Assembly: GCA_900539345.1 (NCBI GenBank)
Contig: UQBS01000006.1
Span: 13,904-77,903 of the forward strand
Length of the DNA stretch: 64,000 nt
Reading direction: 5' to 3'
From: an uncultured Coriobacteriaceae bacterium
Lineage (GTDB): Bacteria > Actinomycetota > Coriobacteriia > Coriobacteriales > UMGS124
Shown here: positions 1 to 64,000 of the stretch, one piece after another
How the letters are laid out: each line of letters begins with the position of its first letter
Numbering within the stretch: position 1 is the first letter of the stretch
Made by a program: the position numbers and the translations under genes
The notes under the pieces: generated by a model
Databases searched by the model: none
What the model was told of the DNA's origin: nothing
The model's input: only the letters and a program-made list of their open reading frames with translations

Positions 1-2
1 TC

Positions 3-146
3 AACATCTCGATGATCTCCACCTCGCCCATCTGCATCTCTACGGTCATCGACGCCGACCAGTGCGCCAAGGCCGTGCAGGTGCTCCACACCGCGTTCGG
101 CATGGACGAAGATGCCCCCGAAGGAACCGTGAAGGTGGTGCGTTAA
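3..146 (+). CDS. lysC: aspartate kinase, C-terminal fragment (ACT regulatory domain); 5' end lies outside the window
   Basis: Frame 3 reads NISMISTSPICISTVIDADQCAKAVQVLHTAFGMDEDAPEGTVKVVR then TAA at 144-146. This is the typical aspartokinase tail. It sits directly upstream of asd, as in actinobacterial ask-asd operons. Confidence 0.6.
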   Translation, partial: NISMISTSPICISTVIDADQCAKAVQVLHTAFGMDEDAPEGTVKVVR

Positions 147-147
147 C

Positions 148-1182
148 ATGGCATGGACCAAGCCTATGCCCGCAAACCCCGTCGTTGCCATCGCCGGTGC
201 CACGGGCGCCGTGGGCCGCGAGATGCTCACGTGCCTGGAGGCCCTCGACTTCCCCTGCAGCGAAGTGCGTGCCCTGGCGTCTGCGCGTTCGGCCGGTCAG
301 AAGCTGCCTTTCCGCGGCGGCGAGATCACGGTGCAGGAGATGACTCCCGGCAGCTTCGAGGGCGTTGACATCGCCCTGTTCAGCGCCGGCGCTTCCGTCT
401 CGCGCGAGATGCGCGAGGCCGTGGTGGCCGCCGGTGCCGTCATGATTGACAACTCGAGCGCCTTCCGCATGGAGCCCGACGTGCCGCTCGTGGTGCCCGA
501 AGTCAACGCGGCCGACATTGCCTGGCACTCCGGTGTGATTGCAAACCCCAACTGCACCACCATCCAGATGGTCGTGGCTCTCGAGCCTCTGCGCAAGCTC
601 GGCCACATCGACCGCATCGTTGTGTCGAGCTACCAGTCGAGCTCGGGCGCGGGCGCCAAGGGCATGAAGGAGCTGCAGGAGCAGACGGCCGCGGTTTTGG
701 CGGGGGAGCCTTTCGAGCCCAAGGCGTTCGCCCATCAGATTGCCTTCAACTGCATTCCGCACATCGACGTCTTCATGGACGACGGTTACACCAAAGAAGA
801 GTGGAAGATGGTCGTTGAGACCAAGAAGATCATGGGCGACGACACGGTGCGGGTTGCGCCCACGTGCGTGCGCGTGCCCGTGCTGCGCTGTCACTCCGAG
901 TCCATCAACCTCGAGTTTGACCGCGCGGTGAGCGTGGAGGAGGCCAAGGCCGCACTTGCCGCCGGCGAGCACGTGGTGCTCGAGGACGATCCGGCCAACA
1001 AGGTCTACCCCATGCCCGCCCTGCATGCCGGCAGCTTCGACACGTTTGTGGGCCGCGTGCGCCGCGACCCCACTGTAGAGGGCGACCGCGGCCTGGCCCT
1101 GTGGGTCGTGGCCGACCAGCTCCTGCGCGGCGCCGCCTTGAACGCCGTCATGATTGCCCAGAAGCTGCTGCCGCAGGCGTAA
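148..1182 (+). CDS. asd: aspartate-semialdehyde dehydrogenase
   Basis: 344-aa ORF. NAD fold VAIAGATGAVGRE, active-site block IANPNCTTIQMVVALEPL, and SSYQSSSGAGAKGM. ATG 2 nt after the aspartokinase stop. Confidence 0.93.
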   Translation: MAWTKPMPANPVVAIAGATGAVGREMLTCLEALDFPCSEVRALASARSAGQKLPFRGGEITVQEMTPGSFEGVDIALFSAGASVSREMREAVVAAGAVMIDNSSAFRMEPDVPLVVPEVNAADIAWHSGVIANPNCTTIQMVVALEPLRKLGHIDRIVVSSYQSSSGAGAKGMKELQEQTAAVLAGEPFEPKAFAHQIAFNCIPHIDVFMDDGYTKEEWKMVVETKKIMGDDTVRVAPTCVRVPVLRCHSESINLEFDRAVSVEEAKAALAAGEHVVLEDDPANKVYPMPALHAGSFDTFVGRVRRDPTVEGDRGLALWVVADQLLRGAALNAVMIAQKLLPQA

Positions 1183-1216
1183 CGCCGCAGTCCGCAAGCA
1201 TCACCTGCCCCACTCA

Positions 1217-1251
1217 AGCCCTCGTCGTATTCTGCGCGGCGGGGGCTTTTT
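1217..1251 (+). terminator. intrinsic terminator after asd
   Basis: AGCCCTCGTCG (1217-1227) pairs with CGGCGGGGGCT (1237-1247), including two G-U pairs, followed by a T5 run. Confidence 0.65.
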
Positions 1252-1346
1252 GGTGCATGTCCAGGTGGGGTGCGTTCAATTAGAATCGCATCAATTAAGC
1301 CGTACGCATATAATCCCGCACAGACACGAAGAGGAAGGGAAGCGGC

Positions 1347-2855
1347 ATGCAGCGTACACGTCAGGGGGCAACGGGTGCGGTCAAGGGAATCGACCCACGG
1401 GCGTTGATAGGGTCTGCCTGTTTGTGGGCTTGGGTGGACGCATTGTACAAAAGTGGGTTCTTCGCACCATTTCGTCCTACACCGTTGATGCCCGAGCTCG
1501 CTGTCTGGTTTACGTTCCTGCTGATAGTTCCTTTGAGCGCGCTTGTGTTGTGGCAAAAAGAACGCGTGCGCGCTCTGTGCGCCCGCAAAGGCTGCGCACT
1601 GGTGTGCGGCGCTGCGGGAAGCGCAGGCTCTGCGCTGTTTGCCGTGAGCGCCTCCACGGGCAGCTGGGTCGCGCTTGCGGTGGGTGCGGTGTTAGCGGGC
1701 GTTTTCATGGGGATGGCGATCCTCATGTGGGGCGCCGTGTACTGCAGGCAAGGCGAGCGTTCGGCGACGGTCTACGTTGCCGGTGGTTTTGCCTGCGCGC
1801 TTGTGGCTGACGTAACGTTCATGGTCATGGAGTCGGTCGCCTCGGCCCTGGCCCCCATGGCGCTGCCCATGATTTCGATGGTCCTTTTCAACCTGTTGCC
1901 GGAAGGGGAGCGTGCTTACGCTCGGACGACGGAGGGCGTCGACGTTCGTGAGCGGGGGACGGGAAGCCCCCTTGCCCGTCTTCGCCTGGGCCTGGGTGTG
2001 TCGGTGCCTACGGTGTGCTCGCTTGCGCTCATTATGTTCGGCCTGGGTTACATGCAGCACCGGATTTCGTTTGCCCCCATTCGCGCGGTTGGGCCCGACA
2101 TGGGCATGGCGCTGCAAATCACGCGCGGTGTCATCGCAGTCGTTCTGTTCGCCCTGGCCTTGGCTGCCCCCAGACGAACTCATATCGTCTACCGCGTGGG
2201 ACTTTTGGTCATCATCGCCGGTTTCTCCCTCATGCCGTTGCTTGCCCCGACTGATCACTTTTGGGTGTCTGGTGCCGTGGTGCTGAGTGGCTACACTACA
2301 TTTGACGTTCTTATATGGGTCATTGTCGCGCAAGCAGCGTATGCCGGCATGTCCGACGGACTAGGCGTCACCTGCGCGGTGCGCATGCTCGTGTCGAGCT
2401 TGTTCTGCGGGCTCGGGGGCATGGCCGGCATTTGGATTGACGGTCTTACTGCTGATGTCCCCTTCGCCTATGCCGACGCCATCTTCGTTGGTTACCTCAT
2501 GACCATTGCCGCCGTACTCGTTCTTTCCGGTCGCGATGTGTGGGATCTCTTTGACGCGCGCCCCATACCCGCCGAGAGTGTTTCAGCGCAGGCTGCTGGA
2601 GCTTGCAGCCCCGAGCAGGCCCTTGACGAGCTTGCCCAGAATTGGGGCCTGACGGTTCGCGAACGCGAGGTCTTCGGCTTTCTCGCCATGGGACGCACTC
2701 AACCCTGGGTGGCCGAGCGTCTCTCCATCTCGGAGTCCACGGTGAACTCCCATGTGCGCCATATTTACGGAAAAGCTGGTGTCAACAGTCGTCAGGAGCT
2801 TCTTGACCTGGTGTTTCGTGCGCAATCACCTGAAGTTATCGATAGGGCCGAGTAG
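1347..2855 (+). CDS. LuxR-family transcriptional regulator with large N-terminal polytopic membrane domain
   Basis: 502 aa. About 10 hydrophobic segments, then a C-terminal LuxR HTH: REREVFGFLAMGRTQPWVAERLSISESTVNSHVRHIYGKAGVNSRQELLDLV. SD GAGGAAGGGA lies upstream of the ATG. Confidence 0.85.
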   Translation: MQRTRQGATGAVKGIDPRALIGSACLWAWVDALYKSGFFAPFRPTPLMPELAVWFTFLLIVPLSALVLWQKERVRALCARKGCALVCGAAGSAGSALFAVSASTGSWVALAVGAVLAGVFMGMAILMWGAVYCRQGERSATVYVAGGFACALVADVTFMVMESVASALAPMALPMISMVLFNLLPEGERAYARTTEGVDVRERGTGSPLARLRLGLGVSVPTVCSLALIMFGLGYMQHRISFAPIRAVGPDMGMALQITRGVIAVVLFALALAAPRRTHIVYRVGLLVIIAGFSLMPLLAPTDHFWVSGAVVLSGYTTFDVLIWVIVAQAAYAGMSDGLGVTCAVRMLVSSLFCGLGGMAGIWIDGLTADVPFAYADAIFVGYLMTIAAVLVLSGRDVWDLFDARPIPAESVSAQAAGACSPEQALDELAQNWGLTVREREVFGFLAMGRTQPWVAERLSISESTVNSHVRHIYGKAGVNSRQELLDLVFRAQSPEVIDRAE

Positions 2856-3015
2856 CTCGACTGCATCGTAGGATTTGCATCGCATAGCGTCTTTCAAGCG
2901 TTTCGAGGTGCATGCCGTTTTCCCAAACTGATGATCAGCACATGCCGACGAGGGCATGGAGCACATCAGTCATGAGGGCCCGCTGCGCTGGGCCCCAGGC
3001 AGAAGGGGATACGGT

Positions 3016-4683
3016 ATGTCCACTATCACGAGAAGGTCCTTTGTAAGTGCGGCCGCCACGGGTGCTGCCCTGAGCGCTGTCGCGGCTGCCCCTGCGGTCG
3101 CGCTGGCCGACGAGGCCGCCATGCCTGCCGAGGGCGTCCTGCACACCTGGGAGGTCGCGCCCGACCCCATCACCGACATCGCCGAGACCTACGAGTATGA
3201 CGTCGTCGTTGTCGGCGGTGGCATGGCCGGCATGGGTGCCGCTGAGGCGGCCGCCCGCAACGGTGCAAGCGTCGTCGTCGTGGAGCGCAGCGAGTGCGGG
3301 CGCTTCTGCGGACTCGATATGTGCGCCATCGGCTCCAAGGTCCTCAAGGAGAACGGTCTCGAGATTGATCCTGAGAAGGCTGCCCGCCTTATGTATCAGG
3401 CCAGCCAACAGACGGCAAACTACAACCTCATCCGCACCTGGGCCACGCAGACCGCCGGTGTTCTCGACTACATCACCGAGCTGTGCGCTGCCAACGGCGT
3501 GACCGTTGAGCCTTCCACCGGTGGCACCTCCAAGGCGGGCTGGGACAAGATGCCCGAGCGCTACATCGTGTTCCAGGACGCCGTGCGTTACTCCAGTGAC
3601 GAGTGGGGTGTGTTTGACCGTCCGGACGGCAAGGAGCCGCATCAGAACCTGGGCGATGTCCTTATCAAGTCGGCCACCGACAACGGCTGCGAGTACTACT
3701 TCAACACCCATGCCGAGCAGCTCGTGGGCAGCGCGGCGGACGGCGTGACGGGCGTCATCGCCACTGACGCCGACGGCAAGCACATTCAGTTTAACGCCAA
3801 GAAGGGTGTCGTGCTGGCAACCGGCGACATCTCCGGCAACCAGGAGATGGTTGATTGCTGGGCACCCATTAAGAACTATGCCGACGAGGACGCCTACGTG
3901 CCCCAGGGTGCCAACTCCGGAGATGCCATCCTCATGACCAAGTGGATCGGCGGCGGTATCTCCAAGAGCCCGGCTGCCCCCATGATTCACCAGTTCACGA
4001 TTCAGACTCGCGGCTATCAGTGCACGCCCTTCTTCCTTTCTATGCTCGCGGTGAATTCCGACGGCAACCGTTTTATGAACGAGATGCCCTTCGAGCCCTA
4101 TATCACCGATGCCCGCATGAACTCCAAGGGCAATGTTGCCTGGTCCATCCTCGACTCCAATTACGCCGAGTACGTGACCAAGCAGTTCCCCGAGGGCTAC
4201 GAGTCCATGCTTGAGAACATCCCCGGCGAGCTTGAGCAACGCGTGGCTGACGGTGAGGTTTTCAAGGCCGACACCCTCGAGGAGCTTGCAGAGATGATCG
4301 GTGTTTCTGCCGGCAACCTCACTGCCGCCGTTGAGGGATACAACGGCATGGCCGACAAGGGGGAGGACACGCAGTTCGGCGTTGTTGCCGACTGGCTCTC
4401 GCCTGTTCGCGAGGCCCCGTTCTACGCCATCCCGATCTTTGCCTCCAACCTGGCTGTTGCCTATGGCGTCCACGTCAATGATGATTCCCAGGTCTGCACT
4501 GATGACGACCAGCCCATCGCCGGCCTCTTTGCCGCGGGTAACTGCCAGGGCGACTTCTTCGGCTTCAACTACCCCGTGCATTGCCCGGGCTGCTCCACGG
4601 GCCGCTCGCTCGTGTTTGGCCAGCTTATCGGTGAGGCCCTCGCCAAGGACGAGACCATCACCGAGCTCATTGCTTCGCGCTAA
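3016..4683 (+). CDS. Tat-exported FAD-dependent oxidoreductase (fumarate reductase/succinate dehydrogenase flavoprotein-like, FAD_binding_2 type)
   Basis: Twin-arginine leader MSTITRRSFVSAAATGAALSAVAAAPAVALA. Dinucleotide fold DVVVVGGGMAGMGAAEAAARNGASVVVVE. C-terminal GLFAAGNCQGDFFG. Start moved from 2956 to the ATG at 3016, which has an AGGGGA SD. Confidence 0.85.
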   Translation: MSTITRRSFVSAAATGAALSAVAAAPAVALADEAAMPAEGVLHTWEVAPDPITDIAETYEYDVVVVGGGMAGMGAAEAAARNGASVVVVERSECGRFCGLDMCAIGSKVLKENGLEIDPEKAARLMYQASQQTANYNLIRTWATQTAGVLDYITELCAANGVTVEPSTGGTSKAGWDKMPERYIVFQDAVRYSSDEWGVFDRPDGKEPHQNLGDVLIKSATDNGCEYYFNTHAEQLVGSAADGVTGVIATDADGKHIQFNAKKGVVLATGDISGNQEMVDCWAPIKNYADEDAYVPQGANSGDAILMTKWIGGGISKSPAAPMIHQFTIQTRGYQCTPFFLSMLAVNSDGNRFMNEMPFEPYITDARMNSKGNVAWSILDSNYAEYVTKQFPEGYESMLENIPGELEQRVADGEVFKADTLEELAEMIGVSAGNLTAAVEGYNGMADKGEDTQFGVVADWLSPVREAPFYAIPIFASNLAVAYGVHVNDDSQVCTDDDQPIAGLFAAGNCQGDFFGFNYPVHCPGCSTGRSLVFGQLIGEALAKDETITELIASR

Positions 4684-4786
4684 GTAAGCTTGTGCGCCGG
4701 GGCGGGTGTCATTTCCCCCTGATGCCCGCCCCGCCCGGCGCCTTGCCCCCCCTTTGAACATATATACGAGAAGAAGGAGAACCAAG

Positions 4787-6610
4787 ATGAACACGATCTC
4801 CCGCCGTTCCATGATCTGTGGTGCCGCCGGCATGGCCGCCCTGGCAGCCGCTGCACCCACCGCTGCGCTCGCCGACGTCGACCACAACCTCGAGGTCACC
4901 GACGGCAGCCCCATCGTGGGCGCCGTCGACCCCTCCGGCATCGAGTGGGATTACGAAGCCGACATCGTCATCGTCGGCGCGGGCGGCGCGGGTCTTCCTG
5001 CCGGCGTGCGAGCCCTTGACGAGGGCGTCTCGGTCCTTTTCGTTGACGCCAACTACGACTGCGGTGGCCGTTGCGCCCTGTCCGGCGGCAACCTGCACTC
5101 CGGCTGCGGCACGAAGATCCAGGAGAAGTACGGCATCGAGGACTCTGCTGACAAGTATTACGAGGACCACACGACTCCCGAGTGCATCAACTCCATCTAC
5201 GGCGACCGCAACGTGGTGCGCTCCGTGGCCGATTACATGGCCGAGGCCTACGAGTACATCCTGGACAAGGGCGTGCTCGTGAAGGACGTCGAGCCCATGC
5301 ACCTGCCCGACTACACCGAGGGCGGCGACCAGCCTGAGACCGTGGGCCGCTGGACCTACGCCGACCAGACCACCGAGGACTGGGTTTCGTATGCCGACTA
5401 CCTGTCTCCCTCTCAGGACGGCGCCTACCAGGATCGTTGCGGTATTGCCATCACGCGTCCGCTCGAGCGTGTCGCCCGCCAAGCCGGCGCTCAGTTCCTG
5501 CTGAACTACCACATGGACAAGATTGTGCGCGAAGGCGTGCTCGAGGGCCGCGTGCTGGGCATCCAGGCCCACTACTCGCCCACCATTCTCCCTGGTGAGG
5601 ACGGCCCGCTTGCTCCTCTCAGTCCCTTCTCCGACGGCAACATCGACGAGACCAAGGAGACGGTGAACGTCCGCGCCAACAAGGCTGTCATCATCGCCAC
5701 GGGCGGCTCCACGGGCAACGTCTACTTCCGCACCATGATTGACCCGCGTCGCGGTGTCGAGTACGACTGCACCTCGGGCGACCCGTTCTGCCCCAAGGAC
5801 GCCTCGGGAGAAATCGCGGCCATGGCCATCGGCGCCTGCTTGGGCGACATTGCCAATCAGGTCATTGGCGACTCCTTCCTCAGCAAGGCGGCCATGATCG
5901 GCACGCAGTACACCGACTCCTTCGCCACGGTGCAGCCCACCTCGCCTCTCTTCAAGCTTTCCCGTGCCACGGGCCTGCGCGTCTATGACTGGTCGAACCT
6001 GTTGCAGGTGAACATGCTCGGCGAGCGTTTTGCCAACGAGGCCGACTCCTCCACCGACTGGAACGGCGCTGCCCTCGCCAGCGTCTTGACCGTTGACCCC
6101 TCTGACGGCGAGCTGCACCGCTATGGCGGCCCCCTCTGGACCATCTTCGACTCCAAGGCTGTCGAGCGCGAGGGGTGGGTTATCGACGACACGACCGTTG
6201 ACCGCGAGGACGGCCGTTTCTTTGAGGCCGACACCCTTGAGGAGCTTGCCGAGAAGGTTGTGAACAAGTACTACGAGCAGATCAAGATGGACCCCGAGAC
6301 CCTCGTGGCCACCGTCAAGCGCTACAACGAGCTGGTGGACAAGGGTGCTGACGAAGACTTTGGCAAGGAGGGCATGACCGACAAGATCGAGGTCGGTCCC
6401 TTCTACGCCGCTTGGTCCACGCCTGGCTTCCACGATTGCACCACGGGTCTGCGTGTGAACCGCAAGATGCAGGTCATGGACCTGTTCGGCCAGGTCATCC
6501 CCGGTCTGTACTGCGGTGGCGAGTCTTCGGGCGGCATGCGCATCCACGGTCTGGGTCGCGTCATTACGACCGGCTATATCGCGGGCCTGTACGCCGCAAC
6601 TGAGGAGTAA
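4787..6610 (+). CDS. Tat-exported FAD-dependent oxidoreductase, paralogous type
   Basis: Leader MNTISRRSMICGAAGMAALAAAAPTAALA. DIVIVGAGGAGLPAGVRALDEGVSVLFVD and C-terminal GLYCGGESSGGMRIHGLGR. SD AAGAAGGAGA lies before the ATG at 4787. Confidence 0.85.
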   Translation: MNTISRRSMICGAAGMAALAAAAPTAALADVDHNLEVTDGSPIVGAVDPSGIEWDYEADIVIVGAGGAGLPAGVRALDEGVSVLFVDANYDCGGRCALSGGNLHSGCGTKIQEKYGIEDSADKYYEDHTTPECINSIYGDRNVVRSVADYMAEAYEYILDKGVLVKDVEPMHLPDYTEGGDQPETVGRWTYADQTTEDWVSYADYLSPSQDGAYQDRCGIAITRPLERVARQAGAQFLLNYHMDKIVREGVLEGRVLGIQAHYSPTILPGEDGPLAPLSPFSDGNIDETKETVNVRANKAVIIATGGSTGNVYFRTMIDPRRGVEYDCTSGDPFCPKDASGEIAAMAIGACLGDIANQVIGDSFLSKAAMIGTQYTDSFATVQPTSPLFKLSRATGLRVYDWSNLLQVNMLGERFANEADSSTDWNGAALASVLTVDPSDGELHRYGGPLWTIFDSKAVEREGWVIDDTTVDREDGRFFEADTLEELAEKVVNKYYEQIKMDPETLVATVKRYNELVDKGADEDFGKEGMTDKIEVGPFYAAWSTPGFHDCTTGLRVNRKMQVMDLFGQVIPGLYCGGESSGGMRIHGLGRVITTGYIAGLYAATEE

Positions 6611-6666
6611 GGTCGGTCTTCGGCAGACGCCGTGCTTCCGTGCTCTATAGAACCTGATTTCCATGA

Positions 6667-6699
6667 GCCCCCGTCGCATTCGTGCGGCGGGGGCTTTTT
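6667..6699 (+). terminator. intrinsic terminator after the second flavoprotein gene
   Basis: 12-bp stem GCCCCCGTCGCA / TGCGGCGGGGGC (one G-U pair), loop TTCG, then T5. Confidence 0.75.
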
Positions 6700-6899
6700 G
6701 GTGGCCGGTGGATGGTTACGTGGGACGGACTTCGGGCACGGTCGAGTTGCTCGCGTAAACCTTTTGTCCAGCTTCTGGGCGTTACGTTGCATATGCAATC
6801 GACCTCACTGTGTCCTGCCCACATAATCACGGATTGCCGTACCTGCTGGTACGGTGCGTGATTCACGCGAGACTGTGACAACACCGGGGGAGGGCGTAC

Positions 6900-7946
6900 A
6901 TGCCGTGCAAGAATGACTGCAGGCGAATCCGTTGGTCTGATGGCCGGGAGAACCTCGTCATCGCTGCCATGGCTGTGCTTGTGGTTGTGCTCGCCGCCGT
7001 TTCGCTGCTCTTGGGTCGCTTTCCCATCAGCCCGGCCGAGGCGCCCGCCATGCTGGTAAACCAAGTGGCGCCCGACCTCATCGAGCCGACCTGGACCAAT
7101 CAGCAGGCCTCCATCTTCTTTAATGTGCGTCTCCCGCGCATCGTGCTGGCCCTCTTAATCGGCTGCTGCCTGGCAAGTGCTGGTGCGGCGTTCCAGGGAA
7201 CGTTCCAGAACCCCCTCGTCTCCCCCGACCTGCTTGGTGCCTCGCAGGGTGCGGCCCTGGGCGCGGCGATTGCCATCCTCATGGGCCTGTCTTCGATTCA
7301 GATCTCGATGTGGGCGTTCGTGTTCTCGCTCATCACGGTCGGTCTCGTGGTGTTCATCTCCATGCACGCGCGGGGCAATCCCATCACCGTCGTCATTCTG
7401 GCCGGCGTTATGGTGAGCTCGCTGTTCTCGGCCGGTGTGTCTTACACCAAGCTCGTCGCCGACCCCAATGACACGCTTCCCGCCATCACCTACTGGCTCA
7501 TGGGCAGCCTCACCGGCGCCAAGTTTGCCGACATCAAGCTGGTCATCGTGCCTATGTTCATCGGCCTTGTGACATTGCTTGCCCTGCGCTGGCGCATCAA
7601 CATCCTCACCATGGGCGACGACGAGGCCGCCACGATGGGCGTGAACGCCCGTTTGGTGCGCTTGCTCGTCATGGTGGCCGCGACGCTCGTCACTGCCTCG
7701 AGCGTGGCGGTCTCGGGCATGATCGGCTGGGTCGGCCTTGTCATCCCGCACTTGTGCCGCATGCTCATCGGTTGTGATTACCGCAAGCTTCTCCCGGCTT
7801 CCATGGTCATGGGCGCAGGCTTTTTGCTGCTTGTCGACGACGTTGCCCGTGTTGCCACCACGACGGAGATTCCTATCGGCATTCTCACCGCATTTGTGGG
7901 CGCGCCCTTCTTCCTCTACCTCATCACGAAGGGCAGGAGGATCTAA
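6900..7946 (+). CDS. ABC importer permease, FecCD/BtuC family (iron-chelate, heme or corrinoid type)
   Basis: 348 aa, polytopic. Typical FecCD blocks: RLPRIVLALLIGCCLASAGAAFQGTFQNPLVSPDLLG and EIPIGILTAFVGAPFFLYLI. SD GGGGGAGGG lies upstream. Confidence 0.9.
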   Translation: MPCKNDCRRIRWSDGRENLVIAAMAVLVVVLAAVSLLLGRFPISPAEAPAMLVNQVAPDLIEPTWTNQQASIFFNVRLPRIVLALLIGCCLASAGAAFQGTFQNPLVSPDLLGASQGAALGAAIAILMGLSSIQISMWAFVFSLITVGLVVFISMHARGNPITVVILAGVMVSSLFSAGVSYTKLVADPNDTLPAITYWLMGSLTGAKFADIKLVIVPMFIGLVTLLALRWRINILTMGDDEAATMGVNARLVRLLVMVAATLVTASSVAVSGMIGWVGLVIPHLCRMLIGCDYRKLLPASMVMGAGFLLLVDDVARVATTTEIPIGILTAFVGAPFFLYLITKGRRI

Positions 7947-8740
7947 TGCCTATCGAGATCGAGCATTTGAGCTTTTTTTACGGCGCGCGTGAGATCCTGC
8001 ACGACATCAGCCTCACGATTCCCGACCGCACGCTTGTCAATGTGCTGGGCCCCAATGGCGTGGGCAAGTCGACGCTGTTCCGATGCATCCTGTGCCTCAA
8101 TGCCAACTACACCGGAACGATCACGGTTGACGGGCGCGACCTGCGCAAGATGCCCATCCGCGAGCGCGCCAAGCTCATCTCCTATATCCCGCAATCGCAT
8201 TCCAGCGTCTATAACTACGAGGTCATCGACGTCGTGCTCATGAGCACGGGAACCGACCTGGGCCTGTTCAACAACCCGCGCAAGGCCCACAAGGACCGCG
8301 CGATGGAGGCCCTCGACAAGATCGGTATCGCCCATTTGGCGCATCGCCCCTACACCGGGATCTCGGGTGGCGAGCAGCAGATGGTGCTTATCGCGCGCGC
8401 CTTGGCCCAGAACGCCAAGACCATCGTGATGGACGAACCCACAAGCGCCCTCGACTACGGCAACACCGTGCGTGTGCTGTCGTGCGTGCGTCAGCTTGCC
8501 CGCGACGGCCTTTCCATCATCCAGTCGACGCATCAGCCTGACCAGGCGTTTCTGTATGCCGATAAAACCCTCGTCATCTATGACGGGCGCGTGAAGGCTT
8601 TCGGCGACCCCAAGGACGTGGTCACGGCCGGGCTCATCTCCGATATCTACGGCGTCGACGTCGAGATTAACTCGCTCTACGACGACCGCGTGCGTGTGTG
8701 CGTGCCGACACATGAGATTGAAAACATGCCCGCGCGTTGA
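7946..8740 (+). CDS. ABC transporter ATP-binding protein (FecE/BtuD-like)
   Basis: Walker A GPNGVGKST, signature ISGGEQQM, Walker B IVMDEPTSALD. TAATG overlap with the permease stop. Confidence 0.92.
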   Translation: MPIEIEHLSFFYGAREILHDISLTIPDRTLVNVLGPNGVGKSTLFRCILCLNANYTGTITVDGRDLRKMPIRERAKLISYIPQSHSSVYNYEVIDVVLMSTGTDLGLFNNPRKAHKDRAMEALDKIGIAHLAHRPYTGISGGEQQMVLIARALAQNAKTIVMDEPTSALDYGNTVRVLSCVRQLARDGLSIIQSTHQPDQAFLYADKTLVIYDGRVKAFGDPKDVVTAGLISDIYGVDVEINSLYDDRVRVCVPTHEIENMPAR

Positions 8741-8824
8741 CACCTCGTTGCTCTGCCCGCCTGCGCCTTGGGGCGCCGGTGGTTTTCATAGGGGCCTTCG
8801 GGCCCGTTGGTTTGAGAGAAAGGA

Positions 8825-9952
8825 ATGCGGATGGTAAAGAACGCAAGTCGCCGCACGTTCGTCGTGGCCCTGTGCTCGGCTGCCTTGGCATGCGGCTTGG
8901 CCGTTGCGCCTCTGGCTTTTGCCGACACAGCAGCTACGAGCGACAAGGCAAGCGCCGCTCAGACCGGTGAGACGCGCGAGTTTACCGATTCTCTGGGCCG
9001 CACCGTCGAGATCCCGGCTGAGATCACGGCCATCGCACCCTCGGGCTTCCTGCCTCAGCAGGTGCTCCTGACGGTCGCCCCTGAGAAGATGGTTGTCCTG
9101 GCCAGCTCCCTCACCGACTCGCAGGCTCACTTCTTCGGCGAGCAGTATGCGGGCCTCGAGGAGGTCGGCGCCATCTTCGGCGCCAAGGGCGACTTCAACC
9201 GCGAGGCCGTTGCTGCTTCCGGCGCTCAGATTGTCATCGACGTGGGCGACACCAAGAAGGGCATGGCCGAGGACCTCGACGCCCTTCAGGAGCAGCTCGG
9301 CATCCCCTGCGTCCACATCTCCAGCAACCTGGCCACCTACGGCGACTGCTATCGCGCCCTGGGCGAGCTGCTCGGTGTTGAGGAGCGCGCCAACGAGATC
9401 GCTGACTACTGCGACGCCGCCTACAAGGAGATTTCCGACGTCATGGAGACCATCCCGGTTGAGGATCGCGTCGACGTGCTGTACCTCAGCGGCGAGGACG
9501 GACTGTCCTGCGTGGCCAACAGCTCCTATCAGGCCAACGTCGTCGACATGGTCTCCGATAACATCGCCGTGGTTGACGACCCCTCCGGCAAGTCCAACCA
9601 GACGAACATGGAGCAGATCGTCAGCTGGGACCCCGAGTTCATCATCTTCGCCCCGAAGAGCGCCTATGACCTCGCCGGCACCGACGCCACCTGGCAGACG
9701 CTGACCGCCATCGAGGGCGGCAACTACTGCGAGGTTCCCAGCGAGCCTTACAACTGGCTCAACGGCCCGCCTTCTGTGAACCAGGTCCTGGGTATGCAGT
9801 GGCTGCCCCGCGTGCTGTATCCCGAGAAGTTTGACGACGACATGTATGAGACTGTCGCCGCGTACTACAAGACTCTGTACCAGTACGACCTGTCTGAGGA
9901 CGAGTTCAACGAGATCACCGCTCGTGCCGTCCCTGTGGTCGACCAGAAGTAG
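8825..9952 (+). CDS. ABC transporter substrate-binding protein (periplasmic binding protein type 2, iron-chelate/corrinoid class), probable lipoprotein
   Basis: Leader MRMVKNASRRTFVVALCSAALACG. The body reads like the Peripla_BP_2 family (EIPAEITAIAPSG, QIVSWDPEFIIFAP). Third gene of the transporter operon. Confidence 0.82.
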   Translation: MRMVKNASRRTFVVALCSAALACGLAVAPLAFADTAATSDKASAAQTGETREFTDSLGRTVEIPAEITAIAPSGFLPQQVLLTVAPEKMVVLASSLTDSQAHFFGEQYAGLEEVGAIFGAKGDFNREAVAASGAQIVIDVGDTKKGMAEDLDALQEQLGIPCVHISSNLATYGDCYRALGELLGVEERANEIADYCDAAYKEISDVMETIPVEDRVDVLYLSGEDGLSCVANSSYQANVVDMVSDNIAVVDDPSGKSNQTNMEQIVSWDPEFIIFAPKSAYDLAGTDATWQTLTAIEGGNYCEVPSEPYNWLNGPPSVNQVLGMQWLPRVLYPEKFDDDMYETVAAYYKTLYQYDLSEDEFNEITARAVPVVDQK

Positions 9953-9988
9953 TTTGTAAAGCAGGCTTCCTCTATAAGCTCTACCAAG

Positions 9989-10030
9989 AACCGTCGTCCG
10001 TGTCTCAAGGGGCATGGGCGGCGGTTTTTT
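9989..10030 (+). terminator. intrinsic terminator after the ABC importer operon
   Basis: AACCGTCGTC pairs with GGCGGCGGTT (two G-U pairs), followed by T6 at 10025-10030. Confidence 0.6.
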
Positions 10031-10191
10031 GCACTCTTAGAGAGAAATGCCAGTTCAGAGCCTACACAACAATGCATTAAAGCGTCGTAGAGCTTCATCT
10101 GGAGCCGCCAAGGGGCAAAAATCTGGAAACAGATGCGATGAATGTGCAGGCGCCGATGGGGTCGGTGCAAGACAGGCAAAGAGGAGCGACG

Positions 10192-11346
10192 ATGGACGAT
10201 AAGACGATGTGCACGGCGATTGACGACGAGGCTGCCGAGCTCGACGCAGCCGACGCGCGTGTCGAGCTCGCCCCTGCGGAAGACGCAACGGTCGCCCCCG
10301 AGGTCGCCGAGACTGCTGAGACCCCCGAGGAAGTGGCCGCCCGCGAAGCTGCCGAACTTGCCGAGAAGCGCGAGCGCGAGGCCCGCGAGGCCGCGGAGCG
10401 TGCGGCTGCCGACGAGGCTGCCCGCGAGGAGCGTGCCCAGGCTGCTGTCGAGAAGCTCTCGAAGGGCGCCGGCTGGGCCGCGCAAGCGGGCGTCTACTAC
10501 GACGCGTCCCATGGTGCGGTAAAGGCAACGAGCGTGTCCTCGGCAAAGCAGGCAGGCCGTCCCGCCGACGACGAAGACGCTGCTACCGACGAGCTGACCG
10601 AAGACGAGCTTGTCGCCGACCTCACCGACGTTGCGCGCGAGGCCGGCTCCCTCGACGACATCCAGGCCAGCGAGGCTGACGCCGGCTACATCGACCCTGT
10701 CGTCTTCGGCCGCATGGTCGCCAAGGTCACCGAGGCCGTGACGCGCAACCCTTTGCAGCGAGAGCTGTTCTACAAGGTCCTCTCCTTCTGCCAGGAGTCC
10801 AAGCCCCTGCGCGAGATCGAGCAGATGGTCATGGCGCTGCCGGGTTTCGAGCGCACCTCGGCCAACGCCTACCATTTCATCGCCGTCATGGAAAACGCTG
10901 GCGGTCTGGAGCGTTTCGAGCTTGACGACGAAGGCGATGTCGTGGATGACGCCCGCAAGGCCGGGCTTACCGAGGACGAGATCGACGACCTTGTGGCCGA
11001 GTACGCGTTCATGACCACGCCGGCCGGGCAGGCCGTGGTGGAACAGCACACGCCCCGCGCGCGCATCATCGAGCTTTTGGGCCTCGTGCCCGAGCGCCGC
11101 GACACCTACATCGAGCTCATGGAGTTCCTGGCCGAGGAGCCTCGTACCTACAACGAGGTCACGCAGCTGCTCGACGGCCGCGACGTGCTCTGGCACCTGG
11201 ACTCCAAGGGCAATCCTGAGCGTATGCAGCCCAGCGTCTTCTTGGACAAGCTGCATGACGCCGCCGCCATCGAGTGGCACCAAGGTTGGCAACTTAGCGA
11301 GGAGGGTCGCACCTACCTCGATGAGTTGAAGAGGGTCCAAAACTAG
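10192..11346 (+). CDS. hypothetical cytoplasmic protein: acidic Ala/Glu-rich N-terminal half plus two tandem winged-helix-like modules
   Basis: ATG at 10192 with SD GAGGAG 5 nt upstream. No signal peptide or TM segment. The stop lies 47 nt before the molybdoenzyme start. No family recognised by eye. Confidence 0.6.
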   Translation: MDDKTMCTAIDDEAAELDAADARVELAPAEDATVAPEVAETAETPEEVAAREAAELAEKREREAREAAERAAADEAAREERAQAAVEKLSKGAGWAAQAGVYYDASHGAVKATSVSSAKQAGRPADDEDAATDELTEDELVADLTDVAREAGSLDDIQASEADAGYIDPVVFGRMVAKVTEAVTRNPLQRELFYKVLSFCQESKPLREIEQMVMALPGFERTSANAYHFIAVMENAGGLERFELDDEGDVVDDARKAGLTEDEIDDLVAEYAFMTTPAGQAVVEQHTPRARIIELLGLVPERRDTYIELMEFLAEEPRTYNEVTQLLDGRDVLWHLDSKGNPERMQPSVFLDKLHDAAAIEWHQGWQLSEEGRTYLDELKRVQN

Positions 11347-11393
11347 GCGCTCTTCCGTATACGTACGTAAAAGCAAGGGAGAGGGAGGAAAGC

Positions 11394-14267
11394 ATGGCAG
11401 CAAACACCAACGTCACACGCCGCAGCTTTGTCAAGGCAGCAGCGCTTGCCGGCGCGGCGGTGGCCATCGGCACCCAGATGAGTGGTTCTCTCGTCGAGGC
11501 GCCTGCGGCATACGCTGACGAGGCTGACGACGTCAAGAAGGTCTACACCTCTTGTCACGGCTGCATCCAGATGTGCCCGGCCGTCGCCACCATCGAGAAC
11601 GGCGTGGTCACCAAGCTCGAGGGCGACGACCGCGCCCCCGTGTCTAAGGGCTCTCTGTGCATCAAGGGCCTCAACCAGCTGCACACCATGTACAGCCCGC
11701 GTCGTATCCTGCACCCGCTGAAGCGCGTTGGCGAGCGCGGCACGACCGACTTCGAGGTCATCTCCTGGGACGAGGCTATCGAGCTTGCGGCCACCCAGAT
11801 CAAGGATGCCATCGACCAGTACGGCAACTACGCCTTCTTCTCCTCCGTCGGCGGCGGCGGTTCCTACTCGTTCATGGAGGCCATGACGCTTCCCATGGCG
11901 TTCGGCTCCCCCACCGTCTTTGAGCCTGGCTGCGCCCAGTGCTACCTGCCCCGTTGGTCCCTGTCGAAGCTCTTCTACGGCGGCGACGACCAGTCCATCG
12001 CAGACAACGCCGTCCAGGAGATTTTCCGCGACGAGGAGAACAACAAGACTGAGCTCGTCGTGATCTGGGGCGCCCAGCCCTCCGTCTCCGAGACCGCTGA
12101 GTCCGGCCGCGGCATGGCTGAGCTGCGCGCTCGCGGTGTCAAGACGATCGTCGTTGACCCGAACTTCTCGCCCGACGCCGCCAAGGCCGACGTGTGGCTC
12201 CCTGTTCGTCCCGAGACCGACACGGGCGTGCTTCTGTCCTGGTACCGCTACATCTTCGAGAACAAGCTCTACGACGAAGAGTTCACCAAGTACTGGACGA
12301 ACCTGCCCTTCCTGATCGACCCCGACACCAAGCTTCCCGTCAAGGCCCAGGAGCTCTTCCCCGATTTCCAGCAAACTACGCCCGAGAACACCCCGGCGTA
12401 CGTGTGCTACGACCTCAAGACCGGCGCCGTTGCTCCCTTCGAGTACAGCGCTCCTGCTGACTCCGCCGTTGACCCCGAGATCTTCTGGGAGGGCGAGTAC
12501 GAGGGCAAGACCTACAAGACCGCCGGCCAGATCTACAAGGATCAGGCTGAGCCCTGGACCCTCGAGCACACTGAGGAAGTCACCTGGGTTCCCGCCGACC
12601 TCAACGAGAAGGCCATTAAGATGTACGCCGAGAACTGGGGCGGCATCGCCAACGGCGTCGCGGCTGACATGAGCGAGTCTGCCTCCCAGGTGCCTCTGGG
12701 CTGCATGGGCCTGGATGCCATCATGGGCCGCATCAACAAGCCCGGCGTCACCATGACGCAGAAGGGCGGCGGCTACTTCGCCACCATGACCGACACCGGT
12801 GAGACCGTCAACACTCGCCCGGTCACCTACAACAACGGCTTTAGCGGCATGTTCTCCGACATGTACGGCGTGGGTGCCGTCATCGGCATGTCCGACGCTG
12901 AGAACGAGGAGCGCATCAAGGCTCTGGGCGAGGCTATGCCTGACTCCCAGAAGACCCTCAACAAGCTGCTCCAGGACCGTCTGGGCATGAAGTACCACAA
13001 GGGTCTCTACGCTTGGTGCCACTCCCACATCCCTACGGTGCGCGAGGCCATCGCCACCGGCGAGCCCTTCAAGCCGCGCGTGTGGTTCGACATGTCGGGC
13101 AACAAGCTCGCGATGCTCGGTAACGCCAAGAGCTGGTACGACGTCTTCCCCGAGGTGGACTTCATCATCGGCCAGTACCCGATGCTGACCTCCTTCCACA
13201 TTGAGGCCGCCGACCTGGTCTTCCCGCTGCGCGAGTGGCTCGAGGAGCCCATGGTCAACATGACCCAGCTCGACACCCAGTGGCTGCAGAACGAGTGCAC
13301 CCACATCGGCGAGACCGTCTCCCACTCCATTCCTGCCGCACAGGTCATCAAGAAGTGCCAGGAGCTGTGGGGCGGCTCCATCCCCGGTGGCCTCGAGCTC
13401 GCTCCCGGCGTCTCTGCCTACCTGGGCAACGCCACCGAGCAGGAGGTCAAGGACTCCACCGCGCAGACTCTGGGCGCTGCTGACTGGGATACGCTCCAGT
13501 CCGACATCGACGCCTACGTGCCTTGCGTGACGCCCGACTACTTTAACTACCTGCAGCATGAGCAGCTCTGCGACGACGGCCTGCCTTCGGGCTTCGCCAC
13601 CGAGTCGCGCAAGGTCGAGGTCTACTGCCAGATGCTTCTGCGTATGGCCCGCAACGGCTACCCGTTCTGCTACCCCGAGCCGCAGGAGGCCTGCGACGAC
13701 TACAGCCCGATCTGCGCGTTCATCGAGCCTGCCGAGTCGCCCATCAACGACGAGGCCAACGGTGAGGGTGGCCAGTACCCGTTCATCCTGACCTCCGGCC
13801 GCGTGCCGTACTTCCACCATGGCACTATGCGTCACGCTGCGTTCTCCCGTGAGCTCTATCCTGCGCCTCACGTGCGCATCAACCCGCGCTCCGCTGCCGA
13901 CCTCGACATCGCCGACGGCGACTGGCTCAAGATCACGAGCCGTCGCGGTGAGATCGCCGGCATCGCCGAGCTCACCGAGGGCGTGGCCCCCGGCGTTGTC
14001 TGGATGGAGCGCTACTGGAACCCCGAGTGCTTCGACGAGTCCATCCCCGCAGAGCAGCGCTCCGCTGGCTGGCGCGAGATGAACGTCAACGTGCTGACCA
14101 AGAACGATGCCCCGTTCAACGAGGTGTACGGCTCTTACACCAACCGCGGCTTCACCGTGCGCGTGGAGAAGGGCGACAAGCCTGCCAACGTTTGGATTGA
14201 GCCCGAGGAGTTCCAGCCCTTCATGCCCACGCTCCAGAGCGAGCCCAAGACTGAGGATGTGTTCTAA
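11394..14267 (+). CDS. Tat-exported molybdopterin (bis-MGD) oxidoreductase catalytic subunit, DMSO-reductase superfamily
   Basis: 957 aa. Leader MAANTNVTRRSFVKAAALAGAAVAIG. N-terminal 4Fe-4S motif CHGCIQMCx27C. C-terminal molybdopterin dinucleotide-binding block ILTSGRVPYFHHG...INPRSAADLDIADGDWLKITSRRGEI. Confidence 0.9.
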   Translation: MAANTNVTRRSFVKAAALAGAAVAIGTQMSGSLVEAPAAYADEADDVKKVYTSCHGCIQMCPAVATIENGVVTKLEGDDRAPVSKGSLCIKGLNQLHTMYSPRRILHPLKRVGERGTTDFEVISWDEAIELAATQIKDAIDQYGNYAFFSSVGGGGSYSFMEAMTLPMAFGSPTVFEPGCAQCYLPRWSLSKLFYGGDDQSIADNAVQEIFRDEENNKTELVVIWGAQPSVSETAESGRGMAELRARGVKTIVVDPNFSPDAAKADVWLPVRPETDTGVLLSWYRYIFENKLYDEEFTKYWTNLPFLIDPDTKLPVKAQELFPDFQQTTPENTPAYVCYDLKTGAVAPFEYSAPADSAVDPEIFWEGEYEGKTYKTAGQIYKDQAEPWTLEHTEEVTWVPADLNEKAIKMYAENWGGIANGVAADMSESASQVPLGCMGLDAIMGRINKPGVTMTQKGGGYFATMTDTGETVNTRPVTYNNGFSGMFSDMYGVGAVIGMSDAENEERIKALGEAMPDSQKTLNKLLQDRLGMKYHKGLYAWCHSHIPTVREAIATGEPFKPRVWFDMSGNKLAMLGNAKSWYDVFPEVDFIIGQYPMLTSFHIEAADLVFPLREWLEEPMVNMTQLDTQWLQNECTHIGETVSHSIPAAQVIKKCQELWGGSIPGGLELAPGVSAYLGNATEQEVKDSTAQTLGAADWDTLQSDIDAYVPCVTPDYFNYLQHEQLCDDGLPSGFATESRKVEVYCQMLLRMARNGYPFCYPEPQEACDDYSPICAFIEPAESPINDEANGEGGQYPFILTSGRVPYFHHGTMRHAAFSRELYPAPHVRINPRSAADLDIADGDWLKITSRRGEIAGIAELTEGVAPGVVWMERYWNPECFDESIPAEQRSAGWREMNVNVLTKNDAPFNEVYGSYTNRGFTVRVEKGDKPANVWIEPEEFQPFMPTLQSEPKTEDVF

Positions 14268-14869
14268 TGAGAAACTGCCTTGTTATCGATCTGGACCGCT
14301 GCTCCGGCTGCGACTCCTGCATCGCCGCTTGCAAGCATGAGAACGGCATCGGCCTGGGCGTGTACCGCAACACCGTGGACCGTATGGGCCCCATCGGCGA
14401 GTGGCCGCGTCCGCAGCAGTACTGGCTGCCCCGCCAGTGCCAGCAGTGCGATAACGCCCCCTGCCTTGAGGTGTGCCCCACCGGCGCCACCTACCGCGAG
14501 GACGAGTACGGCCTGATTGTCATCAACCAGGAGCAGTGCATCGGCTGCCAGCAGTGCATGACTGCCTGCCCCTTTGACGCTCGCTGGTTCGACGCCGCCA
14601 ACTCCGTCGTCGAGAAGTGCGATGGCTGCATTGACAGGCTCAAGAAGGGCGAGAAGCCCGCATGCGTGCACAACTGCTGCTGCGGTGCCCGTCTCTTCGG
14701 TGACCTCGACGATCCCGAGTCCGATGCCTCGAAGGCACTGGCTGCGGCCGACCCCGCGTCGCTGCACCAGTTCAACGACGAGGTCGGCGCCTCGCCCCGT
14801 ACGGTTTACATCCTGTCGGAGAAGGTATGCCCCTGGCAGGACGAGAAGACCGCCTATCGCGCTCGCTAG
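14267..14869 (+). CDS. 4Fe-4S ferredoxin-type electron-transfer subunit (DmsB/NrfC-like)
   Basis: Four Cys clusters: CSGCDSCIAAC, CQQCDNAPCLEVCP, CIGCQQCMTACP, CDGCIDRLKKGEKPACVHNCC. TAATG overlap with the catalytic subunit stop. Confidence 0.9.
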   Translation: MRNCLVIDLDRCSGCDSCIAACKHENGIGLGVYRNTVDRMGPIGEWPRPQQYWLPRQCQQCDNAPCLEVCPTGATYREDEYGLIVINQEQCIGCQQCMTACPFDARWFDAANSVVEKCDGCIDRLKKGEKPACVHNCCCGARLFGDLDDPESDASKALAAADPASLHQFNDEVGASPRTVYILSEKVCPWQDEKTAYRAR

Positions 14870-15039
14870 TGTGATGCGTCGTTCCCTTTGAGCGGGATGC
14901 GTTGAATGATTGATGGGGGCGAGGTTGCCTGTGTGGCGCCTCGCCCCCATGACACAAAGGGACGGGTGCAATGTGTTGTTCCCGGACCTTGCAAGATGGA
15001 GCTGCCGCTTGTGCGGCGTTGTCACGGAGAGGAACCACA

Positions 15040-15846
15040 ATGAGCGAGAACACGATGGCCGAGACGCTAGATACCCAGGCCGAGGCCACCTCCGCCGACG
15101 CCGCCGCACAGGCTGAGCAGGCTGCGACTGCCGTTCCCGAGGAGGTCGCCGCTGCCCTTGAGGGCCGCGCCGCTTTCTATGAGACGCTCGCAGGCCTTTT
15201 TTGGATGCCGCTTACGGCCGAGCAGGTAGAGGCCATGGCCGGCCAGGATTTCTCCGCCTATGCCGAGCTCAACGAAGACTTCGCCGACGGCGTGAACGAC
15301 ATCACACGCTACCTGCGCAAGCGCAACACCGGTACGCGCGACGAGATGGCCGTGGACTTCACGGGCACCTTCACGGGCATCAAGACCTACGAGGGCAAGA
15401 CGGCCGTGCCGTACAAGTCGGTCTTTACGAGCGAAGATGGCCTTATGTACCAGGAGGGTTTCCGCGAGGTGTACCACGCCTTCAAGGCCGAGGCCATCAA
15501 GAAGCGCGCCGGGCTCGACTACCCTGACGACCACATCTCGTTTCTCTGCCAGTTCATGGCCATCATGAGCCGCCGTACGCTCGAGGCCCTGCAGGCCGGC
15601 GACTACGACAAGGCTGCCCACGACGTGAAGGCCTCTGCCGACTTCCTCGACAACAACATCCTCTCCTGGTACGACCAGCTCATGGAGCGTTCGCTGTTGC
15701 TCATCAAGACCCGCTTCTACAAGGGCGTCATGAAGCTTGCGCGTGGGTTCTTTACGCTCGACCGCGAGACGCTGGCCGACCTGGCCGATGAGGTTGCCGA
15801 GCTTGCCGAGGCGGCCCAGAAGACCGAGGGGACCCAGGCCGAGTAA
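15040..15846 (+). CDS. TorD/DmsD-family redox-enzyme maturation chaperone (probable)
   Basis: AAFYETLAGLFWMPLTAEQVEAM and DDHISFLCQFMAIM resemble the TorD family. Start set to the ATG at 15040 after SD GGAGAGG. Position downstream of the Mo enzyme fits. Confidence 0.72.
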   Translation: MSENTMAETLDTQAEATSADAAAQAEQAATAVPEEVAAALEGRAAFYETLAGLFWMPLTAEQVEAMAGQDFSAYAELNEDFADGVNDITRYLRKRNTGTRDEMAVDFTGTFTGIKTYEGKTAVPYKSVFTSEDGLMYQEGFREVYHAFKAEAIKKRAGLDYPDDHISFLCQFMAIMSRRTLEALQAGDYDKAAHDVKASADFLDNNILSWYDQLMERSLLLIKTRFYKGVMKLARGFFTLDRETLADLADEVAELAEAAQKTEGTQAE

Positions 15847-15959
15847 CCAGGCGCGCCTGCTTGCCCGAGGTGCCCGAACATAGACTTTAGCCGCCAGGTT
15901 CACCCTCTCCTCTTTTTGCGTACAATTATGTGCGTACATTCAAGGGGAGAGGGTTTCGC

Positions 15960-17540
15960 ATGGAGCAGACGGACGCTTCTGGGGTGAAGCGGAGCTTAAC
16001 CGAAGAGTTGGCGACGCGTTGGTCGTCGCTGCCGTTCATGGCGTTTGGCGTGTGGACCGCTTGGTCGTCGCTTACCTATTCTGGGTCGCTGTGGCTTTCT
16101 GACAACGAGGTCAACGGGTTCTACCTGTCGTTGCTGTTCGTCATCTCCACCATGACATTTGCCGTGGTGTTCCTTGGGGCGTCGTTCTTTGCCCGCCGCC
16201 ACGCTGACAAGGGCGATGTCTCGGATCGCGTCGTCATGGGATTCGGCCTCTTGGCGGCCTTGGGCGCTTTTCTTATCATTTTGGCCGGCCCGTACTGGTT
16301 GGGCGTTTCCCGTCGGGCAACCTCTGTGTTTGTGGTCGGAGCCATCATGACGGGAGCTGGCACGGCCGGCATCGGTCTGCGTTGTGCGACGCTCTATGGT
16401 GGCCTACCGCCGCGCAGGGCGCTCATCACAGCGGCATTGTCGCAGCTTGTGGCCTCATTCATCTATTTTGTCGTACTGGCGACCCCCGCATGGGCGCCCA
16501 TTGCCCATGGCCCCTCACTCACCCATATCCTGGCGTTCACGCTGCTGCCGGTGGTCGCCGCCTGGCTTTCATGCATCAAGCCGTCGCACGAGTCGCTCTT
16601 TGAGGAGAACGTCCGTCAGTATCCGGCAAACAGCGGCGCGCTTCCCGCAGCGTTCTGGCGTTTCTCGGCCTTCGCGTTTGCGCTTGCCCTCATCACCACG
16701 TTCATCCGCTCGTCCATGGTGACGGTGAGCGCGCTTGCCAACACGGTCGAGGGCAACAACGTGCTGCAGCTCCTACGCATCGCGATGGTGCTCGTCGTGA
16801 TCGCCTGGACGCTGCGTTCCGACGCGCAGGGGTTCGACTTGGGGCGCGTTTGCTCGCTCGCCACGGTGCTTGCCGCCGTGGTTACCGCCTGCTCGGCGGC
16901 TTTGGGGGGAACCACCAGCGCACTCAGCGTGCTCGTGTACTTTGCCAGCAGCATCTTCGAGTTCTTCATGTGGTGCCTGCTCGCCTTCATCGTGTATCAG
17001 AAGCACATCTCGCCGCTTGCCGTGTTCGGTTTCGGCCGAGGACTCTTTATGCTTGGCTGTGCCCTGGGCTGGGCGCTTGGCATTGTCGTGATGCCGAGCA
17101 TCGAGGCGGCATCTGCGCAGGTAGTCGTAAGCATCGTGCTTGCTGGCACCATCATCATCTTGTGGCTCGCCCTGTTCTCGGGCAAGGACTACGAGCGTCT
17201 CTTCTCCACGGTGGGCGAAGACGAGCTGTCGCTGGAGGACCTCTTTGAGATTGACCAGCGCCTTGATGAAGGCACCGAGGCGGGACAGCCCAAGTCGGAG
17301 CGCAAGGGCAAGTTCGGCCAGGCGGTCGAGGCCATCGCCGCTCGCAACGCCCTTTCCGCACGTGAGGCCGAGGTACTGCGCTGCCTCGCCATGGGATACG
17401 GCTCAGAGCGCATCGCCCAAACCATGGGCGTCAAGGTGAACACCGTGCGCACCCATACCCACAACGTCTACGTCAAGCTCGACGTCCACTCCCGCGAGGA
17501 GCTCATGCGCCTCGTCGACGACGAAGTTGCAGGGCAGTAG
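15960..17540 (+). CDS. LuxR-family transcriptional regulator with N-terminal polytopic membrane domain
   Basis: Many hydrophobic segments, then SAREAEVLRCLAMGYGSERIAQTMGVKVNTVRTHTHNVYVKLDVHSREELMRLV. ATG at 15960 after SD GGGGAGAGGG. Confidence 0.85.
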   Translation: MEQTDASGVKRSLTEELATRWSSLPFMAFGVWTAWSSLTYSGSLWLSDNEVNGFYLSLLFVISTMTFAVVFLGASFFARRHADKGDVSDRVVMGFGLLAALGAFLIILAGPYWLGVSRRATSVFVVGAIMTGAGTAGIGLRCATLYGGLPPRRALITAALSQLVASFIYFVVLATPAWAPIAHGPSLTHILAFTLLPVVAAWLSCIKPSHESLFEENVRQYPANSGALPAAFWRFSAFAFALALITTFIRSSMVTVSALANTVEGNNVLQLLRIAMVLVVIAWTLRSDAQGFDLGRVCSLATVLAAVVTACSAALGGTTSALSVLVYFASSIFEFFMWCLLAFIVYQKHISPLAVFGFGRGLFMLGCALGWALGIVVMPSIEAASAQVVVSIVLAGTIIILWLALFSGKDYERLFSTVGEDELSLEDLFEIDQRLDEGTEAGQPKSERKGKFGQAVEAIAARNALSAREAEVLRCLAMGYGSERIAQTMGVKVNTVRTHTHNVYVKLDVHSREELMRLVDDEVAGQ

Positions 17541-17588
17541 GGCTCGCCACCTTCGATTGATTGCCGCGTCCCTCTAAATATCCGATTC

Positions 17589-17666
17589 GCATTTGACGGC
17601 ATTTACTTTCGGGTTTGGCGCAGTTTTACTTTCGACTTTGGCGGCATTTGACTTTCGGGTTTGGCG
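17589..17666. repeat. about 3.5 tandem copies of a 22-23-bp unit (GCATTTxACTTTCGxxTTTGGCG)
   Basis: Full units at 17599-17620, 17621-17643 and 17644-17666, plus a partial GCATTTGACG at 17589-17598. Lies in an AT-richer intergenic stretch upstream of fic. Confidence 0.85.
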
Positions 17667-17723
17667 ATTGGGGCAATCTGGCTTGCGTTTGTGAACGCCG
17701 AAAACCTTTGCTTTCCTGCTCAG

Positions 17724-17776
17724 AAAACAAAGGTTATTTGATAACCTTTGTTTTTGAGAGTCGAAAACAAAGGTTA
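17724..17776. promoter_or_regulatory. perfect 14-bp inverted repeat plus a third half-site (candidate operator) in front of the Fic gene
   Basis: AAAACAAAGGTTAT (17724-17737), TTG, then ATAACCTTTGTTTT (17741-17754). A third copy AAAACAAAGGTTA lies at 17764-17776, 12 nt before the ATG at 17788. Confidence 0.7.
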
Positions 17777-17787
17777 GGCGGCAGGCC

Positions 17788-19092
17788 ATGGGTGTGTACC
17801 AGTCAGATTATTGGCAGTCCTGCGGGTGGGGAATGAACCGGCGAGAGACGCAAAGTGGGACATACCATCCGTTCTTGCCCGACAAGCTGGCAGGGCTCGA
17901 TATCATGCTGACACCCGAGGCGGTCTCGGCCGTGACGCAGGCGCAGTCTGCCGTGTTGCTGCTCAACCAAGAGGCGCGCTTTCTGACCAATACAGAACCT
18001 CTGGCGCGCCTGCTGTTGCGTTCTGAGGCGTTGGCCTCCTCTCGCATTGAGGGTTTGCAAATGAATGCCGGCAGGCTGCTCGAATTTGAGGCGCTTGACG
18101 AGCTGGGCGTGTCGCATCGACTCGATGGTGTGGAGGCCGCGGTCATGGCAAATATCGCCGCCATGAGCGACGCGGTGGATAGCATCGGGGCCGGCGACTC
18201 GATTACGGTGAATGACATTCGTGCTGTAAATGCGACCTTGCTTCAAGGGTCGCACCTTGAGGATGAGGGCGGAGTGCTGCGCACGATCCAAAACTGGATC
18301 GGCGGCAACAATGTCAACCCGGTTGGCGCTGCCTACGTACCACCCCGGCCCGAACATGTCCCGGAGCTGATGGAAGACCTCGCCCAATTCTGCAACACGT
18401 CGCCCTTGCCGGCGATTGCCGTGGCGGCGATAGCGCACGCTCAGCTCGAAACGATTCATCCGTTTGCGGATGGCAATGGGCGGACGGGTCGTGCCCTTGT
18501 GCACATGTTGTTGCACCGTGCGGGCCTGACTCCGAACAGCGTCCCTCCCATCTCGCTTGTGCTGGCAACGGACAAGGCACGCTACATCAACAATCTCCCA
18601 GCGTATCGATGCGATGACGGGCGATATGAAGGGGCAGATGAAAAGGCCGCTGCTCTGCAAGGGTGTATCAGCGATTGGGTGGAGTACTTTGCCAACGCGG
18701 TGCTGCTTGCTTGCGGGCGCGCGCAGGAGTTTGAGCACCGTATTGCCGATATTCAGGAAGAATGGCGCGGCCGCGGCACGATTCGCAAGAATTCGTCTGC
18801 CGATGTGCTCATCGAGGTCCTGCCAGGCAACCCTGTTGTCAGCGTCGTTTCGGCCGCTCGCCTGACAAGTAAAAGCGTCCAGGCTGCGCGCCTGGCGCTC
18901 AAGCAGCTGGAGAGCATGGGCATCCTGGTGCAGAATGCCAAGAACCGCAAGAGCAACATCTATGTCGCGCAAGAAATTTTGGATGCATTCACGGCGTACG
19001 AGCGAGCTCTGGTGGTGCCTGGCGGCGATACGTCTTCAGAGAAACCCATGCGACCCGTGCCTCTGCGCGTCCCGCGAGACCGCCGGCCATAA
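17788..19092 (+). CDS. Fic-family protein (AMPylase-type), class II with N-terminal inhibitory helix and C-terminal winged-helix-like tail
   Basis: Fic motif HPFADGNGRTGRAL. Inhibitory motif SSRIEG matches (S/T)xxxE(G/N). The start is uncertain (17788 or the ATG at 17833). GC3 is visibly lower than in neighbouring genes. Confidence 0.88.
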   Translation: MGVYQSDYWQSCGWGMNRRETQSGTYHPFLPDKLAGLDIMLTPEAVSAVTQAQSAVLLLNQEARFLTNTEPLARLLLRSEALASSRIEGLQMNAGRLLEFEALDELGVSHRLDGVEAAVMANIAAMSDAVDSIGAGDSITVNDIRAVNATLLQGSHLEDEGGVLRTIQNWIGGNNVNPVGAAYVPPRPEHVPELMEDLAQFCNTSPLPAIAVAAIAHAQLETIHPFADGNGRTGRALVHMLLHRAGLTPNSVPPISLVLATDKARYINNLPAYRCDDGRYEGADEKAAALQGCISDWVEYFANAVLLACGRAQEFEHRIADIQEEWRGRGTIRKNSSADVLIEVLPGNPVVSVVSAARLTSKSVQAARLALKQLESMGILVQNAKNRKSNIYVAQEILDAFTAYERALVVPGGDTSSEKPMRPVPLRVPRDRRP

Positions 19093-19101
19093 ACGCAAAA
19101 G

Positions 19102-19143
19102 GCCCCGCGCTGCCTGCTGGTTTGCAGGGCGGCGCGGGGCTTT
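19102..19143. terminator. bidirectional GC-rich hairpin between the convergent fic and mop genes
   Basis: GCCCCGCGCTGCCTGC pairs with GCAGGGCGGCGCGGGGC (one bulge). Flanked by an A-run on the left and TTT on the right. Confidence 0.6.
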
Positions 19144-19172
19144 GCTGTGCAGGTTGGCTTGGAGCCGAAACC

Positions 19173-19601
19173 TTAGGCCTCGACGGCGACGAGCACGTCG
19201 GTGCTCTTCACGAAGGCGACGGCAGGCTTGCCGACCTCGAGGCCAAGCTCCTCGATGGCAGCGTTGGTGATGGAGCCGGAGACGGTCAGGCCGTACTCGG
19301 TGGTGATGGTCACATGGCCGTTGACGGCGCCCTTCTGGATTTTGGTGACCTCGCCGCAGAACTGGTTGCGGGCAGAGATCTGCAGGTGCTGGCCGGCCTC
19401 GGCGAACATGACGTTGGTGGCCTTGACCACGGCGATGGCGGGCTTGCCGGCCTCGAGGCCCAGATCCTCGACGGCCTCGCAGGTGATGTCGGCCTTGATG
19501 TTCTTGCCGGGGGCAACCTCGATGGCGACGACGGCGTTGACGGCGCCCTTCTCGACGGAGACGACGGTGCCGGCGAACTGGTTGCGGGCGGAAATCTTCA
19601 T
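19173..19601 (-). CDS. mop: molybdenum-pterin/molybdate-binding protein, di-Mop (two TOBE domains)
   Basis: 142 aa with two repeats: MKISARNQFAGTVVSVEKGAVNAVV... and LQISARNQFCGEVTKIQKGAVNGHV... The ATG at 19601 is preceded by GAAAGGAAG. The longer ORF to 19811 was trimmed. Confidence 0.88.
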   Translation of the reverse strand: MKISARNQFAGTVVSVEKGAVNAVVAIEVAPGKNIKADITCEAVEDLGLEAGKPAIAVVKATNVMFAEAGQHLQISARNQFCGEVTKIQKGAVNGHVTITTEYGLTVSGSITNAAIEELGLEVGKPAVAFVKSTDVLVAVEA

Positions 19602-19900
19602 GATGCGCTTCCTTTCGATGGTTGCGGGCGGCTGCCACTGCAAGTGCCGCGCCTGGCTGACGAGGGGAACTATAAGCCATGGGGTTTGGCGCTCCGGTCT
19701 TCGCGCCAACATTTGAGTTCTGTTGTACCAACGCGTGCCAATCAGCAATCGAACGTGCGTAGAAAAGACTCGATTTGTCCGATTGCCAATCTGGCAATGC
19801 CATTCTGTCATTCCATATTGAGGCCTGTGCCAGCGACTTTATATAATGGAGTTAGTATCGAGCCCTGTGTGGGCGCACGTTCGGCAGAAGGGAAGACATC

Positions 19901-21670
19901 ATGAGCAAGAACATGCGACTCTTTGGTACGCGCGGATACGGTGCTGCATTTGCTGGAACTCTGATCGCCCTGACGCTCGGCGGGGCATGCATGATGGGGA
20001 CGTTTGCGGCAACGGCACAGGCCGACACGGCAGCCACGGGCTTGGGCGGCATCGCCGCGGCCCAGGGCGCAGCCTCACCGCTTGCGGGCATCGGCGACGG
20101 CAAGGCTTCCCCCATCGCCTCCCTTGAGGACGAGGACGTGCTGCTTGCCACCTACAGCAATGCGGCACAGGGGTTCTCGCTGCTTGTAGACGCCGGTTCC
20201 TTTACGGTGAGTGAGGGCCAGGGTGCGGGCGCGACGTTCGTCCTGAACGCCGACGCGTCCTCCTACTTTGCCGTCTCCTACGTCGCTGACTGGGAAGGCA
20301 CGCCCGATGTGGGCGAGTACCTGGAAGAACAGCTCTGGCACGGCCAGATGGAGCATGGTGACTCCTATGTGCAGGTGAGTGCTGACGGCGGCGAGGTCAT
20401 CTACCTGGCTGGTGTGGGTGCCTATGCGTGCGCCTATGGGTACGTCGACTCCTCGACGGGTCAGAACATGACCGTCATCCAGGCCATGGAGCCCCGCTCT
20501 GACGGCAACGCTGTGTATTGGACGTTGTGCACGAGCGACGAGTCTGCCGAGCAGGTCGCCACGGCGCTCGTCTGGGCCTCGGCCACCTTCCGCGTGGGTG
20601 CGGACGCCTATACGGGCAGCAACATGTGGTGCGCGCCCTCTGACCTGGCGCAAAGGCCTTCAGGAAGCACATACTCGCTGGTAGATGACGCGGGCAACAC
20701 TGCCGCGACTCCCGCTCCTGCAACTTCGGCCGATACGACGACTCCCACTCCTGCCGCCTCGGCCGACACAGCGGCCCCTGCACCCGCCCAGCCCGCCGCA
20801 ACCCCCGCCCCTGCGCAGCCTGCGCCCACCCAGACGTCCGCAACTGCTGGAACCTACCAGATCGTGGACTATGACGGCGGGTACTTCACTGTCGCGCTGC
20901 CTCAGGGTTGGTCCATCCAGACATCGGGGGAGGGGGCCGGCTTCACCTTCGAGGCGTTTGACCCAGCCAACCCTGCCGTGCGCATCGTCTACTACGGTGA
21001 GCTGGCATTTAACCTCAACGAGCAGATGCGCGAGCTGTTTGCCCTCTCCACCTCTTCCGGCGATGCGACGCTCGACCAGCTGTACACGCTGTACGCCAAC
21101 CTTCCCGTGCTCGACCCCTGCACGGTTGCCAATGCCGTGAGCCTGCTGCCTGCCTATACGCAGCTCACGCTCGACATGGGCGGCGTCGACGACGGCACGG
21201 GCCTCATGGTTTCCTCGGCCCAGGTCACCTCGAGCATACCGGTGTCGTATTACTCGGCCTTCCCGGGCATGGCGGGCTATGTGCGAGATGACGCCCTGGT
21301 GAGCGCCGAACTCACGCTGCTCGATGGCACGGCCTGCAGGGCGGACTTCTTGGGCAGTGCGATTGCCTTGGGATATGAGGGCGGCTACGGCATGGCTGCC
21401 GTCATGGGAATGTGGGGCATCATTGCGCCTGCCGACATGTACGACGACGTCGTGGCCCAGCTTGCTCCCTGCGTGGGCACCCTGTCCTTCTCGGATGAGT
21501 ACGTTGCCCAGTGCAACGCTGCAAACGACGCCATCGCAGCCGCCGCTCTCGATCGTTCGGCTGCCAACAACGCCGTGATGGACCAGGCGCTGCAGGACTT
21601 TGATGACTACATCATGGACCGCGACCGCTTCACGTTCTCCGACGGTTCCCAGCTTGTCATTCAGCGTTAA
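19901..21670 (+). CDS. secreted hypothetical protein with a Pro/Ala/Thr-rich linker
   Basis: Signal-like N-terminus ...AAFAGTLIALTLGGACMMGTFAATAQA. Central low-complexity TPAPATSADTTTPTPAASADTAAPAPAQPAATPAPAQPAPTQ. SD GAAGGGAAGA lies upstream. Confidence 0.7.
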   Translation: MSKNMRLFGTRGYGAAFAGTLIALTLGGACMMGTFAATAQADTAATGLGGIAAAQGAASPLAGIGDGKASPIASLEDEDVLLATYSNAAQGFSLLVDAGSFTVSEGQGAGATFVLNADASSYFAVSYVADWEGTPDVGEYLEEQLWHGQMEHGDSYVQVSADGGEVIYLAGVGAYACAYGYVDSSTGQNMTVIQAMEPRSDGNAVYWTLCTSDESAEQVATALVWASATFRVGADAYTGSNMWCAPSDLAQRPSGSTYSLVDDAGNTAATPAPATSADTTTPTPAASADTAAPAPAQPAATPAPAQPAPTQTSATAGTYQIVDYDGGYFTVALPQGWSIQTSGEGAGFTFEAFDPANPAVRIVYYGELAFNLNEQMRELFALSTSSGDATLDQLYTLYANLPVLDPCTVANAVSLLPAYTQLTLDMGGVDDGTGLMVSSAQVTSSIPVSYYSAFPGMAGYVRDDALVSAELTLLDGTACRADFLGSAIALGYEGGYGMAAVMGMWGIIAPADMYDDVVAQLAPCVGTLSFSDEYVAQCNAANDAIAAAALDRSAANNAVMDQALQDFDDYIMDRDRFTFSDGSQLVIQR

Positions 21671-21706
21671 ACAGTTTTTTAGCATTGAAGAGAGTCGGCG
21701 GGGGGC

Positions 21707-21744
21707 GCGGGGCGCGATGCGGCCTTGGCGCCCCGCTGGCTTTT
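21707..21744 (+). terminator. probable intrinsic terminator
   Basis: GCGGGGCGC (21707-21715) pairs with GCGCCCCGC (21728-21736), followed by TGGCTTTT. Confidence 0.5.
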
Positions 21745-21860
21745 CTGCCTGCTAGTATGGATGTGCGGCCCGCGCTCGGGGCGTCTCGCCTTTTGGGCAT
21801 GCGGCGCGCCATTCTACAAGTGAAGTCACACAAGGGGTCGATGAGCCAAGGGAGTCAGCC

Positions 21861-23651
21861 ATGAAACGAACCGATGTCAGCCATGCCTGCACGCGACGCA
21901 CGTTTGCCCTGGCAGGGTTCGCCCTTGCCGCGTCTGCCGCTGTGTCTGCGCCTGTGCGAGCGGCCCATGCCGTGGGCCTGTTGCCCGGAGCCATGCCTCT
22001 GTCCGACACGGACGACGCTGCCTCGATTCAGGCCGGTCCCTTTGACGACCTTCCCACAGATCCACTTGAGCGTCTCTCGGCTCTGTGCACGTTGTTCCAA
22101 GCTCAGGTTGAGGACTTCGCCGCCGTGTACGCGTCTTCAGTTGAGAACGGCGACAACGCCTATGCCCAGCCGATGCTCGACCTCGTGGACCTGTGCAACG
22201 CGGGCTACGAGGAACTTGAGGCAATCTATGACGCGCTCGCCTCTCAAGAGACCGGCCCGGAGGTCGGCCTCGGCATGGATGTCTGCGTGATTGTGGCGCG
22301 CACCCTGGCGTTTTACTCCGGTTACTACCATTCGAGCGATCCCCTCATGGAGATGCAGGTCCAGGCGGCGCAGGGTGCCTACGCCGACAACCTTGAGCTG
22401 CTCGATGCGATGTACGGCGCCCTCGGTCAGGTGCGCGACAACTACAGGATGCTCGACCTTCCCGCCTACATGAGCGACCTGTGGCCCCATTACATCAAGC
22501 AAATCGATGCCTACCAGGAGAAACTCTACGCCGACTATATCTCGCTTGTGCGCAACGACGTCCTTATGGCGTGTTCGGCATCGTGGCTCCTGATGCGCCA
22601 GCCCTACATCATGCTGCACTATGAGCAGCTCATGTACGCCCTTATGCGCGCCCAGTTCCAGAACGCCGCCGACACGCTTGCCGCAGGCTCGGGCGAAGGC
22701 GCCTGTGCCATGGTGGAGCATGCGTTGAGCGACGAGATCTACCCCAATCTCTACCCCTCGTCGGACTCGGTGGCCAACGTTGCAATCTACACCGAGGGCG
22801 GTGCGTGCGACGTGCTCATCGAGGTGCAGGTAGACGGCTTCTCCCAGCTCTACCGCCAAAAGATAACCGCCACGCCTGAGATTGCGTACTTCATGATCAA
22901 GCCGCCGGTGGCAAGCGACGCGGGTAACCTGACGAGCGAGCGCGACACCCAGCTCACGCTCACGGTGACCGACCTGGGTTCCAACGGGCTCATCGCCCAG
23001 GAAACGCGGACGGTCACGCTGCACAGCCTGTACGACTTCACGCTTGAAAGCAACGAGTTCGGCATCGTCGAGCCGTACAACGTGCTCGCCTGGATGCGTC
23101 CTGACGCGCAGGAGGTGCTGGACATCCGCCGCGCCGCCATTGACTGGCTTGAGGCAAACATGGGTGCCGATTACAACACGCTGCCTGGCTACCAGCTGGG
23201 ATATCCCGGGGAGGACGAGGCGAAGACGGTCCTCATTCAGGCCGTTGCCATTCAGGGCGCGATCTCCGACATGGGCGTGCGCTACAACATGGGGCCGTAC
23301 TCGTTTGGCGCGATGCAGCGCGTGCTCACCCCCGACGCCGTGGTGCGCTCCAAGTCGGGCATCTGCATTGAGACCGCGCTGCTCGTGGCGTCGTGCCTGC
23401 AGTCGGCCGACATGCACGCCATGGTGCTCATCCTTCCCGGTCACGCCCAGGTTGCCCTGGAGACCTGGGAGGGGAGCGGCCAGTACATCCTGCTTGAGAC
23501 CACAACCCTGCCCTTCACGGGATCCGACGTCTCCTCCTACATCTCGACTCCGACTAACGACGAGTGGACTTCCTATCTGAGCGACGACGGCACCTACGTC
23601 ATCGACTGCAACCTCGCTTCCACCCTGGGCATCCGAGGCCTGGCGGTGTAG
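21861..23651 (+). CDS. secreted protein with C-terminal transglutaminase-like cysteine-protease core
   Basis: Tat-like leader MKRTDVSHACTRRTFALAGFALAASAAVSAPVRAAHA. The C-terminal segment KSGICIETALLVASCLQSADMHAMVLILPGHAQVALE...ILLETT fits a Cys-His-acid arrangement. Confidence 0.68.
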   Translation: MKRTDVSHACTRRTFALAGFALAASAAVSAPVRAAHAVGLLPGAMPLSDTDDAASIQAGPFDDLPTDPLERLSALCTLFQAQVEDFAAVYASSVENGDNAYAQPMLDLVDLCNAGYEELEAIYDALASQETGPEVGLGMDVCVIVARTLAFYSGYYHSSDPLMEMQVQAAQGAYADNLELLDAMYGALGQVRDNYRMLDLPAYMSDLWPHYIKQIDAYQEKLYADYISLVRNDVLMACSASWLLMRQPYIMLHYEQLMYALMRAQFQNAADTLAAGSGEGACAMVEHALSDEIYPNLYPSSDSVANVAIYTEGGACDVLIEVQVDGFSQLYRQKITATPEIAYFMIKPPVASDAGNLTSERDTQLTLTVTDLGSNGLIAQETRTVTLHSLYDFTLESNEFGIVEPYNVLAWMRPDAQEVLDIRRAAIDWLEANMGADYNTLPGYQLGYPGEDEAKTVLIQAVAIQGAISDMGVRYNMGPYSFGAMQRVLTPDAVVRSKSGICIETALLVASCLQSADMHAMVLILPGHAQVALETWEGSGQYILLETTTLPFTGSDVSSYISTPTNDEWTSYLSDDGTYVIDCNLASTLGIRGLAV

Positions 23652-23708
23652 GGGAGGGTGCTTAGAGCCCAACTCAAAGGTAATGGGCTAGCTCAGAGGC
23701 CAGCCTCG

Positions 23709-23752
23709 GCCCTGGTTGCGGTGATGGGGTAACCATCGCCCGCAACCAGGGC
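23709..23752. terminator. 13-bp-stem hairpin between convergent genes
   Basis: GCCCTGGTTGCGG (23709-23721) pairs with CCGCAACCAGGGC (23740-23752), followed by TTTCGCTT. Confidence 0.65.
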
Positions 23753-23759
23753 TTTCGCT

Positions 23760-25235
23760 TCACTTTGTCATTCTGGGTGCGTCGGTCGCTGCGGAGGAGG
23801 TCACACCGAGGAGCTCGTTTAATTCACAACGTCCGCTTGTGCCCGTTTTCTCATAGATATGACTGACGTGGGCTTTGGCCGTGCCTTCGGCTATGCCCAG
23901 CTCGCAGGCGATTTCATGGGTGGTCTTTTCCTTGGCGAGCAGGCGCAGCACCTCGTCTTCGCGCGGGCTGAGACGTGACGCGCGGCTTACCTCGTCGCAG
24001 CGCGCGGAGACAAGCTCCTCGCGGCGGCTCTGCTCTCCCAGGCTGCCAGCGTCGAGCAGGGAGACGCCCCACTTGGTGGTGAGCTCGCGTTCGGAGAACA
24101 GCAGGAACGTGGCGACGGTGATGGCGCCGACGACGGCCAGGCTTAAGACGATGGTCTGCGTCTCACTCGACAAGGAGCTGGCCTGCAGCGCGCTTGCCAG
24201 CGTGTCTCCCGCGATAATGAAGACCTGCATCGCGTTCTTGATGCCAAACAAGGCGATGACGACGATGCCCATGCGCTTGACGATGTCGTACAGCAAAAGG
24301 GTGAAGAACGTGTTGGCAAGGACGTAGCTTGTCGAGACGAAAAGGTTCGAAACGGCGGGTCCTACGAAGCCCTCGGCGGGAATAAGCAAGAAACCGCAGA
24401 TCATAAGGGGAATGGGTGAGCGATACAGCAGGCTCAGGCTGAACTTATCGGCAAAGAAGCGGGCGCCCACGAAGAGGAACGCCATAACGATGACCGTGGC
24501 TATGTTGGTGGAAATGTTTCCCGAAGCCGTGAGCGTCTCCTGACGGATGCCATACGCAAACGAGTACACGCCCAAGAGTAGCACGATTTTCCAAGGAAAT
24601 GTGAATCGCACGTCGGTGCGCTGGGGGCGCGCGGTGACCGGCGTGCTGTGCCAGGCGCGGTCGATGCTGTGAATGGCAACGAGGGGCAGCACGACGATGG
24701 CGACTCCCAAGCGAAGGGGGTCGAGGCCCTGGCAGAAAAACAGGATGACTAGGGCCAGAATCTGGGCGGATGCGAGCTGCATCACGATGCGGCGCATACT
24801 GAGGGTGCTTAGGACCTCCGACCACAGCAGGAGTAGCAGCGCAAAGCCGGCCCCAGCCAAGACGGCGCCCGCTGCGGTCAGTGCGCCGGCGGCTTGCGTG
24901 AGCGTCGCCTGCTCGGGGGTCATACCCATGACGCAGATGCAGCATGCCGAGGCGGCAAGCATGCAGGCGAGCGCCGCGCCGCGCGCCCAGCGCTTCTCGC
25001 ACAGTGGGGCTATGGCGTGAGCCGCGACGACGACGATGATGCTTGCCGTGCAATATACGAGGTCAAACAAGGTGTAATGCAATGGCGCGAGGTCGGGCAG
25101 CGCCACATGGGGGGAGGCGTATGTGAGCGTGAGCCAGGCTCGGCCGAATGCGAGGGCGAGAAACCACGGCAAGATGTCCAGAGTGGTCGTCTTGTTGATT
25201 CTGTCTTGACTGTGCTTTGCGGCTATGTCGGCCAC
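23760..25235 (-). CDS. LuxR-family transcriptional regulator with N-terminal polytopic membrane domain
   Basis: C-terminal SPREDEVLRLLAKEKTTHEIACELGIAEGTAKAHVSHIYEKTGTSGRCELNELL, with many TM segments upstream of it. Preferred start is the GTG at 25235, preceded by AAGGGGGAA. The ORF track begins at a TTG at 25259. Confidence 0.82.
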   Translation of the reverse strand: MADIAAKHSQDRINKTTTLDILPWFLALAFGRAWLTLTYASPHVALPDLAPLHYTLFDLVYCTASIIVVVAAHAIAPLCEKRWARGAALACMLAASACCICVMGMTPEQATLTQAAGALTAAGAVLAGAGFALLLLLWSEVLSTLSMRRIVMQLASAQILALVILFFCQGLDPLRLGVAIVVLPLVAIHSIDRAWHSTPVTARPQRTDVRFTFPWKIVLLLGVYSFAYGIRQETLTASGNISTNIATVIVMAFLFVGARFFADKFSLSLLYRSPIPLMICGFLLIPAEGFVGPAVSNLFVSTSYVLANTFFTLLLYDIVKRMGIVVIALFGIKNAMQVFIIAGDTLASALQASSLSSETQTIVLSLAVVGAITVATFLLFSERELTTKWGVSLLDAGSLGEQSRREELVSARCDEVSRASRLSPREDEVLRLLAKEKTTHEIACELGIAEGTAKAHVSHIYEKTGTSGRCELNELLGVTSSAATDAPRMTK

Positions 25236-25376
25236 GGCAGTGTTCCCCCTTGCACACAACAGGCCCCGACCACCCTCGTGTTGTTTGAGAGGCGGCCGGG
25301 GCTTTCGATGAGCGAATGCCGGTGGGATTATAGGCGATGAGTCCGTGCCCGATATTGCTCGAAGGACCTTTTGGGC

Positions 25377-27014
25377 CTACAGGTTCGCGGCGAACTTACC
25401 GGCGATATAGCCCGTGGTGAGGGCGCGGCCGATGGACAGGCCGTGGATGTACATCGGGTAGTCAACGCCGCCGAAGAAGGGACCCGAGACGTTGCCCGTG
25501 GCGAACAGACCCTCGATAGGCTCGTCGTTGTCGTTGAGTACCTGGCAGTCGGTGTTGATGACCAGGCCGCCCAGGATGGCTGCCACGCCGCCGTCGCCGC
25601 GACGGATGCCGTAGAAGGGAGGCGTGTCGATGGGCTTGAGGTAGGCGGCGTTCTTGCCGAAGTCGTCATCGGCACCGGCGGCCACAAGCTCGTTGTAGCG
25701 AGCGACGCTCTCGACGAGGCCGTCGACATCGATCTGCCAGTCGATCTCCTTCTCCTTGCAGTAGGCGTTGATTGCCTCGCCGAGCTCCTCGATGGTGTTG
25801 CCGGAGACGAAGCGCTCCTCACGCACGGTAGAGATGTCGTTGTTGAACGGATCGACTGCGACCATCTCCTCGCCCTGCTGCTGCCAGTTGGCATCGCAAA
25901 TCTGGTAGAAGATGCCGGCCTTGATGTTGCCGCTCTTCTGCACGGCCTCATGCCAGTAGTTGCTGGTGTAGCCCATCGTGGGGCCCTCGCACATGAAGCG
26001 CTTGCCGTCGGGGCCCACTGCCATGAAGGGTACGTCGCAACGACGGCCGCCGAGGCCCTCGTGGACCATCTTGCAGTGGTTGATGTTCTCGATGTGGCCG
26101 CCGGCCCACACGCCCATGCGGTGGCCGTCGCCGAACTTGTTGATGGCGCCAGTCTTCAGGCCCAGGCAGTCGGGCATGTAGTAGGCAACCATCTCGGGGT
26201 TGTTCATATAGCAGCCCGTAGCCAGGATGACGCCCTTGGAAGCCTTGAACAGGGTGTATACGCCGTCGTCGGTCTCGGCAATGGCGCCATCGACGCGGTC
26301 GCCGTCCTTGTGCAGCTGCACGGCGGGAGCGTTGTAGAAGAAGGAAACGCCGTCGGCCTCAAGCTGGGCGGAAACAGCGGAGGCAACGCTGGCGTAGCCG
26401 CCGTCGAGTTCCTCGTAGTTGGCCAGGTGGAAGTAGATGGGATAGCCGTTGTACTCCACGGAGTAGTCGATGGGCGTGCCCTCGACGCCGCATGCGGTGA
26501 CGTAGTCCTCGAAGGAGCGGACGGCCTCGCTGGAGTTGCGGGCCCAGGACTCGACGAGCGCGCGGTTGGCGCGGTGGTCGTTGGTCTGGATCACCATGGA
26601 GACGCAAGCCTCGATGGCGGCATCGCTCGTCTTGTCCAGATCGATGCTGGCGGCCTCCATGCCCTGGGCCACCGCGGCACCCTCGCGGACGAGCACGGCT
26701 ACGTTGGCGCCGGCGTCATGGGCGGCCTTGGCGGCGGCAAGGCCGGCGTTGCCTGCGCCGACGACCACGACATCGAATTCCTGCGTGTCGGCGAAGTCCT
26801 CGATGGGTGCCGGCGGAACGAGGAAGTTGGGCGTGTTGTCGGGAAGGTTTGCAGCATCAAAAGAAGGCATGTTTGCGATGGGCGTGCCCAGCTTTTCTGC
26901 GGCGGCCTCGTCAGCGAGAGCCACGGAGCTGGCGGCTGCACCGGCGACGGCTGCGATGCCGGCGGCCTTGACGGCGCCCCTACGGGAGATGGGAGTGGCG
27001 ATGCGTGCGTTCAT
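25377..27014 (-). CDS. Tat-exported FAD-dependent oxidoreductase (FAD_binding_2 type), third paralog in the window
   Basis: Leader MNARIATPISRRGAVKAAGIAAVAGAAASSVALA. DVVVVGAGNAGLAAAKAAHDAGANVAVL and C-terminal GLFATGNVSGPFFGG. The ATG at 27014 follows AAAGGGGAT. The mirror plus-strand ORF was rejected. Confidence 0.85.
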   Translation of the reverse strand: MNARIATPISRRGAVKAAGIAAVAGAAASSVALADEAAAEKLGTPIANMPSFDAANLPDNTPNFLVPPAPIEDFADTQEFDVVVVGAGNAGLAAAKAAHDAGANVAVLVREGAAVAQGMEAASIDLDKTSDAAIEACVSMVIQTNDHRANRALVESWARNSSEAVRSFEDYVTACGVEGTPIDYSVEYNGYPIYFHLANYEELDGGYASVASAVSAQLEADGVSFFYNAPAVQLHKDGDRVDGAIAETDDGVYTLFKASKGVILATGCYMNNPEMVAYYMPDCLGLKTGAINKFGDGHRMGVWAGGHIENINHCKMVHEGLGGRRCDVPFMAVGPDGKRFMCEGPTMGYTSNYWHEAVQKSGNIKAGIFYQICDANWQQQGEEMVAVDPFNNDISTVREERFVSGNTIEELGEAINAYCKEKEIDWQIDVDGLVESVARYNELVAAGADDDFGKNAAYLKPIDTPPFYGIRRGDGGVAAILGGLVINTDCQVLNDNDEPIEGLFATGNVSGPFFGGVDYPMYIHGLSIGRALTTGYIAGKFAANL

Positions 27015-27214
27015 GTGCAAAATCCCCTTTCGAATGGGTTGGTTGGCGGTGGTTGTCCGTACACCGCTTGACGCCATCCGACTCTAGGGGTTGCCTTGTA
27101 CGACTGGGAATAAACTATGTCAGGGAATTTGGTTGAAGGGTATAAACCAGACCATAATCTTCCCAGGTCAAGATGGGTTTTGTATAAATGCAGCTGCTTG
27201 CTCACGGCCTTGAC

Positions 27215-27784
27215 CTAGTCGCTCATTTCGGCGAGCAGCTTCCATAGGCCGCCCTTGTCGTCGAAGGTGCGGTAGGTGTCGCCGTCGCGCAGGTTGTGGG
27301 CGTTGAACTCCACGGTGAGCGTCGAGCCGTCGTCGAGCGTAAAGACGAGCGTGTCGTCGTAGTCGCTTGAAATCATGTCTACAGCATCGCCTGCCTCGCC
27401 CTTGAGGTACGCCTCGTAGATCTTCTGGGCAAGGTCGGCGCTCTTCACAGTGTGGGTCTGCATCGTCTCGTGAGCCTCGATGTGCTCCAGGGCAACCGCC
27501 TTGGCTGCTTGAATTGCTTGTCCACTCTGGTTGTCATCGGCTTGTTTTGCCTGGTCGGCCTGGGTGCTTTGGCTGCTCGGGGTGTTTTGGGCATCCTGCT
27601 CTACCTTGGTGCCCTGAAGTGCCTGCGTGTTTTGGGCGCTCGAGCTCGCCGCCCCCTCGCCTCCTGCCTGCTGCGTTTGCCCTGCGTTTTCCGGCGTGCA
27701 GCCAGCAAGGCAGCCGGCGAAGAGCAGGGCCGACATGCAAGCGCCAATCCCGAAGACATGCGTGCGCGCGTCGTTCCGTTTCAT
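27215..27784 (-). CDS. hypothetical lipoprotein with a Gln/Ala-rich linker
   Basis: Lipobox-like MSALLFAGCLAGC. SD AGGAGG lies 6 nt upstream and overlaps the stop codon of the upstream regulator gene. Confidence 0.7.
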   Translation of the reverse strand: MKRNDARTHVFGIGACMSALLFAGCLAGCTPENAGQTQQAGGEGAASSSAQNTQALQGTKVEQDAQNTPSSQSTQADQAKQADDNQSGQAIQAAKAVALEHIEAHETMQTHTVKSADLAQKIYEAYLKGEAGDAVDMISSDYDDTLVFTLDDGSTLTVEFNAHNLRDGDTYRTFDDKGGLWKLLAEMSD

Positions 27785-27794
27785 CGTCGGCCTC

Positions 27795-29588
27795 CTATTT
27801 CACGACGGGCATCTCGAAGTGCTCAAATGCCTCCACCATCTTCTTGTGGCGCAGGACAAAGTGCACTGCGGGGGAGGTGTTCTTGGACACGAGCACCCAC
27901 CCATCCGGGCGCACGGTGATCTGAATGTTGCGAAAGCCCAGGTCAGGTCCCCATGCGAGGTGCCATGTGGGGTGTGCCGCCGCGAACGCCTCGGTCTGCT
28001 CGATGTGCTTGCGGTAGGTTTGGGCACCATAGGGAACGCTGTGTGCGCAAAACGCCTCGCCCAGCGCCAGGTGGGCGGAGGCGGCGCCGAGGTTGCTCTC
28101 GTCCACGCGCGATATGGTGACGACGGTCTCGCCGTGGGCGAGCTCGCTTTCGGCGCGTGCAAGCTGTGCCGCACGCGTCATACGAACCCGCTGTGCTTCC
28201 GCCTCGTCGAGTGTTGAGGCGGCAATCGCCTCTTCGAGCAGCTCTTCACTCATGGTATAGAGGGGAGGCGCCGACATGACGTGCATGCGCTCGCCGCTTT
28301 GCGCAGCCTCATGCATCAGGAAAGCGGCCAGCTCGCCCGCTTGCTGCGCGGTATAGACGTTTGCGAGGGGCTTGGCGGTTGCAAGCAAGTCGTTTGCGCG
28401 CTGTCTGAAATGAGCGACCGTCCCCTCGTCGCGGAAAAGCTGACAGCCCACGTGTTCATATGCGCCCGCAACGGCCTGGCCTTCGAGCGCCGCCGTCTGC
28501 GACGAGCGCACGAGGTGCGCGAACGGTCCCGTTGGCTGCGAGGGCAGGTAGTAAGGCCGTACCATGCCGGTCATATACAGGGGAAGCCATGCCTCCAGCC
28601 CGAGCATCATCTCGGGCAGGCCGCGTCCCACGTTGTGGATGTTGTCGATGGGGTGTCCCGTGCGCAGCAGCACCGCGAGGGCGGCTATCCATCGAGCAGG
28701 AAACTCGGGCTTGGCTTGCATTTTGTCTTGCATGGGCATGTCGGAGAACATGACGACGGAACTGCCTGCGGGCTCGGTCGCCGCAGCGGCGAGAAAGTCC
28801 AGCTCGGCCTGACAAAAGCCGTCGACGCCTGCGTAAAACGTGTAGAGCGCTTCCGTCGCGGTGTTCTTCCGCGCCTCCTTGCCAGTCTTGCCCGCGGCCG
28901 CTTCTTGTGCGCGCGCCGCCTGCATTGCTGCCAGGTAGGTGTCGAGGTTGAAGGTGTCGAGCTTGCGCAGGAACGGCTCGATGCTCGACTGGGGCTGTGC
29001 GTCCTGCTCGGCTTGCAGCCAAGCCGAAGTGAGCGTGGCGAGCGCCTCCAAGGCACCTTCGCCTCGCGTGTCCATCTCGGAAACGACGTCCCCGTCAGCC
29101 CTGGCCGCCTCTTTGCACAAGGCGAGCAACGCGTTCTGTGCATTTGCGCCAAGAGCCCTCTCGGCAAAGAATGTGCCCGCTGCCTGGGCAAACTCGTCGA
29201 AGTTCGAGACGTTGCGGGTCTGGGAGCACACGCGGGAGATGTAGGAGGGGCTGTATCCCAGCGCTTCAGCGAGTTTGGCGCGCGTCACACCGAAGGCGTC
29301 GAGCAAGGCCGTGAGCTTGGCTCCCGCCCCCTGCGGGGTCTGGCTGCGCGAGCCTGCAAGCAGGGCCTCGCATATCTTGTCGGCGTCGAGCGCGCGGCCC
29401 TTCTCCTGTGCTAGCTTGCACAGGGCCAGCGCAATCTCCCGTGCCGGAAGCGACCCTGCATCGGGCGTGCGCGTGCCGGCAAGGTAGCGGCTTACCGTGG
29501 AAGCGGACATGCCGCAGGCTTGTGCCAGCTCTTTGCCCGTGCAGCCAGCTTCGTCCATGCAACGCCTCAACACCTGCGAGAACTCCAT
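27795..29588 (-). CDS. large transcriptional regulator with two N-terminal XRE-type HTH modules and an uncharacterised ~400-aa C-terminal domain
   Basis: HTH 1: CTGKELAQACGMSASTVSRYLAGTRTP. HTH 2: VTRAKLAEALGYSPSYISRVCSQTRNV. The ATG at 29588 follows AAAGGGGGA. The 57-codon extension in the ORF track was trimmed. Confidence 0.75.
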   Translation of the reverse strand: MEFSQVLRRCMDEAGCTGKELAQACGMSASTVSRYLAGTRTPDAGSLPAREIALALCKLAQEKGRALDADKICEALLAGSRSQTPQGAGAKLTALLDAFGVTRAKLAEALGYSPSYISRVCSQTRNVSNFDEFAQAAGTFFAERALGANAQNALLALCKEAARADGDVVSEMDTRGEGALEALATLTSAWLQAEQDAQPQSSIEPFLRKLDTFNLDTYLAAMQAARAQEAAAGKTGKEARKNTATEALYTFYAGVDGFCQAELDFLAAAATEPAGSSVVMFSDMPMQDKMQAKPEFPARWIAALAVLLRTGHPIDNIHNVGRGLPEMMLGLEAWLPLYMTGMVRPYYLPSQPTGPFAHLVRSSQTAALEGQAVAGAYEHVGCQLFRDEGTVAHFRQRANDLLATAKPLANVYTAQQAGELAAFLMHEAAQSGERMHVMSAPPLYTMSEELLEEAIAASTLDEAEAQRVRMTRAAQLARAESELAHGETVVTISRVDESNLGAASAHLALGEAFCAHSVPYGAQTYRKHIEQTEAFAAAHPTWHLAWGPDLGFRNIQITVRPDGWVLVSKNTSPAVHFVLRHKKMVEAFEHFEMPVVK

Positions 29589-29776
29589 GGCATCCCCCTT
29601 TGAGCCAAGATTCTTGGTGCCATCAGTATAGAGCCCCTCGCCCGGCAACAGGTTCGTCCGTCTGCCGACGGTTGCATACAGCAGCGCGTGCTTCTTGGTG
29701 CCAAGCGCCGCCGGATACGCTATAGTGCATGCCATGCGCAAGAGACGCACACCGACCATAGAAAGGGGATACCCGC

Positions 29777-31015
29777 ATGAAGATGAAGCCGTTCCAGCTG
29801 GACGCCATCCTCAAAGAGCTCGCGACCATTCAGGAGCGCAGCCCGTTCTACGCCAAGAAGTTCGCGGGCATCGATATGTCTACCATCCGCACGCAGGAGG
29901 ACTTCGAGAAGCTTCCCTTCTCCGAGAAGGCAGACCTGCGTGAGGCGTATCCCCTGGGAATCCAGGCGGTTCCCGACGAAGAAGTCGTTCGCATCCACTC
30001 CTCTTCGGGCACGACCGGTACCCCCGTCATCATTCCTTACACCCAGAAGGACGTTGACGACTGGACCGAGATGTTCGCCCGCTGCTACCGTGCCATCGGC
30101 TGCACGAGCAAAGACCGCATTCACATCACTCCTGGTTATGGCCTGTGGACTGCAGGCATCGGCTTTCAGTTGGGTGCCGAGCGCATGGGCGCCATGGCCA
30201 TCCCCATGGGCCCGGGCAACACCGAGAAGCAGCTGCGCATGATGGAGGACCTGCAGTCCACCGTTCTGTGCGCCACCTCGTCGTACGCCCTGCTTCTCGC
30301 CGAGCGCATCGCCCAGGAAGGCATCCGCGACAAGCTCGCCCTCACCAAGGGCCTCATTGGTTCGGAGCGCTGGGGCAAGAAGATGCGCGAGCGCATCGCC
30401 GACGAGCTGGGCGTGAAGCTCTACGACATCTACGGCCTCACCGAGATTTACGGCCCCGGCGTGGGTGTGAGCTGCGACTATGACTGCGGCATCCATGTGT
30501 GGGACGACTATGTGTACGTGGAGGTCGTCGACCCTAAGACGGGCAAGAACCTGCCCGACGGTGAGGTGGGCGAGCTCGTGATCACTACGCTCGTCAAGGA
30601 AGGCGCGCCGCTCATTCGCTACCGCACGCACGACCTGTCGAGCATCATCCCCGGCGAGTGCCAGTGCGGGTGCGAGCACACCCGCATCTCCCAGCTTGTG
30701 GGCCGTACCGACGACATGTTCAAGGTCAAGGGCGTCAACATGTTCCCCGCCCAGGTGGAGGAGGTCTGTGCCGCTGTTGACGGCGTGAGCAGCGAGTACC
30801 AGGTCATGATCGACCACCTTGCTGGCAAGGACATCATGACCGTGTACTTCGAGTGCGACTCTGCCGACCCGCTTGTGCGTCGCGATATCGAGGCCACGAT
30901 GGTCGAGACGTTCAAGAACCGCATCGGCATCACCATCGTTCCCAAGGCCGTGGGCATCGGCGACCTTCCCCGCTCGGAGAAGAAGTCCACGCGCATTTAC
31001 GACAACCGCTACTAA
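29777..31015 (+). CDS. phenylacetate-CoA ligase family protein (PaaK-like adenylate-forming enzyme)
   Basis: N-terminus ...FYAKKFAGIDMSTIRTQEDFEKLPFSEKADLREAYP. AMP motif SSGTTGTPV, plus YGLTE. Its size of 412 aa is typical of PaaK. Confidence 0.88.
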   Translation: MKMKPFQLDAILKELATIQERSPFYAKKFAGIDMSTIRTQEDFEKLPFSEKADLREAYPLGIQAVPDEEVVRIHSSSGTTGTPVIIPYTQKDVDDWTEMFARCYRAIGCTSKDRIHITPGYGLWTAGIGFQLGAERMGAMAIPMGPGNTEKQLRMMEDLQSTVLCATSSYALLLAERIAQEGIRDKLALTKGLIGSERWGKKMRERIADELGVKLYDIYGLTEIYGPGVGVSCDYDCGIHVWDDYVYVEVVDPKTGKNLPDGEVGELVITTLVKEGAPLIRYRTHDLSSIIPGECQCGCEHTRISQLVGRTDDMFKVKGVNMFPAQVEEVCAAVDGVSSEYQVMIDHLAGKDIMTVYFECDSADPLVRRDIEATMVETFKNRIGITIVPKAVGIGDLPRSEKKSTRIYDNRY

Positions 31016-31180
31016 GGCGGGCTGCATCGGGTTTTGGGGGCGCCTCGCGCACATGCGGGGCGCCCCTTCTCATGTCCGTTTGCCGCGATGCGTCTATGCG
31101 CGCCGCTTTGCAGGTACAATGACCCAGACTGTGTCCCGACCTTGTGGGCGGGCGCTACCTATGTGAGAGGGAGAACACCC

Positions 31181-31447
31181 ATGATCGAGACCGACTTCAC
31201 CCCCAAGGGCGTGTGCGCCCGCAACATCCACGTCGTTCTTTCCGACGACGGCAAGACCATCGAGTCCGTTGAGTTCACCAATGGCTGCAACGGCAACCTC
31301 AAGGCCATCGCCAAGCTCGTGAAGGGCGCGCCTGTTGACGAGATCGTTGGCAAGATTGCCGGCAATACCTGCGGCAACCGCCCCACCTCTTGCGCTGACC
31401 AGCTTTCCATCGCCCTGCGCGAGGCCCAGGCTCTCGCCAACGAGTAA
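31181..31447 (+). CDS. TSCPD-domain small protein (TIGR03905-like, conserved Cys pairs)
   Basis: 88 aa: FTNGCNGNLKAIAKLVKGAPVDEIVGKIAGNTCGNRPTSCADQLSIAL. The ATG at 31181 follows GAGAGGGAGAA. Confidence 0.8.
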   Translation: MIETDFTPKGVCARNIHVVLSDDGKTIESVEFTNGCNGNLKAIAKLVKGAPVDEIVGKIAGNTCGNRPTSCADQLSIALREAQALANE

Positions 31448-31456
31448 GCACTCGCC

Positions 31457-31912
31457 ATGCTTGTTTCCACCAGGGGCCGCTACGGCATGCGCATGATGAT
31501 CGACATCGCCCGCCATCAGGGTCAGGGCCGTGTCGCGCTGCGCGAGATAGGCGAGCGCCAGGGTATCTCCGTCAAGTACCTCGAACAGCTTGCGCGTGCC
31601 TTGTGTGCCGCGGGCTTGCTTGAGGGCAGCCGCGGCCAGGGCGGTGGTTATGTCCTGGCAAAGTCGGCTGACGACATCACGGCCGGTCAGATCCTGCGTG
31701 CAACGGAAGGCTCCACTGCCCCCGTGTCGTGCCTGACGGGCGATGAGGAGTGCCCCCGACAGGCAGACTGTGAGACAAACGCCTTCTGGGTGGGCCTCAA
31801 CAAGCTCATCAGCGCCTATGTCAACGGCTATTCCCTGGCCGATTTGGTCAACGATTCGCAGGGTACGGGTCTCACTCCCGGCTCATGCATCGGCGCCAAC
31901 CATAGGGGATAG
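31457..31912 (+). CDS. Rrf2-family transcriptional regulator
   Basis: MLVSTRGRYGMRMMIDIARHQGQGRVALREIGERQGISVKYLEQLARAL...GGGYVLA. Cys cluster: VSCL..CPRQADCE. Confidence 0.88.
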   Translation: MLVSTRGRYGMRMMIDIARHQGQGRVALREIGERQGISVKYLEQLARALCAAGLLEGSRGQGGGYVLAKSADDITAGQILRATEGSTAPVSCLTGDEECPRQADCETNAFWVGLNKLISAYVNGYSLADLVNDSQGTGLTPGSCIGANHRG

Positions 31913-31917
31913 CTGAG

Positions 31918-33138
31918 ATGTCCGACGTTTCGCTAGAAGATGACGAGACGCTCGAGCAGGGCGAAGGCGAGGCGCCCCAGGAGCAGGAGCCTGCCCCTGT
32001 TGAGCCCATCGACGCGTCGAACCAGCTCAATTCCGACGGCGTTCCCTATGGCGAGCCCGACGATGACGGCAATGTCGCCGTCATCGCGAGCTTCATGGAC
32101 ATCATGGACGAGGTGGATTACGTCCCCGACGCCTCGTTTACCCTGCCTGCGGGATGCGTGCCGTATGTGTCGTGCGATAACTGGGCTGCCGTGGTGCAGG
32201 CCAACACCGACGGGCGCACGTTCACGCGCCTGGGATGCCTCGACCTCAACACGGGCGATTACACTGTTTTGCTCGAGGAGGGCATAACGGGGCAGGGCTA
32301 CGCGGTGAGCGAGGCTCGCATCACCGATGACCTGGTGACATGGGTGGAGGTGCACAACTCCACCGACGACTGGGCCTTCTATGCCTGTCGTTTCACGGGG
32401 GCGCCTATCACGCTCACCTCGGCCGGTCTTGTCAAACTGGGCGAAGGCGACTCCGAATGGCTCGCCCCCTCTTTTGATGCTTCCGGTAGCCAGGTGGTGT
32501 GGCAGGTCATGCCCGATCCATCCGGGTCGCACTCCAAGGAACATTCGCACGCCTACGTGTGGACCCTGGGTTCCTCGGAGGGCACCGAGGTCTGGGACTC
32601 ACCGGGCCGCTTTGCCTGTGCGCCCTCCATCTCCGACGGTGTGCTCACCATCGCGCCGCGCGTGAAGGCCGATGAGGGCGTCTACTACGGGATAACAGCC
32701 CTGTCCATGGCAGGGCAGCGGGCTCAAATCGACCAGCTCGTAATGCCCGCGTCGGTCAAGCCGTTCTTCGCGACCTACACGAGTCTGGGGTTTGCCTTCA
32801 GCGTCGAGGCGAACTACGGCTACGGCGGTCTTCTCGGTTCCATGGGATATTACATCGGACCTGGCGAGGGCCCTTATCACTATGTCGTGCGTGAGCCGGG
32901 GGCCCAGATCTGCCAGGTCGGCGGGCTGCTCGTCGTGAAGAGCCGCATGTCGTATTTCGTCGTCGACGTTGCGCGCATGACGTACGCGCGCATCACGGCG
33001 GCCAACGGCTGTACCGACTTTGGCGATTACCCTGCCACGCAGGGAGTTGTTAACAAGTTTGTAACGTTTGCCACTATAAAAGATGGCACTTCAGGGATAC
33101 CTTCCAGCGTATTGGCAAGGATTTTTTCGCTTTCGTAG
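31918..33138 (+). CDS. hypothetical protein (acidic N-terminus, beta-rich body, no signal peptide)
   Basis: 406-aa ORF with SD AGGGGA. Its codon usage is similar to neighbouring genes. No recognisable motif. Confidence 0.6.
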   Translation: MSDVSLEDDETLEQGEGEAPQEQEPAPVEPIDASNQLNSDGVPYGEPDDDGNVAVIASFMDIMDEVDYVPDASFTLPAGCVPYVSCDNWAAVVQANTDGRTFTRLGCLDLNTGDYTVLLEEGITGQGYAVSEARITDDLVTWVEVHNSTDDWAFYACRFTGAPITLTSAGLVKLGEGDSEWLAPSFDASGSQVVWQVMPDPSGSHSKEHSHAYVWTLGSSEGTEVWDSPGRFACAPSISDGVLTIAPRVKADEGVYYGITALSMAGQRAQIDQLVMPASVKPFFATYTSLGFAFSVEANYGYGGLLGSMGYYIGPGEGPYHYVVREPGAQICQVGGLLVVKSRMSYFVVDVARMTYARITAANGCTDFGDYPATQGVVNKFVTFATIKDGTSGIPSSVLARIFSLS

Positions 33139-33250
33139 GGTATACTAAACTTCGACTATGTATTTGTGACTGCGTGGTCGCGCGCGGCTGGTCCATCCAT
33201 GGCAAGCTGCCCCGGTGCGCATTGGATTTCGCTTGCGAAGGAGACTGCCC

Positions 33251-33967
33251 ATGGCACAGGAAAAGTTCAGGATCCTGCTCGTCGAGGATGAGAAGCCCAT
33301 CCGTGACGCGGTGACGGCTTACCTCGAGCGCGAGGAGAAGTATTCTGTCGTGGGTGTGGGCGACGGCCAGTCCGCCGTCGAGGAGTTTGAGAAGCATCAG
33401 TTCGACCTGGTCATCCTCGACCTCATGCTCCCCAAGCTTACCGGCGAGCGCGTTTGCCGCGCCATCCGCGACACCTCCGAGGTGCCGATCATCATGCTGA
33501 CCGCCAAGGGCGAGGTCGACGACCGCATCATCGGCCTGCAGCTCGGCGCTGATGACTACCTGGTCAAGCCCTTCTCGCCCCGCGAGCTCGTTGCTCGCGT
33601 CGGCGCGCTCCTGCGTCGTGCTCGCCAGGATTCCGAGCCCCAGCTCGAGGTTCTCGACTTCGGCGAGCTCGTCATCGACGTCTCCGGCCACAAGGTTTCG
33701 GTCAACAAGCACGAGGTTGAGCTCACTGCCTCCGAGTTCAAGCTCCTCACCACGCTTGCCCGTTACCCTGGCCGCGTCTACACCCGCATGGAGCTCGTCG
33801 AGAAGGTTCTCGGCTACGACTTCGAGGGTTACGAGCGCACCATCGACTCTCACGTCAAGAACCTGCGCGCCAAGCTGGGCGATGACCCGCGCAACCCCAA
33901 GTGGCTCTACACCGTCCATGGCGTGGGCTATCGTTTCGAGGCCCCCAAGAAGGACGACGCCGAGTAG
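33251..33967 (+). CDS. OmpR/PhoB-family response regulator
   Basis: Receiver domain FRILLVEDE...DLVILDLMLP. Winged helix LTASEFKLLTTLARYPGRVYTRMELV...TVHGVGYRFE. SD GAAGGAGA lies upstream. Confidence 0.92.
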   Translation: MAQEKFRILLVEDEKPIRDAVTAYLEREEKYSVVGVGDGQSAVEEFEKHQFDLVILDLMLPKLTGERVCRAIRDTSEVPIIMLTAKGEVDDRIIGLQLGADDYLVKPFSPRELVARVGALLRRARQDSEPQLEVLDFGELVIDVSGHKVSVNKHEVELTASEFKLLTTLARYPGRVYTRMELVEKVLGYDFEGYERTIDSHVKNLRAKLGDDPRNPKWLYTVHGVGYRFEAPKKDDAE

Positions 33968-34109
33968 GCAAGTCACCCTTTTGCACCAGCCCTGCGCCGG
34001 GCGTCTGGCCATATGGCTCGACGTTCGGCGTTTTTTGTTGCGGCCACCTGCCTGCGCATGAGGCCGCGCCTTGTATTGTCAGATCTACTCTTGATTCGAG
34101 GTAAGAGCC

Positions 34110-35558
34110 ATGGCGGGGGAGAAGCCGCGCGCTTCGCAGAATTCCAAGCTGAGTTTTAGGGCACGCGTTGCGACGGGCTTCGCCGTCGTCGCGGTCCTTA
34201 CGACGATTCTGTTCGTGGTGGTGCTGAGTATCTCGTGGAACGAGGAGTTCCACAACTACACGCGCTCCACGCTTGAGGAGCTTGCCGACTCCACTGCCGC
34301 CACCCTTGAGCGCTCCTATGCCAACAAGGGATATTGGACGGCTTCCGATTTAGAGACCGCTGCCTCTAGCGCCGAGTCGCTCGAGGACATCGGTGTGCAG
34401 ATTTGCGACGCCAAGAAGACGGCTGTGTACGACTCCACGCTTGCTGCTTCGGGTCAGACAGCCAACTCCTACGCGACCGACATGTCGCTGGCGCCTGCCG
34501 CCTCGCAGATGGTGAGCGTCGATGTGCACGGGCGCTCCGGCGAGAAGGTCGGCACCGTGTCGGTGTGGGTGTACGGTTCGGAGTACCTGCTTACCCAGCG
34601 TGATGAGTCCTTCCGCACTGGCTCGTTCAAGGCCATCGGCGTTGCCGGCGTTGCTTCCGTTCTGCTTGCACTTGTCTTGGGATTCGTCATTTCCCGCGTG
34701 CTCACAACTCCTGTGCGCACCATTTCCCACACGGCTGCCCGCATCAAGGAAGGTGAGCTCTCCGCCCGCTGCGGCGTCAGGGGCAAGGACGACCTGGGTC
34801 AGCTCGGCGAGACGTTCGACGAGATGGCCGAGAAGATTGAGAACGACCGCGAGCTCGAGCGCCGCCTCACCAACGACATGGCCCACGAGCTGCGCACCCC
34901 GCTCATGAGCATGCTTGCCACCGTCGAGGCCATGCAGGACGGCGTCTACGCGTGCGACCAGGAGCATCTGGCGCTCGTGCGCAGCGAAATCACGCGTCTG
35001 TCGCGCCTGGTCGATGGCATGCTGTCGCTGTCGCGCCTGGAGAACGGCTCGGTGCATATGGACATCGTCCCCACCGACGCGGTCGAGCTTGTGGCCGGCA
35101 TCACAGCCACCCACAAGGCCATGCTCGACGAGGTGGGCCTTGACCTGCGATTTGAGAATGCCTGCGACACCGACGAGCTTGTGGTGGAGCTTGATCGCGA
35201 CACCATCACCCAGGCAGTGACCAACTTCATTTCCAACGCCATGCGTTACACGCCTGCCCCCGGTACCGTGACGGTGCGTGTAAGGCGCGACGGCAACGAT
35301 GCGCTCATCAGCGTGCAGGACACGGGCATCGGCATTGCCAAGGAAGACATCTCCCGCGTGTTCGGTCGCTTCTGGCGCGCCGAGGAGAGCCGCAACCGTG
35401 CCAAGGGTGGCCTGGGCGTGGGCCTTGCCGTCACGAAGGAGATCGTCGACCGTCACCACGGTAAGATCGAGGTCGACTCCACCCAGGGCGTGGGCACGAC
35501 GTTCACCTTGCGCCTGCCCCTCAAACAGCCCAAGATCAAGCAGTCCAAGGAAGACTAG
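34110..35558 (+). CDS. sensor histidine kinase (two TM segments, HAMP, HisKA, HATPase)
   Basis: H-box MAHELRTPLMSM. HATPase blocks NAMRYTP, QDTGIGI and GGLGVGLAVTKEIV. Confidence 0.9.
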   Translation: MAGEKPRASQNSKLSFRARVATGFAVVAVLTTILFVVVLSISWNEEFHNYTRSTLEELADSTAATLERSYANKGYWTASDLETAASSAESLEDIGVQICDAKKTAVYDSTLAASGQTANSYATDMSLAPAASQMVSVDVHGRSGEKVGTVSVWVYGSEYLLTQRDESFRTGSFKAIGVAGVASVLLALVLGFVISRVLTTPVRTISHTAARIKEGELSARCGVRGKDDLGQLGETFDEMAEKIENDRELERRLTNDMAHELRTPLMSMLATVEAMQDGVYACDQEHLALVRSEITRLSRLVDGMLSLSRLENGSVHMDIVPTDAVELVAGITATHKAMLDEVGLDLRFENACDTDELVVELDRDTITQAVTNFISNAMRYTPAPGTVTVRVRRDGNDALISVQDTGIGIAKEDISRVFGRFWRAEESRNRAKGGLGVGLAVTKEIVDRHHGKIEVDSTQGVGTTFTLRLPLKQPKIKQSKED

Positions 35559-35683
35559 GCGCGGTTTTTCTATAGAAAGCCGTGTTGCGTCACCCAGGCG
35601 CTGGCATGGCATTAAATAATCAGTCGGTTGAGCAACTGGTTCGTGTGGCGGCGCCAGGGCCGCCCACGGTGAGAGGAGAAGCA

Positions 35684-36571
35684 ATGTCTGAGACTGAAAT
35701 GCTGAGGCCCGACTCGCAGGGCAAGGTGCGCGACATCTACGATCTGGGCGACAAGCTGCTTATTGTCGCGAGCGACCGCATCAGCGCGTTCGACTACATC
35801 CTTCCCTCCGAGATTCCCTTCAAGGGCGAGGTGCTCACGCGCATCTCCAAGTTCTGGTTCGAGAAGTTCGCCGACCTGGTGCCCAACCACATGCTGTCCA
35901 CCTCCGTCGCCGACCTGCCCGAGCAGTTCCAGCCCTACGCTGACTATCTGGCTGGCCGTTTCATGCTCGTGAAGAAGGCCAGGCCGATCATGGTGGAGTG
36001 CATCGTGCGCGGCTACCTCACCGGCAGCGGCAAGAAGACCTACGACCAGGACGGCACCGTCTGCGGCATCAAGCTTCCCGAGGGCCTCACCGAGGCCTCC
36101 AAGCTCGCCGAGCCCATCTTCACCCCCTCCACCAAGGCCGCAATCGGCGACCACGACGAGAACATCTCCTATGAGCAGCTCGTCGAGCGCGAGGGCGCCG
36201 AGATTGCCTCCCAGCTGCGCGACCTGTCCATCAAGATTTACTCCGCTGCGGCTGAGTACGCTGCCACCCGTGGCATCATCATCGCCGACACCAAGTTCGA
36301 GTTCGGCATCATCGACGGCAAGATCACGCTCATCGACGAGTGCATCACGCCCGACTCCAGCCGCTTCTGGCCGGCCGATGGCTACAAGGAGGGCGAGGTC
36401 CAGGACAGCTTCGACAAGCAGTATGTCCGCAACTGGCTGAAGGCCAACTGGGACTTCACCGGCGAGCCCCCTGCGCTTCCCGCCGAGGTCCTTGAGGTTT
36501 CCTCGAGGAAGTACTGCGAGGCCTACACCATGCTCACCGGCACTGAGTTCGTGAGCGAGGGATCTCGCTAA
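35684..36571 (+). CDS. purC: phosphoribosylaminoimidazole-succinocarboxamide (SAICAR) synthase
   Basis: GKVRDIYDLGDKLLIVASDRISAFDYILPSEIPFKGEVLT and IIIADTKFEFG. The ATG at 35684 follows GAGAGGAGAA. Confidence 0.93.
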   Translation: MSETEMLRPDSQGKVRDIYDLGDKLLIVASDRISAFDYILPSEIPFKGEVLTRISKFWFEKFADLVPNHMLSTSVADLPEQFQPYADYLAGRFMLVKKARPIMVECIVRGYLTGSGKKTYDQDGTVCGIKLPEGLTEASKLAEPIFTPSTKAAIGDHDENISYEQLVEREGAEIASQLRDLSIKIYSAAAEYAATRGIIIADTKFEFGIIDGKITLIDECITPDSSRFWPADGYKEGEVQDSFDKQYVRNWLKANWDFTGEPPALPAEVLEVSSRKYCEAYTMLTGTEFVSEGSR

Positions 36572-37383
36572 TGAGCATGCGCAACCCCCAGAACGAGCGC
36601 TACACGGTCGAGCGCGAGGGTCGCTCTCAGGGAAGCGTCAAGCCTCGTACCGCCTCTGCCAAGCCGGCCTCCAAGGCGGGCGCCTCGGTGCGCACGACGA
36701 GCAAGCCCAAGCCGAAGAACGCCAAGCAGCGCGCCATGGCTGAGATGAACATGTCCAAGGAGGAGAAGAAGGCGGCCCGTGCCAAGGAGCGCGAGGCGGA
36801 GAACGTTGCCTACACCGCCATCGACATCCTCACGCGCAAGGACGCCCGCTACAAGAAGCTCCGTCGCATCTGGTGGGTGCTTCTCGTGGTCGCCGTCATC
36901 TTCACCGTGCTCTCCTGGGCTACCGTGAGCATCGAGATGCCCCTCGCGGTCAACATCGTGTCGCTCGTCCTCGCCTACGCGGCCATCATCTCCGCCCTCG
37001 TCATGGACTTCACCGTGGTGCGCAAGTGCCGCAACAAGCACCGTGACAAGGTCGCTTCCATGACGCGCAAGCAGCAGGAGCGCATCGTGTACGAGGCGCA
37101 GGTCGAGGCTGGTGCCAAGGCCGCTGCCAAGGCTGCCCGCAAGGAGGCCAAGAAGGCCGGCAAGTCGGCTGTCGAGATCGAGGCTGCCGCCAAGGAGGCC
37201 CGCGATATGGCAATGGCCGGCGTGAAGCCCGCCGACGATTCCGAGGCCGCCGACCAGGCAACCGCCAAGGACGAGGAGCCCAAGAAGAAGGCCAAAGAGC
37301 CTGCCGCGCCCCTCACGCCCGAGGAAGAGCGTCTTGCCGCAGCCGCTCAGGTCGCCCGCGAGTTCGCCAACTCGAAGCGCTAA
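36571..37383 (+). CDS. hypothetical basic Lys/Ala-rich membrane protein (two TM segments)
   Basis: TAATG overlap with the purC stop. TM segments WWVLLVVAVIFTVLSW and VSLVLAYAAIISALVM. Tail AGAKAAAKAARKEAKKAGKSAVEIEAAAKEA. Confidence 0.65.
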   Translation: MSMRNPQNERYTVEREGRSQGSVKPRTASAKPASKAGASVRTTSKPKPKNAKQRAMAEMNMSKEEKKAARAKEREAENVAYTAIDILTRKDARYKKLRRIWWVLLVVAVIFTVLSWATVSIEMPLAVNIVSLVLAYAAIISALVMDFTVVRKCRNKHRDKVASMTRKQQERIVYEAQVEAGAKAAAKAARKEAKKAGKSAVEIEAAAKEARDMAMAGVKPADDSEAADQATAKDEEPKKKAKEPAAPLTPEEERLAAAAQVAREFANSKR

Positions 37384-37519
37384 ATAAGGTATCAAGGGGA
37401 TGTCACGCTTTGGCGGGCATCCCCACTTGTCTTTTACGCCTTTTGCCAGCACAAAAGGCGTTTGCAAGCACGCCCGCACGCATACATTACTCAGCCGGTC
37501 TATCTGAAGGTAGGGTCAC

Positions 37520-40500
37520 ATGGTTTCGCGCGTTTACGTGGAGAAAAAGCCTGGGTTCGACGTCGAGGCTCAGCAGCTGAAGAATGAACTCACGTCCATT
37601 CTGGGCGTCGAGGGCCTGGAGTCTCTGCGCCTCATCAACCGCTACGACGTGGAGGGTATCTCGCAGGAGCTGTTCGACGCCTGCGTGCCCACCGTCTTCA
37701 GCGAGCCCCAGTCCGACGTGGCTTCGGCCGACTTTGAGGCCGCCGAGGGCGATGCGGTGTTCGCGGTGGAGTTCCTGCCTGGCCAGTTCGACCAGCGCGC
37801 TGCCTCCGCCGCCGAGTGCATCCAGCTCATCAGCCAGGGCGAGCGTCCCGAGGTGCGTTCCGCGAAGGTGTACATCCTTTCCGGCACGCTGACCCCCGAG
37901 GCCGTCGAGGCTGTGAAGCACTACGTGGTGAACCCCGTCGAGGCTCGCCTGGCTTCGCTCGACCTGCCGGCCACCCTGCATGTGGAGTTCCCCAAGCCTG
38001 CCATGGTGGAGACAGTCGAGGGCTTCTGCGACCTCGACGAGGCTGGCCTCGCTGCCTTTATCGACGCGCGCGGCCTGGCTATGGACCTGGCCGATATCAA
38101 GTTCTGCCAGGAGTACTTCCGCACGGAGGGGCGCAACCCCACCATCACCGAGATCAAGATGATCGACACCTATTGGTCGGACCACTGCCGCCACACCACC
38201 TTCGGCACGGTGCTCACCGACGTGGAGATTGACGACCCGCAGGTGAAGGCCGCTTATGAGCGCTATCTCGACATGCGCCACGAGCTGGGCCGCGACGCCA
38301 AGCCCGTGTGCCTTATGGACATGGGCACCATCGGCGCCCGCTACCTCAAGAGCAAGGGCATCCTCACGGGTCTGGACGAATCCGAGGAGATTAACGCCTG
38401 CACCGTCAAGGTGAAGGTCGACGTCGACGGTCAGGATGAGGACTGGCTCTACCTCTTCAAGAACGAGACGCACAATCACCCCACCGAGATCGAGCCCTTC
38501 GGCGGCGCAGCCACCTGCGTGGGCGGCGCGATCCGCGATCCCTTGTCAGGCCGCAGCTACGTGTACCAGGCCATGCGCGTGACCGGCGCCGCCGACCCCA
38601 CGGTGCCCGTGAGCCAGACCATTCCTGGCAAGCTGCCCCAGCGCAAGCTTGTGACCACGGCTGCCGCCGGCTACTCCAGCTACGGCAACCAGATCGGTCT
38701 GGCTACCGGCCAGGTCGACGAGCTCTACCATCCCGGCTATGCCGCCAAGCGCATGGAGATCGGCGCCGTCGTGGGTGCCACGCCCGCCGACCACGTGCGT
38801 CGCGAGACGCCTGCTCCCGGCGACGTCATCGTGCTGCTCGGTGGCCGCACGGGCCGCGACGGCATCGGCGGTGCCACCGGCTCCTCCAAGGCTCACAACC
38901 ACGAGAGCATCGAGACCTGCGGTGCCGAGGTGCAGAAGGGCAACGCCCCGGTCGAGCGCAAGATCCAGCGCCTGTTCCGTCGCGGCGACGCTTGCCGTCT
39001 CATCAAGCGCTGCAACGACTTCGGCGCGGGCGGCGTGTCGGTCGCCGTGGGTGAGCTGGCCGACGGCCTGTTCATCGAGCTTGACCGCGTACCCAAGAAG
39101 TACGAGGGCCTCGATGGCACCGAGCTTGCCATCGCCGAGAGCCAGGAGCGCATGGCCGTTGCCCTGGCCCCCGAGGACGTCGACACCTTCATCGGCTATG
39201 CCACCGAGGAGAACCTCGAGGCCACGCCCATCGCGCGCGTGACCGAGGAGCCCCGCGTGCGCATGGTGTGGGACGGTGCCACCATCGTCGACGTGAGCCG
39301 CGAGTTCCTCGCCTCCAACGGTGCTCCCAAGCATCAGGCTGCCAGCGTCGAGAAGGGCGGCGCTTACACCCAGGAGTGGGCGGGCGCCACGCTTGCCGAG
39401 CGCATGCGCTCGGTCCTCACCGACCTCAACGTCGCCTCCAACAAGGGTCTCTCCGAGCGCTTCGACTCCACCATCGGTGCCTCCACCGTGCTCATGCCCT
39501 TCGGCGGCAAGACACAGCTCACCCCCTCGCTTGCCATGGCGGCCAAGCTGCCCGTCTTCGGCGAGACCACCACGATGAGCGGCATGGCTTGGGGCTTCAA
39601 CCCCTACCTGTCGCAGGCCAACCAGTACCAGGGCGCCTACCTCGCCGTGGTCGAGAGCCTCTCCAAGCTCGTTGCCGCCGGCTTCGAGCACAAGAAGGCC
39701 TACCTCACGTTCCAGGAGTACTTCGAGAAGCTGCGCGACGAGCCCGCGCGTTGGGGCAAGCCTGTGGCCAGCGTTCTCGGCGCCCTCGACGCCCAGATTG
39801 ACCTGGGCGTTGGCTCCATCGGCGGCAAGGACTCCATGAGCGGCTCCTTCGAGGACCTCGACGTGCCCCCCACGCTCGTTTCCTTTGCCACCGCGGTGGG
39901 CAACGTCGCCCGTGCCACCTCGCCTGAGTTCAAGGGTGCGGGCCACGAGCTCGTGCTTATCCAGCCCGCTTGCGAGCTCGGCAGCATCGTGCCGGGCAAG
40001 AAGGGCCTGCTTGAGGCCTTCGACCTCGTTGAGGGGCTCATTGGCTCGGGCCAGGCGCTGGCCGTTTCCACCGCTGGCTACGGCGACCTTGCCGAGGCCC
40101 TCTTCAAGATGTGTGTGGGCAACCAGCTGGGCGTCGCGCTCGACCGCAACTTCGACGTCGACGAGCTCTTCGTGCCTGCATACGGCAGCTTCATCATCGA
40201 GCTTGCCGAGGGTGCACACGTTGATGAGCGCATCGCAAGCATCGCTGTCACGCGCCTTGGCGCCACGACGGCCGAGTACACGATTGCCTATCCCGGCCAT
40301 GTGGCGTCTTCCGGCGAGCGTGTCGGTGCCGAGACCATCGACCTCGCGCGGCTCCAGGAGGCTTGGGAGCACGGCATCGAGGACGTCTTCCCGTACCGCG
40401 CTGCTGGCGAGGAGGTCGAGGCTGTAAGCTTCCATGCAGAGGCCCCGCACGTGTTCCTCGGCGGCCGCACACCGCGCCCGCGCGTCATCATCCCGGTGTT

Positions 40501-41272
40501 CCCCGGCAACAACTGCGAATATGATTCCGCTCGTGCCTTCAACCGTGCCGGCGCCCAGGCTGAGACGCTCATCGTCAACAACCTTACGCCTGCTGCCGTT
40601 GCCGAGAGTACCGAGAAGCTCGCCCAGGCCATTCGCGACAGCCAGATTGTCATGATTCCCGGTGGCTTCTCTGGCGGCGACGAGCCCGACGGTTCGGCCA
40701 AGTTCATCACCGCGTTCTTCCGCGCCCCGCAGGTGACCGAGGCTGTGCGCGACCTGCTCCAGAGCCGCGACGGTCTTATGCTGGGCATCTGCAACGGCTT
40801 CCAGGCGCTCGTGAAGCTGGGCCTTGTGCCCTTCGGCGACATCCGCCCCATGGATGCCGGCTGCCCCACGCTCACGTTCAACACCATTGGCCGTCACCAG
40901 AGCCGCCTGGTGCGCACGCGCGTTGCCTCCAACATGTCGCCTTGGCTCAGCAAGTGCGAGGTCGGCGACATCCACACGGTGGCCATCAGCCACGGCGAGG
41001 GCCGCTTCGTCGCCAATGACGAGGTACTTGCCAGCATGCTCGCAAATGGCCAGGTTGCCACGCAGTACGTGGATGAGGCCGGCGTGCCGAGCATGGACCT
41101 GTCGGTGAACCCCAACGGCTCGCTGCTCGCCATCGAGGGCATCACGAGCCCCGACGGCCGCGTGTTCGGCAAGATGGGCCACTCCGAGCGCTCCGGCAAG
41201 GGCCTCTACGCCAACGTGCCGGGCAACAAGTACCAGCCCATCTTCGAGGGCGGCGTTTCGTACTTCCTGTAA
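37520..41272 (+). CDS. purL: phosphoribosylformylglycinamidine synthase, single-chain large type
   Basis: 1250 aa. THNHPTEIEPFGGAATCVGGAIRD. C-terminal glutaminase domain LGICNGFQALVKLG...ISHGEGRF. Confidence 0.95.
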   Translation: MVSRVYVEKKPGFDVEAQQLKNELTSILGVEGLESLRLINRYDVEGISQELFDACVPTVFSEPQSDVASADFEAAEGDAVFAVEFLPGQFDQRAASAAECIQLISQGERPEVRSAKVYILSGTLTPEAVEAVKHYVVNPVEARLASLDLPATLHVEFPKPAMVETVEGFCDLDEAGLAAFIDARGLAMDLADIKFCQEYFRTEGRNPTITEIKMIDTYWSDHCRHTTFGTVLTDVEIDDPQVKAAYERYLDMRHELGRDAKPVCLMDMGTIGARYLKSKGILTGLDESEEINACTVKVKVDVDGQDEDWLYLFKNETHNHPTEIEPFGGAATCVGGAIRDPLSGRSYVYQAMRVTGAADPTVPVSQTIPGKLPQRKLVTTAAAGYSSYGNQIGLATGQVDELYHPGYAAKRMEIGAVVGATPADHVRRETPAPGDVIVLLGGRTGRDGIGGATGSSKAHNHESIETCGAEVQKGNAPVERKIQRLFRRGDACRLIKRCNDFGAGGVSVAVGELADGLFIELDRVPKKYEGLDGTELAIAESQERMAVALAPEDVDTFIGYATEENLEATPIARVTEEPRVRMVWDGATIVDVSREFLASNGAPKHQAASVEKGGAYTQEWAGATLAERMRSVLTDLNVASNKGLSERFDSTIGASTVLMPFGGKTQLTPSLAMAAKLPVFGETTTMSGMAWGFNPYLSQANQYQGAYLAVVESLSKLVAAGFEHKKAYLTFQEYFEKLRDEPARWGKPVASVLGALDAQIDLGVGSIGGKDSMSGSFEDLDVPPTLVSFATAVGNVARATSPEFKGAGHELVLIQPACELGSIVPGKKGLLEAFDLVEGLIGSGQALAVSTAGYGDLAEALFKMCVGNQLGVALDRNFDVDELFVPAYGSFIIELAEGAHVDERIASIAVTRLGATTAEYTIAYPGHVASSGERVGAETIDLARLQEAWEHGIEDVFPYRAAGEEVEAVSFHAEAPHVFLGGRTPRPRVIIPVFPGNNCEYDSARAFNRAGAQAETLIVNNLTPAAVAESTEKLAQAIRDSQIVMIPGGFSGGDEPDGSAKFITAFFRAPQVTEAVRDLLQSRDGLMLGICNGFQALVKLGLVPFGDIRPMDAGCPTLTFNTIGRHQSRLVRTRVASNMSPWLSKCEVGDIHTVAISHGEGRFVANDEVLASMLANGQVATQYVDEAGVPSMDLSVNPNGSLLAIEGITSPDGRVFGKMGHSERSGKGLYANVPGNKYQPIFEGGVSYFL

Positions 41273-41386
41273 GGGCCTTTGACCGGAAACGCCGGTATCT
41301 GTTCTTGTCAGACGGGGTAGACTCGACCTGTGGGTGTCGAGCCTGCCCCGTCTTTGTGTACGGGGTTCCAAAGAAAGGACCGCCGC

Positions 41387-41587
41387 ATGAAAGAGCTCTT
41401 TGGTCTTCAGATTCCCGAACCGCTGTTTTGGGTAATCGTCGCCGTCGTAATCATCGCTGTTATCGCCGCTATCGCCATTCCCATTTACAAGGGCTACAAG
41501 GCCGAGCTCGAGCGCCAGGCAAAGCTCGAGGCCAAGAAGAAGGCCGCCGCAAAGAAGAAGGCTGCTGCCAAGAAGTCGACAAGGTAG
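41387..41587 (+). CDS. small single-TM protein with a Lys/Ala-rich tail
   Basis: 66 aa: MKELFGLQIPEPLFWVIVAVVIIAVIAAIAIPIYKGYKAELERQAKLEAKKKAAAKKKAAAKKSTR. SD AAGAAAGGA lies upstream. Confidence 0.55.
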   Translation: MKELFGLQIPEPLFWVIVAVVIIAVIAAIAIPIYKGYKAELERQAKLEAKKKAAAKKKAAAKKSTR

Positions 41588-41617
41588 CACGCATCCCTGC
41601 GTAGTTTCTCGCGACGT

Positions 41618-41668
41618 AAAGAGGACCCCTTTCCAGCGCATCCACGCCAAGGAAAGGGGTCCTCTTTT
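41618..41668 (+). terminator. strong intrinsic terminator (17-bp perfect stem)
   Basis: AAAGAGGACCCCTTTCC (41618-41634) pairs with GGAAAGGGGTCCTCTTT (41651-41667), ending in a T-run. Confidence 0.85.
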
Positions 41669-41701
41669 GTAGCTAAGTTTTGCTCGCCGATTACCTCAAG
41701 C

Positions 41702-41926
41702 CAGGTTCCGCATCCCACTAAAACGTGGGTTCTCGTCCGCAAGGCGCCGGGAGGCGATGCGCGCGGTGCGGGCCTTTGGCCTACTGGATGTACGTGAGCC
41801 TCCCGGGAACGCAGCGCATCAGGTTCCGCATTCCACCAAGAGCGGGTTCTGATGCACAAGGCGCGCAGGGCCGACGTGTACTGGAGTACTCTAGGTCCTG
41901 CGGAACGCAGTGCATCAGGTTCCGCA
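41702..41926. repeat. tandem intergenic repeat, two full units (118 and 96 bp) plus a truncated third
   Basis: Units start with CAGGTTCCGCAT at 41702, 41820 and 41916. They share GGGTTCT..CAAGGCGC and end in GGAACGCAG(C/T)GCAT. Confidence 0.8.
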
Positions 41927-44900
41927 TCATCCTAAAAGTGTGCCGTTGGAGAGAGCGTAGGTGTCGTCGGCTATGGCTCCCGCGCTTGCGCGGTGGGTTA
42001 CGATGACGACAGTCTTGTCGGCGCGGTTCTCCTGCAGTGCCTTAAGGACGCTTGCCTCGGAGAGGGCGTCGAGGTTGCTGGTGGGCTCGTCGAGTAGGAG
42101 CAGCGGCGCATCTTGCAAGAAGACGCGGGCCAGGCCTAGGCGCTGACGTTCGCCACCGGAGAGCGAGTCGCCCAGCTCGGCAAGTTGCGTGTCGAGGCCC
42201 TGCGGCAGGCGCTCCACAAGCTCGCGCAAGGCGGCCTTCTCGAGCGCCGTCATGAGCTCTTCGTCGCTCGCGTCTGCCTTGGCCACGAGGAGGTTCTCGC
42301 GGATAGTGGAGGCAAAGAGGAACGTGTCCTGCTCCATGAGGCCTTGCTGGCTGCGCAAGCTGGCGGTGTTCACGTCGCGCAGGTCCAAGCCGGAGATGCT
42401 CACGCGGCCGTTCTGGGGATCCCAGAAACGCATGAGGAGCTTGAGCAGGGTCGACTTGCCTATGCCGCTGGGCCCGGCGATGCGCACGACGCGCCCAGGG
42501 CGGATGTCGACGTCGACGTTGGAGAGGATCTCCTTGTCGCGATAGGCGAAGTTGACTTCGCGCATTGCCATGCCCTCAAAGCCCCCGACGTCGACGCCGT
42601 CGGTCACATCAGGCGTCTGAGGGGCCTCTTCGAGCAGGTCAAGCACGCGCGAACCTGCGGCGAGGGTCTGCTGCAGGGTGCTTCCCAGGGCGGCGACGGC
42701 CAAGAGCGGTCCGAAGGAGGCCATGAAGGTGCCTGCCGCCATGACGGCGCGGCCGAACTCGAGCGTTCCCTGCATGACGAACATCATTGCCAGCGCAATC
42801 ATTGCGACGTCGAGCGCAAGCACCACGGCGCCCGAGACGGCCATGGCGTTGGCACCGCGGCCCTTGAGCGTGCGCTCGGCTGAGGCAAGCGATGCCATGC
42901 GCTCGCTCAGCTCGTGGGTGCGCTGCTTCTGGGCGCCGAACTGGAGGGTCTCAGACAGGCCGCGCAGCGAGTCGAGCACGAAGGAGTTCATCTTGCCCAC
43001 CTGCTGGCGCAGCTCGAGGCCGCCCGTTGTGGTGTAGCGGGAGGAGCACCATGGCACGACGACGCCCACGCAGATGAAGCCGAGTGCTGCGAAGCCAACA
43101 AGCTGTGGAGCCTGAAAACCGATGAACACGAGCACGATGATGCTGACAGCAAGGGCAATCGCCGCAGGTGAGAGGGTGTGTGCGTAGAAGACCTCAAGCA
43201 GCTCGATGTCGGCGGTGACCAGGGAGACGAGGTCGCCTTTCTCCTTGCCCTCGAGTTTGGCAGGGGCAAGGCGGCGCATAGCGGCAAAGACCTTGTCGCG
43301 CACAAGCGCCAGCACCCTGAAGGCCAGGTAGTGGTTGCACAGCTGCTCGGCATAGCGCAGGGGTCCACGTGCAATGCCGCACACGACGGCGGCCACGGTT
43401 GCGACGCTCGCAGCAACCCAACACGCCTGACCCTCAAGGTCGAGCAGGGCAGAGGTGGCAAGGACCGTGATACCGATTGCGGCAAGGAAGCCGGCGACAC
43501 CGAGCACGACGGCGCAAGCGAGCACACCCAGCAGGGGACGGGTGAGCTTCACGAGCTTGAGCATGATGCGAACCTTGCCACGTTTGGGGGTCGCGTCACC
43601 CATGCGCGTAACCGCCTGCTGAGAAGGTGCGCCCTCGGCCGCCTGATGCACCTGCTCAGCGGCCTGCTTGTCTGCGCTTTCGCCACTGCGAGCAGAGAAG
43701 TCCTCAAGCTCTGCCTGACGTGCCCAAAGACGTGCGTAGGGGCCGTCCTGGCCCGCAAGCTCCTCGTGGATCCCCGTCTGCACGACGCGGCCGGCCTCGA
43801 AGACGTACACCTTGTTGCAGCCGCGCAGGGCAGCCAGGCGGTGCGACACCATGACGACGGTCTTGGTGCGCGCAAGCTCGGTCACGGCGTCGATGATTGC
43901 GGCCTCGCTATCTGCGTCGATGTTGGAAGTTGCCTCGTCGAAGATGTAGACGGGCGTGTCATGCAGCAGGGCGCGTGCCATGGCGAGGCGCTGGCGTTGG
44001 CCGCCCGAGAGGTTCGTGCCCTCGGCGCTGACGGGGGCGTCCAGGCCGCCGCTGCGACGCACGAAATCGTCGATGCGGCAGCGGCTGAGCGCATCCCACA
44101 GCTCCTCGTCGTTTGCCTGGGGGCGTGCCATCAACAGGTTCGAGCGCACGGTGCCGGCAAAGAGGAAGCTGCGAAAGCCCACGTAGGTCACCGTGTCGCG
44201 CAGGCTTTCGGCCGAGATGTCGCGCAGGTCGATGCCACCGATTGTGACGCTGCCGGTATAGCTGAGGTTGGCGCCTGTGAGGATGCCGGCCAAGGTCGAC
44301 TTGCCCGACCCGCTTGCGCCTGTGATGCCCACAAAGCCGCCGGGCCTTGCCGTGAAGTCGGCGTTCTGAAGCACGGTGCGGGTTCCGTCATAGGAGTAGG
44401 ACACGTTGCGGCATTCGATGCCCACCGAAGTGCAGGTGACGGCCTGAGTGCCGCGGGCAGGCTCGGGGGCGTCGATGATGCGGTACATGCGCTCGGCCGC
44501 GGCCATACCGCCTGTTGCCGTGTGGAAGAACGAGCCCAGCGTGCGCAGCGGAATGAAGAAGTCCGCCGCGAGGAACACAAAGGCGAACGCGCCGGCAAAG
44601 GTCACGGTGCCGGCCGCATAGGAGTTGAGCATCACGACGATGCCGGCTGCGGCGCCCGCAAAGGCAAAGATGTCCATGACGATCACGGAGTTCAGCTGCA
44701 TGGTGAGCAGGCGCATCGTGGCCTTGCGGAACTTCTCGGCCTCCTCGTTCATCCTGCGATGGCGCCCCTCATCGGCCCCGAAGACCTTGAGCGTGGTGAG
44801 ACCCTGGATGCTTTCCAGAAAGAGTGCGCCCAGGTCGGTGTAGGAGTGCCAGTAGTCGCCCATGATGCGCTTGGCGATCTTCATGACAGCCATGAGGGAG

Positions 44901-45412
44901 ATCGGGATGAGCGGCACGCAGCATAGGAGCACCACTGCGGCCGGGGTGCACAGTGGGGCCAGGCAGAAGAAGAGCGTAACCGAGGCAATGAGGGAGTAGA
45001 AGAGTTGCGGCAGGTAGTTGCCGAAATACGCCTCAAGCTGCTCGACGCCTTCGACGCAAAGCTGCGTCGCCTCGCTCGTGGCAACGGTCTCGCGATAGCT
45101 CGGTCCCATGCGCACGAGCTTGTCGTACACGAGCGTGCGCACGCGCTGCTTGGCCAAGGCCGACGCCGCCAGGCCTTGCTTGGTTGCCTGGGCTTGGCAA
45201 ACGAGCCTCACTGCCACGGCCACGACGGCCACGAGAAGCGTGCGAGCCAGGTCGATTCCTGTGGCGCCGCCTGCAAGCACGGATTGCAACAGTCGGCCTA
45301 CGCTCACGAACAGGACGACGTTGGCCAGCAGGGCCAGCCACTGCAGGGCAACGTTGCCGGCGATGTGGCGCATGACACCGGGAACGAGGGAAAACAAGCG
45401 TTTATCAAACAC
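41927..45412 (-). CDS. fused ABC exporter (two TMD-NBD halves), CydD/CydC thiol-exporter type
   Basis: 1161 aa. Walker A GASGSGKST and GPSGIGKST. Signatures LSGGQRQRLAMARAL and LSGGERQRLGLARVF. GTG start at 45412 after AGAGGA. Confidence 0.88.
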   Translation of the reverse strand: MFDKRLFSLVPGVMRHIAGNVALQWLALLANVVLFVSVGRLLQSVLAGGATGIDLARTLLVAVVAVAVRLVCQAQATKQGLAASALAKQRVRTLVYDKLVRMGPSYRETVATSEATQLCVEGVEQLEAYFGNYLPQLFYSLIASVTLFFCLAPLCTPAAVVLLCCVPLIPISLMAVMKIAKRIMGDYWHSYTDLGALFLESIQGLTTLKVFGADEGRHRRMNEEAEKFRKATMRLLTMQLNSVIVMDIFAFAGAAAGIVVMLNSYAAGTVTFAGAFAFVFLAADFFIPLRTLGSFFHTATGGMAAAERMYRIIDAPEPARGTQAVTCTSVGIECRNVSYSYDGTRTVLQNADFTARPGGFVGITGASGSGKSTLAGILTGANLSYTGSVTIGGIDLRDISAESLRDTVTYVGFRSFLFAGTVRSNLLMARPQANDEELWDALSRCRIDDFVRRSGGLDAPVSAEGTNLSGGQRQRLAMARALLHDTPVYIFDEATSNIDADSEAAIIDAVTELARTKTVVMVSHRLAALRGCNKVYVFEAGRVVQTGIHEELAGQDGPYARLWARQAELEDFSARSGESADKQAAEQVHQAAEGAPSQQAVTRMGDATPKRGKVRIMLKLVKLTRPLLGVLACAVVLGVAGFLAAIGITVLATSALLDLEGQACWVAASVATVAAVVCGIARGPLRYAEQLCNHYLAFRVLALVRDKVFAAMRRLAPAKLEGKEKGDLVSLVTADIELLEVFYAHTLSPAAIALAVSIIVLVFIGFQAPQLVGFAALGFICVGVVVPWCSSRYTTTGGLELRQQVGKMNSFVLDSLRGLSETLQFGAQKQRTHELSERMASLASAERTLKGRGANAMAVSGAVVLALDVAMIALAMMFVMQGTLEFGRAVMAAGTFMASFGPLLAVAALGSTLQQTLAAGSRVLDLLEEAPQTPDVTDGVDVGGFEGMAMREVNFAYRDKEILSNVDVDIRPGRVVRIAGPSGIGKSTLLKLLMRFWDPQNGRVSISGLDLRDVNTASLRSQQGLMEQDTFLFASTIRENLLVAKADASDEELMTALEKAALRELVERLPQGLDTQLAELGDSLSGGERQRLGLARVFLQDAPLLLLDEPTSNLDALSEASVLKALQENRADKTVVIVTHRASAGAIADDTYALSNGTLLG

Positions 45413-45510
45413 GGCGATTCCTCTGCTATCTCATGAAAAAGGTAAACTCCGGATAATTTTTTCACAGGATAGCAGACTAGTTATGTTAGTTAAACTTTTA
45501 CAACAAAAAG

Positions 45511-47388
45511 TTAGAGAGCATAATCCGAGGGCGCCTCGTGTTCGGCTGACCAGCCGTAATATCCCAGCTCGCGCATGGAATCGTCGCTGCGCAGGAAGTG
45601 CTTTTGGCTTACCTCGCCGTGCGTGCCCTGGTCGGGAGTTGGGTCGTCCCAGGTCACGTCAACGTGGTACCAAGTGCCGTCGATGCACACCATGTTCCAC
45701 TGGTGTGCCATGTCCTCACTGCGCACGATGACGCAGGGTACTCCGAGTCGCTCCATAGCAAGCATGAAGGCTTGCGAATACCCTTCGCAGACCGCCGTCG
45801 CATTGGCGAACAGGCCGTATGCCGTGTGTGAGGCGCGCATGTCTTCTTGGTCGTAGGCAACGTGCCGCACGAGCCAGTCGTGCACGGCGAGCACCTGCGT
45901 CGCTGTGTCGGTCTGCGGGTCCACCCAATCGCATGCCCATGCTGCGCCGTCGGTGAGCAGCTGCTTGTTTTGGGCAATCTCGCTGGGGGAGAGGCGGTAT
46001 TCTGCCGTGAGGGAGCACACGACGCAGTCCTCGTCGTTTGAGGCGGTGTTGGAAAGAAACGTCGCGCCCATGCTCGCCACATACCCATACCAGGCAGGAT
46101 CGAGCATGTCGAAGGCATGGCTGACCTCGCGATAGGTAAGGCGATAGCGCTCAATGCCGTCCAGGCTTGGGGTGCCCTCGTCAAGCAGCTTCTTCCAGAG
46201 TTCTTGTGCCAGCGCCAGGCGCGAGGCTTCGTCTGACCCTGCGATTTTGTCGTAATAGCCTTGCGGGACCTGGGCGGGGGCGTCCCAAGAGGAAACGCCG
46301 CCCGCGCGCATGGCGTCGTCGTTGCACAGGAAGTAAAGCAGCGTTGCCTGCTCGCTTTCCTTGGTGCGCGAGTCCCAGTACAGGTCGACGTGATACCAGG
46401 AGCCGTCGACATTCACGAGGTTCCAATACGTGCCCTCGCCCTCCGGCGCACCGGTGTCACAGAGCACCAAACAGTCGATGCCGAGCTGGTCGAGCACAAG
46501 CTTGTAGGCGTCGGCGAAGCCCTTGCCCACGGCGTTGCCTTCCACAAGGCACCCGTAGGCGCAGAAGGGCGTGGAGGTGCTGCCCGATACGCCCAGGCAG
46601 CGGGCCTGCAGGGCCTGTGCTGCGGCAAGCGCCACCTCTTCGTCGCTAACCGCGCTGCTGGCCCGTACCTGGGCGACGACCTCGTCAACTGCGGCGTCTA
46701 CGCTCTGGGCGTAGGTGGCCTGCAGGTCATCGTCGATGAGATAGCGCAGTTCAAAACCGGTGAGTGTGCATGCATCCTCGTCATCGGCGTTGTCGAGGTA
46801 GTAGTACTCGATGCCGCTCACATAGTCGAGCTTGGCGTCTTGCAGCAGCAGGTCGTAGGCAATCAGAACGTCGCCGACGGTGAGCCCCCTGTCGGTGAGA
46901 CCGTCGACCTTGCCTGAGAAATCCCCGGCGGCCTGCGTAAGCAAATCGAGCGCCTCGGACTGGGCGGAAGTGAGCTCGGCATTCGGCCTGCTGTCCTCGG
47001 AGGGGCCGCCTTCTTCGCCCGATTCGGCCTGTGTGCCAGTGGATGCGGGCGCCTCGTCGTCCGAGTTGCCATCTGGACTGGTCGACGGGGCGGCCTCCTC
47101 GTCCGGCTCGGTTTGCTCGGTGGGAGCGGGTGCCTCGTCACTCAGGCCGTCATACTCCGGTGGCTCGCTGTCGCCCGGCGCCTCATCAAGCGAGCAACCC
47201 GCGGGGATAACGTCGCCCATCAGCTCTGCGGTGACGTCCACCGCGTCGCCTGCCAGCTGTGCGGCGGTGTCAGACACGTCGTTTGCCAGGCGTTGCGCCG
47301 TCTGGCCAATGTGGTGCAGCTCATCGGGTGCGGCGAACGTGAAACCCAGTGCGATTGCTGCTGCCAGTATGATAGGCCAGGGGCGCAT
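45511..47388 (-). CDS. secreted protein with one intact and one degenerate transglutaminase-like core
   Basis: Signal MRPWPIILAAAIALGFTFAAP. C-terminal AVCEGYSQAFMLAMERLGVPCVIVRSEDMAHQWNMVCIDGTWYHVDVTWDD. An earlier module reads GKGFADAYKLVLDQLGIDCLVL...YWNLVNVDGSWYHVDLYWD. Confidence 0.72.
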   Translation of the reverse strand: MRPWPIILAAAIALGFTFAAPDELHHIGQTAQRLANDVSDTAAQLAGDAVDVTAELMGDVIPAGCSLDEAPGDSEPPEYDGLSDEAPAPTEQTEPDEEAAPSTSPDGNSDDEAPASTGTQAESGEEGGPSEDSRPNAELTSAQSEALDLLTQAAGDFSGKVDGLTDRGLTVGDVLIAYDLLLQDAKLDYVSGIEYYYLDNADDEDACTLTGFELRYLIDDDLQATYAQSVDAAVDEVVAQVRASSAVSDEEVALAAAQALQARCLGVSGSTSTPFCAYGCLVEGNAVGKGFADAYKLVLDQLGIDCLVLCDTGAPEGEGTYWNLVNVDGSWYHVDLYWDSRTKESEQATLLYFLCNDDAMRAGGVSSWDAPAQVPQGYYDKIAGSDEASRLALAQELWKKLLDEGTPSLDGIERYRLTYREVSHAFDMLDPAWYGYVASMGATFLSNTASNDEDCVVCSLTAEYRLSPSEIAQNKQLLTDGAAWACDWVDPQTDTATQVLAVHDWLVRHVAYDQEDMRASHTAYGLFANATAVCEGYSQAFMLAMERLGVPCVIVRSEDMAHQWNMVCIDGTWYHVDVTWDDPTPDQGTHGEVSQKHFLRSDDSMRELGYYGWSAEHEAPSDYAL

Positions 47389-47395
47389 GATTGAG

Positions 47396-48586
47396 TTACC
47401 TGTTCTCGAGGCGCGAGACGAGGTCGCGCAGGATTTCGACGCAGTCGCCTACCACGCTGTAGGTGGCATGCCCGAAGATGGGCGCCTCCGGGTCGGAGTT
47501 GATCGCGATGACGCACTGTGCCCCGCCGATGCCGGCCAGGTGCTGGATGGCGCCTGAGACGCCCACGCTCACGAGGAGCCTGGGGGCCACAGACACGCCG
47601 GTCTGACCCACCTGGTGGGGGTATTCGAGCCAGCCTTGCTCAACCAGGGGGCGCGAGCAGCCAAGTTTGGCGCCGATGAGCTCGGCGAGCCTGCTTGCAA
47701 GCGCCAGGTTCTTCTTGGCACCGATGCCACGGCCCACCACGACGAGTACTTCGGCGTCGGCGACCGAGTCATCCTGCGGTGCGGCAAGACGCTCGAGCAC
47801 CTCGACGTGGGAGGTTGCCTCGGCAGGTACGCCTACCTGCTCGATTGTCGCGGTGCGCTCGGGGTCGACGACGGGCGCCGCGAGCACGCCGGGGCGCACC
47901 GTCGCCATCTGGGGGCGGGCGTCGGGGCACACGATGGTTGCCATGAGGTTGCCGCCGAACGTGGGCCGGGTCTGCTGCAGCAGGCGCGTCTCGGGGTCGA
48001 TGGCGAGGCCGGTGCAGTCTGCCGTGAGACCGCACCTCACGCGTGCCGCCACGCACGGGGCAAGCTCGCGGCCGAAGGCGGTGGCCCCGAACAGGACGAT
48101 TTCGGGGGAGCGCGCCTCGATGAGGTCGACCATCCAGGTGGCGAAGGACTCGCATGCCCCATCTGCCAGGCGCTTGTCGCTGGCTACAAGGACCTGGTCG
48201 GCCCCGGCTCCCGCAAGCAGCTGCGCCTGTCCCTCAAGCGTCTCCTGGCCTGCGTTGCTTCCCAGCACGGCCACGACGTTGCAGCCCAGCGCATCGGCCA
48301 GGCCGCGGGCAGCGCCCACGAGCTCGAAGGCGACGGGCAACGCCTGTCCGTCGGCAGTCTGGGCAAACACCCATACGTCCTGGCATACTTTCGCGTCGTC
48401 TTGCGCGGACTCGCGCACGATCTCGATGGCGTCGAAGGGGCAAGCGTCCACGCACATGCCGCACAGCACGCAGGCATCATTCACACGTGCGAGCCTGCCG
48501 TCCATCTGAAGCGCCCCTGAGGCGCATGTCCTCACGCATCTGCCGCAACCGCGGCAAGCCTGCGCGTCGATAACGAGTCCCGTCAC
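47396..48586 (-). CDS. etfA: electron transfer flavoprotein alpha subunit with an N-terminal 2x[4Fe-4S] ferredoxin domain
   Basis: CRGCGRCVRTC and CVLCGMCVDACP, then the ETF-alpha signature VGVSGAIQHLAGIGGAQCVIAINSDPEAPIF. GTGA overlap with etfB. Confidence 0.9.
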   Translation of the reverse strand: MTGLVIDAQACRGCGRCVRTCASGALQMDGRLARVNDACVLCGMCVDACPFDAIEIVRESAQDDAKVCQDVWVFAQTADGQALPVAFELVGAARGLADALGCNVVAVLGSNAGQETLEGQAQLLAGAGADQVLVASDKRLADGACESFATWMVDLIEARSPEIVLFGATAFGRELAPCVAARVRCGLTADCTGLAIDPETRLLQQTRPTFGGNLMATIVCPDARPQMATVRPGVLAAPVVDPERTATIEQVGVPAEATSHVEVLERLAAPQDDSVADAEVLVVVGRGIGAKKNLALASRLAELIGAKLGCSRPLVEQGWLEYPHQVGQTGVSVAPRLLVSVGVSGAIQHLAGIGGAQCVIAINSDPEAPIFGHATYSVVGDCVEILRDLVSRLENR

Positions 48587-49377
48587 AGCCCCATCTCCTC
48601 AAACATCTCGGCGAGCTTGGCCGCCTGCTGGGATGCGTCGCCCTCCACGGGCGTGCAGCCGCCCGACCTCTCAGGGGTGAACGAGCGCACGACTTGCGTG
48701 GGTGACCCCGCAAGGCCGATGCGCGCGGGGTCGGCGCCTACTGCCTGGGCGTTGCGCACTTCCACCGGTCCTTCGCAGCTCCAACGCACCCCGGAGATGC
48801 TTGGCATGCGCGGTGTGCACACGTCCTTGGCGACGGTGATGACGCAAGGCAGGTCCACGCGCACGATCGCCTCTCCGGCGTCGGTTGCGCGGCAAAGGGT
48901 TAGTTCCTGCTCGTCGGCCGCCACGACCTCCAAGACGTCGGTCACGCAGGGAACGCCGAGCACGCAAGCAAGCTCGGGGCCGATTTGGGCGGTGTCGCCG
49001 TCCACGGCCATTTTGCCACATATGACCAGGTCGGCGTGCCAGCCGTTTTTGGTCAGGTCGGCCAGGCCGCACGACAGGGAATATGAGGTGGCAAGCGTGT
49101 CGGCTCCCGCGAAAGCGCGGTCGGAGAGCAGAAGGCCTCGGTCTGCCCCGCGGGCCAGACAGTCGCGCAGCAGTCGCTCGGTGTCGGGGATGCCCATGGA
49201 CAGGGCGCACACGCGCCCTCCCAGCTGCTCCTTCAGGCGCACGGCGACTTCGAGGGCGGTTTGGTCGAAGGGATTGACGACGCTTTGGCGCCCGTCGCGT
49301 ACGAGCGTGTTGGTCACGGGGTCCATCTTCACCTCGGTGGTGGAGGGGACCGCCTTGATGCAAACGACGGTGTTCAT
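48583..49377 (-). CDS. etfB: electron transfer flavoprotein beta subunit
   Basis: MNTVVCIKAVPSTTEVKMDPVTNTLVRDG..VVNPFDQTALEVAVRLKE. 264 aa. Confidence 0.9.
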   Translation of the reverse strand: MNTVVCIKAVPSTTEVKMDPVTNTLVRDGRQSVVNPFDQTALEVAVRLKEQLGGRVCALSMGIPDTERLLRDCLARGADRGLLLSDRAFAGADTLATSYSLSCGLADLTKNGWHADLVICGKMAVDGDTAQIGPELACVLGVPCVTDVLEVVAADEQELTLCRATDAGEAIVRVDLPCVITVAKDVCTPRMPSISGVRWSCEGPVEVRNAQAVGADPARIGLAGSPTQVVRSFTPERSGGCTPVEGDASQQAAKLAEMFEEMGL

Positions 49378-49380
49378 CGC

Positions 49381-51051
49381 TTATTCCTGCCTTTCGGGGG
49401 CACAGTCCTGCCCGTCATGGGCGGCCGCGGCATGTGCGGCGACCTCGGCGTCGAGCACGTCGGGCCCAAAGAGGTTGCCCTGCCCCAGGATGCCGCGGGG
49501 GTCGAGGGCGATCTTGGCGCGCGCCATCTCGTGGATGGCCTGCGTGCCGTACATGACCTCGAGGAAGTCGCGCTTGATCTTGCCCACGCCGTGCTCGGCC
49601 GAGACGGCGCCGCCCATGCGGGTGACCTCGCCGGCCCACGACTTGAAGAGCTCCTTACCGCGCGCATAGTCGGCGGCATCGCGCGGAAGCACGTTGACAT
49701 GCAGGTGGTTGTTGCCGATGTGGCCCCACACGGCGCTTTCCAGACCCGCCTCGGCCAGGGTGGCGCGGTACATCTGCACGACCTCGTGCAGGCATGCGTC
49801 GGGCACGGACATGTCGCTTCCGAGCTTGGTGATGGTGGGGTCGGTCTTGCGGCGCTCGTCGATGAGCATGTTCACGCTCTCGGGCACCGCGTGGCGGAAG
49901 AAGCGCTGCGCCTCGCGGTCGAGGTCGGTGCGGGCAACCCAGGTGCGCGACTCGTCGGCGCCCACCTGCTCCATGAGGTCGGCGATTTCCCAAAGCTCCT
50001 CGTAGGCCTTGTCTTCGCTTTGGCAGACGAGTTCCACGAAGATGCAGCAGCGGGCTCCTTCGGGCGTGACGGGCAGGGTTGCGAAGGCACGCGAGGTGGT
50101 GCGCTGGTGCGCCAGTATCGCCAGGGCCGCCTCGTCGAAGAACTCCATGGCGCTGGCGCAGGTGATGCGCTCGCGGGCGGCGCAGGTGAAGTCCATGGCC
50201 TGCTGCTCCTGCTCAAAGAAGCAGCTCACGCCCCATGTCACGGCAGGGGCTGCCAGAAGCTCGAGCTCGATCTCGCAGATGACGCCCAGGGTGCCGTCGC
50301 TTCCCACGAACAGGTCGACTGCATCCATGCCGGGTGCGGCGTAGTAGCCCGAGGCGTTCTTCACGGAAGGCATGGTGTAGGTGGGCACGGGGACCTCGAT
50401 GTGGCTGCCCTGTTCAGTCGTGAGGCTGAGGACGCCGTCATGCTCCTTGACCTGCCCACGCGTGAGGGCGAGCGTCTGGCCGTCGGCCAGCACGATGCGA
50501 AGGGCGCTCACATGGGGCCTCACCGCGCCGTAGCGGTAGGAGCGCGCGCCGCTGGCGTTGCAGGCCACCATGCCGCCGATCGTTGCGGACACCTCGGTGG
50601 GGTCGGTGGGGAAGAAGACCTCCGGACCCTCCTGGAAGGCTTGCCAGGCGGCCATCGACGCGTCGTCGAAGCCCGTGCAGGGGATGTTCTTGTCGGCAAG
50701 GTCGCTGCGCAGCTGCGACAGGACCAGGCCAGGCTGCACGCGCACGAAGAGCCTGGTGGCGCCCCGACCGTCGTCGCAGGCGCGCATGCCCAGGTAGGCA
50801 TTCATTTTCGAAAGGTTCATGACGTGCCCGCTTGCCGGAACCGCGCCGGCGGCAAGGCCCGTGCGGCCACCCTGCACGCATACCGGCGTGCACGCGCCGC
50901 GTTCCTCGTCGAGGCTGGCAAGCTCGGCAAGCACCTGCCGAACGTCGTCGGTCGTGCGAGGAAACGAGATCGTGTCGGCGTGCCCGCAGCTGCGAGACTC
51001 GTCCTTTAGATACTCCCCGAACTCCGGGGTGAGTTGTTGAATCTTTGTCAT
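49381..51051 (-). CDS. FAD-binding oxidase, GlcD / D-lactate dehydrogenase family
   Basis: VCVQGGRTGLAAGAVP, TIGGMVACNASGARSYRYG, GHIGNNHLHVNVLP and VSAEHGVGKIKRDFL. First gene of the operon with etfBA. Confidence 0.85.
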   Translation of the reverse strand: MTKIQQLTPEFGEYLKDESRSCGHADTISFPRTTDDVRQVLAELASLDEERGACTPVCVQGGRTGLAAGAVPASGHVMNLSKMNAYLGMRACDDGRGATRLFVRVQPGLVLSQLRSDLADKNIPCTGFDDASMAAWQAFQEGPEVFFPTDPTEVSATIGGMVACNASGARSYRYGAVRPHVSALRIVLADGQTLALTRGQVKEHDGVLSLTTEQGSHIEVPVPTYTMPSVKNASGYYAAPGMDAVDLFVGSDGTLGVICEIELELLAAPAVTWGVSCFFEQEQQAMDFTCAARERITCASAMEFFDEAALAILAHQRTTSRAFATLPVTPEGARCCIFVELVCQSEDKAYEELWEIADLMEQVGADESRTWVARTDLDREAQRFFRHAVPESVNMLIDERRKTDPTITKLGSDMSVPDACLHEVVQMYRATLAEAGLESAVWGHIGNNHLHVNVLPRDAADYARGKELFKSWAGEVTRMGGAVSAEHGVGKIKRDFLEVMYGTQAIHEMARAKIALDPRGILGQGNLFGPDVLDAEVAAHAAAAHDGQDCAPERQE

Positions 51052-51332
51052 GGCGCCCTCTCAGTCAAATCCAGCGCTGTACGAGGACCATTATCCGCGC
51101 CTGCCGGTGCTGCGCCCGTGCGCGGCCCGTGTTTTTAGGCCAACGTACTCTTTGTGCGACATCCTTTACGTTCCGGAAACAATGGCCTGCGCCGCTCGCC
51201 GCTTTTGAGGGAAAAATTGCAAATCGCAGAGATGATTTTCAGCCATTTTTGATTGAATAGGCAGGTGAAGTATGGCATGCTATGTGGGCTTCTAGAGCAA
51301 TCCGCAACCTTTGCACCCCAAGGGAGTTTGTT

Positions 51333-51653
51333 ATGACCAAGAGCAACGTCCCCAACCTCACCACCGCCCAGCGCGCCGAGGCCCTTGCCAAGGCGGCCCA
51401 GGCCCGTCACGATCGCGCCCAGCTGCGCGACGATATCAAGGCCGGCAAGGTCTCCATCGCCGACGTTCTCGAGATGGACAACGACATTGCCAAGCGCATG
51501 AAGGTCTCCGCCCTCATCGAGTCTGTTCCGGGCTTTGGCGTGGCCAAGACCGTCAAGCTCATGGAGGAGCTCGGCATTTCCGAGTCCCGTCGCGTTCAGG
51601 GTCTGGGCGTGCGTCAGCGCGAGCAGCTCATCGAGCGCCTCGGCGACCGCTAA
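51333..51653 (+). CDS. mihF: actinobacterial integration host factor
   Basis: MTKSNVPNLTTAQRAEALAKAAQARHDRAQLRDDIKAGKVSIADVL...VPGFGVAKTVKLMEELGISESRRVQGLG. SD AAGGGAG lies upstream. Confidence 0.85.
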   Translation: MTKSNVPNLTTAQRAEALAKAAQARHDRAQLRDDIKAGKVSIADVLEMDNDIAKRMKVSALIESVPGFGVAKTVKLMEELGISESRRVQGLGVRQREQLIERLGDR

Positions 51654-51686
51654 TCTTTTGATGCGCTAACCAGCAATTGTGTACCG

Positions 51687-51720
51687 AAGGGCCGCCCGCC
51701 GTGATGCGGGCGGCCCTTTT
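51687..51720 (+). terminator. intrinsic terminator after mihF
   Basis: AAGGGCCGCCCGC, loop CGTGAT, GCGGGCGGCCCTT, ending in TTTT. Confidence 0.85.
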
Positions 51721-51760
51721 ATCATAGCCAGGACCTGGCTAGGGAGAGGAGAGGAGAGAC

Positions 51761-52333
51761 ATGTCCCAGTTGACCGAGATTCGCTGGCATGCGCGTGCCG
51801 GCCAGGGTGCCGTCACCGCAGCCCAGCTCGTTGCTGAGATTGCCATGGGCAACGGCCGCTACATGCAGGCCATGCCCGAGTTTGGCCCGGAGCGCACGGG
51901 CGCGCCGCTCAAGGCGTACACGCGCCTTGCCGATGAGCCCATCGAGATTCACAACAACGTGGTGAACCCCGACATTGTCGTTGTCATGGACACCACCCTT
52001 CTGGGGCAGGTCGACGTGCTCGAGGGCATGAACCCCGAGGGCACCGTCATCGTCAACACGCGCAAGAGCCCCGACGAGATTCGCGCGGCCCTCAATGCGC
52101 CTGCCGGTATCACGGTGGCCTGCGTCGACGCCACCCAGATCGCGCTCGACACCATCGGCCGCAACATCCCCAACACGCCGCTCGTCGCCGCCATGGCACG
52201 CGTATGCGGGGTCATGACGCTGGACAACGTGCTCGCCCACATCGAGCGTGAGTTCTCCAAAAAGTTCAACGCCAAGGTCGTTGCCGGCAACCTGGACAGC
52301 GTTCGCCGTGCCTATGAGGAGGTCGTCTTCTAA
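51761..52333 (+). CDS. 2-oxoacid:ferredoxin oxidoreductase gamma subunit (pyruvate/ketoisovalerate type)
   Basis: EIRWHARAGQGAVTAAQLVAEIAM...GPERTGAP. First gene of a gamma-delta-alpha-beta operon. Confidence 0.88.
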   Translation: MSQLTEIRWHARAGQGAVTAAQLVAEIAMGNGRYMQAMPEFGPERTGAPLKAYTRLADEPIEIHNNVVNPDIVVVMDTTLLGQVDVLEGMNPEGTVIVNTRKSPDEIRAALNAPAGITVACVDATQIALDTIGRNIPNTPLVAAMARVCGVMTLDNVLAHIEREFSKKFNAKVVAGNLDSVRRAYEEVVF

Positions 52334-52659
52334 TGAGCTGGGACATTTCCTCGTATGATTCCTGGAAGTACGACGAGATTCCGCTGGGCTGTGTGGCTCC
52401 CGAGCCCGGCACGTCGCGCCTCGTGCAGACGGGCGGCTGGCGTACCGACCGCCCCGTGTGGGACGCTTCCGTGTGCAAGAACTGCCTGATCTGCTGGGTG
52501 TACTGTCCCGACGCCTCCATCGAGGTCAAGGACGGCCAGATGACGGGCATCGACTACGAGCACTGCAAGGGCTGCGGCGTGTGCGCCCGTGAGTGCAAGT
52601 TCGGCGCCATCTCCATGGTCAACGAGCAGGATGCGAAGCAAAACGAGGTGCAGGCATAA
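52333..52659 (+). CDS. 2-oxoacid:ferredoxin oxidoreductase delta subunit (2x[4Fe-4S])
   Basis: CKNCLICWVYCPD and CKGCGVCARECK. TAATG junctions on both sides. Confidence 0.88.
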   Translation: MSWDISSYDSWKYDEIPLGCVAPEPGTSRLVQTGGWRTDRPVWDASVCKNCLICWVYCPDASIEVKDGQMTGIDYEHCKGCGVCARECKFGAISMVNEQDAKQNEVQA

Positions 52660-53831
52660 TGGCAACCCAGACCGTCTTGGCAGCATCCGGCGACATCATG
52701 GTCGCCAACGCGCTGCGCCAGGCTGAGCCCGACGTCATGGCGGCGTACCCCATCACGCCCCAGACCATCATCGTCGAGGAGTTCGACAAGTTCGTGGCCG
52801 ACGGCCGCGTGCACACCGAGTACGTCAACGTCGAGAGCGAGCACTCGGCCATGAGCGCCACCATCGGCGCGTCGGCTGCCGGCTCGCGCGCCGTGACCGC
52901 GACCTCCTCGCAGGGCCTTGCGCTCATGTACGAGGAGCTGCCCATCGCCGCCGGCATGCGCCTGCCCATCGTCATGGCCAACGTCAACCGCACCATCTCG
53001 GCGCCCATCAACATCCACGCCGACCACTCCGACATCATGGGCGTGCGCGACGCTGGTTGGATCGTGATGTTTGCCGAGAACGCCCAGGAGGCCTACGACA
53101 ACACGGTGTGCGCCTTCCGCATTGCCGAGAACCCCCAGGTCATGCTGCCTGTTCTCACCACGCTCGACGGCTTCACCACGAGTCACGCCTACGAGCGCTG
53201 CGAGCTCATGGACGACGCCACCGTGGCGGAGTTCGTGGGCACCTACGAGGCGCCCTACGGCCTGCTCACCTCTGTGCAGCCCATCGCGCACGGCAACTAC
53301 GCCAACGGCACCATCGTCATGGAGTCCAAGCTGGCATGCCGTCGCGCCCAGGATGCCGCCAAGCCCGTCATCGACGAGGTGTTTGCCGCTTGGTCACAGA
53401 TTTGCGGCCGCGAGATGGCCTGCGTGCACACCTACGGCATGGAGGACGCCGAGCGCGCCATCGTCATCATCGGCTCGGCCGCCGGCACCGTGCGCCATGT
53501 CGCCCGTCAGCTGCGCGCCGAGGGCGAGCGCGTGGGCGTCGTGAACATCCGCGTGTTCAGGCCCTTCCCCGCAGAGCAGATCGTCGGGGCCCTCAAGGGC
53601 TGCTCGGCGGTGGCCGTGCTCGACCGTTCCGAGTCGTTCGGCGGTGTGGGCGGCCCCGTCGCCGCCGAGGTGAAGGCTTCCATGTACGACGCGGGTCTCA
53701 CCGTGCCCGTGCGCGCCTACATGTATGGCCTGGGTGGCGCCGACCTCACCTGCCAGATCGTGCGCGACATCTACAACGAGCTCAAGGACCCCGCAAGCCT
53801 GCCCAGCCTCACCTACAAGGGCAACCGCTAA
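52659..53831 (+). CDS. 2-oxoacid:ferredoxin oxidoreductase alpha subunit
   Basis: MATQTVLAASGDIMVANALRQAEPDVMAAYPITPQT and SEHSAMSATIGASAAGSRAVTATSSQGLALM. Confidence 0.9.
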   Translation: MATQTVLAASGDIMVANALRQAEPDVMAAYPITPQTIIVEEFDKFVADGRVHTEYVNVESEHSAMSATIGASAAGSRAVTATSSQGLALMYEELPIAAGMRLPIVMANVNRTISAPINIHADHSDIMGVRDAGWIVMFAENAQEAYDNTVCAFRIAENPQVMLPVLTTLDGFTTSHAYERCELMDDATVAEFVGTYEAPYGLLTSVQPIAHGNYANGTIVMESKLACRRAQDAAKPVIDEVFAAWSQICGREMACVHTYGMEDAERAIVIIGSAAGTVRHVARQLRAEGERVGVVNIRVFRPFPAEQIVGALKGCSAVAVLDRSESFGGVGGPVAAEVKASMYDAGLTVPVRAYMYGLGGADLTCQIVRDIYNELKDPASLPSLTYKGNR

Positions 53832-53847
53832 GAAAGGAGGACCTGCG

Positions 53848-54795
53848 ATGGCCAACCTCAAGCAACTCTCCGAGCTTCCCAGCCGTCTGGCCCCGGGTCA
53901 CCGCCTGTGCGGTGGCTGTGGCGCCTCCATCGCCGTCCGTCAGGTGCTCATGGGTGCCGGCGACACGCCCGTCGTCGTCTCCAGCGCCACGGGATGCCTG
54001 GAGGTCTCTACGACGGTCTATCCGTACAACTCCTGGGACGTCCCCTTCATCCACAACGCCTTCGAGAACTCCGCTGCGACCCTGTCGGGCGTCGAGGCCG
54101 CTTTTAAGGCTCTCAAGCGCGCCGGCAAGATCGACCCCGACAAGAAGGTCAAGTTCATCGCCTTCGGCGGCGACGGCGGTACCTACGACATCGGCCTGCA
54201 GTCGCTGTCGGGCGCCATGGAGCGCGGCCACGACATGGTGTACGTGTGCTACGACAACGGCGCGTACATGAACACGGGCATCCAGCGCTCCGGTGCCACC
54301 CCCTACGGCGCCTGGACCACCACCTCCGAGGTGGGCTCGTGCGGCCTGGGCAAGATGCAGCGTCGCAAGGACCTCACATCTATCCTTGCTGCGCACCACA
54401 TCCCCTATATCGCACAGGCCTCCGTCAGCCATTGGCAGGACCTCGTGCGCAAGGCGGAGAAGGCCATCAACACCGACGGCCCCGCGTTCATCAACGTGCT
54501 CGCTCCCTGCCCCCGTGGCTGGCGTATCCCCTTCGACATGACCGTGGAGATTGCGCGTCTGGGCGTGGAGACCAACTTCTGGCCGCTCTTCGAGGTGGAG
54601 AACGGCGTGTGGAGCCTCACCGAGCAGCGCCGCGTGAAGCCGGTCGAGGAGTTCCTCAAGCCCCAGGGCCGCTTCAAGCATATGTTCAAGCCGGGCAACG
54701 AGTGGATGGTCGCCGAGTGCCAGGCTCAGACCGACGCCAATCTGGCATACCTGCGCGCCATGGTGAAGGGCACGCAGCCCCAGGCGCAGGAGTAA
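53848..54795 (+). CDS. 2-oxoacid:ferredoxin oxidoreductase beta subunit (TPP-binding)
   Basis: GHRLCGGCGASIAVRQ and GGDGGTYDIGLQSLSGAMERGHDMVYVCYDNGAYMNTG. SD AAAGGAGG lies upstream. Confidence 0.9.
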   Translation: MANLKQLSELPSRLAPGHRLCGGCGASIAVRQVLMGAGDTPVVVSSATGCLEVSTTVYPYNSWDVPFIHNAFENSAATLSGVEAAFKALKRAGKIDPDKKVKFIAFGGDGGTYDIGLQSLSGAMERGHDMVYVCYDNGAYMNTGIQRSGATPYGAWTTTSEVGSCGLGKMQRRKDLTSILAAHHIPYIAQASVSHWQDLVRKAEKAINTDGPAFINVLAPCPRGWRIPFDMTVEIARLGVETNFWPLFEVENGVWSLTEQRRVKPVEEFLKPQGRFKHMFKPGNEWMVAECQAQTDANLAYLRAMVKGTQPQAQE

Positions 54796-54826
54796 CTGCG
54801 CGCCTGCATTAAGACTGGTGATTTTT

Positions 54827-54866
54827 AGGCGGGAACCTGCGGTTTTGCGTGGGTTCCCGCCTTTTT
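54827..54866 (+). terminator. intrinsic terminator after the oxidoreductase operon
   Basis: AGGCGGGAACC pairs with GGTTCCCGCCT, followed by T5. Confidence 0.85.
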
Positions 54867-54974
54867 GTGTGCTTGGATAGAAGGGTGCCCGGCGGGGTAC
54901 ACGGTGCGAACCCCGGGGTGCTGCAGGGGCGGGCCTCGCAGGTTTGTTGGGACACGAAGGTTTGGAGGCACGGC

Positions 54975-55883
54975 ATGGCTCAAGAAGAGAAGAAGGCGGG
55001 CGTGGCCGGCAAGGTCGTGCTTGTCATAGTGCTGGCGCTCATCGTTGCGGTGGGCGTGTTTGCGGGCATGCTGTATTCGTCCTACCAGCGCATTATGCCG
55101 CTTGCGTCTCAGATAGAGGCATCGGCCGCAACCATCGAGGAGCGCGCGCAGGCCTATGACGTCGACGGGGTCACCTCAGAGCTCGCCCAGGTCAGCTCCT
55201 CGCTTGACGGGATTGCCGCCGAGCTCGATGGGGGCGCGTGGGATGTGGCGGCGTGCGTGCCCGTGCTTGGCGAAGACGTGCGCGGTGCCCGTACGCTTGT
55301 GGCTGTGGGGCAAGACGTCATGGCAAGCATCGTCATGCCGGTGTCCGACGCCGCGCGGACGCTGCCTTCCGGCGTGTTGGACTCGCTGGGCAAGGGCCTT
55401 GTGAGCGCGACGATGGGTGTCACGGGCGAGTTCGTCCTGTCGGGAGCAAGCGATGTGGCGAATGCATTGGCTGGCATCGACGGCATGGTTGAGACGCTGC
55501 GTGCCGCGGGCCCCAGCCTCGATGCCGACGCCCAGCAGTTGGCTACGCTCAGTGACTTCCATTTTGACGAGCTCAACCAGGCACGCGACGAGCTTGTCGG
55601 TATGGTGGACGACCTTAGGAGCGCGCTCGACCAAATCTCGCCTGCGCTTGAAGGTTATGCGAGCGCCAAGCAAGTGGCGAGCGATGCGGTCGACGCAGCG
55701 GGTCAAGTCGCCGGTCAAATTGCCGATGCGGCTGGTCAGGCCCTGGGCGAGGCGGCTGATGCCGTGAACCAGGCCTTCCCTGAGGCTGCGAAGAAGGCGC
55801 AGGATTTGGTGGACGGCGCCAAGGAGTTCGGCGAAGGTGCCAAGAGCTTCGCCGATGGCGTGCGCGACGCGGTTTTGGGCTAG
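54975..55883 (+). CDS. membrane-anchored hypothetical protein, Ala-rich helical ectodomain (weak resemblance to the DUF4012 N-terminal region)
   Basis: MAQEEKKAGVAGKVVLVIVLALIVAVGVFAGML, then WDVAACVPVLGEDVRGART. SD GGAGG lies upstream. Confidence 0.6.
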   Translation: MAQEEKKAGVAGKVVLVIVLALIVAVGVFAGMLYSSYQRIMPLASQIEASAATIEERAQAYDVDGVTSELAQVSSSLDGIAAELDGGAWDVAACVPVLGEDVRGARTLVAVGQDVMASIVMPVSDAARTLPSGVLDSLGKGLVSATMGVTGEFVLSGASDVANALAGIDGMVETLRAAGPSLDADAQQLATLSDFHFDELNQARDELVGMVDDLRSALDQISPALEGYASAKQVASDAVDAAGQVAGQIADAAGQALGEAADAVNQAFPEAAKKAQDLVDGAKEFGEGAKSFADGVRDAVLG

Positions 55884-55898
55884 AAGCTGCGCGGAGCG

Positions 55899-56711
55899 TT
55901 AGTCATTAAGTTCGGCATGCGCCTTGTGTACGACGCGGGTGATGAGGTCGGCGTTCACACGCCCCTCGTCGCCCGCGTTTTTCTGTAGGAACATGAGGTA
56001 CTCAATGTTGCCCTCGGGGCCCTTGATGGGCGAGTGGGTGAGGTCGAGCACGGCAAAGCCCGCCTGTCGGGCTTGCTCGGTCACGCAGGTAAGCACATCG
56101 CGGTGAACCTGCGGGTCTTTGACGACGCCGCGTTTGCCTACATGCTCGGGACCTGCCTCGAACTGCGGCTTCACGAGGCAGACGGCGTGGGCCCCGGCAT
56201 GGATGAGCCCGGCGAGGCTCGGCAGCACCTTGCCCAGGGAGATGAACGAGACGTCTGATCCCAAAAAGTCAGCTTCTGCGCCGAGGAGCTCTGGGGTGGC
56301 CAGGCGGATGTCGAGGCCTTCGAGGCTCGTGACGCGCTCATCTGCCACAAGGCTTTCGTGCAGCTGGTCGTGACCCACGTCGATGGACCACACATGCGCC
56401 GCGCCTGCCTGAAGCATGCAGTCGGTGAAGCCGCCCGTGGAGGCGCCGGCATCAACGCAGCGCAGGCCACTCAGGTCGATGCCCCATACCTCGAGCGCAC
56501 GCGCCAACTTCAACCCGCCGCGTCCCACGAAGGGGATGGCGCAACCGCGCACCTCGAGCTTGTCGACAGGCGTCACCATGGCGCTCGCCTTGGTACAGAC
56601 CTTGCCGTTCACATAGACGAGGCCCTGCGCGATGGCTGCCTTGGCCTTTTCGCGCGAAGGGCATTTGCCGAGTTTGGCAAGCACGAGGTCGAGCCGTGCG
56701 GTGGGGGTCAT
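55899..56711 (-). CDS. tlyA: TlyA-family rRNA 2'-O-methyltransferase (hemolysin A-like)
   Basis: S4-like RLDLVLAKLGKCPSREKAKAAIAQGLVYVNG. Methyltransferase block VGRGGLKLARALEVWGIDLSGLRCVDAGASTGGFTDCML. Confidence 0.88.
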   Translation of the reverse strand: MTPTARLDLVLAKLGKCPSREKAKAAIAQGLVYVNGKVCTKASAMVTPVDKLEVRGCAIPFVGRGGLKLARALEVWGIDLSGLRCVDAGASTGGFTDCMLQAGAAHVWSIDVGHDQLHESLVADERVTSLEGLDIRLATPELLGAEADFLGSDVSFISLGKVLPSLAGLIHAGAHAVCLVKPQFEAGPEHVGKRGVVKDPQVHRDVLTCVTEQARQAGFAVLDLTHSPIKGPEGNIEYLMFLQKNAGDEGRVNADLITRVVHKAHAELND

Positions 56712-57031
56712 TTCGTTTCCTTCGACGAGGTTTTGGCGCGCATGTGCCATGCGATGATGCGCACAATGATGAAGATGATGGCAAAGAGGGCCGCGCTGAC
56801 GTCGGCGACCTCAAGCACGTAGGCGTTGTTCTCAAAGAGGGCGTAGAGCATGACGAGGGTGAACGCGACGGCAAGCGCGCCATTCACGACACTCAGCACC
56901 TTGATCAAAATGCGGCGGGCTTTGTCGCGCGTGCTCGTGGCCACAAGGAGGCCGTAGAGCAGCGCCGTCACGCCGGCCACGACTGCCAGCACGGGCAGCA
57001 CGCGAATGAGTCTGATGAGCACGTTTACCAT
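56708..57031 (-). CDS. small hypothetical membrane protein (3 TM segments)
   Basis: ATGA overlap with the tlyA start. SD GGGAGG lies before the ATG at 57031. Hydrophobic segments: VLPVLAVVAGVTALLYGLLV and others. Confidence 0.6.
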   Translation of the reverse strand: MVNVLIRLIRVLPVLAVVAGVTALLYGLLVATSTRDKARRILIKVLSVVNGALAVAFTLVMLYALFENNAYVLEVADVSAALFAIIFIIVRIIAWHMRAKTSSKETK

Positions 57032-57161
57032 GGGGCACCTCCCGCTTGCCGTTTGCATAGGATACTTGATGCGCACTGCCGCGCGTCTGTAAAAGCGGCC
57101 ATAAAAAAACGAAAGCCGCTCGACTCCTCATCGAACTGGCCTTCGTCCCTTGGGAGGGTGA

Positions 57162-57293
57162 ATGTATGTGCGAGGAAATGACCTCGCGATGGGCTGCAAT
57201 CCTTTGGATGCAACTGAAGAAATAGTAGCAAGTGTGATATATGCAACAATAGAACTGCGCAAATTGCCATATACTCATACCAAGTTGTACTAA
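57162..57293 (+). CDS. candidate 43-codon small ORF in the AT-rich leader
   Basis: The 11-nt motif CCTTGGGAGGG lies 3 nt before this ATG, and again 3 nt before the GTG of the downstream regulator. Translation: MYVRGNDLAMGCNPLDATEEIVASVIYATIELRKLPYTHTKLY. Below the ORF-track size cutoff. Confidence 0.3.
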   Translation: MYVRGNDLAMGCNPLDATEEIVASVIYATIELRKLPYTHTKLY

Positions 57294-57340
57294 CATGTAC
57301 CAACTATGCACAGTGTTGAGCGCTAGCCTTGGGAGGGCTT

Positions 57341-58381
57341 GTGGCTGAAAACATAGATGCCGCCGATCAGGCGCAGGCATTGCCCGCGCAGCGTATCGAG
57401 GCGACCGACTTGGGCTTTGCCCAAGGCGATGCCCTGCGCGTGGAGGATGTCACACGCATCCTGCACGTGAGCAGGAACACCGTATATAAACTGGCCCGCA
57501 CAGGTGAGCTGCCGTCGTATCGCGTGGGCAGGCAGATGCGCTTTCGCTATGACGACGTACGCGCGCGGCTTGAGGGCGTTGCTGCCAGCCAGGAGACGAA
57601 GGCCGCTGTTGCCTCGGGGGCAGACGAGCCGAGTGATGTGCCTGTTCCAGGCGACGTGCTCGATGAGGTACCGTCGTGGGTGCGTGGCTCCATCGTCGTG
57701 GGCGGCCAGGAAATCGTGGCTGACATGCTGGCGAACTACCTGGCAGGATTGGGTGTCAAAGCACTGCGCTGTCACACAAACGACTATATGAGCCTTGCGC
57801 GCATGTACACCGGTGGCGCTCATGCTGCGGTTGTGGGTCTGTGGAGCGAGCGCGACTGTGCCTACAATGCGCCGTATCTGCGCACGCTCCTGCCTGGTGT
57901 GCCTGCCATCTCGTTTAGGCTGTTCAAGCGCCAAGTTGGTTTCACGGTAGCCGCAGGCAACCCCCTGAGTCTCTATGAATGGGGCGACCTGCTCAAGTCC
58001 GGCGTTGTCATAGCGAACCGCGAACGTGGGGCGGGCCCCCGTGTGCTGCTTGACGAGAAGCTCAAGTATCTCGAGGCGCGTGCCGACGCTTTGGAAGGGT
58101 ACGACCGTCCTGCCGCCTCGGAACTGGCTCAGGCCCTCATGGTGTCGCGCGGTCTTGCAAACGTCGCTGTCACCTCAGCCAAGCCGGCCCGTCAACTGAG
58201 GGGTCTGGAGTTTGTTTCCATGCAGGAAGAAGCCGTTGACCTTGTGGTTCTCAAGACGCCTGCTACCGCTTCTTTCATCAAGGCTGCCCGCAGCCTTTTG
58301 CGCACAGCTGCCTTTAGGAGCGAGTTTGATACGACGCTGTATGAGACGAGACTTATGGGCGAACCCGTCTACGAATGCTGA
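57341..58381 (+). CDS. transcriptional regulator: excisionase/MerR-type HTH fused to a PBP-like (molybdate/tungstate-type) ligand-binding domain
   Basis: HTH VEDVTRILHVSRNTVYKLARTGELPSYRVGRQMRFRYDDV, then a ~230-aa periplasmic-binding-protein-like domain. Preferred start is the GTG at 57341 after GGGAGGG; the ORF track uses a TTG at 57329. Confidence 0.75.
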   Translation: MAENIDAADQAQALPAQRIEATDLGFAQGDALRVEDVTRILHVSRNTVYKLARTGELPSYRVGRQMRFRYDDVRARLEGVAASQETKAAVASGADEPSDVPVPGDVLDEVPSWVRGSIVVGGQEIVADMLANYLAGLGVKALRCHTNDYMSLARMYTGGAHAAVVGLWSERDCAYNAPYLRTLLPGVPAISFRLFKRQVGFTVAAGNPLSLYEWGDLLKSGVVIANRERGAGPRVLLDEKLKYLEARADALEGYDRPAASELAQALMVSRGLANVAVTSAKPARQLRGLEFVSMQEEAVDLVVLKTPATASFIKAARSLLRTAAFRSEFDTTLYETRLMGEPVYEC

Positions 58382-58414
58382 CGCGGGCCGCTGTGGCACA
58401 TCATCCGCTGCGTT

Positions 58415-58755
58415 GGATTGGGGCTTATGTACCTTAGTACACCGCGCCCCAATCCGCCTTGCGGCTGACGCACCACAGCGACCCGGGGAAGATTATGGGG
58501 GGCACGCCATCTGCGGCGTTGCTTTGAGGCTCGCGTACCTTAGTACGCCACGCCTCAAAGCGCCTTGCAGCTGACGCACCACAGCGACCCGGGGGAGATT
58601 ATTTGGGGGTTAGTGGAACGCCAGTACACCGCGCCCCAATCCGCCTTGTAGCTGGTGCACCACAGCGACCCGGGGAGATTATTGGGGAGTCGCGGTACAG
58701 TCAGTACGCTGCGCCCCGATCCGCCTTGCGGTTGACGCACCACAGCGACCCGGGG
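58415..58755 (+). repeat. four tandem copies of a structured 80-106-bp element (stem-loop plus a conserved ~33-nt tail)
   Basis: Stems: 58415-58424/58446-58455, 58521-58530/58552-58561, ~58603-58608/58634-58639, 58681-58687/58714-58720. Tails GCCTTG(C/T)(G/A)G(C/T)TG(A/G)(C/T)GCACCACAGCGACCCGGGG at 58456, 58562, 58643 and 58723. Confidence 0.85.
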
Positions 58756-58771
58756 GAGTTTGGCGGCATGA

Positions 58772-58811
58772 AAAAGGGCGCGCCTGCAATTATCTGCAGG
58801 TGCGCCCTTTT
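58772..58811. terminator. bidirectional intrinsic terminator between convergent genes
   Basis: AAAAGGGCGCGCCTGCA, loop ATTATC, TGCAGGTGCGCCCTTTT. 17-bp stem with one G-U pair, an A-run on the left and a T-run on the right. Confidence 0.85.
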
Positions 58812-58833
58812 GGTGCATAGACTGGTCGAGGTG

Positions 58834-60117
58834 CTACCTCGTGGCGTTCTCGGCGTTCATGGTCATGGTCTGGAAGCGGTGCTCCATCCAAGCGTCGGGA
58901 TAGTGCTCGTCGCAGAACTCCTCCACAGCCGTCTCAGCGGGGATGCCCACTTGGCGGGAGAACCAGCGGTCGTAGCTCACCAAGGTGAGACCGCCGTCTA
59001 TGATCATGAGTACCAGGGCCACGGTTGTGACGGCGTAGCGCCAGTTCCAGGGAATCTTGTGCACGAGGTCGAAGATGAGGGGCATGAGGTACTTCACCCA
59101 CACCAGGCCTAAGATGCCCCAGGCCGCCATGAAGGCGCCGTTCGTACGCCCGTCGATGGAGAGGAACGTGCCACTGTAATCCCACGCAGTGATGCCGAAG
59201 GCGAACTCCAGCAGGTAGCTCACCAAGAACTCGAACGCGCCGCCGATGAGGGCGCTCAGGAAGAAGATGGGAATCGGGTTCTTGTCGCGGATGCCGTTGA
59301 GGCCGATGGTCATGAGCACGGCGCCGAAACCATAGATGGGGGAGAAGGGGCCGTAGAGCATGCCCGCGCGGTCCATGTAGCCCGCACCCCTCACCAGGCA
59401 GAAGATGGTCTCGATGATGACGCCCAACACGCAGCAGATGACAAACGTCCAGAACAGGTTGAAGAAGGTGAGCTTGAAGGGGGCCTTGCCACCGTACTTC
59501 TTGAGATGCTCGAGACGCTCCTCTTCTCGGCTGCGCTCGTCGAGTTTGCGTAGTTTGCGTTCGAGAGCGCGCTCCTCGGCAAGCGAGGGGTCGAGATAGA
59601 TTTGCAGCACGATCATAAAGACGATGGGGATGCCCGTCGCGTCGAGGGCGTGGTTCACGCCGCTGTTCAGGATGTTGAGGATGAGCTGGGCCACCAGCAA
59701 CACCATGACGGTACGGGCGATCTGCGCAGAGTGGCGGCGCTTGTCTTTGACGAGCAGTACGCCCAGCGCGATGTCAAATCCCGCGATGAGTCCCGAGCTT
59801 GCGGCCAGGCAAATCAAGAGCGCCAGTACCGGCTTCTGCAGCGTGGTGCCGCCCGTGAACTGCGTGATGTCAATCTCGAAGACGAAGGCGAGGATGATGG
59901 CAAGAACGACGGCGAGCAGCTTCAGGATTTCGACGGCACCCCAAATGATCATGAGGATGCCGAAGACCTTGAGCGGCACGGGAACCTTTTTGGCCGGGAT
60001 GGCTTGGCCTTCGGTCACGATGGGCTTGCCGGGTTCGCAACCCTGTGCTTCAGCTGTCGGCGCGGCTTGTGGCGCATCAACAACTGCTCCGGCAACCTGC
60101 TTGTCGTCGGTCGTCAT
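58834..60117 (-). CDS. polytopic membrane protein; the C-terminal half matches the 'putative ABC-transporter type IV' (DUF1113/CmpB-like) family
   Basis: GPFSPIYGFGAVLMTIGL...LSALIGGAFEFLVSYLLEFAFGITAWDYSGTFLSIDGRTN is characteristic of that family. SD AAGGAGG lies upstream. Confidence 0.75.
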   Translation of the reverse strand: MTTDDKQVAGAVVDAPQAAPTAEAQGCEPGKPIVTEGQAIPAKKVPVPLKVFGILMIIWGAVEILKLLAVVLAIILAFVFEIDITQFTGGTTLQKPVLALLICLAASSGLIAGFDIALGVLLVKDKRRHSAQIARTVMVLLVAQLILNILNSGVNHALDATGIPIVFMIVLQIYLDPSLAEERALERKLRKLDERSREEERLEHLKKYGGKAPFKLTFFNLFWTFVICCVLGVIIETIFCLVRGAGYMDRAGMLYGPFSPIYGFGAVLMTIGLNGIRDKNPIPIFFLSALIGGAFEFLVSYLLEFAFGITAWDYSGTFLSIDGRTNGAFMAAWGILGLVWVKYLMPLIFDLVHKIPWNWRYAVTTVALVLMIIDGGLTLVSYDRWFSRQVGIPAETAVEEFCDEHYPDAWMEHRFQTMTMNAENATR

Positions 60118-60160
60118 ACAGTCGCCTCCTTGATTGTGAGGGGGAATCTACGATGGCTGA

Positions 60161-60409
60161 TTAACGATCGTCGTCATCGTCCTCGTCATCATCGTCGTCC
60201 CAGTCGTCATCGTCGTCCTCCCACCAGTCCTTGTCTTCCTCGACAGGGTGGTTGTAGAACATCTTGTGCGTCTTGCGCTCGGCGAGGAAGGCGATGAGGA
60301 TGAAAAGGAGCATACCGCCGATGATGAGGAACACGACGCCGTTCTCCATGCCGAAAAGCGTGAAATGCGACTCGGTTTCCCAACCGAACAGCCACAAAAA
60401 GAAATCCAT
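60161..60409 (-). CDS. small membrane protein with an extreme poly-Asp/Trp C-terminal tail
   Basis: 82 aa: MDFFLWLFGW...VVFLIIGGMLLFILIAFLA...EEDKDWWEDDDDDWDDDDDEDDDDDR. SD GGAGGACC lies before the ATG at 60409. Confidence 0.6.
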   Translation of the reverse strand: MDFFLWLFGWETESHFTLFGMENGVVFLIIGGMLLFILIAFLAERKTHKMFYNHPVEEDKDWWEDDDDDWDDDDDEDDDDDR

Positions 60410-60479
60410 AGGTCCTCCAGCTGTGGTAGTAACATGCGTGCGATAGCATACCCCCACATTAGGCCGCTTTAAGGGCTAA

Positions 60480-61874
<1,395 letters not shown>

Positions 61875-61953
61875 GCCTTTAAAGGCGGCAGCAGGTTATA
61901 CTGCTGTCGCCTTTTTTATTTGATGTGCCAGCTGACGCAAGGAGGACGCTCAT

Positions 61954-63066
61954 ATGAATAAGTCGTTCAAGCTCTTCGCCTCTGCCGCCCTGTCCCTCGC
62001 CGTGGCGGGTACATGCCTCGCCGCCCCCGCCTTCGCGGCGGGTGACTCGTCTGCTCTGGGCAGCGCGCTCGACGCTGTTGCACGCGCGGCCGAGCAGGCT
62101 GGTGCCGAGCAAGCTCCCGCTGCCCCCGGCGTCGACGAATCCGATACGCTCATCTCTTTGGGCACGCATATCAACTTTGCCGGCATTGCTTTCGACGTGC
62201 CTGAGGGCTACACCGATGACGAGGATCCCAGCGACGACGTGCTGAGCGTGACCAATGAGTCGGGCACCGTTTCCATGAGCGTCTACGACATGCGCGAGGT
62301 CGGTTTCCCCGCCGACACCGACTGGGCGTCGTTCTTCAGCAGCCTTGCCCAGATTTCCGTCGCGGGCTACGAGGGCTCCACGGTTGAGGAACTTGGCGCC
62401 GACGAGCTTGGCGAGGGTACGATGATGTACGCCTACGGTCTGGTTGTGCCCGACGGCGACGACACCTACATCATCGTGCAGCTCTATGTGCCCACGGCCG
62501 AGGGCGGCTTCACGTTCATGCAGATGGGTTACTCCGCCAACGACGTCACGGACGAAGACACCGACGAGCTGACCGAGGTCATCGACTCCCTCAAGCTTGC
62601 CGAGGATGACGGCCTCGACATCGACGACCTCGGCACTTCTTCCTGCGGCTTTACCTTCGACCTGCCTGAGGGCTTGGTTCCCTATGAGGACGAGGATTAC
62701 GCCTGGATCGATGAGAACGGCGACATCCTCATCATGACCATGGGCCATGTGGTTGAGGGCGCTGCCGAGTTGACCAGCGAGGACTATGCCGCGCTGTATG
62801 AGGCCCTTACGCCCGAAGGCGACTCACCTGAGTCCAAGGTCACGCTGCTCGACCGCGACGTGGTCGACGGCAAGAACGGCCTCGTGTCGGCATACAGCTC
62901 CTATGAGGTTGCAGACCCCGACGAGACTGTGTACGCTGTCGTCATCGTGACCCCGGTTCTCGAGGACGATTCCGTGAGCGTCACGATTGTCTGGTGCTCC
63001 GAGCAGGGTGCCGCCAAGTACGGCGAGGCCATTTTTGACATGATGGAGTCGTTCGACAAAGAGTAA
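61954..63066 (+). CDS. secreted hypothetical acidic protein with two tandem ~150-aa repeats
   Basis: Signal MNKSFKLFASAALSLAVAGTCLAAPAFA. Repeat starts GIAFDVPEGY and GFTFDLPEGL. SD AAGGAGGA lies upstream. Confidence 0.7.
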   Translation: MNKSFKLFASAALSLAVAGTCLAAPAFAAGDSSALGSALDAVARAAEQAGAEQAPAAPGVDESDTLISLGTHINFAGIAFDVPEGYTDDEDPSDDVLSVTNESGTVSMSVYDMREVGFPADTDWASFFSSLAQISVAGYEGSTVEELGADELGEGTMMYAYGLVVPDGDDTYIIVQLYVPTAEGGFTFMQMGYSANDVTDEDTDELTEVIDSLKLAEDDGLDIDDLGTSSCGFTFDLPEGLVPYEDEDYAWIDENGDILIMTMGHVVEGAAELTSEDYAALYEALTPEGDSPESKVTLLDRDVVDGKNGLVSAYSSYEVADPDETVYAVVIVTPVLEDDSVSVTIVWCSEQGAAKYGEAIFDMMESFDKE

Positions 63067-63105
63067 CGCCATTCAGTTTGTCTGTCCGAGAGAGGAGATT
63101 CGGCC

Positions 63106-63609
63106 GTGCAGGTCAACGTGCAGCTTGATGAGCAGGGCTATCTGCCCGATACCTATGGCAAGTTCAGCGCTGAAGCCGATCAGGGTGCGGGCATGTGCCT
63201 GAGGTCGTTCCCGTTCGAGGTGACCGACGTGCCACAGGGCACGCGCACCCTCGCATGGATCTTCATGGACTGGGACTCTATGCCGGTGTGCGGGTTCCCG
63301 TGGATGCACTGGTGCGCGTACCAGACGGGAATTGAGGGCGACACGGTCTTGTTCGCTGACGACGTGTCGCGCCTTGGCCAGCCGGGGCTGTTCCAGGGAT
63401 ACAACAGCGCCGCCAAGCGCGACCCGGAGTTTGGCGTGGGCTACGAGGGGCCCTGCCCGCCCAATGCCGACCACGTCTACACCATGCATGCGGTCGCTCT
63501 CGATGTCGAGCTCGACCTGGCTGCGCCGTTTTGGGCAAACGAGCTGGTGCAGGCCTGCCGTGGCCATGTGCTCGGCGAGGCCGTGACGCTGCTGCCCAGC
63601 AGGTCGTAA
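63106..63609 (+). CDS. YbhB/YbcL-family (PEBP, Raf-kinase-inhibitor-like) protein
   Basis: WIFMDWDSMPVCGFPWMHWCAY and GYEGPCPPNADHVYTMHAVALD. GTG start after GAGAGGAG. Confidence 0.8.
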   Translation: MQVNVQLDEQGYLPDTYGKFSAEADQGAGMCLRSFPFEVTDVPQGTRTLAWIFMDWDSMPVCGFPWMHWCAYQTGIEGDTVLFADDVSRLGQPGLFQGYNSAAKRDPEFGVGYEGPCPPNADHVYTMHAVALDVELDLAAPFWANELVQACRGHVLGEAVTLLPSRS

Positions 63610-63641
63610 GCGGCCGTGGCTCTTCTTATATAACCCGGATG

Positions 63642-63686
63642 CGAGGGGCCCGACTGCCAGTTGGCGGCCGGGCCCCTCGGCGTTTT
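63642..63686. terminator. intrinsic terminator between convergent genes
   Basis: CGAGGGGCCCG (63642-63652) pairs with CGGGCCCCTCG (63669-63679), followed by GCGTTTT. Confidence 0.75.
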
Positions 63687-63748
63687 GCTGATTGGACGCG
63701 TGTTGAATTGACCGTGCCTGATCGGCTTGGGTGATGCGTGGCTAAGGC

Positions 63749-64000
63749 TTACCCTCTCACTGCATAGCGCCAGTACGTTGTGAGGGTGATAACGGCGCAG
63801 ACAAGCAGAAAGCCCAGCATGATGAGGTAGCTCGGCACATAGGAGCCGCACAGGTCGGCGAGCGTGCCGGGCACGATGTTGAAGGCGAAGCCGCCAAGCG
63901 AGTAGGCCACCTGGAAGTTCTTGATGACGCGTGCGCGGCGCAGCGGCGTGGAAAGCTTGAGCGACCACACGGAGATGCCCACGGTGCCCAACGACAACCC
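63749..64000 (-). CDS. C-terminal fragment of a membrane transporter (probably MFS); 5' end lies outside the window
   Basis: Hydrophobic segments: GGFAFNIVPGTLADLCGSYVPSYLIMLGFLLVCAVITLTTYW. The reading frame runs off the window edge. Confidence 0.5.
   Translation of the reverse strand, partial: GLSLGTVGISVWSLKLSTPLRRARVIKNFQVAYSLGGFAFNIVPGTLADLCGSYVPSYLIMLGFLLVCAVITLTTYWRYAVRG

Follow-up and report, generated by a model that had tools for sequence, protein, structure and literature searches.

The locus analysed here raises the question of what an acidic protein without a meaningful match in Pfam or NCBIfam is doing directly in front of an exported molybdoenzyme. The gene lies in a 64,000-nucleotide stretch of DNA from an uncultured Coriobacteriaceae bacterium (the window), in which a sequence-only reading had described an uncharacterised protein leading a molybdoenzyme operon and had offered a dedicated regulator, scaffold or assembly factor as possible roles for it.

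The gene itself is real and under selection. Its reading frame runs on the forward strand from the ATG at 10192 to a TAG at 11344–11346 and encodes 384 aa, and the strong Shine-Dalgarno sequence of its own that had been claimed for it is present 5 nt before the ATG. GGGGAG or GAGGAG is kept at this position in relatives, and an alternative upstream ATG (10138) is out of frame in close relatives through a 1-nt indel. The public protein collection contains the exact 384-aa sequence, so gene callers picked the same start. Selection is purifying: dN/dS, which would lie near 1 for a frame lacking conservation, is 0.01–0.10 in the core and 0.16–0.27 in the N-terminus. The product has a net charge of −48 and a pI of 4.3, and residues 1–163 consist of 28% Ala, 16% Glu and 12% Asp. 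Since hydropathy over 19 residues reaches 0.74 at most, the protein has no TM segment or signal peptide, as had been proposed; it contains only two Cys and no cofactor motif. Scans with Pfam and NCBIfam of this protein, of 20 family members and of the E. lenta protein DadhE, discussed below, returned nothing meaningful.

The upstream transporter operon closes with a strong intrinsic terminator (Table 1), whose predicted fold has an MFE of −34.6 kcal/mol (z −4.4; none of 200 shuffled sequences folds equally well) and which relatives retain, with substitutions in the stem. This places the target gene first in a new transcription unit. Its position at the head of the molybdoenzyme operon, 47 nt before the enzyme gene, is thus what the DNA predicts, with a terminator ahead of the gene and none that would separate the two genes in the gap between its stop codon and the molybdoenzyme ATG (11394). 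Between terminator and gene, the block at 10060–10098 is a candidate promoter or regulator-binding site on the basis of its conservation: the intergenic DNA flanking it varies among the same loci, unlike the block itself. A sigma-70 consensus scan of the region upstream of the target gene found no promoter, and no inverted repeat turned up there in a repeat search.

Table 1. Positions in the window of the target gene, its parts, its operon neighbours and the upstream DNA elements.
Feature	Position	Strand	Basis or description
Intrinsic terminator of the upstream FecCD/ABC/binding-protein transporter operon	9987..10032	+	19-bp hairpin followed by a U-run
Conserved non-coding block, GCCTACACAACAATGCATTAAAGCG..GTAGAGCTTCAT	10060..10098	+	Near-invariant in the window and in related loci L001 and L004–L008
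Shine-Dalgarno sequence AGAGGAG	10180..10186	+	5 nt ahead of the ATG; seen in the sequence itself
Target gene	10192..11346	+	DadhE-family protein, 384 aa: acidic N-terminal extension and tandem winged-helix core
Residues 1–43, acidic disordered tail	10192..10320	+	pLDDT <50; poorly conserved, varies between relatives
Residues 45–91, single long Ala/Glu/Arg-rich helix	10324..10464	+	AF2 pLDDT 59–85
Residues 93–104, short conserved motif AG[W/F]..x.G.YYD	10468..10503	+	Within a low-confidence acidic linker (residues 92–163)
Winged-helix module 1, residues 187–275	10750..11016	+	AF2 model, pLDDT 97.2; hhalign duplication test; alignment conservation
Winged-helix module 2 and C-terminal helix, residues 300–383	11089..11340	+	AF2 model; hhalign; conservation
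bis-MGD catalytic subunit, DMSO-reductase family, 957 aa	11394..14267	+	Pfam Molybdop_Fe4S4, Molybdopterin, Molydop_binding
4Fe-4S electron-transfer subunit, four-cluster type, 200 aa	14267..14869	+	Pfam Fer4_11, 6e-26
TorD/NarJ-family chaperone (DadhF-like)	14971..15846	+	PF02613, 1.6e-22; phmmer against DadhF, 6.6e-28
Multi-pass membrane LuxR-type regulator	15930..17540	+	GerE domain, residues 474–528

The catalytic subunit that follows the target gene carries a Tat signal, TRRSFVKAAA (TIGR01409), has PsrA/thiosulfate reductase and formate dehydrogenases as its closest relatives in the PDB, and is the probable client of the target protein. The FeS subunit, whose start overlaps the stop codon of the catalytic gene, shows NCBIfam similarity to NrfC, TtrB and DmsB. 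For the TorD-like gene, the real start probably lies downstream of 14971, because its relatives are called at 268 aa (L001–L003). Membrane LuxR-type regulators like the one that ends this series activate catechol dehydroxylase operons in E. lenta (PMC9734109). No membrane-anchor gene was found in the window. The observation that the target does not belong to the canonical set of a DMSO-reductase-family operon holds, and it is a non-canonical component embedded in the operon.

The core of the target protein, residues 164–384, is predicted with confidence (AF2 model, pLDDT 97.2) to fold as two winged-helix modules, both with the topology H-b-H-H-hairpin. The wing insertion of module 1 holds the best-conserved acidic motif of the family, GL(T/S)EDE(I/V)DDLV, and module 2 has the motif QPSVF[VL]DKL..A..I.W..GW.L[ST].EG; the core position W203 is invariant in 119 sequences. 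An internal winged-helix-like duplication had been suspected from the letters alone, and the two modules are true duplicates: at the profile level, hhalign aligns them over 79 columns with a probability of 98.3% and E 2.2e-14, against 7% for the reversed control. The comparison of the single sequences is weak and not convincing (BLASTP E 0.096, 18% identity).

Ahead of the core, the N-terminus had been read as disordered or coiled, and the full-length AF2 model contains both states, with pLDDT <50 at residues 1–43 and 92–154 and a long helix at 45–91. The 47 residues of this helix include 16 A, 13 E, 7 R and 3 K, and it is conserved within the subfamily that has a long N-terminus. In the short motif that follows, A93, G94 and Y102 are invariant, and G100, Y103 and D104 at least 90% conserved, in 21 sequences of 45–91% identity. 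DNGF.D..TD[IV]D, another candidate for a general motif of the N-terminal tail, was dropped, being present in only about 4 of 118 members.

The core of about 200 aa defines a family without a Pfam entry, comprising at least 435 clusters at 50% identity, of which nearly all come from Coriobacteriia. We located its genomic loci by a genome scan with a 20-sequence alignment. Synteny with molybdoenzymes across Coriobacteriia, which had been suggested as a check, is very strong: of 80 loci, 72 have the family gene immediately ahead of a related catalytic gene in the same orientation (median gap about 40 nt), and another 6 have it immediately ahead of a TorD-like chaperone gene; the association with a catalytic, an FeS and a TorD-like gene holds in 76 of the 80. 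A Tat RR motif is found on 68 of the 73 downstream catalytic genes tested. Several genomes contain multiple paralogues, each adjoining its own enzyme.

A function for this family is suggested by one distant relative. From the dadh accessory locus of E. lenta, retrieved via a published deletion primer, we obtained the sequence of DadhE, which NCBI names "hypothetical protein [Eggerthella]". The target protein matches it with BLASTP E 2e-8 (24% identity over 244 aa) and phmmer 2e-8, and the family profile aligns with it by hhalign over 200 columns, the whole core (probability 98.6%, E 1.1e-15). Judged by these alignments, the target family is homologous to DadhE/Elen_0476, and the target protein is a new, divergent DadhE-family member. 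In our literature search the family was described only in PMC11887054, where homologues are also reported in the Hcdh and Cadh clusters. According to that study, a heterologous host, G. urolithinfaciens, cannot dehydroxylate dopamine without dadhD to dadhH (PMC11887054, 2025). Most of the inactive deletion strains still contained detectable Dadh protein, with the dadR and dadhD deletions as the only named exceptions; DadhE is reported as necessary for the activity of Dadh and not for its expression, its deletion having abolished activity without being named among those that cost expression. AlphaFold3 predicted that DadhE contacts the catalytic subunit, and the Cadh accessory set could not support Dadh, the accessory sets being cluster-specific (PMC11887054). 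The label "uncharacterised" therefore still fits the target as regards mechanism and annotation, but not as regards its homologue, for which there are published genetics. The loci collected here extend the association, since family members accompany a whole clade of molybdoenzymes beyond the Dadh, Hcdh and Cadh clusters.

Like the target, DadhE (Elen_0476 and its orthologue in E. lenta A2) has an N-terminal tail that is acidic and matches no Pfam domain, and its gene cluster likewise comprises a Tat-exported bis-MGD enzyme, an FeS subunit and a TorD-like chaperone. The two proteins are, however, only about 24% identical, and the N-terminal extension of the target is much longer, with its 47-residue charged helix and AG[W/F]..YYD motif. 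The gene for DadhE belongs to a separate operon of accessory genes (D-E-F-G-H-I) that runs divergently from dadhABC, whereas the target heads a structural operon, and the enzyme adjacent to the target belongs to a different clade from DadhA (23–33% identity), so that we rejected it as a Dadh orthologue. The E. lenta cluster also has DadhD (helicase-like) and DadhG/H (NapGH-like ferredoxins), of which no homologues were found within the 64-kb window. NapG/H-like genes are present at some related loci, for example L038. These companions characterise the E. lenta clusters, not the protein family as such.

On this evidence we estimate a probability of roughly 0.6 that the target is a cytoplasmic, enzyme-specific maturation or assembly factor of the DadhE family for the Tat-exported bis-MGD molybdoenzyme next to it. 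Because the protein is a distant relative of DadhE, which is needed for active enzyme, a helper of assembly is the most likely role, and not a DNA-binding regulator. Support comes from the homology to DadhE and its published genetics, from synteny, the arrangement of terminators, purifying selection and the acidic core, and from the Tat motifs on the neighbouring enzymes, together with the lack of a signal peptide, TM segment or cofactor motif in the target.

The functional data that we draw on were obtained with a homologue of about 24% identity, attached to a catalytic subunit of 23–33% identity and placed in an accessory operon instead of at the head of a structural one; these distances count against maturation as the role.

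If the target is a maturation factor, the following sequence of events may be envisaged. The operon would be co-transcribed with the target first, followed by the catalytic subunit, the FeS subunit, the TorD-like chaperone and the LuxR regulator. The tandem acidic winged-helix core, perhaps a pseudo-dimer that has lost its DNA-binding character, would bind the newly made apo catalytic subunit, while the TorD-like chaperone holds the Tat signal peptide and the target protein works alongside it. Together they could keep the apo-enzyme competent for insertion of bis-MGD and FeS clusters and for assembly with its partner before Tat export, after which the target would be released and retained in the cytoplasm. 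The acidic disordered tail and charged helix may be a lineage-specific appendage that provides a second contact or a solubilising role. In this scheme we infer that the target binds the catalytic subunit directly, at what stage of cofactor insertion and export it does so, and that it stays in the cytoplasm.

The role proposed here has a well-known counterpart in TorD, DmsD and NarJ (PF02613), which likewise are cytoplasmic, cofactor-less and operon-encoded, serve one Tat-exported molybdoenzyme and are needed for its activity. The TorD family is all-helical, whereas the target is a tandem winged helix with beta hairpins and has no sequence or fold relationship to it; no PF02613 or NCBIfam TorD-family match was found for the target protein. 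As a genuine TorD-family gene (14971–15846) is present in the same operon, the two proteins are not redundant, and a second chaperone must have a distinct role. We know of no redox-enzyme maturation protein with a winged-helix fold.

The published dadhE deletion data fit a maturation factor as well as a protein that forms part of the finished enzyme or activates it (PMC11887054). As a stoichiometric third subunit or allosteric activator, the target would be needed for catalysis and not for assembly; it would bind the folded catalytic/FeS complex in the cytoplasm and leave through Tat as a "hitch-hiker", the route that the FeS subunit has to take. The requirement of DadhE for activity and its predicted contact with the catalytic subunit agree equally well with such a subunit, as does the 1:1 encoding with the catalytic gene, often at the first position of the structural operon. 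There is also a precedent in DsrD, likewise a winged-helix protein whose gene accompanies that of a redox enzyme, DsrAB; it acts on this enzyme and not on DNA (PMC8794893). DsrD is, however, a single small winged-helix domain that allosterically activates a cytoplasmic enzyme (PMC8794893), whereas the probable client of the target is exported. The target showed no sequence similarity to DsrD, which was absent from the results of the PDB sequence searches and from the 50 Foldseek matches listed. Eggerthella-type dehydroxylases are described as consisting of catalytic, FeS and anchor subunits, with DadhE unmentioned as a subunit, and in E. lenta dadhE adjoins chaperone and electron-transfer accessory genes, not dadhABC; at six of our loci, moreover, the partner of the family gene is TorD and not the catalytic gene. 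Tat exports folded proteins, and a passenger whose disordered tail can reach about 170 residues would be awkward. We therefore regard a third subunit or activator as unlikely.

A winged-helix protein encoded first in its operon, downstream of a conserved non-coding block, has the typical position of an autoregulator, and the target could accordingly be imagined as a MarR/PadR-like transcription factor acting on its own operon, for example via 10060–10098. The Foldseek search that had been recommended for the core model supports the winged-helix class, with MarR, PadR and ArsR-type regulators as the nearest structural neighbours and winged-helix regulators of such types making up most of the PDB matches listed; the matches are weak (best E 0.048), with TM up to 0.65 as normalised to the matched protein of about 100 aa, and include no specific relative and none with the two-module arrangement, so that they indicate fold class only. 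PadR-family proteins match individual modules with a TM of 0.57–0.65, again normalised to the matched protein, and an rmsd of 3–4 Å over about 100 columns, but matches spanning both modules have an rmsd of 11–17 Å, and the modules are thus not arranged like a DNA-binding dimer. Searches of PDB sequences with the single sequence and with a 119-sequence profile found nothing, no wHTH Pfam model matched any of 20 family members at E ≤1, and no NCBIfam model matched the target. Unlike MarR, PadR and ArsR regulators, the target has its two modules fused in one chain, is strongly acidic and lacks a basic recognition helix or wing. This holds across the family: not one of the 118 cores examined is neutral or basic, all being acidic (medians: net charge −15, pI 4.7), and helix 3, the putative recognition helix, and the wings contain only 6–11% Lys/Arg, which makes DNA binding unlikely. 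Neither the continued expression of Dadh expected from the dadhE deletion report (PMC11887054) nor the dedicated LuxR-type regulator already present in the operon favours such a role. A DNA-binding regulator is highly improbable, and of the roles first suggested for the protein it is the assembly factor that is favoured by the homology to DadhE and its genetics.

Acidic tails and winged-helix modules often serve protein–protein interaction, and a membrane LuxR-type gene is present in 62 of the 80 related loci, as might suit a protein that modulates this regulator or another signalling partner by contact, as an anti- or co-activator, and so affects induction. Least probable of all, this role is at odds with a family gene that adjoins the catalytic or TorD gene and not the LuxR gene, which varies in position and strand, with the expression of Dadh in most inactive deletion strains, and with the AlphaFold3 model that puts DadhE on the catalytic subunit (PMC11887054).

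Coriobacteriia such as Eggerthella, Gordonibacter, Adlercreutzia and Slackia possess numerous paralogous molybdoenzymes, by which drugs, neurotransmitters and dietary polyphenols are transformed. The substrates of most of these enzymes are unknown, and producing most of them in foreign hosts has proved very difficult (PMC11887054). What is new here is that the "hypothetical" DadhE belongs to a large family, is usually encoded by the first gene of the operon in that family, and has a confidently predicted tandem acidic winged-helix fold. The practical yield is a genomic marker for such operons, a rule for expression constructs (include the cognate factor) and a structural model. More tentatively, and with slightly less than even confidence, we propose that DadhE-type proteins form a previously undefined class of maturation proteins, in which fused, acidic, DNA-blind winged helices with a disordered tail act as paralogue-specific matchmakers. 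If so, each would pair one of a genome's many Tat-exported molybdoenzymes with the machinery of cofactor insertion and export; the requirement for such a factor would reach beyond the catechol dehydroxylases to other, uncharacterised enzyme clades, and in most lineages the factor would be built into the structural operon as its first gene. Co-expression of the cognate factor could then be what heterologous production of these gut enzymes has lacked.

The gene at the head of the molybdoenzyme operon very probably encodes a divergent member of the DadhE family, as judged by sequence comparison. DadhE (Elen_0476) is an accessory protein of the dopamine dehydroxylase (Dadh) of Eggerthella lenta, whose cluster was dissected by the Balskus laboratory in 2025 (PMC11887054). 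That cluster contains DadhABC, the regulators DadR/S, the helicase-domain protein DadhD, DadhE (a 'hypothetical protein'), the TorD-like DadhF, the NapG/H-like ferredoxins DadhG/H, and DadhI (PMC11887054). In a Gordonibacter urolithinfaciens host, any single deletion from dadhD to dadhH led to loss of activity; most inactive strains still contained detectable Dadh protein, the only named exceptions being the dadR and dadhD deletions, and contact between DadhE and the catalytic subunit was predicted with AlphaFold3 (PMC11887054). The Hcdh and Cadh clusters carry similar accessory proteins, and Dadh is not supported by the Cadh set (PMC11887054). E. lenta contigs, fetched from gut metagenomes via a deletion primer of that study, have a gene order that agrees with its description. 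Our assignment follows from two matches of DadhE: one to the family profile across the whole core, residues 164-384 of the window protein (hhalign: probability 98.6%, E 1.1e-15, 200 columns), and one to the window protein itself (BLASTP: E 2e-8, 24% identity, 244 residues). The systems differ in that the window gene heads the structural operon, whereas DadhE lies in a separate accessory operon; moreover, no homologue of DadhD or DadhG/H was found in the window.

Sequence searches of Pfam, NCBIfam and the PDB gave no match for the family. An exhaustive HMMER search of 1.84 billion cluster representatives, with the core as query, found 435 proteins at E <=1e-3 (211 at <=1e-10), which is an underestimate, as DadhE would be too distant to be reached in this way. 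Most of the matches are 210-300 aa long and align across the full ~200-aa core, identifying the core as the unit that defines the family; the long N-terminus of the window protein is confined to some lineages. The source name, where given, is 'hypothetical protein', and there is no precomputed Pfam domain among the matches listed. Scanning one genome per species yielded 80 loci, nearly all from Coriobacteriia (Adlercreutzia, Eggerthella, Gordonibacter, Slackia, Denitrobacterium, Rubneribacter, Parvibacter and Raoultibacter); the few otherwise-named records are probably mis-binned contigs, given that they share the same operon architecture. The core is 100% identical in an 'uncultured Coriobacteriales bacterium' MAG from the Hadza gut (L004). 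Several genomes have two or three paralogues. A second member in Adlercreutzia equolifaciens, highly divergent (phmmer E 2e-9 against the core of the window protein), sits at the far end of the locus, beyond one complete operon; this suggests tandem arrays of operons, each with its own factor.

When the six-frame ORFs of all 80 loci were searched with the window proteins, a close same-strand relative of the window's catalytic subunit was found directly 3' of the family member in 72, the median distance from stop to start being about 40 nt. The RR.[FLIV] Tat motif is present in 68 of 73 downstream catalytic ORFs tested, and the commonest gene order is family member, catalytic subunit, FeS subunit, TorD-like chaperone, LuxR regulator. 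Six other loci have the family member directly upstream of the TorD-like gene (gap -4 to 52 nt). Three of them (L071, L077, L078) have the catalytic and FeS genes 5' of it in the same orientation, two (L034, L061) have these genes divergent, and one locus (L073) is truncated upstream; the rest of the loci are truncated. The synteny with molybdoenzymes on which the sequence-only reading depended is thus clearly present.

That reading also held co-transcription with the molybdoenzyme to be likely, and we predict the same: a terminator, kept in relatives, follows the FecCD/ABC/binding-protein operon that stops at 9952, the 47-nt gap before the catalytic gene folds no better than shuffles (z +0.29), and a scan found no plus-strand terminator. 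The nearly invariant non-coding block upstream, the ends of which read CTACA...TGTAG in several relatives, may serve as the promoter of the operon and/or be bound by the neighbouring membrane LuxR regulator.

The closest solved relatives of the catalytic subunit are PsrA/thiosulfate reductase and formate dehydrogenases. Its identity to DadhA, the Dadh catalytic subunit, is only 23-33%, and the label of catechol dehydroxylase is not warranted by these data. The interval between the FeS and TorD-like genes (14869-14971) is too short for an anchor gene, and NapG/H-like ferredoxin genes are absent from the window operon. At this position roughly half of the related loci leave a gap of ~0.8-1.0 kb, which in Slackia piriformis codes for a polytopic membrane protein of 273 aa (L038:12031-12852); NapG/H-like genes follow TorD there (L038:13737-15421). 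Directly after the LuxR gene of the operon comes a Fic/DOC-domain gene, a variable spot, since an AAA_14/DUF4143 gene takes its place in three closely related loci (L001-L003). A tandem TOBE-domain gene of the molybdate-binding type lies ~1.6 kb beyond the operon, and a TOBE gene is also found at the equivalent edge of these three loci. Two adjacent ORFs of ~590 aa have no Pfam match and no detectable mutual similarity (BLASTP E 3.6). The window also holds two further modules of reductase and membrane LuxR genes, as is typical of Coriobacteriia with their expanded set of respiratory reductases.

Features of the window and of the E. lenta accessory locus (L085)
Feature	Position	Strand	Details
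LuxR, first reductase module	1347-2855	+	module 1347-6610
FAD_binding_2 flavoprotein, first module	2956-4683	+
FAD_binding_2 flavoprotein, first module	4706-6610	+
Terminator	9987-10032		19-bp hairpin + U-run; MFE -34.6 kcal/mol, z -4.4
Non-coding block	10060-10098		GCCTACACAACAATGCATTAAAGCG..GTAGAGCTTCAT; nearly invariant; about 95-130 nt before target start
Shine-Dalgarno	10180-10186	+	AGAGGAG; 5 nt before ATG
Target gene	10192-11346	+	384 codons
Motif AG[W/F]..x.G.YYD	10468-10503		residues 93-104; within low-confidence acidic linker
Tat-signal bis-MGD catalytic subunit	11394-14267		957 aa
4Fe-4S subunit	14267-14869		200 aa
TorD/NarJ-family chaperone	14971-15846
Multi-pass membrane LuxR-type regulator	15930-17540
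Fic/DOC-domain protein	17788-19092	+	Fic_N + Fic
Tandem TOBE-domain protein	19173-19811	-	Mop/ModE-like
~590-aa ORF	19901-21670	+	hydrophobic N-terminus; Pro/Ala/Thr-rich linker
~590-aa ORF	21861-23651	+
LuxR, second reductase module	23760-25259	-	module 23760-27077
FAD_binding_2 flavoprotein, second module	25377-27077	-
DadhE	L085:2648-3439		264 aa; NCBI 'MULTISPECIES: hypothetical protein [Eggerthella]'
Second A. equolifaciens member	L080:15804-16610

The target ORF is intact and ends in TAG. Comparison with relatives places its correct start at 10192: in close relatives a 1-nt indel puts the alternative upstream ATG, in frame here at 10138, out of frame, and a public collection already contains the identical 384-aa product. 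Much of what had been read from the sequence is borne out, including the 47-nt gap, the gene's own Shine-Dalgarno and the Ala/Glu/Asp-rich N-terminus (28%, 16% and 12% of residues 1-163). The protein is acidic (pI 4.3, net charge -48); with a peak 19-residue hydropathy of 0.74 and a net charge of -8 in the first 30 residues it has no transmembrane segment or signal peptide, and with only two cysteines no metal-cluster motif. Against close relatives, dN/dS is 0.01-0.10 in the core and 0.16-0.27 in residues 1-163, rather than near 1. The N-terminus, described earlier as disordered or coiled, has pLDDT <50 at residues 1-43 and 92-154 in the full-length model, where residues 45-91 form a single long helix (16 Ala, 13 Glu, 7 Arg, 3 Lys). 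This conserved 47-residue helix precedes the AG[W/F]..x.G.YYD motif, which relatives of 45-91% identity have kept; both are confined to the long-N-terminus subfamily.

The AlphaFold2 model of the core, built from a 119-sequence alignment, is confident (mean pLDDT 97.2, pTM 0.86). An introductory helix leads into two modules (residues 187-275 and 300-383), each with the winged-helix pattern of helix, short strand, helix, helix and beta-hairpin, the wing of module 1 bearing an insertion. The similarity of the modules, already suspected, is marginal between single sequences (E 0.096) and holds at the profile level (hhalign: probability 98.3%, E 2.2e-14, 79 columns; reversed-profile control, 7%), by which comparison they are homologous. 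Foldseek against the PDB gave nothing significant (best E 0.048) and no solved counterpart for the two-module arrangement. The weak matches, among those listed, are mostly winged-helix regulators of the MarR, PadR and ArsR types; one module aligns to a ~100-aa PadR protein with target-normalised TM up to 0.57-0.65 and rmsd of 3-4 A, as against 11-17 A for alignments across both modules. The model thus supports the fold class.

Of the functions proposed from the sequence, that of assembly factor fares best: we give a probability of about 0.6 to the protein being a cytoplasmic, enzyme-specific biogenesis (maturation) factor. Its role would be to bind the catalytic subunit in its apo form and to work together with the TorD-like chaperone ahead of Tat export. 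Four points favour this reading: the gene pairs strictly one to one with a catalytic gene, its alternative partner is TorD, the protein lacks an export signal, and accessory sets are reported to be specific to their cluster. The chief rival, by analogy with DsrD, which acts on DsrAB (PMC8794893), is that the protein may be a hitch-hiking subunit or an activator of the finished enzyme. A regulator in the DNA-binding sense, for all the winged-helix fold, is unlikely, since the core is acidic in 118 of 118 members examined (median net charge -15, pI 4.7, none >=0), the would-be DNA-contacting helices and wings are only 6-11% Lys/Arg, the operon carries its own LuxR-type regulator, of the membrane kind that in E. 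lenta activates the expression of catechol dehydroxylases (PMC9734109), and the deletions reported to abolish Dadh expression do not include that of DadhE (PMC11887054).

Proteins of this kind are already in the literature, though unnamed in databases. What is new is the divergent window member and its position at the operon head; the extent of the family, both in members and in taxa, and its nearly obligate synteny with a single enzyme clade; the confidently modelled tandem winged-helix fold with its internal duplication; and the argument that this fold would have been repurposed away from DNA binding.

Follow-up and report, generated by a model that had tools for sequence, protein, structure and literature searches.

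A bis-MGD reductase operon without a membrane anchor in an uncultured gut Eggerthellaceae bacterium

Genes and features of the operon

The stretch of DNA analysed here (64,000 nucleotides, hereafter the window) comes from a common, uncultured human-gut Eggerthellaceae bacterium; its genes X-A-B-D-R form one operon, on the (+) strand at 10192-17540. The identical gene order recurs in at least 8 independent assemblies, which excludes an assembly artefact, and the ORFs of all five genes are intact in at least 5 species-level genomes. The features are the following:

10060..10098, + strand: candidate promoter/operator block 5′ of X, spanning GCCTACACAACAATGCATTAAAGCG..GTAGAGCTTCAT, a role suggested by its conservation
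10192..11346, + strand: X, conserved protein of 384 aa, predicted cytoplasmic (alternative start 10138)
11394..14267, + strand: A, bis-MGD catalytic subunit of 957 aa, predicted from Pfam and NCBIfam domains
11394..11516, + strand: Tat signal peptide of A, residues 1-41 (TIGR01409 match)
11553..11660, + strand: FS0 [4Fe-4S] motif of A, C54-x2-C57-x3-C61-x27-C89 (Molybdop_Fe4S4 at residues 48-101)
11940..11942, + strand: Cys183 codon of A, in EPGCAQC183YLPR, predicted Mo ligand (profile alignment)
14267..14869, + strand: B, ferredoxin subunit of 200 aa (Fer4_11)
14870..15039, + strand: B-D spacer, the site of the dmsC/nrfD-type anchor gene in relatives; includes the ribosome-binding site of D
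15040..15846, + strand: D, TorD/NarJ-family maturation chaperone of 268 aa (PF02613, E 1.6e-22)
15930..17540, + strand: R, membrane LuxR-type regulator (~11 TM segments and a GerE HTH)

Subunit A scores above the gathering cut-offs of PF00384 (Molybdopterin), PF01568 (Molydop_binding) and PF04879 (Molybdop_Fe4S4), a domain content that assigns it to the DMSO reductase (bis-MGD, complex iron-sulfur molybdoenzyme) superfamily as the predicted catalytic subunit; its orthologues across Eggerthellaceae are 71-99% identical. The signal peptide comprises TRRSFVK, a hydrophobic core and an AYA/DE site of the signal-peptidase-I type, with no lipobox cysteine, and is the same or nearly so in every anchor-less relative. 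The FS0 cysteines are invariant (alignment A1). The Mo-ligating residue, which the first-pass annotation had proposed to locate by alignment, is predicted to be Cys183: this residue is invariant among 20 orthologues (A1) and, in a profile alignment, coincides with Cys173 of Thermus PsrA (structure 2vpw), which we take to be the Mo ligand of that enzyme.

Ferredoxin B carries four Cys groups, conserved throughout, with 16 cysteines in total for four [4Fe-4S] clusters; its best NCBIfam matches are NrfC, TtrB and ArrB, every one under its cut-off. B lacks a signal peptide and so presumably travels out together with A. The chaperone D reaches 80.5 bits against PF02613 (Nitrate_red_del/TorD; cut-off 22.2), and among NCBIfam models TorD matches it best, at 70 bits (cut-off 132). 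The longest ORF of D begins at 14971, but the true start is most likely 15040, because a conserved GGAGAGG ribosome-binding site and public gene calls of 268 aa favour it.

In R, 11 hydrophobic segments emerge from a Kyte-Doolittle scan and the GerE domain occupies residues 474-528; the public gene call begins at 15960. Regulators of this type flank A at most related loci, and a link between polytopic LuxR proteins and molybdenum enzymes has already been published (Dong et al. 2022, PMC9734109). R fits the 10-12-TM LuxR-type regulators of Coriobacteriia (PMC9734109), adjoining as it does a metabolic reductase operon: by architecture it can be likened to DadR, HcdR and CadR of the same study, which share the polytopic N-domain and C-terminal GerE HTH and are likewise encoded beside a molybdenum enzyme operon.

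The A, B and D ORFs lie where the first-pass annotation had placed them, and its description of a 957-aa A with a Tat leader and an N-terminal FeS motif is borne out by the TIGR01409 match and the FS0 cysteines, that of a four-cluster ferredoxin by Fer4_11 and the 16 cysteines, and that of a polytopic LuxR protein as the next gene by the segments and HTH of R. It was right, too, in naming D a TorD-like chaperone, although not in starting it at 14971, and its gene list lacked the conserved upstream gene X.

X lies 47 nt from A, and of 89 loci 82 have it next to A; the remainder are mostly truncated at a contig end. Its N-terminus is acidic, Ala/Glu-rich and variable, and the C-terminal ~210 aa are conserved. 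Pfam and NCBIfam yielded zero matches to X; the conserved part looks like two winged-helix repeats, judging from a weak match to the Fur winged helix (E 0.22), an AF2 model with pLDDT of 57 overall and ~80 over residues 135-219, and Foldseek matches that are winged-helix proteins without exception, yet with E no better than 0.18. The block at 10060..10098 is near-invariant among five species-level relatives, within variable flanking sequence, and is preceded by a terminator-like hairpin and T-run at ~10005-10030.

Absence and loss of the anchor

Orthologues at 72-85% identity have a DmsC/NrfD gene (C) between B and D. The corresponding 173-nt spacer of the window contains only ORFs of at most 68 aa, none of them hydrophobic, and no similarity to the DmsC/NrfD proteins of the relatives was found in it. 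Nor does the entire 64 kb encode homologues of C, of the YedZ/MsrQ-like protein F, of the NapGH-like proteins G and H, or other redox membrane proteins, and, the signal peptide apart, A, B and D are free of hydrophobic segments. The operon thus contains no NrfD/DmsC-type anchor of the PsrABC/DmsABC-type architecture, as the first-pass annotation had said of such an anchor and of a cytochrome, and the rest of the window contains none either; the anchor that would have spoken against that annotation, fused or hidden in another frame between 14.8 and 15.0 kb, is not there. That an anchor exists and was overlooked, whether fused to another protein, encoded by a short or overlapping ORF, or lost in an assembly gap, is scarcely credible: the spacer of one relative, L026, includes a stretch of N, but that of the window is unbroken sequence, and independent assemblies agree, with spacers of 148-440 nt and anchor similarity in none. 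The spacer does hold a strong GC hairpin (14915-14948; fold energy z = -4.5), the stem of which is preserved in L011 via an A:T to G:C double change.

Comparison of 90 related loci gives an ancestral order X-A-B-C-D-G/H-R, from which the window lineage dropped G/H first and C next, with no remnant left. In a census of membrane modules at the 68 loci with complete downstream sequence, 27 have C and GH, 6 C only, 3 GH only, 21 F, and 11 none. Membrane modules swap within the family, as C, GH, F or combinations; in one clade, F stands in for C, G and H. L007, L026, L045 and the window clade account for ten of the 11 loci scored as having none; the eleventh, L054, has F upstream on the opposite strand. 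In the tree, the anchor-less loci nest within C-bearing clades, and the state is found in at least 5 species-level genomes; it is a derived, stable and selected loss, a history that was invisible to the first-pass annotation. The same MAG contains a second, paralogous operon (L045, 61% identical) that is likewise anchor-less, whereas its sister L047 has C, which implies a genome-wide solution to electron supply. Among the other relatives without C (F-type and GH-only), all 25 with a readable N-terminus of A have a lipobox there; in the window clade, lipobox and anchor are both missing.

Genes A, B and D of the anchor-less clade are under purifying selection (dN/dS 0.06-0.12, 0.04-0.13 and 0.06-0.14, respectively, hence 0.04-0.14 overall), and values are also low for R (0.09-0.18) and, among anchor-less members, for X (0.12-0.25). 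Together with an intact RR motif and the conservation of FS0, Cys183 and 16 of 16 B cysteines, this indicates that the module is still functional. Decay of the operon into a remnant that has lost the active enzyme is accordingly very unlikely: the lost subunit is counted indispensable in PsrABC-type enzymes (PMC2500031) and divergence of B is raised, but the five ORFs are intact across the species-level genomes, and every gene shows these low ratios among members that diverged after the loss. What did change is the rate of B. The ratio dN(B)/dN(A) is 0.9-1.6 in anchored pairs and 1.8-2.7 in every pair with an anchor-less member, so that B evolves ~2x faster relative to A than in anchored relatives, with no corresponding split for D; C-type operons have 117 conserved positions in B, of which 22 differ here and 9 in F-type operons. 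These shifts indicate that partner constraints on B have changed. The faster evolution persists inside the anchor-less clade, a pattern compatible both with relaxed constraint and with adjustment to a new partner.

Relation to characterised enzymes

Among the characterised bis-MGD enzymes compared with A, the Eggerthella lenta catechol dehydroxylases score highest in phmmer (Cadh 200.6 bits, Dadh 190.3, Hcdh 172.8), ahead of PsrA (136.7), Fdh (110.7) and acetylene hydratase (89). The earlier statement that this enzyme class includes the catechol dehydroxylases holds loosely, because these three outscore PsrA and acetylene hydratase; identity is 24.7% to Cadh over 996 aa, the full length, and 30.1% to Dadh and to Hcdh over just 312 N-terminal aa. 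A falls within the broad radiation of "putative catechol dehydroxylases" of Maini Rekdal et al. 2020. Inclusion in PMC7028382 was by >30% identity to Dadh, which A reaches over its N-terminal third only, and a known dehydroxylase was taken as present at 75% identity or more with 90% coverage, a cut-off that lies far above the values of A; EPGCAQCYLPR, the motif of A, also occurs in uncharacterised E. lenta A2 sequences included in the alignments and tree data of that work. Like Cadh, Dadh and Hcdh, the window operon combines a Tat bis-MGD subunit bearing FS0 with a four-cluster ferredoxin and a 10-12-TM LuxR neighbour. It differs from them in the FS0 and ligand-region motifs (FS0 CHGCIQMC versus CRGCGKMEC) and in having a ferredoxin but no co-encoded anchor, which the E. 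lenta enzymes possess (PMC7028382).

Tight clustering with a characterised enzyme of known substrate, the outcome that would have undercut the earlier reading of A, was not seen, every NCBIfam equivalog score being far under its cut-off: A reaches 163.8 bits against the PhsA/PsrA equivalog NF012032, in the N-terminal third only (cut-off 694), 163.4 against DmsA/YnfE TIGR02166 (777.7) and 71 against the ArrA equivalog NF041714 (1600). The closest solved structure is 2vpw, of the PsrABC/PhsABC group (E 6e-39, over the N-terminal 295 residues). With this group A shares the position of the Cys ligand, and B resembles the NrfC/TtrB/ArrB/PsrB type; the NrfD/DmsC-type C of these enzymes was present in the ancestral operon but is absent from that of the window, and the resemblance to PsrA is confined to the N- and C-terminal domains of A, with residues ~300-780 unmatched.

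Proposed electron supply of the AB pair

The subunit lost here serves, in close relatives, both attachment and electron supply, and the earlier remark that local genes do not explain the electron route agrees with the lack of any redox membrane protein throughout the 64 kb. We propose, and give about an even chance of being right, that the operon encodes a substrate-inducible, respiratory-type reductase module fed in trans by a quinol dehydrogenase encoded elsewhere. R would sense an extracellular compound and switch on X-A-B-D; D would hold the Tat signal of A during bis-MGD insertion; A, with Mo on Cys183 and FS0, would fold with the four-cluster B, and the pair would be exported by Tat. Electrons would then pass from the clusters of B through FS0 to Mo, and the substrate, probably organic, would be reduced outside the membrane. 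In relatives, dopamine and hydrocaffeate have been shown to give a substrate-dependent gain in growth yield or ATP with formate or H2 as donor. With the NapGH-like pair lost first and the DmsC/NrfD-type anchor second, the lineage no longer has quinol-oxidising partners dedicated to AB, which must therefore draw electrons in trans, presumably from a membrane-bound quinol dehydrogenase whose gene lies at another place in the genome. Contact with this partner would probably be loose or transient, as in Shewanella, where arrC-less arrAB clusters draw electrons from CymA, a shared quinol dehydrogenase with its gene at another locus (PMC2500031).

Shewanella ArrAB (Duval et al. 2008, PMC2500031) resembles the window case in that AB is a heterodimer exported by Tat, as is predicted here, and an NrfD-type C occurs in some clade members only. 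It is a functional analogue, however, with no family-level homology to A; a CymA-like cytochrome was not found in the 64 kb, and the periplasm of Shewanella can retain soluble AB, whereas the window organism is a monoderm actinobacterium. Retention of a cleaved AB on such a cell is left unexplained by the trans-partner proposal. A candidate partner was not found within the 64 kb of genome inspected, and with the anchor of the sister lineage as query no abundant relocated orthologue of at least 53% identity was found, so that the partner would have to be a distant paralogue or another type of protein. Relatives of the window operon illustrate two such types, a Tat-signal NapG-like ferredoxin with a NapH-like membrane FeS protein, replacing or adding to the anchor, and a Ferric_reduct/MsrQ-like protein, akin to the MsrQ/YedZ haem-b proteins, at the anchor position or additional to it; genes of neither kind are present in the window, and they serve as candidate partner types only.

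Alternatively, an uncleaved Tat signal or the cell wall could keep AB at the surface, and electrons could bypass a dedicated quinol dehydrogenase, either through an extracellular electron-transfer chain (as for the many anchor-less exported Eggerthellaceae flavin reductases) or directly from a formate dehydrogenase or hydrogenase that is itself exported and touches AB. We consider this unlikely. The joint absence of lipobox and anchor agrees with it, and the continued relaxed evolution of B speaks against a tight docking partner. The window also contains genes for three FAD_binding_2 reductases, none with a membrane partner nearby, which implies that this organism must have some general way of supplying exported reductases; most such flavin reductases are soluble and supplied by a membrane chain (Little et al.). 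Against it, the AYA/DE site of A matches that of C-anchored orthologues exactly, and no such electron-transfer components are seen in the window. We know of no precedent for a four-cluster ferredoxin subunit that receives its electrons by flavin-based transfer. Furthermore, Hcdh of E. lenta, which is distantly homologous (~25% identity), reportedly has its signal cleaved off (PMC7028382).

It is quite improbable that the module is non-respiratory, that is, a detoxifying or electron-dumping enzyme, or an oxidative dehydrogenase, that needs no coupling to the quinone pool. The loss of both quinol-coupling modules would suit such a role, as would the absence of an equivalog or close characterised relative of A. 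However, any redox turnover requires an electron partner for B, the wire formed by FS0 and the four clusters is strictly conserved, and the 83-85% identical orthologues are classic quinol-coupled ABC enzymes, with A the most conserved component.

Genes of the operon and the nearest characterised enzymes

The operon lies in a region of ~63% G+C and consists of five genes arranged in a row on the + strand. The coordinates and gene descriptions of the first-pass annotation were correct, apart from the omission of gene X and the start of gene D, which had been taken as the longest open reading frame; position 15040 is favoured by a conserved GGAGAGG ribosome-binding site and by public gene calls.

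10192-11346 (+): X, conserved protein, 384 aa, no Pfam or NCBIfam family
11394-14267 (+): A, bis-MGD catalytic subunit, 957 aa, with Molybdop_Fe4S4, Molybdopterin and Molydop_binding domains
14267-14869 (+): B, ferredoxin subunit, 200 aa, Fer4_11, 16 Cys in four cysteine groups
between B and D: B-D spacer, 173 nt
15040-15846 (+): D, chaperone of the TorD/NarJ family (PF02613)
15930-17540 (+): R, LuxR regulator with ~11 hydrophobic segments and a C-terminal GerE/LuxR helix-turn-helix

The A protein starts with a twin-arginine signal (TRRSFVK; TIGR01409 match) which ends in an AYA|DE site of the signal-peptidase-I type, followed by the cysteines of the N-terminal [4Fe-4S] cluster, FS0 (C54, C57, C61 and C89). 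Cys183, within the motif EPGCAQCYLPR, aligns with Cys173 of Thermus PsrA (2vpw), the molybdenum ligand in that structure. Given that the gap between X and A is only 47 nt, and that X is preceded by a terminator-like hairpin and by a block (10060-10098) conserved in five species, X-A-B-D is probably a transcription unit, with R adjoining; A has a strong ribosome-binding site of its own. A promoter and terminator scan of the operon gave no signal above shuffled expectation, and an Rfam scan of the whole window returned zero matches, so that the window contains no Moco riboswitch.

Within the B-D spacer, a strong GC hairpin without a T-run (14915-14948, +; GGGGGCGAGG...CCTCGCCCCC) is conserved throughout the clade, one member (L011) having a compensatory A:T to G:C change, and could act as an attenuator inside the operon or stabilise the mRNA. 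In some strains, a ~100-nt palindromic repeat, GTTGCGGAACCT...GCTCACGTACATCTAGTACGCATCGC...GAGAACCCGCGTTT, resembling a small mobile or REP-type element, is also present in this spacer in one or two copies (L041:10474-10913, L011:10474-10696 and L088:5566-5818); the window has no match to this repeat, even with up to 3 mismatches allowed. Across lineages, the B-D and C-D spacers are not alignable.

The A protein scores far below every curated NCBIfam cut-off (in bits, PhsA 164 vs 694, DmsA/YnfE 163 vs 778, and ArrA 71 vs 1600), and the match to PsrA, the top one among solved structures, is confined to the N-terminal third plus a short C-terminal segment. The sequences of the Eggerthella lenta catechol dehydroxylases Dadh, Cadh and Hcdh and of acetylene hydratase were recovered from the source alignment of Figure 6 in Maini Rekdal et al. 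2020 (PMC7028382), and their transcription is supported by the recovered Hcdh having the published length of 1193 aa and by acetylene hydratase scoring the same as in the PDB search.

Scores of reference enzymes with A as the phmmer query (bits)
Cadh: 200.6
Dadh: 190.3
Hcdh: 172.8
PsrA: 136.7
Acetylene hydratase: 89.6

BLASTP identity is 24.7% over 996 residues with Cadh and 30% over ~310 residues with each of Dadh and Hcdh. Judged by these similarities, E. lenta-type catechol dehydroxylases are the nearest characterised enzymes, yet distant ones: the published cut-offs are 75% for presence of a known dehydroxylase and 30% for inclusion (PMC7028382), and A falls far below the former and exceeds the latter only over its N-terminal third. 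The source data of Figure 7 in the same study include EPGCAQCYLPR-bearing, uncharacterised proteins of E. lenta A2 and Clostridium ljungdahlii, so that the wider clade has been sighted before but not studied. The membrane-spanning LuxR class, to which R belongs, comprises substrate-specific activators of neighbouring molybdenum enzymes (PMC9734109). Because anchor-less AB reductases (dimers of A and B) and such regulators are both known, the finding is not categorically new. The AlphaFold model of A, built from a 20-sequence alignment, is unusable (pLDDT 44).

Gene X adjoins A in 82 of 89 loci, most of the exceptions being truncated contigs, and is found down to 45% identity of A, in some loci after C, the anchor gene of relatives. 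In its conserved region of ~210 residues, two similar helix-rich repeats are apparent. Profile searches of Pfam, NCBIfam and PDB gave zero significant matches, the match to the Fur winged-helix being weak (E 0.22); in Foldseek, the AlphaFold model (pLDDT 57) matched winged-helix proteins only, none significantly. The homologue search was filled by near-identical sequences of the same species rather than a diverse set. X may be a co-regulator or a maturation factor.

Membrane partners in relatives and absence of the anchor

The window A is 98-99% identical to proteins of uncultured human-gut Coriobacteriales/Eggerthellaceae MAGs and comes from a common species: 501 members make up the 90% cluster of A, and a single X sequence occurs on 540 contigs. 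Orthologues with 71-87% identity are found in Gordonibacter, Adlercreutzia, Eggerthella sinensis, E. guodeyinii, Raoultibacter, Rubneribacter, Xiamenia and Slackia, and paralogues at 45-61% identity extend to termite-gut and soil Actinomycetota MAGs. We mapped gene order by tblastn in 89 loci and compared it with a neighbour-joining tree of A. The ancestral arrangement, both the most frequent and the deepest in the tree, is X-A-B-C-D-G-H accompanied by R, where C is a DmsC/NrfD-type protein, G a NapG-like ferredoxin with a Tat signal, and H a NapH-like membrane iron-sulfur protein. A large clade (Adlercreutzia, Eggerthella and Raoultibacter) has the order X-A-B-D-F-R, and a few termite-gut MAGs retain G and H without C. 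Among the 68 loci with complete downstream sequence, 27 have C with GH, 21 F, 6 C only, 3 GH only, and 11 none, although in one of these 11 (L054) F is actually located upstream, on the opposite strand.

F, which replaces both the DmsC anchor and the NapGH pair in that clade, belongs to the Ferric_reduct/MsrQ(YedZ)-like membrane proteins; it is ~227 aa long and has histidines that are conserved (L005:12236-12919, with equivalents in ~21 loci). We know of no earlier description of such a protein paired with an AB dimer of the DMSO-reductase family.

The superclade that includes the window displays a stepwise reduction of membrane partners: C, G and H are all present in L016 (A 82% identical to that of the window), C only in L003, L014 and L090 (83-85%), and none of the three in L007 and L026 (87%) and in the window clade (93-100%), which comprises at least 5 species representatives of the genome collection (L010, L011, L041, L060 and L088). 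The tree is compatible with either one or two events of C loss. The MAG that harbours L010 also carries a paralogous operon, L045 (61% identical), which has the order R-X-A-B-D, lacks partners and is followed by unrelated genes, whereas its sister L047 has C; hence, this genome contains at least 2 independently anchor-less operons. In L028, L040, L078 and L080, paralogous A-B-C-D-G-H operons are located directly upstream of X-A-B-... operons, so that tandem duplication seems to be one way in which this operon family expands.

The anchor is missing from the window operon, and the first-pass claim to this effect was borne out. All open reading frames in the B-D spacer are at most 68 aa long, and none is hydrophobic, nor does the stretch 14850-15050 hide a small membrane protein; tblastn with 8 DmsC/NrfD proteins of relatives produced only short chance matches, both in this spacer and in those at the same place in nine related anchor-less loci; tblastn with C, F, G and H revealed zero homologues in the whole 64 kb; and a hydropathy scan of all open reading frames in the window identified three LuxR regulators, ABC permeases and a CmpB-type protein as the only polytopic proteins. 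Furthermore, the anchor-less gene order recurs in independent assemblies from several studies. In a search of the species for a relocated anchor, the sister lineage's C retrieved 12 clusters, none of them abundant, with distant paralogues beyond the reach of the query; the two clusters whose context was inspected (L090 and L091) both lie within A-B-C-D operons. The anchor-less operon is a derived, stable variant of an uncharacterised Eggerthellaceae molybdoenzyme family.

Selection, surface retention and electron supply

Pairs of anchor-less members, which capture evolution after anchor loss, yield dN/dS of 0.06-0.12 for A, 0.04-0.13 for B, 0.06-0.14 for D, 0.12-0.25 for X and 0.09-0.18 for R, and the RR motif, FS0, Cys183 and all 16 B cysteines are intact in anchor-less operons; together, these observations exclude pseudogenisation. 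The B subunit nevertheless bears a signature of anchor loss. In comparisons of anchored operons, A and B diverge at similar rates (dN(B)/dN(A) of 0.9-1.6; the anchored pair L003 and L090 shows 90% identity in both proteins), in contrast to a ratio of 1.8-2.7 in every pair with an anchor-less operon, including pairs inside anchor-less groups. C-type operons share 117 B positions, each kept in at least 12 of the 14; the window clade departs from these at 22 positions, L007/L026 at 16, and the more distant F-type operons at only 9. The raised ratio and the altered positions show that B has lost, or changed, a constraint imposed by the anchor; the chaperone D displays no such split.

The Tat signal of A bears a second signature. 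A lipobox (e.g., MAGC or LTGC) terminates the signal in all 21 F-type operons with a readable N-terminus and in 4/4 C-less operons that keep G and H, and the A proteins of these C-less relatives are predicted to be Tat-exported, lipid-anchored lipoproteins. The lipobox-bearing loci include L005, L015, L017, L019, L020, L023, L024, L027, L028, L031, L032, L037, L039, L043, L049, L052, L056, L064-L066, L075, L079 and L084. In C-containing operons, the signal is mostly of the AxA type, and this type, without cysteine, is kept in the window clade, L007, L026 and L045. By these signatures, C loss is paired with putative lipidation elsewhere in the family, but not in the window clade. The organism, as a member of the Eggerthellaceae, is presumably a monoderm without a periplasm to hold a soluble AB dimer, which makes the absence of both lipobox and C especially puzzling, more so than any other aspect of the operon.

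Export and electron transfer can be outlined from what is established for chaperones of the TorD type, for Tat hitch-hiking and for ferredoxin subunits with four clusters. By analogy, D would hold the A signal peptide while the cofactor is inserted, A and B would be exported together, and electrons would pass from B to FS0 and on to Mo. The most likely electron donor to B is a membrane quinol dehydrogenase whose gene lies elsewhere, given that membrane modules are interchangeable in the family, that two operons in one genome lack them, and that the operon is still under selection. E. coli Ynf subunits reportedly can replace Dms subunits (Lubitz and Weiner 2003), which makes docking across paralogues plausible. 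The continued fast evolution of B suggests that its contact with the partner is loose or transient rather than a tight complex. Against a partner in trans, the sister lineage's C has no abundant relocated orthologue, and no candidate partner is present in the 64 kb.

Alternatively, but less likely, electrons may take a non-quinol route, combined with other means of surface retention, which would fit both the missing lipobox and the relaxed B. A non-respiratory role of AB is a further rival, but would still require an electron partner. Decay of the operon and a hidden anchor are contradicted, the former by dN/dS and the intact motifs, the latter by the spacer and window searches. Returning to an electron supply in trans, a broader proposal, possible but on balance doubtful, is that, in this abundant gut lineage of Eggerthellaceae, exported AB modules no longer depend on quinol-oxidising anchors of their own, as in at least 2 paralogous operons of one genome, and draw instead on an electron hub in the membrane that several modules share, or on extracellular electron transfer without quinol, being held on the monoderm surface by neither a protein anchor nor lipidation. 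If true, the arrangement would parallel the Shewanella CymA hub in a Gram-positive bacterium, with surface retention by some other mechanism.

Eggerthellaceae encode tens of exported reductases acting on dietary, host and drug molecules, and the membrane wiring of each decides whether the transformation yields energy. The operon, from a species found on hundreds of human-gut contigs, offers a natural experiment, in which the same enzyme (83-85% identical) occurs with and without an anchor, and hence a direct way to a shared electron-input route for exported reductases of a Gram-positive gut bacterium; it also poses the problem of how the cell keeps hold of a Tat substrate that has neither anchor nor lipid. 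Handles on this poorly characterised enzyme radiation are provided by the swapping of DmsC-, NapGH- and YedZ-type partners across the family, by the lipobox pattern that matches it, and by gene X with its universal linkage. Orthologue pairs with and without the anchor, the missing lipobox and gene X make this a useful, testable case.

Neighbouring genes

Among the compared loci, there is no conservation between species beyond the operon. Its neighbours in the window include the following.

1347-2855, 2956-4683 and 4706-6610 (all +): first LuxR/FAD_binding_2 group
6900-9952 (+): FecCD permease, ABC ATPase and Peripla_BP_2 binding protein, directly 5' of X
17788-19092 (+): Fic/DOC-domain protein
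19173-19811 (-): TOBE-domain (molybdate-binding, Mop-like) protein, ~1.6 kb downstream of R; 142 aa in the public gene call
19901-21670 and 21861-23651 (both +): two large proteins, 589 and 596 aa, without a Pfam family, after the Fic/DOC gene
23760-25259 and 25377-27077 (both -): second LuxR/FAD_binding_2 group

Among the upstream contexts inspected, the FecCD/ABC/Peripla_BP_2 genes occur at this position only in the window clade. The FAD_binding_2 (fumarate-reductase-like) flavoproteins have no local membrane partner in the window. In each group, they adjoin one of two additional membrane-spanning LuxR regulators, a pairing that represents the reductase-arsenal layout typical of Eggerthellaceae.

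Follow-up and report, generated by a model that had tools for sequence, protein, structure and literature searches.

The four tandem hairpins that lie between two convergent genes in the 64,000-nt stretch of DNA analyzed here (the window) belong to a dispersed, non-autonomous family of palindromic repeats, of which they are a long-armed sub-lineage that has been amplified locally. The hairpin is maintained by compensatory change, the size of the array changes quickly, and the position and orientation of units relative to stop codons are strongly non-random. I read the array as a local head-to-tail cluster of a repeat family specific to a lineage of uncultured human-gut Coriobacteriales, whose units form hairpins in 3' untranslated regions (3' UTRs), and I put the probability of this reading at roughly 60%. 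I infer, more tentatively, the function of the units and the means by which they spread.

The array occupies positions 58382-58757 of the window and consists of four head-to-tail units of about 106, 106, 81 and 80 nt, running from the stop codon of one gene to a bidirectional terminator. The upstream gene (57329-58381, plus strand) encodes a transcriptional regulator with HTH_17 and PBP_like domains, according to the list of open reading frames, Pfam (PF12728 and PF12727) and its orthologues. Its stop codon is the TGA at 58379-58381; its start codon is uncertain (the orthologues are 346 aa long). Converging on it from the minus strand is a gene (58834-60117; open reading frame list and Pfam) for a membrane protein with an ABC_trans_CmpB domain, which by database gene calls is the neighbor in every orthologous locus. 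An earlier note on this DNA had described four tandem structured repeats between convergent genes, and these are plain in the sequence, in the output of Tandem Repeats Finder (an array of 80-nt period at 58542-58755, score 270) and in a repeat search, which found four copies spaced by 106, 81 and 80 nt. The 19-mer GCACCACAGCGACCCGGGG occurs exactly four times, as compared to 0.1 expected. The note began the array at 58411, which is too late: it begins at 58382, directly after the TGA, and what had been taken for a conserved 33-nt tail is really the 3' arm of an outer stem, the 5' arm of which (58384-58408 in unit 1, partial in unit 2) had been overlooked.

I will refer to the units of this array and their close kin as the long-armed subfamily and to the units found elsewhere as the main family. 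Twenty full long-armed units, taken from 10 assemblies, make up alignment A2, on which covariance model R1 is based; model R2 was made from 33 main-family units, none of them long-armed. All four units of the array lie on the plus strand. Unit 1 (58382-58488) is a full-length rod hairpin, as seen in the sequence, in folds and in scores of 120 bits with R1 and 62 bits with R2 (E 7e-15). Its outer helix joins 58384-58408 to 58461-58485, its inner 10-bp helix joins 58415-24 to 58446-55, and its apical helix joins TGTAC to GTACA. Unit 2 (58489-58595; 102 bits with R1, 49 bits with R2) has complete inner and apical stems and a partial outer 5' arm. The inner stems of the two units, GGATTGGGGC/GCCCCAATCC in unit 1 and GCTTTGAGGC/GCCTCAAAGC in unit 2 (58521-30/58552-61), are perfect over 10 bp, as the note had said and the repeat search confirmed. 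Units 3 and 4 are truncated, both lacking the outer 5' arm: unit 3 (58596-58676; R1 28.9 bits) has a degenerate apical stem and keeps its 3' arm, and unit 4 (58677-58756; R1 28 bits) has one T-G apposition in its inner stem.

The stretch that follows on the plus strand, AGTTTGGCGGCATGA (58757-58771), resembles, by comparison with two related loci (L007 and L012) and with the ends of main-family arrays, the family's linker and the beginning of one more left arm, and would then be a ragged distal end of the kind typical of these arrays. The strong bidirectional terminator that had been placed after the array is real. It is an intrinsic-terminator-like hairpin at 58772-58811, with a 17-bp stem, A5 upstream and T4 downstream, found by an inverted-repeat search and by folding, and it recurs in three orthologous loci (L002, L006 and L007); a simple terminator scanner did not list it. 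A scan of 57000-60500 for sigma-70 promoters and terminators found no promoter, on either strand, in the units or beside them, and so lends no support to independently transcribed small RNAs. The same scan flagged none of the units as a terminator; they do not have the form of a canonical intrinsic terminator, in which a GC-rich stem leads directly into a U-tract of 7-9 nt.

Three helices, outer, inner and apical, make up a complete long-armed unit, a rod hairpin about 105 nt long. The basic unit of the family as a whole is a three-helix rod of 84-106 nt, the helix sequences of which vary between copies while complementarity is kept. Both strands of the array region fold much better than shuffled controls do (z = -6.7 and -7.8). 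In A2, RNAalifold finds compensatory double changes at 17 of 31 pairs; 94.8% of cells are paired, a figure that falls to 82% with shuffled columns and to 27-45% with slid 3' partners, and there are 93 double-change cells where shuffles give 30.5. Compensatory changes are found at 14 of 28 pairs in the corresponding alignment of the main family (A3). The claim that structure is under constraint has held up, compensatory changes being abundant and far above both the shuffled and the slid controls.

It is the junctions between helices that do not vary. In the long-armed subfamily, GCGTTG of the 5' arm stands opposite GCCTTGC of the 3' arm, and GGCAC stands opposite GCACC; in the main family GAAC faces GAAC, and the apposition of GCGTT(G/C) to GCCTTG is common to both. 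Each of the two internal loops has the same 5'-to-3' sequence on its two arms, a two-fold pseudo-symmetry that would suit a dimeric binder. Between these invariant loops, the stems occur as discrete, perfectly complementary, freely recombining types, at least 7 for the outer stem and at least 10 for the inner. Units begin and end with GCGG.../...CCGC or CGGG.../...CCCG; GCGG/CCGC is all that is shared at the ends, the outer arms differing between copies. The foot of the hairpin is only 4 bp long, followed by a 3x3 internal loop. A short T-rich linker comes after each unit, that between units being 13 nt long and approximately GTTTTAGTGGGAT. Long-armed units are followed by GAGATTATTTGG or AGTTTGG, with no U-tract, and main-family units, past the 4-bp foot, by GTTTT(A)G. 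There is no consistent duplication around the units, and the left flank resembles the inter-unit linker. The motif GTAG is present only within an apical insertion of some units, where it tags a nested mini-palindrome.

The earlier note had also argued for a plus-strand RNA, on the ground that the G-U pair of unit 4 works only on that strand. The T-G apposition exists, but the argument from it fails: unit 1 has several C-A and A-C appositions, which are wobbles on the minus strand only, and a hand count over the helices of A2, read on the sense strand, gives 19 G-U cells and 22 A-C cells. The antisense RNA strand (relative to the upstream gene) folds better in 19 of 20 long-armed units, by a mean of 10.8 kcal/mol, and in 33 of 33 main-family units, by a mean of 7.6 kcal/mol, the 53 units being related by descent and so not 53 independent observations. 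It does so because the conserved "loops" of the sense strand are A-C and C-A appositions (AAC/AAC, CA/AC), which turn into G-U wobbles in the antisense strand. The asymmetry between strands is almost gone when DNA parameters are used. In 52 of 53 units, then, folding is weaker on the sense strand, contrary to what selection on a sense RNA predicts, and this, together with the near equality of G-U and A-C within helices, removes the argument from strand.

To what extent the array is peculiar to this locus may be judged from relatives. An exact scan for the 19-mer through 185,579 species genomes (one genome per species) found the orthologous locus in four uncultured Coriobacteriales metagenome-assembled genomes (MAGs), with 2-3 units, and three chance matches in other Actinomycetes. 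The scan thus suggested an element confined to a single locus, an idea overturned by the covariance-model matches elsewhere that are described below. The series of orthologous loci was widened through contigs encoding orthologues of the regulator. A species with 95% identity in the regulator has two units in an intergenic region of 263 nt. Another, with 82% identity (L012/13), has an intergenic region of 75 nt containing a relic, a short hairpin resembling the outermost stem plus linker. In a third, with 73% identity (L014-17), the regulator is identical in the four assemblies and the intergenic regions are 455, 217, 258 and 215 nt, amounting to 1 to 3.5 forward units. There, the convergent CmpB gene has one inverted unit right at its stop codon, sense to that gene; this unit is the sole hairpin 3' of the gene, and a T6 run follows it on the gene's strand. 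Copy number at the locus accordingly extends from 0 (the relic) to about 4.5 (3.5 forward units and one inverted), and one assembly (L006) has the window's array minus unit 1. The stop-proximal first unit is full-length in all 10 assemblies that have an array. From these comparisons, the array is old at the locus, dispensable, and unstable in copy number. All three stop codons are found at the same orthologous position of the regulator, and a SECIS or other recoding element was rejected on that account.

The ends of arrays are ragged, usually breaking off after a partial left arm, and chimeric units, with arms from two neighboring units, are common. The orthologue (L085) of a second array in the window, for example, consists of the left half of unit A joined to the right half of unit B. 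Such chimeras and ragged ends are the signature of unequal recombination or slippage. First units are intact in 28 of 31 cases and later units in 14 of 19, a weak trend only. The persistence of chimeric and truncated units means that any one unit is under only weak purifying selection.

The second array, of the main GCGGAACC... subfamily, lies at 41701-41938 on the minus strand, as judged from its sequence and from scores of 41.7 bits with R1 and of 117.6 and 58.9 bits with R2. It comprises one unit at 41842-41925, a chimeric unit with an apical insertion at 41725-41829, and a partial unit at 41701-41711; it begins 1 nt past the stop codon (41927-29) of an open reading frame of 1161 aa, the frame supported by GC3, and it is followed by a hairpin (41608-41668) that reads as a bidirectional terminator. 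With its filters off, R2 found just the two arrays in the 64 kb, a weak match at 1555-1648 being dismissed as lying inside coding sequence. In three assemblies of the 73% species (L014-16), R1 found copies at three further intergenic sites, at 4.3, 15.7 and 17.9 kb. The copies found by R1 have the termini GCGGAACC.../...GAACCCGC and share the GCGTTC/GCCTTG junctions and a GTAC-N4-GTAC apex. A scan of metagenomes with a pattern drawn from these motifs gave 120 loci. Of these, about 45 are genuine, tandem copies being present at many, and the remainder are chance matches. Besides the window's second array, homologous units stand at more than 20 unrelated loci in relatives. Among the contigs covered, the window has 2 arrays in its 64 kb, and L014-16 have 4 array loci within 18 kb. 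The homology of both subfamilies is established by the scores given above for units 1 and 2, since R2 was built without any long-armed unit. The single-locus status of the array and the dedicated structured RNA that the note had implied for this intergenic region are therefore not upheld: units follow many unrelated genes, and one orthologous locus lacks the array, the copy number of which differs from strain to strain.

The whole window gave no match to Rfam 15 at the gathering threshold, and permissive scans of both arrays gave only sub-threshold noise of miRNA-like hairpins, in agreement with the note, which had recognized no known RNA family. Ten matches to the family pattern were found in IMG/VR, and as R2 confirmed none of them, they point to no phage carrier. 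A Pfam scan of 79 genes adjacent to arrays found no recurrent transposase or recombinase, nor did the gene calls of loci L008-L017. The 79 genes are ordinary metabolic and regulatory ones, including those for molybdopterin oxidoreductases, flavoprotein reductases and LuxR regulators, and are presumably typical of Eggerthellaceae-like genomes. A literature search for a described repeat family of Coriobacteriia or Eggerthella found none. The family is thus undescribed in Rfam 15 and in the literature searched, and its individual features all have precedents in known families.

Equally regular is the placement of arrays with respect to genes. At about 22 of them, the first GCGG comes -1 to +11 nt (mode 6 nt) after the end of a frame that is 134-1375 codons long and has coding-type GC3. 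At most such loci the units are in sense orientation and upstream of a canonical terminator, as they are in both arrays of the window, and at the locus considered here the post-stop sense position is also supported by database gene calls. The stretch that precedes the first unit resembles the 13-nt linker and usually includes the stop codon. Arrays run head-to-tail, with inverted copies only where the units of two convergent genes face each other. There is one exception, a locus of L014-16 between the H2TH_5 and POR genes, where units are antisense to both genes and not post-stop, sitting between a terminator and the ribosome-binding site of the next gene; L008 and L012 have an empty site there.

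How does the family compare with known repeat systems? REP/BIME elements of enterobacteria and pseudomonads are mobilized by RAYT transposases, and the roles reported for REPs include stabilization of mRNA 3' ends, attenuation, and effects on translation within about 15 nt of a stop codon. Like them, the units described here are dispersed, extragenic, GC-rich palindromes, located 3' of a stop codon and ahead of the terminator or in the gap of a convergent gene pair; they form clusters that differ in copy number from strain to strain and are presumably co-transcribed. REPs, however, are 20-40 nt long with a GTAG or CGTC end tag (PMC3733652), and their clusters alternate in orientation, whereas the present units are 84-106 nt long, three-helixed, untagged and head-to-tail, with stems that vary while loops are conserved, and no RAYT was seen among the 79 neighboring genes. 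REPINs, which are REP doublets forming hairpins (Bertels & Rainey 2011, PMC3116915), are likewise symmetric units of about 100 nt in dispersed, non-autonomous families with hairpin-preserving changes. The arms of a REPIN are inverted copies of one conserved REP, however, while the arms here carry the same motifs rather than complementary ones and the stems differ between copies; tandem direct arrays and a rule of post-stop orientation are foreign to REPINs.

ERIC/IRU elements are imperfect palindromes of about 127 bp in transcribed intergenic regions with stable RNA structure, and BOX elements are built of modules, the internal ones in tandem and variable in number, again with a stable RNA structure. 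Both resemble the present family in these respects but belong to other phyla, have no sequence similarity to it and do not follow an orientation rule that abuts them to stop codons. Mycobacterial MIRU-VNTRs are head-to-tail intergenic repeats of 46-101 bp, oriented with transcription, beside stop codons, and polymorphic in copy number. The likeness lies in actinobacterial head-to-tail intergenic arrays near stop codons with strain-variable copy number, but MIRUs are not long hairpins and hold small open reading frames in frame with their neighbors. Coupled frames of the MIRU type were rejected here, the periods (80, 81, 97 and 106 nt) not all being multiples of three. Integron attC sites are imperfect palindromes of 60-140 nt that come right after a stop codon in fixed orientation, have structure more conserved than sequence, and are folded on the bottom strand. 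The RYYYAAC/GTTRRRY boxes of attC are absent here, however, as are cassette frames between copies and an integrase nearby, and identity with attC was rejected: the 5' end GCGGAAC faces GAACCCGC (AAC opposite AAC), the linkers are 13 nt long, and the neighbors are syntenic housekeeping genes.

A further actinobacterial precedent is TRIT, the "Tuberculosis Rho-independent terminator" described with RNIE, which is restricted to Mycobacterium, has 147 copies at a narrow distance from stop codons, and was suspected of having an unknown binding factor (PMC3152330). TRIT is likewise a dispersed, sequence-conserved palindromic hairpin. It is not as long, however, and extends into the coding end (around -8); most copies are single and bidirectional, and it has no apparent sequence relationship to the present family. 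As an observation on precedents, dispersal in 3' UTRs is known from REP and ERIC, proximity to stop codons from TRIT, polymorphic arrays from MIRU and BOX, and bottom-strand hairpins after reading frames from attC. The family lacks the defining marks of REP/BIME and of attC, and I file it under the general kind of dispersed structured intergenic repeats. The earlier note had named a match to a REP or MITE family as something that would speak against it; the unit is indeed a dispersed palindromic repeat in kind, but it matched no family described in Rfam 15 or in the literature searched.

The best reading, then, is a new REP/ERIC/TRIT-like dispersed palindromic repeat. Because units stand between a stop codon and the gene's own terminator, they would be co-transcribed with the upstream gene and fold as rod hairpins in its 3' UTR. 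The long-armed sub-lineage would have been resident at this locus since before the divergence of the species compared, its copy number drifting through unequal recombination or replication slippage between units, which would account for the truncated units 3 and 4, for chimeric units and for the differences from strain to strain. By analogy with REP/BIME, ERIC and TRIT, very stable hairpins stacked from stop codon to terminator may serve as a 3' barrier to exonucleases, as an auxiliary site of termination or pausing, or both. The foot of the first hairpin would fall within the footprint of the terminating ribosome and so could couple to translation termination. The likely effects of the hairpins, judged from such systems, could include a block to exonucleases, pausing or termination of RNA polymerase, and interference with the terminating ribosome. 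Weighing against the best reading are the poorer folding of sense RNA, the antisense units between the H2TH_5 and POR genes in L014-16, the survival of chimeric and truncated units, and the missing U-tract of the long-armed units, which the scanner passed over.

The alternative that fares best, though I consider it rather unlikely, is that a mobile element or recombination system akin to REPIN/RAYT, the PATEs of IS200/IS605 or attC uses the units as hairpin sites in single-stranded DNA, any effects on RNA being incidental. A protein, probably a dimer, would recognize the strand in its folded form by its two symmetric internal loops, and the stems would need only to pair. This agrees with invariant loops between stems that vary in perfect complementarity, with the same 5'-to-3' loop sequence on both arms, and with the reappearance at many loci of a small set of discrete stem alleles, which proliferating subfamilies would produce. 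It also agrees with a bottom strand that folds no worse than the top (and much better with wobble pairs), with the contrast between empty site in L008/L012 and filled site in L014-16, and with the REP-like, GTAG-tagged mini-palindromes nested in some units. Against it, the 79 neighboring genes and the gene calls of L008-L017 offer no recurrent enzyme, no consistent target-site duplications and no GTAG/CGTC end tags occur, and there are no attC R''/R' boxes, cassette frames or intI. The strand asymmetry, moreover, almost vanishes with DNA parameters, and units take the orientation of the gene beside them even where two genes converge (L014-17), which targeting to a replication strand would not produce.

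A more speculative proposal, which I think unlikely, would make the unit a new kind of strand-specific hairpin element aimed at stop codons, its symmetric loops (GAAC/GAAC, GCGTT/GCCTT) binding a dimeric protein on folded bottom-strand DNA or RNA. Candidates for such a protein are a recombinase or transposase placing units directly 3' of translated reading frames; or the binder might be a dedicated 3'-end ribonucleoprotein system, as was once suspected for TRIT.

Two other explanations I regard as decidedly improbable. One takes the units to be sequence-conserved termination or pause modules placed after stop codons, TRIT-like and possibly factor-assisted, with tandem copies reinforcing termination. 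Sense orientation and a narrow distance to stop codons, as for TRIT (PMC3152330), favor it, and so do GTTTT(A)G after main-family hairpins and the T6 that follows the inverted, sole hairpin after the CmpB gene in L014-17. A canonical terminator nevertheless comes after the array at most loci, including both in the window. The foot of the hairpin is a mere 4 bp before the 3x3 loop, the long-armed units have no U-tract and went unflagged by the scanner, and the precedent itself overlaps few mapped 3' ends, TRIT accounting for only 2-4% (bioRxiv 10.1101/2022.06.01.494293). The other supposes a neutral palindrome amplified by slippage, its complementarity kept by correction at the level of DNA (template switching within a strand or gene conversion from arm to arm) and without function. 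Ragged ends, chimeric and truncated units, rapid change in copy number, equal frequencies of G-U and A-C mismatches within helices, and the slightly lower intactness of later units are all in its favor. Palindrome correction, however, would erase the asymmetric loops, which are invariant across species (73-95% identity between orthologues) and across subfamilies, and position and orientation would not be expected to be so strongly non-random with respect to stop codons.

The earlier note's own reading, a locus-specific plus-strand RNA (a 3'-UTR-derived small RNA or cis element of the regulator) in four paralogous copies, has in its favor the strong covariation, the place of the array inside the regulator's transcription unit and the full-length stop-proximal unit in 10 of 10 array-bearing assemblies, but it is very improbable, being largely refuted by homologous units behind many unrelated genes and opposed by the relic in L012/13, by a range of 1 to 4 units between close strains, by a plus strand that is the weaker folder and by the lack of any promoter-like site in or beside the units.

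Read as a dispersed palindromic repeat, what had appeared to be a one-off structured RNA becomes a family with rules: a sense position after the stop codon, fixed loops with covarying stems, and unstable arrays. Such families shape the structure of 3' UTRs, the stability of mRNA and length polymorphism at the level of strains. They also confound the assembly of MAGs and screens for non-coding RNA, and they are usable as strain-typing markers in the manner of VNTRs. The covariance-model alignments A2 and A3 provide a ready route to annotating the family in gut Coriobacteriales genomes. That units adjoin stop codons, as mycobacterial TRIT also does, suggests that translation termination may be tied in some way to the hairpins at 3' ends in high-GC Actinobacteria.

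The repeat family forms another tandem array in the window, on the minus strand (41701-41938), consisting of two units and one partial. It begins 1 nt beyond the stop codon of a minus-strand ORF of 1161 amino acids (41927-45412) and is followed by a bidirectional terminator (41608-41668). Its second unit is chimeric, with its two arms mismatched. In some units the apical stem contains an insertion of 20 nt (GTAGGCCAAAGGCCCGCACC), among them one in the window (41725-41829, minus strand) and many from metagenomes (e.g., L026:4866-4969 and L094:6669-7005). The insertion is a mini-palindrome tagged GTAG, and in this respect it is reminiscent of classical REP elements, the mini-palindrome being nested here within a larger repeat element.

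The rule that units directly follow stop codons, in sense orientation, has a single clear exception, at a locus that is filled in three contigs of relatives (L014:4272-4381, L015:4170-4376 and L016:4285-4395) and empty in two others (L008:4316-4422 and L012:839-957). The units at the filled site have the terminator of an H2TH_5 gene on one side and the ribosome-binding site of a POR gene on the other, and they are oriented antisense to both. At this locus the strand that folds better is the one within the POR operon's 5' UTR.

The window also contains repeats of other kinds. The intergenic region (17541-17787) upstream of the ORF at 17788-19092 contains a 23-nt direct repeat resembling TTTGGCGGCATTTGACTTTCGGG, present in 3.6 copies (17586-17666), and, further downstream, three instances of AAAACAAAGGTTA, two of which are arranged as a perfect palindrome. 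The combination has the appearance of a multi-site operator or an iteron-like region. A TCG/TCA-rich triplet repeat with periods of 3, 9 and 18 (60167-60223) falls inside minus-strand ORFs immediately upstream of the CmpB gene, where its product is probably an acidic segment of low complexity.

The species with 73% regulator identity has an inverted copy of the unit directly next to the stop codon of its convergent CmpB gene (L014:11394-11504, L015:11157-11267, L016:11198-11308 and L017:2028-2130), followed on the CmpB-gene strand by a run of six T's, in the same place as the compact terminator of the window (58772-58811). That terminator (AAAAAGGGCGCGCCTGCA...TGCAGGTGCGCCCTTTT) is similar to the outermost stem of the inverted unit and is possibly a collapsed remnant; it was matched by neither covariance model. 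Where the orthologous intergenic region lacks an array (L012:7556-7630 and L013:7556-7630), a 12-bp hairpin (CGAAGGCCCCTGGCAC/ACCAGAGGCCTTCG) is still present, followed by GTTTTGAGAGATG, an arrangement resembling the repeat's outer stem and linker once an internal deletion has occurred.

Finally, orthologous post-stop sites in two related contigs (L046:1112-1260 and L132:680-830) hold one unit each, with differing stem types: CTCGTCCGC/CCGGGAGGC in the former versus CTGATGCGC/CGCAGGACC in the latter. This difference implies that units turn over at a fixed site, by differential loss from a larger array, by gene conversion or by re-insertion.
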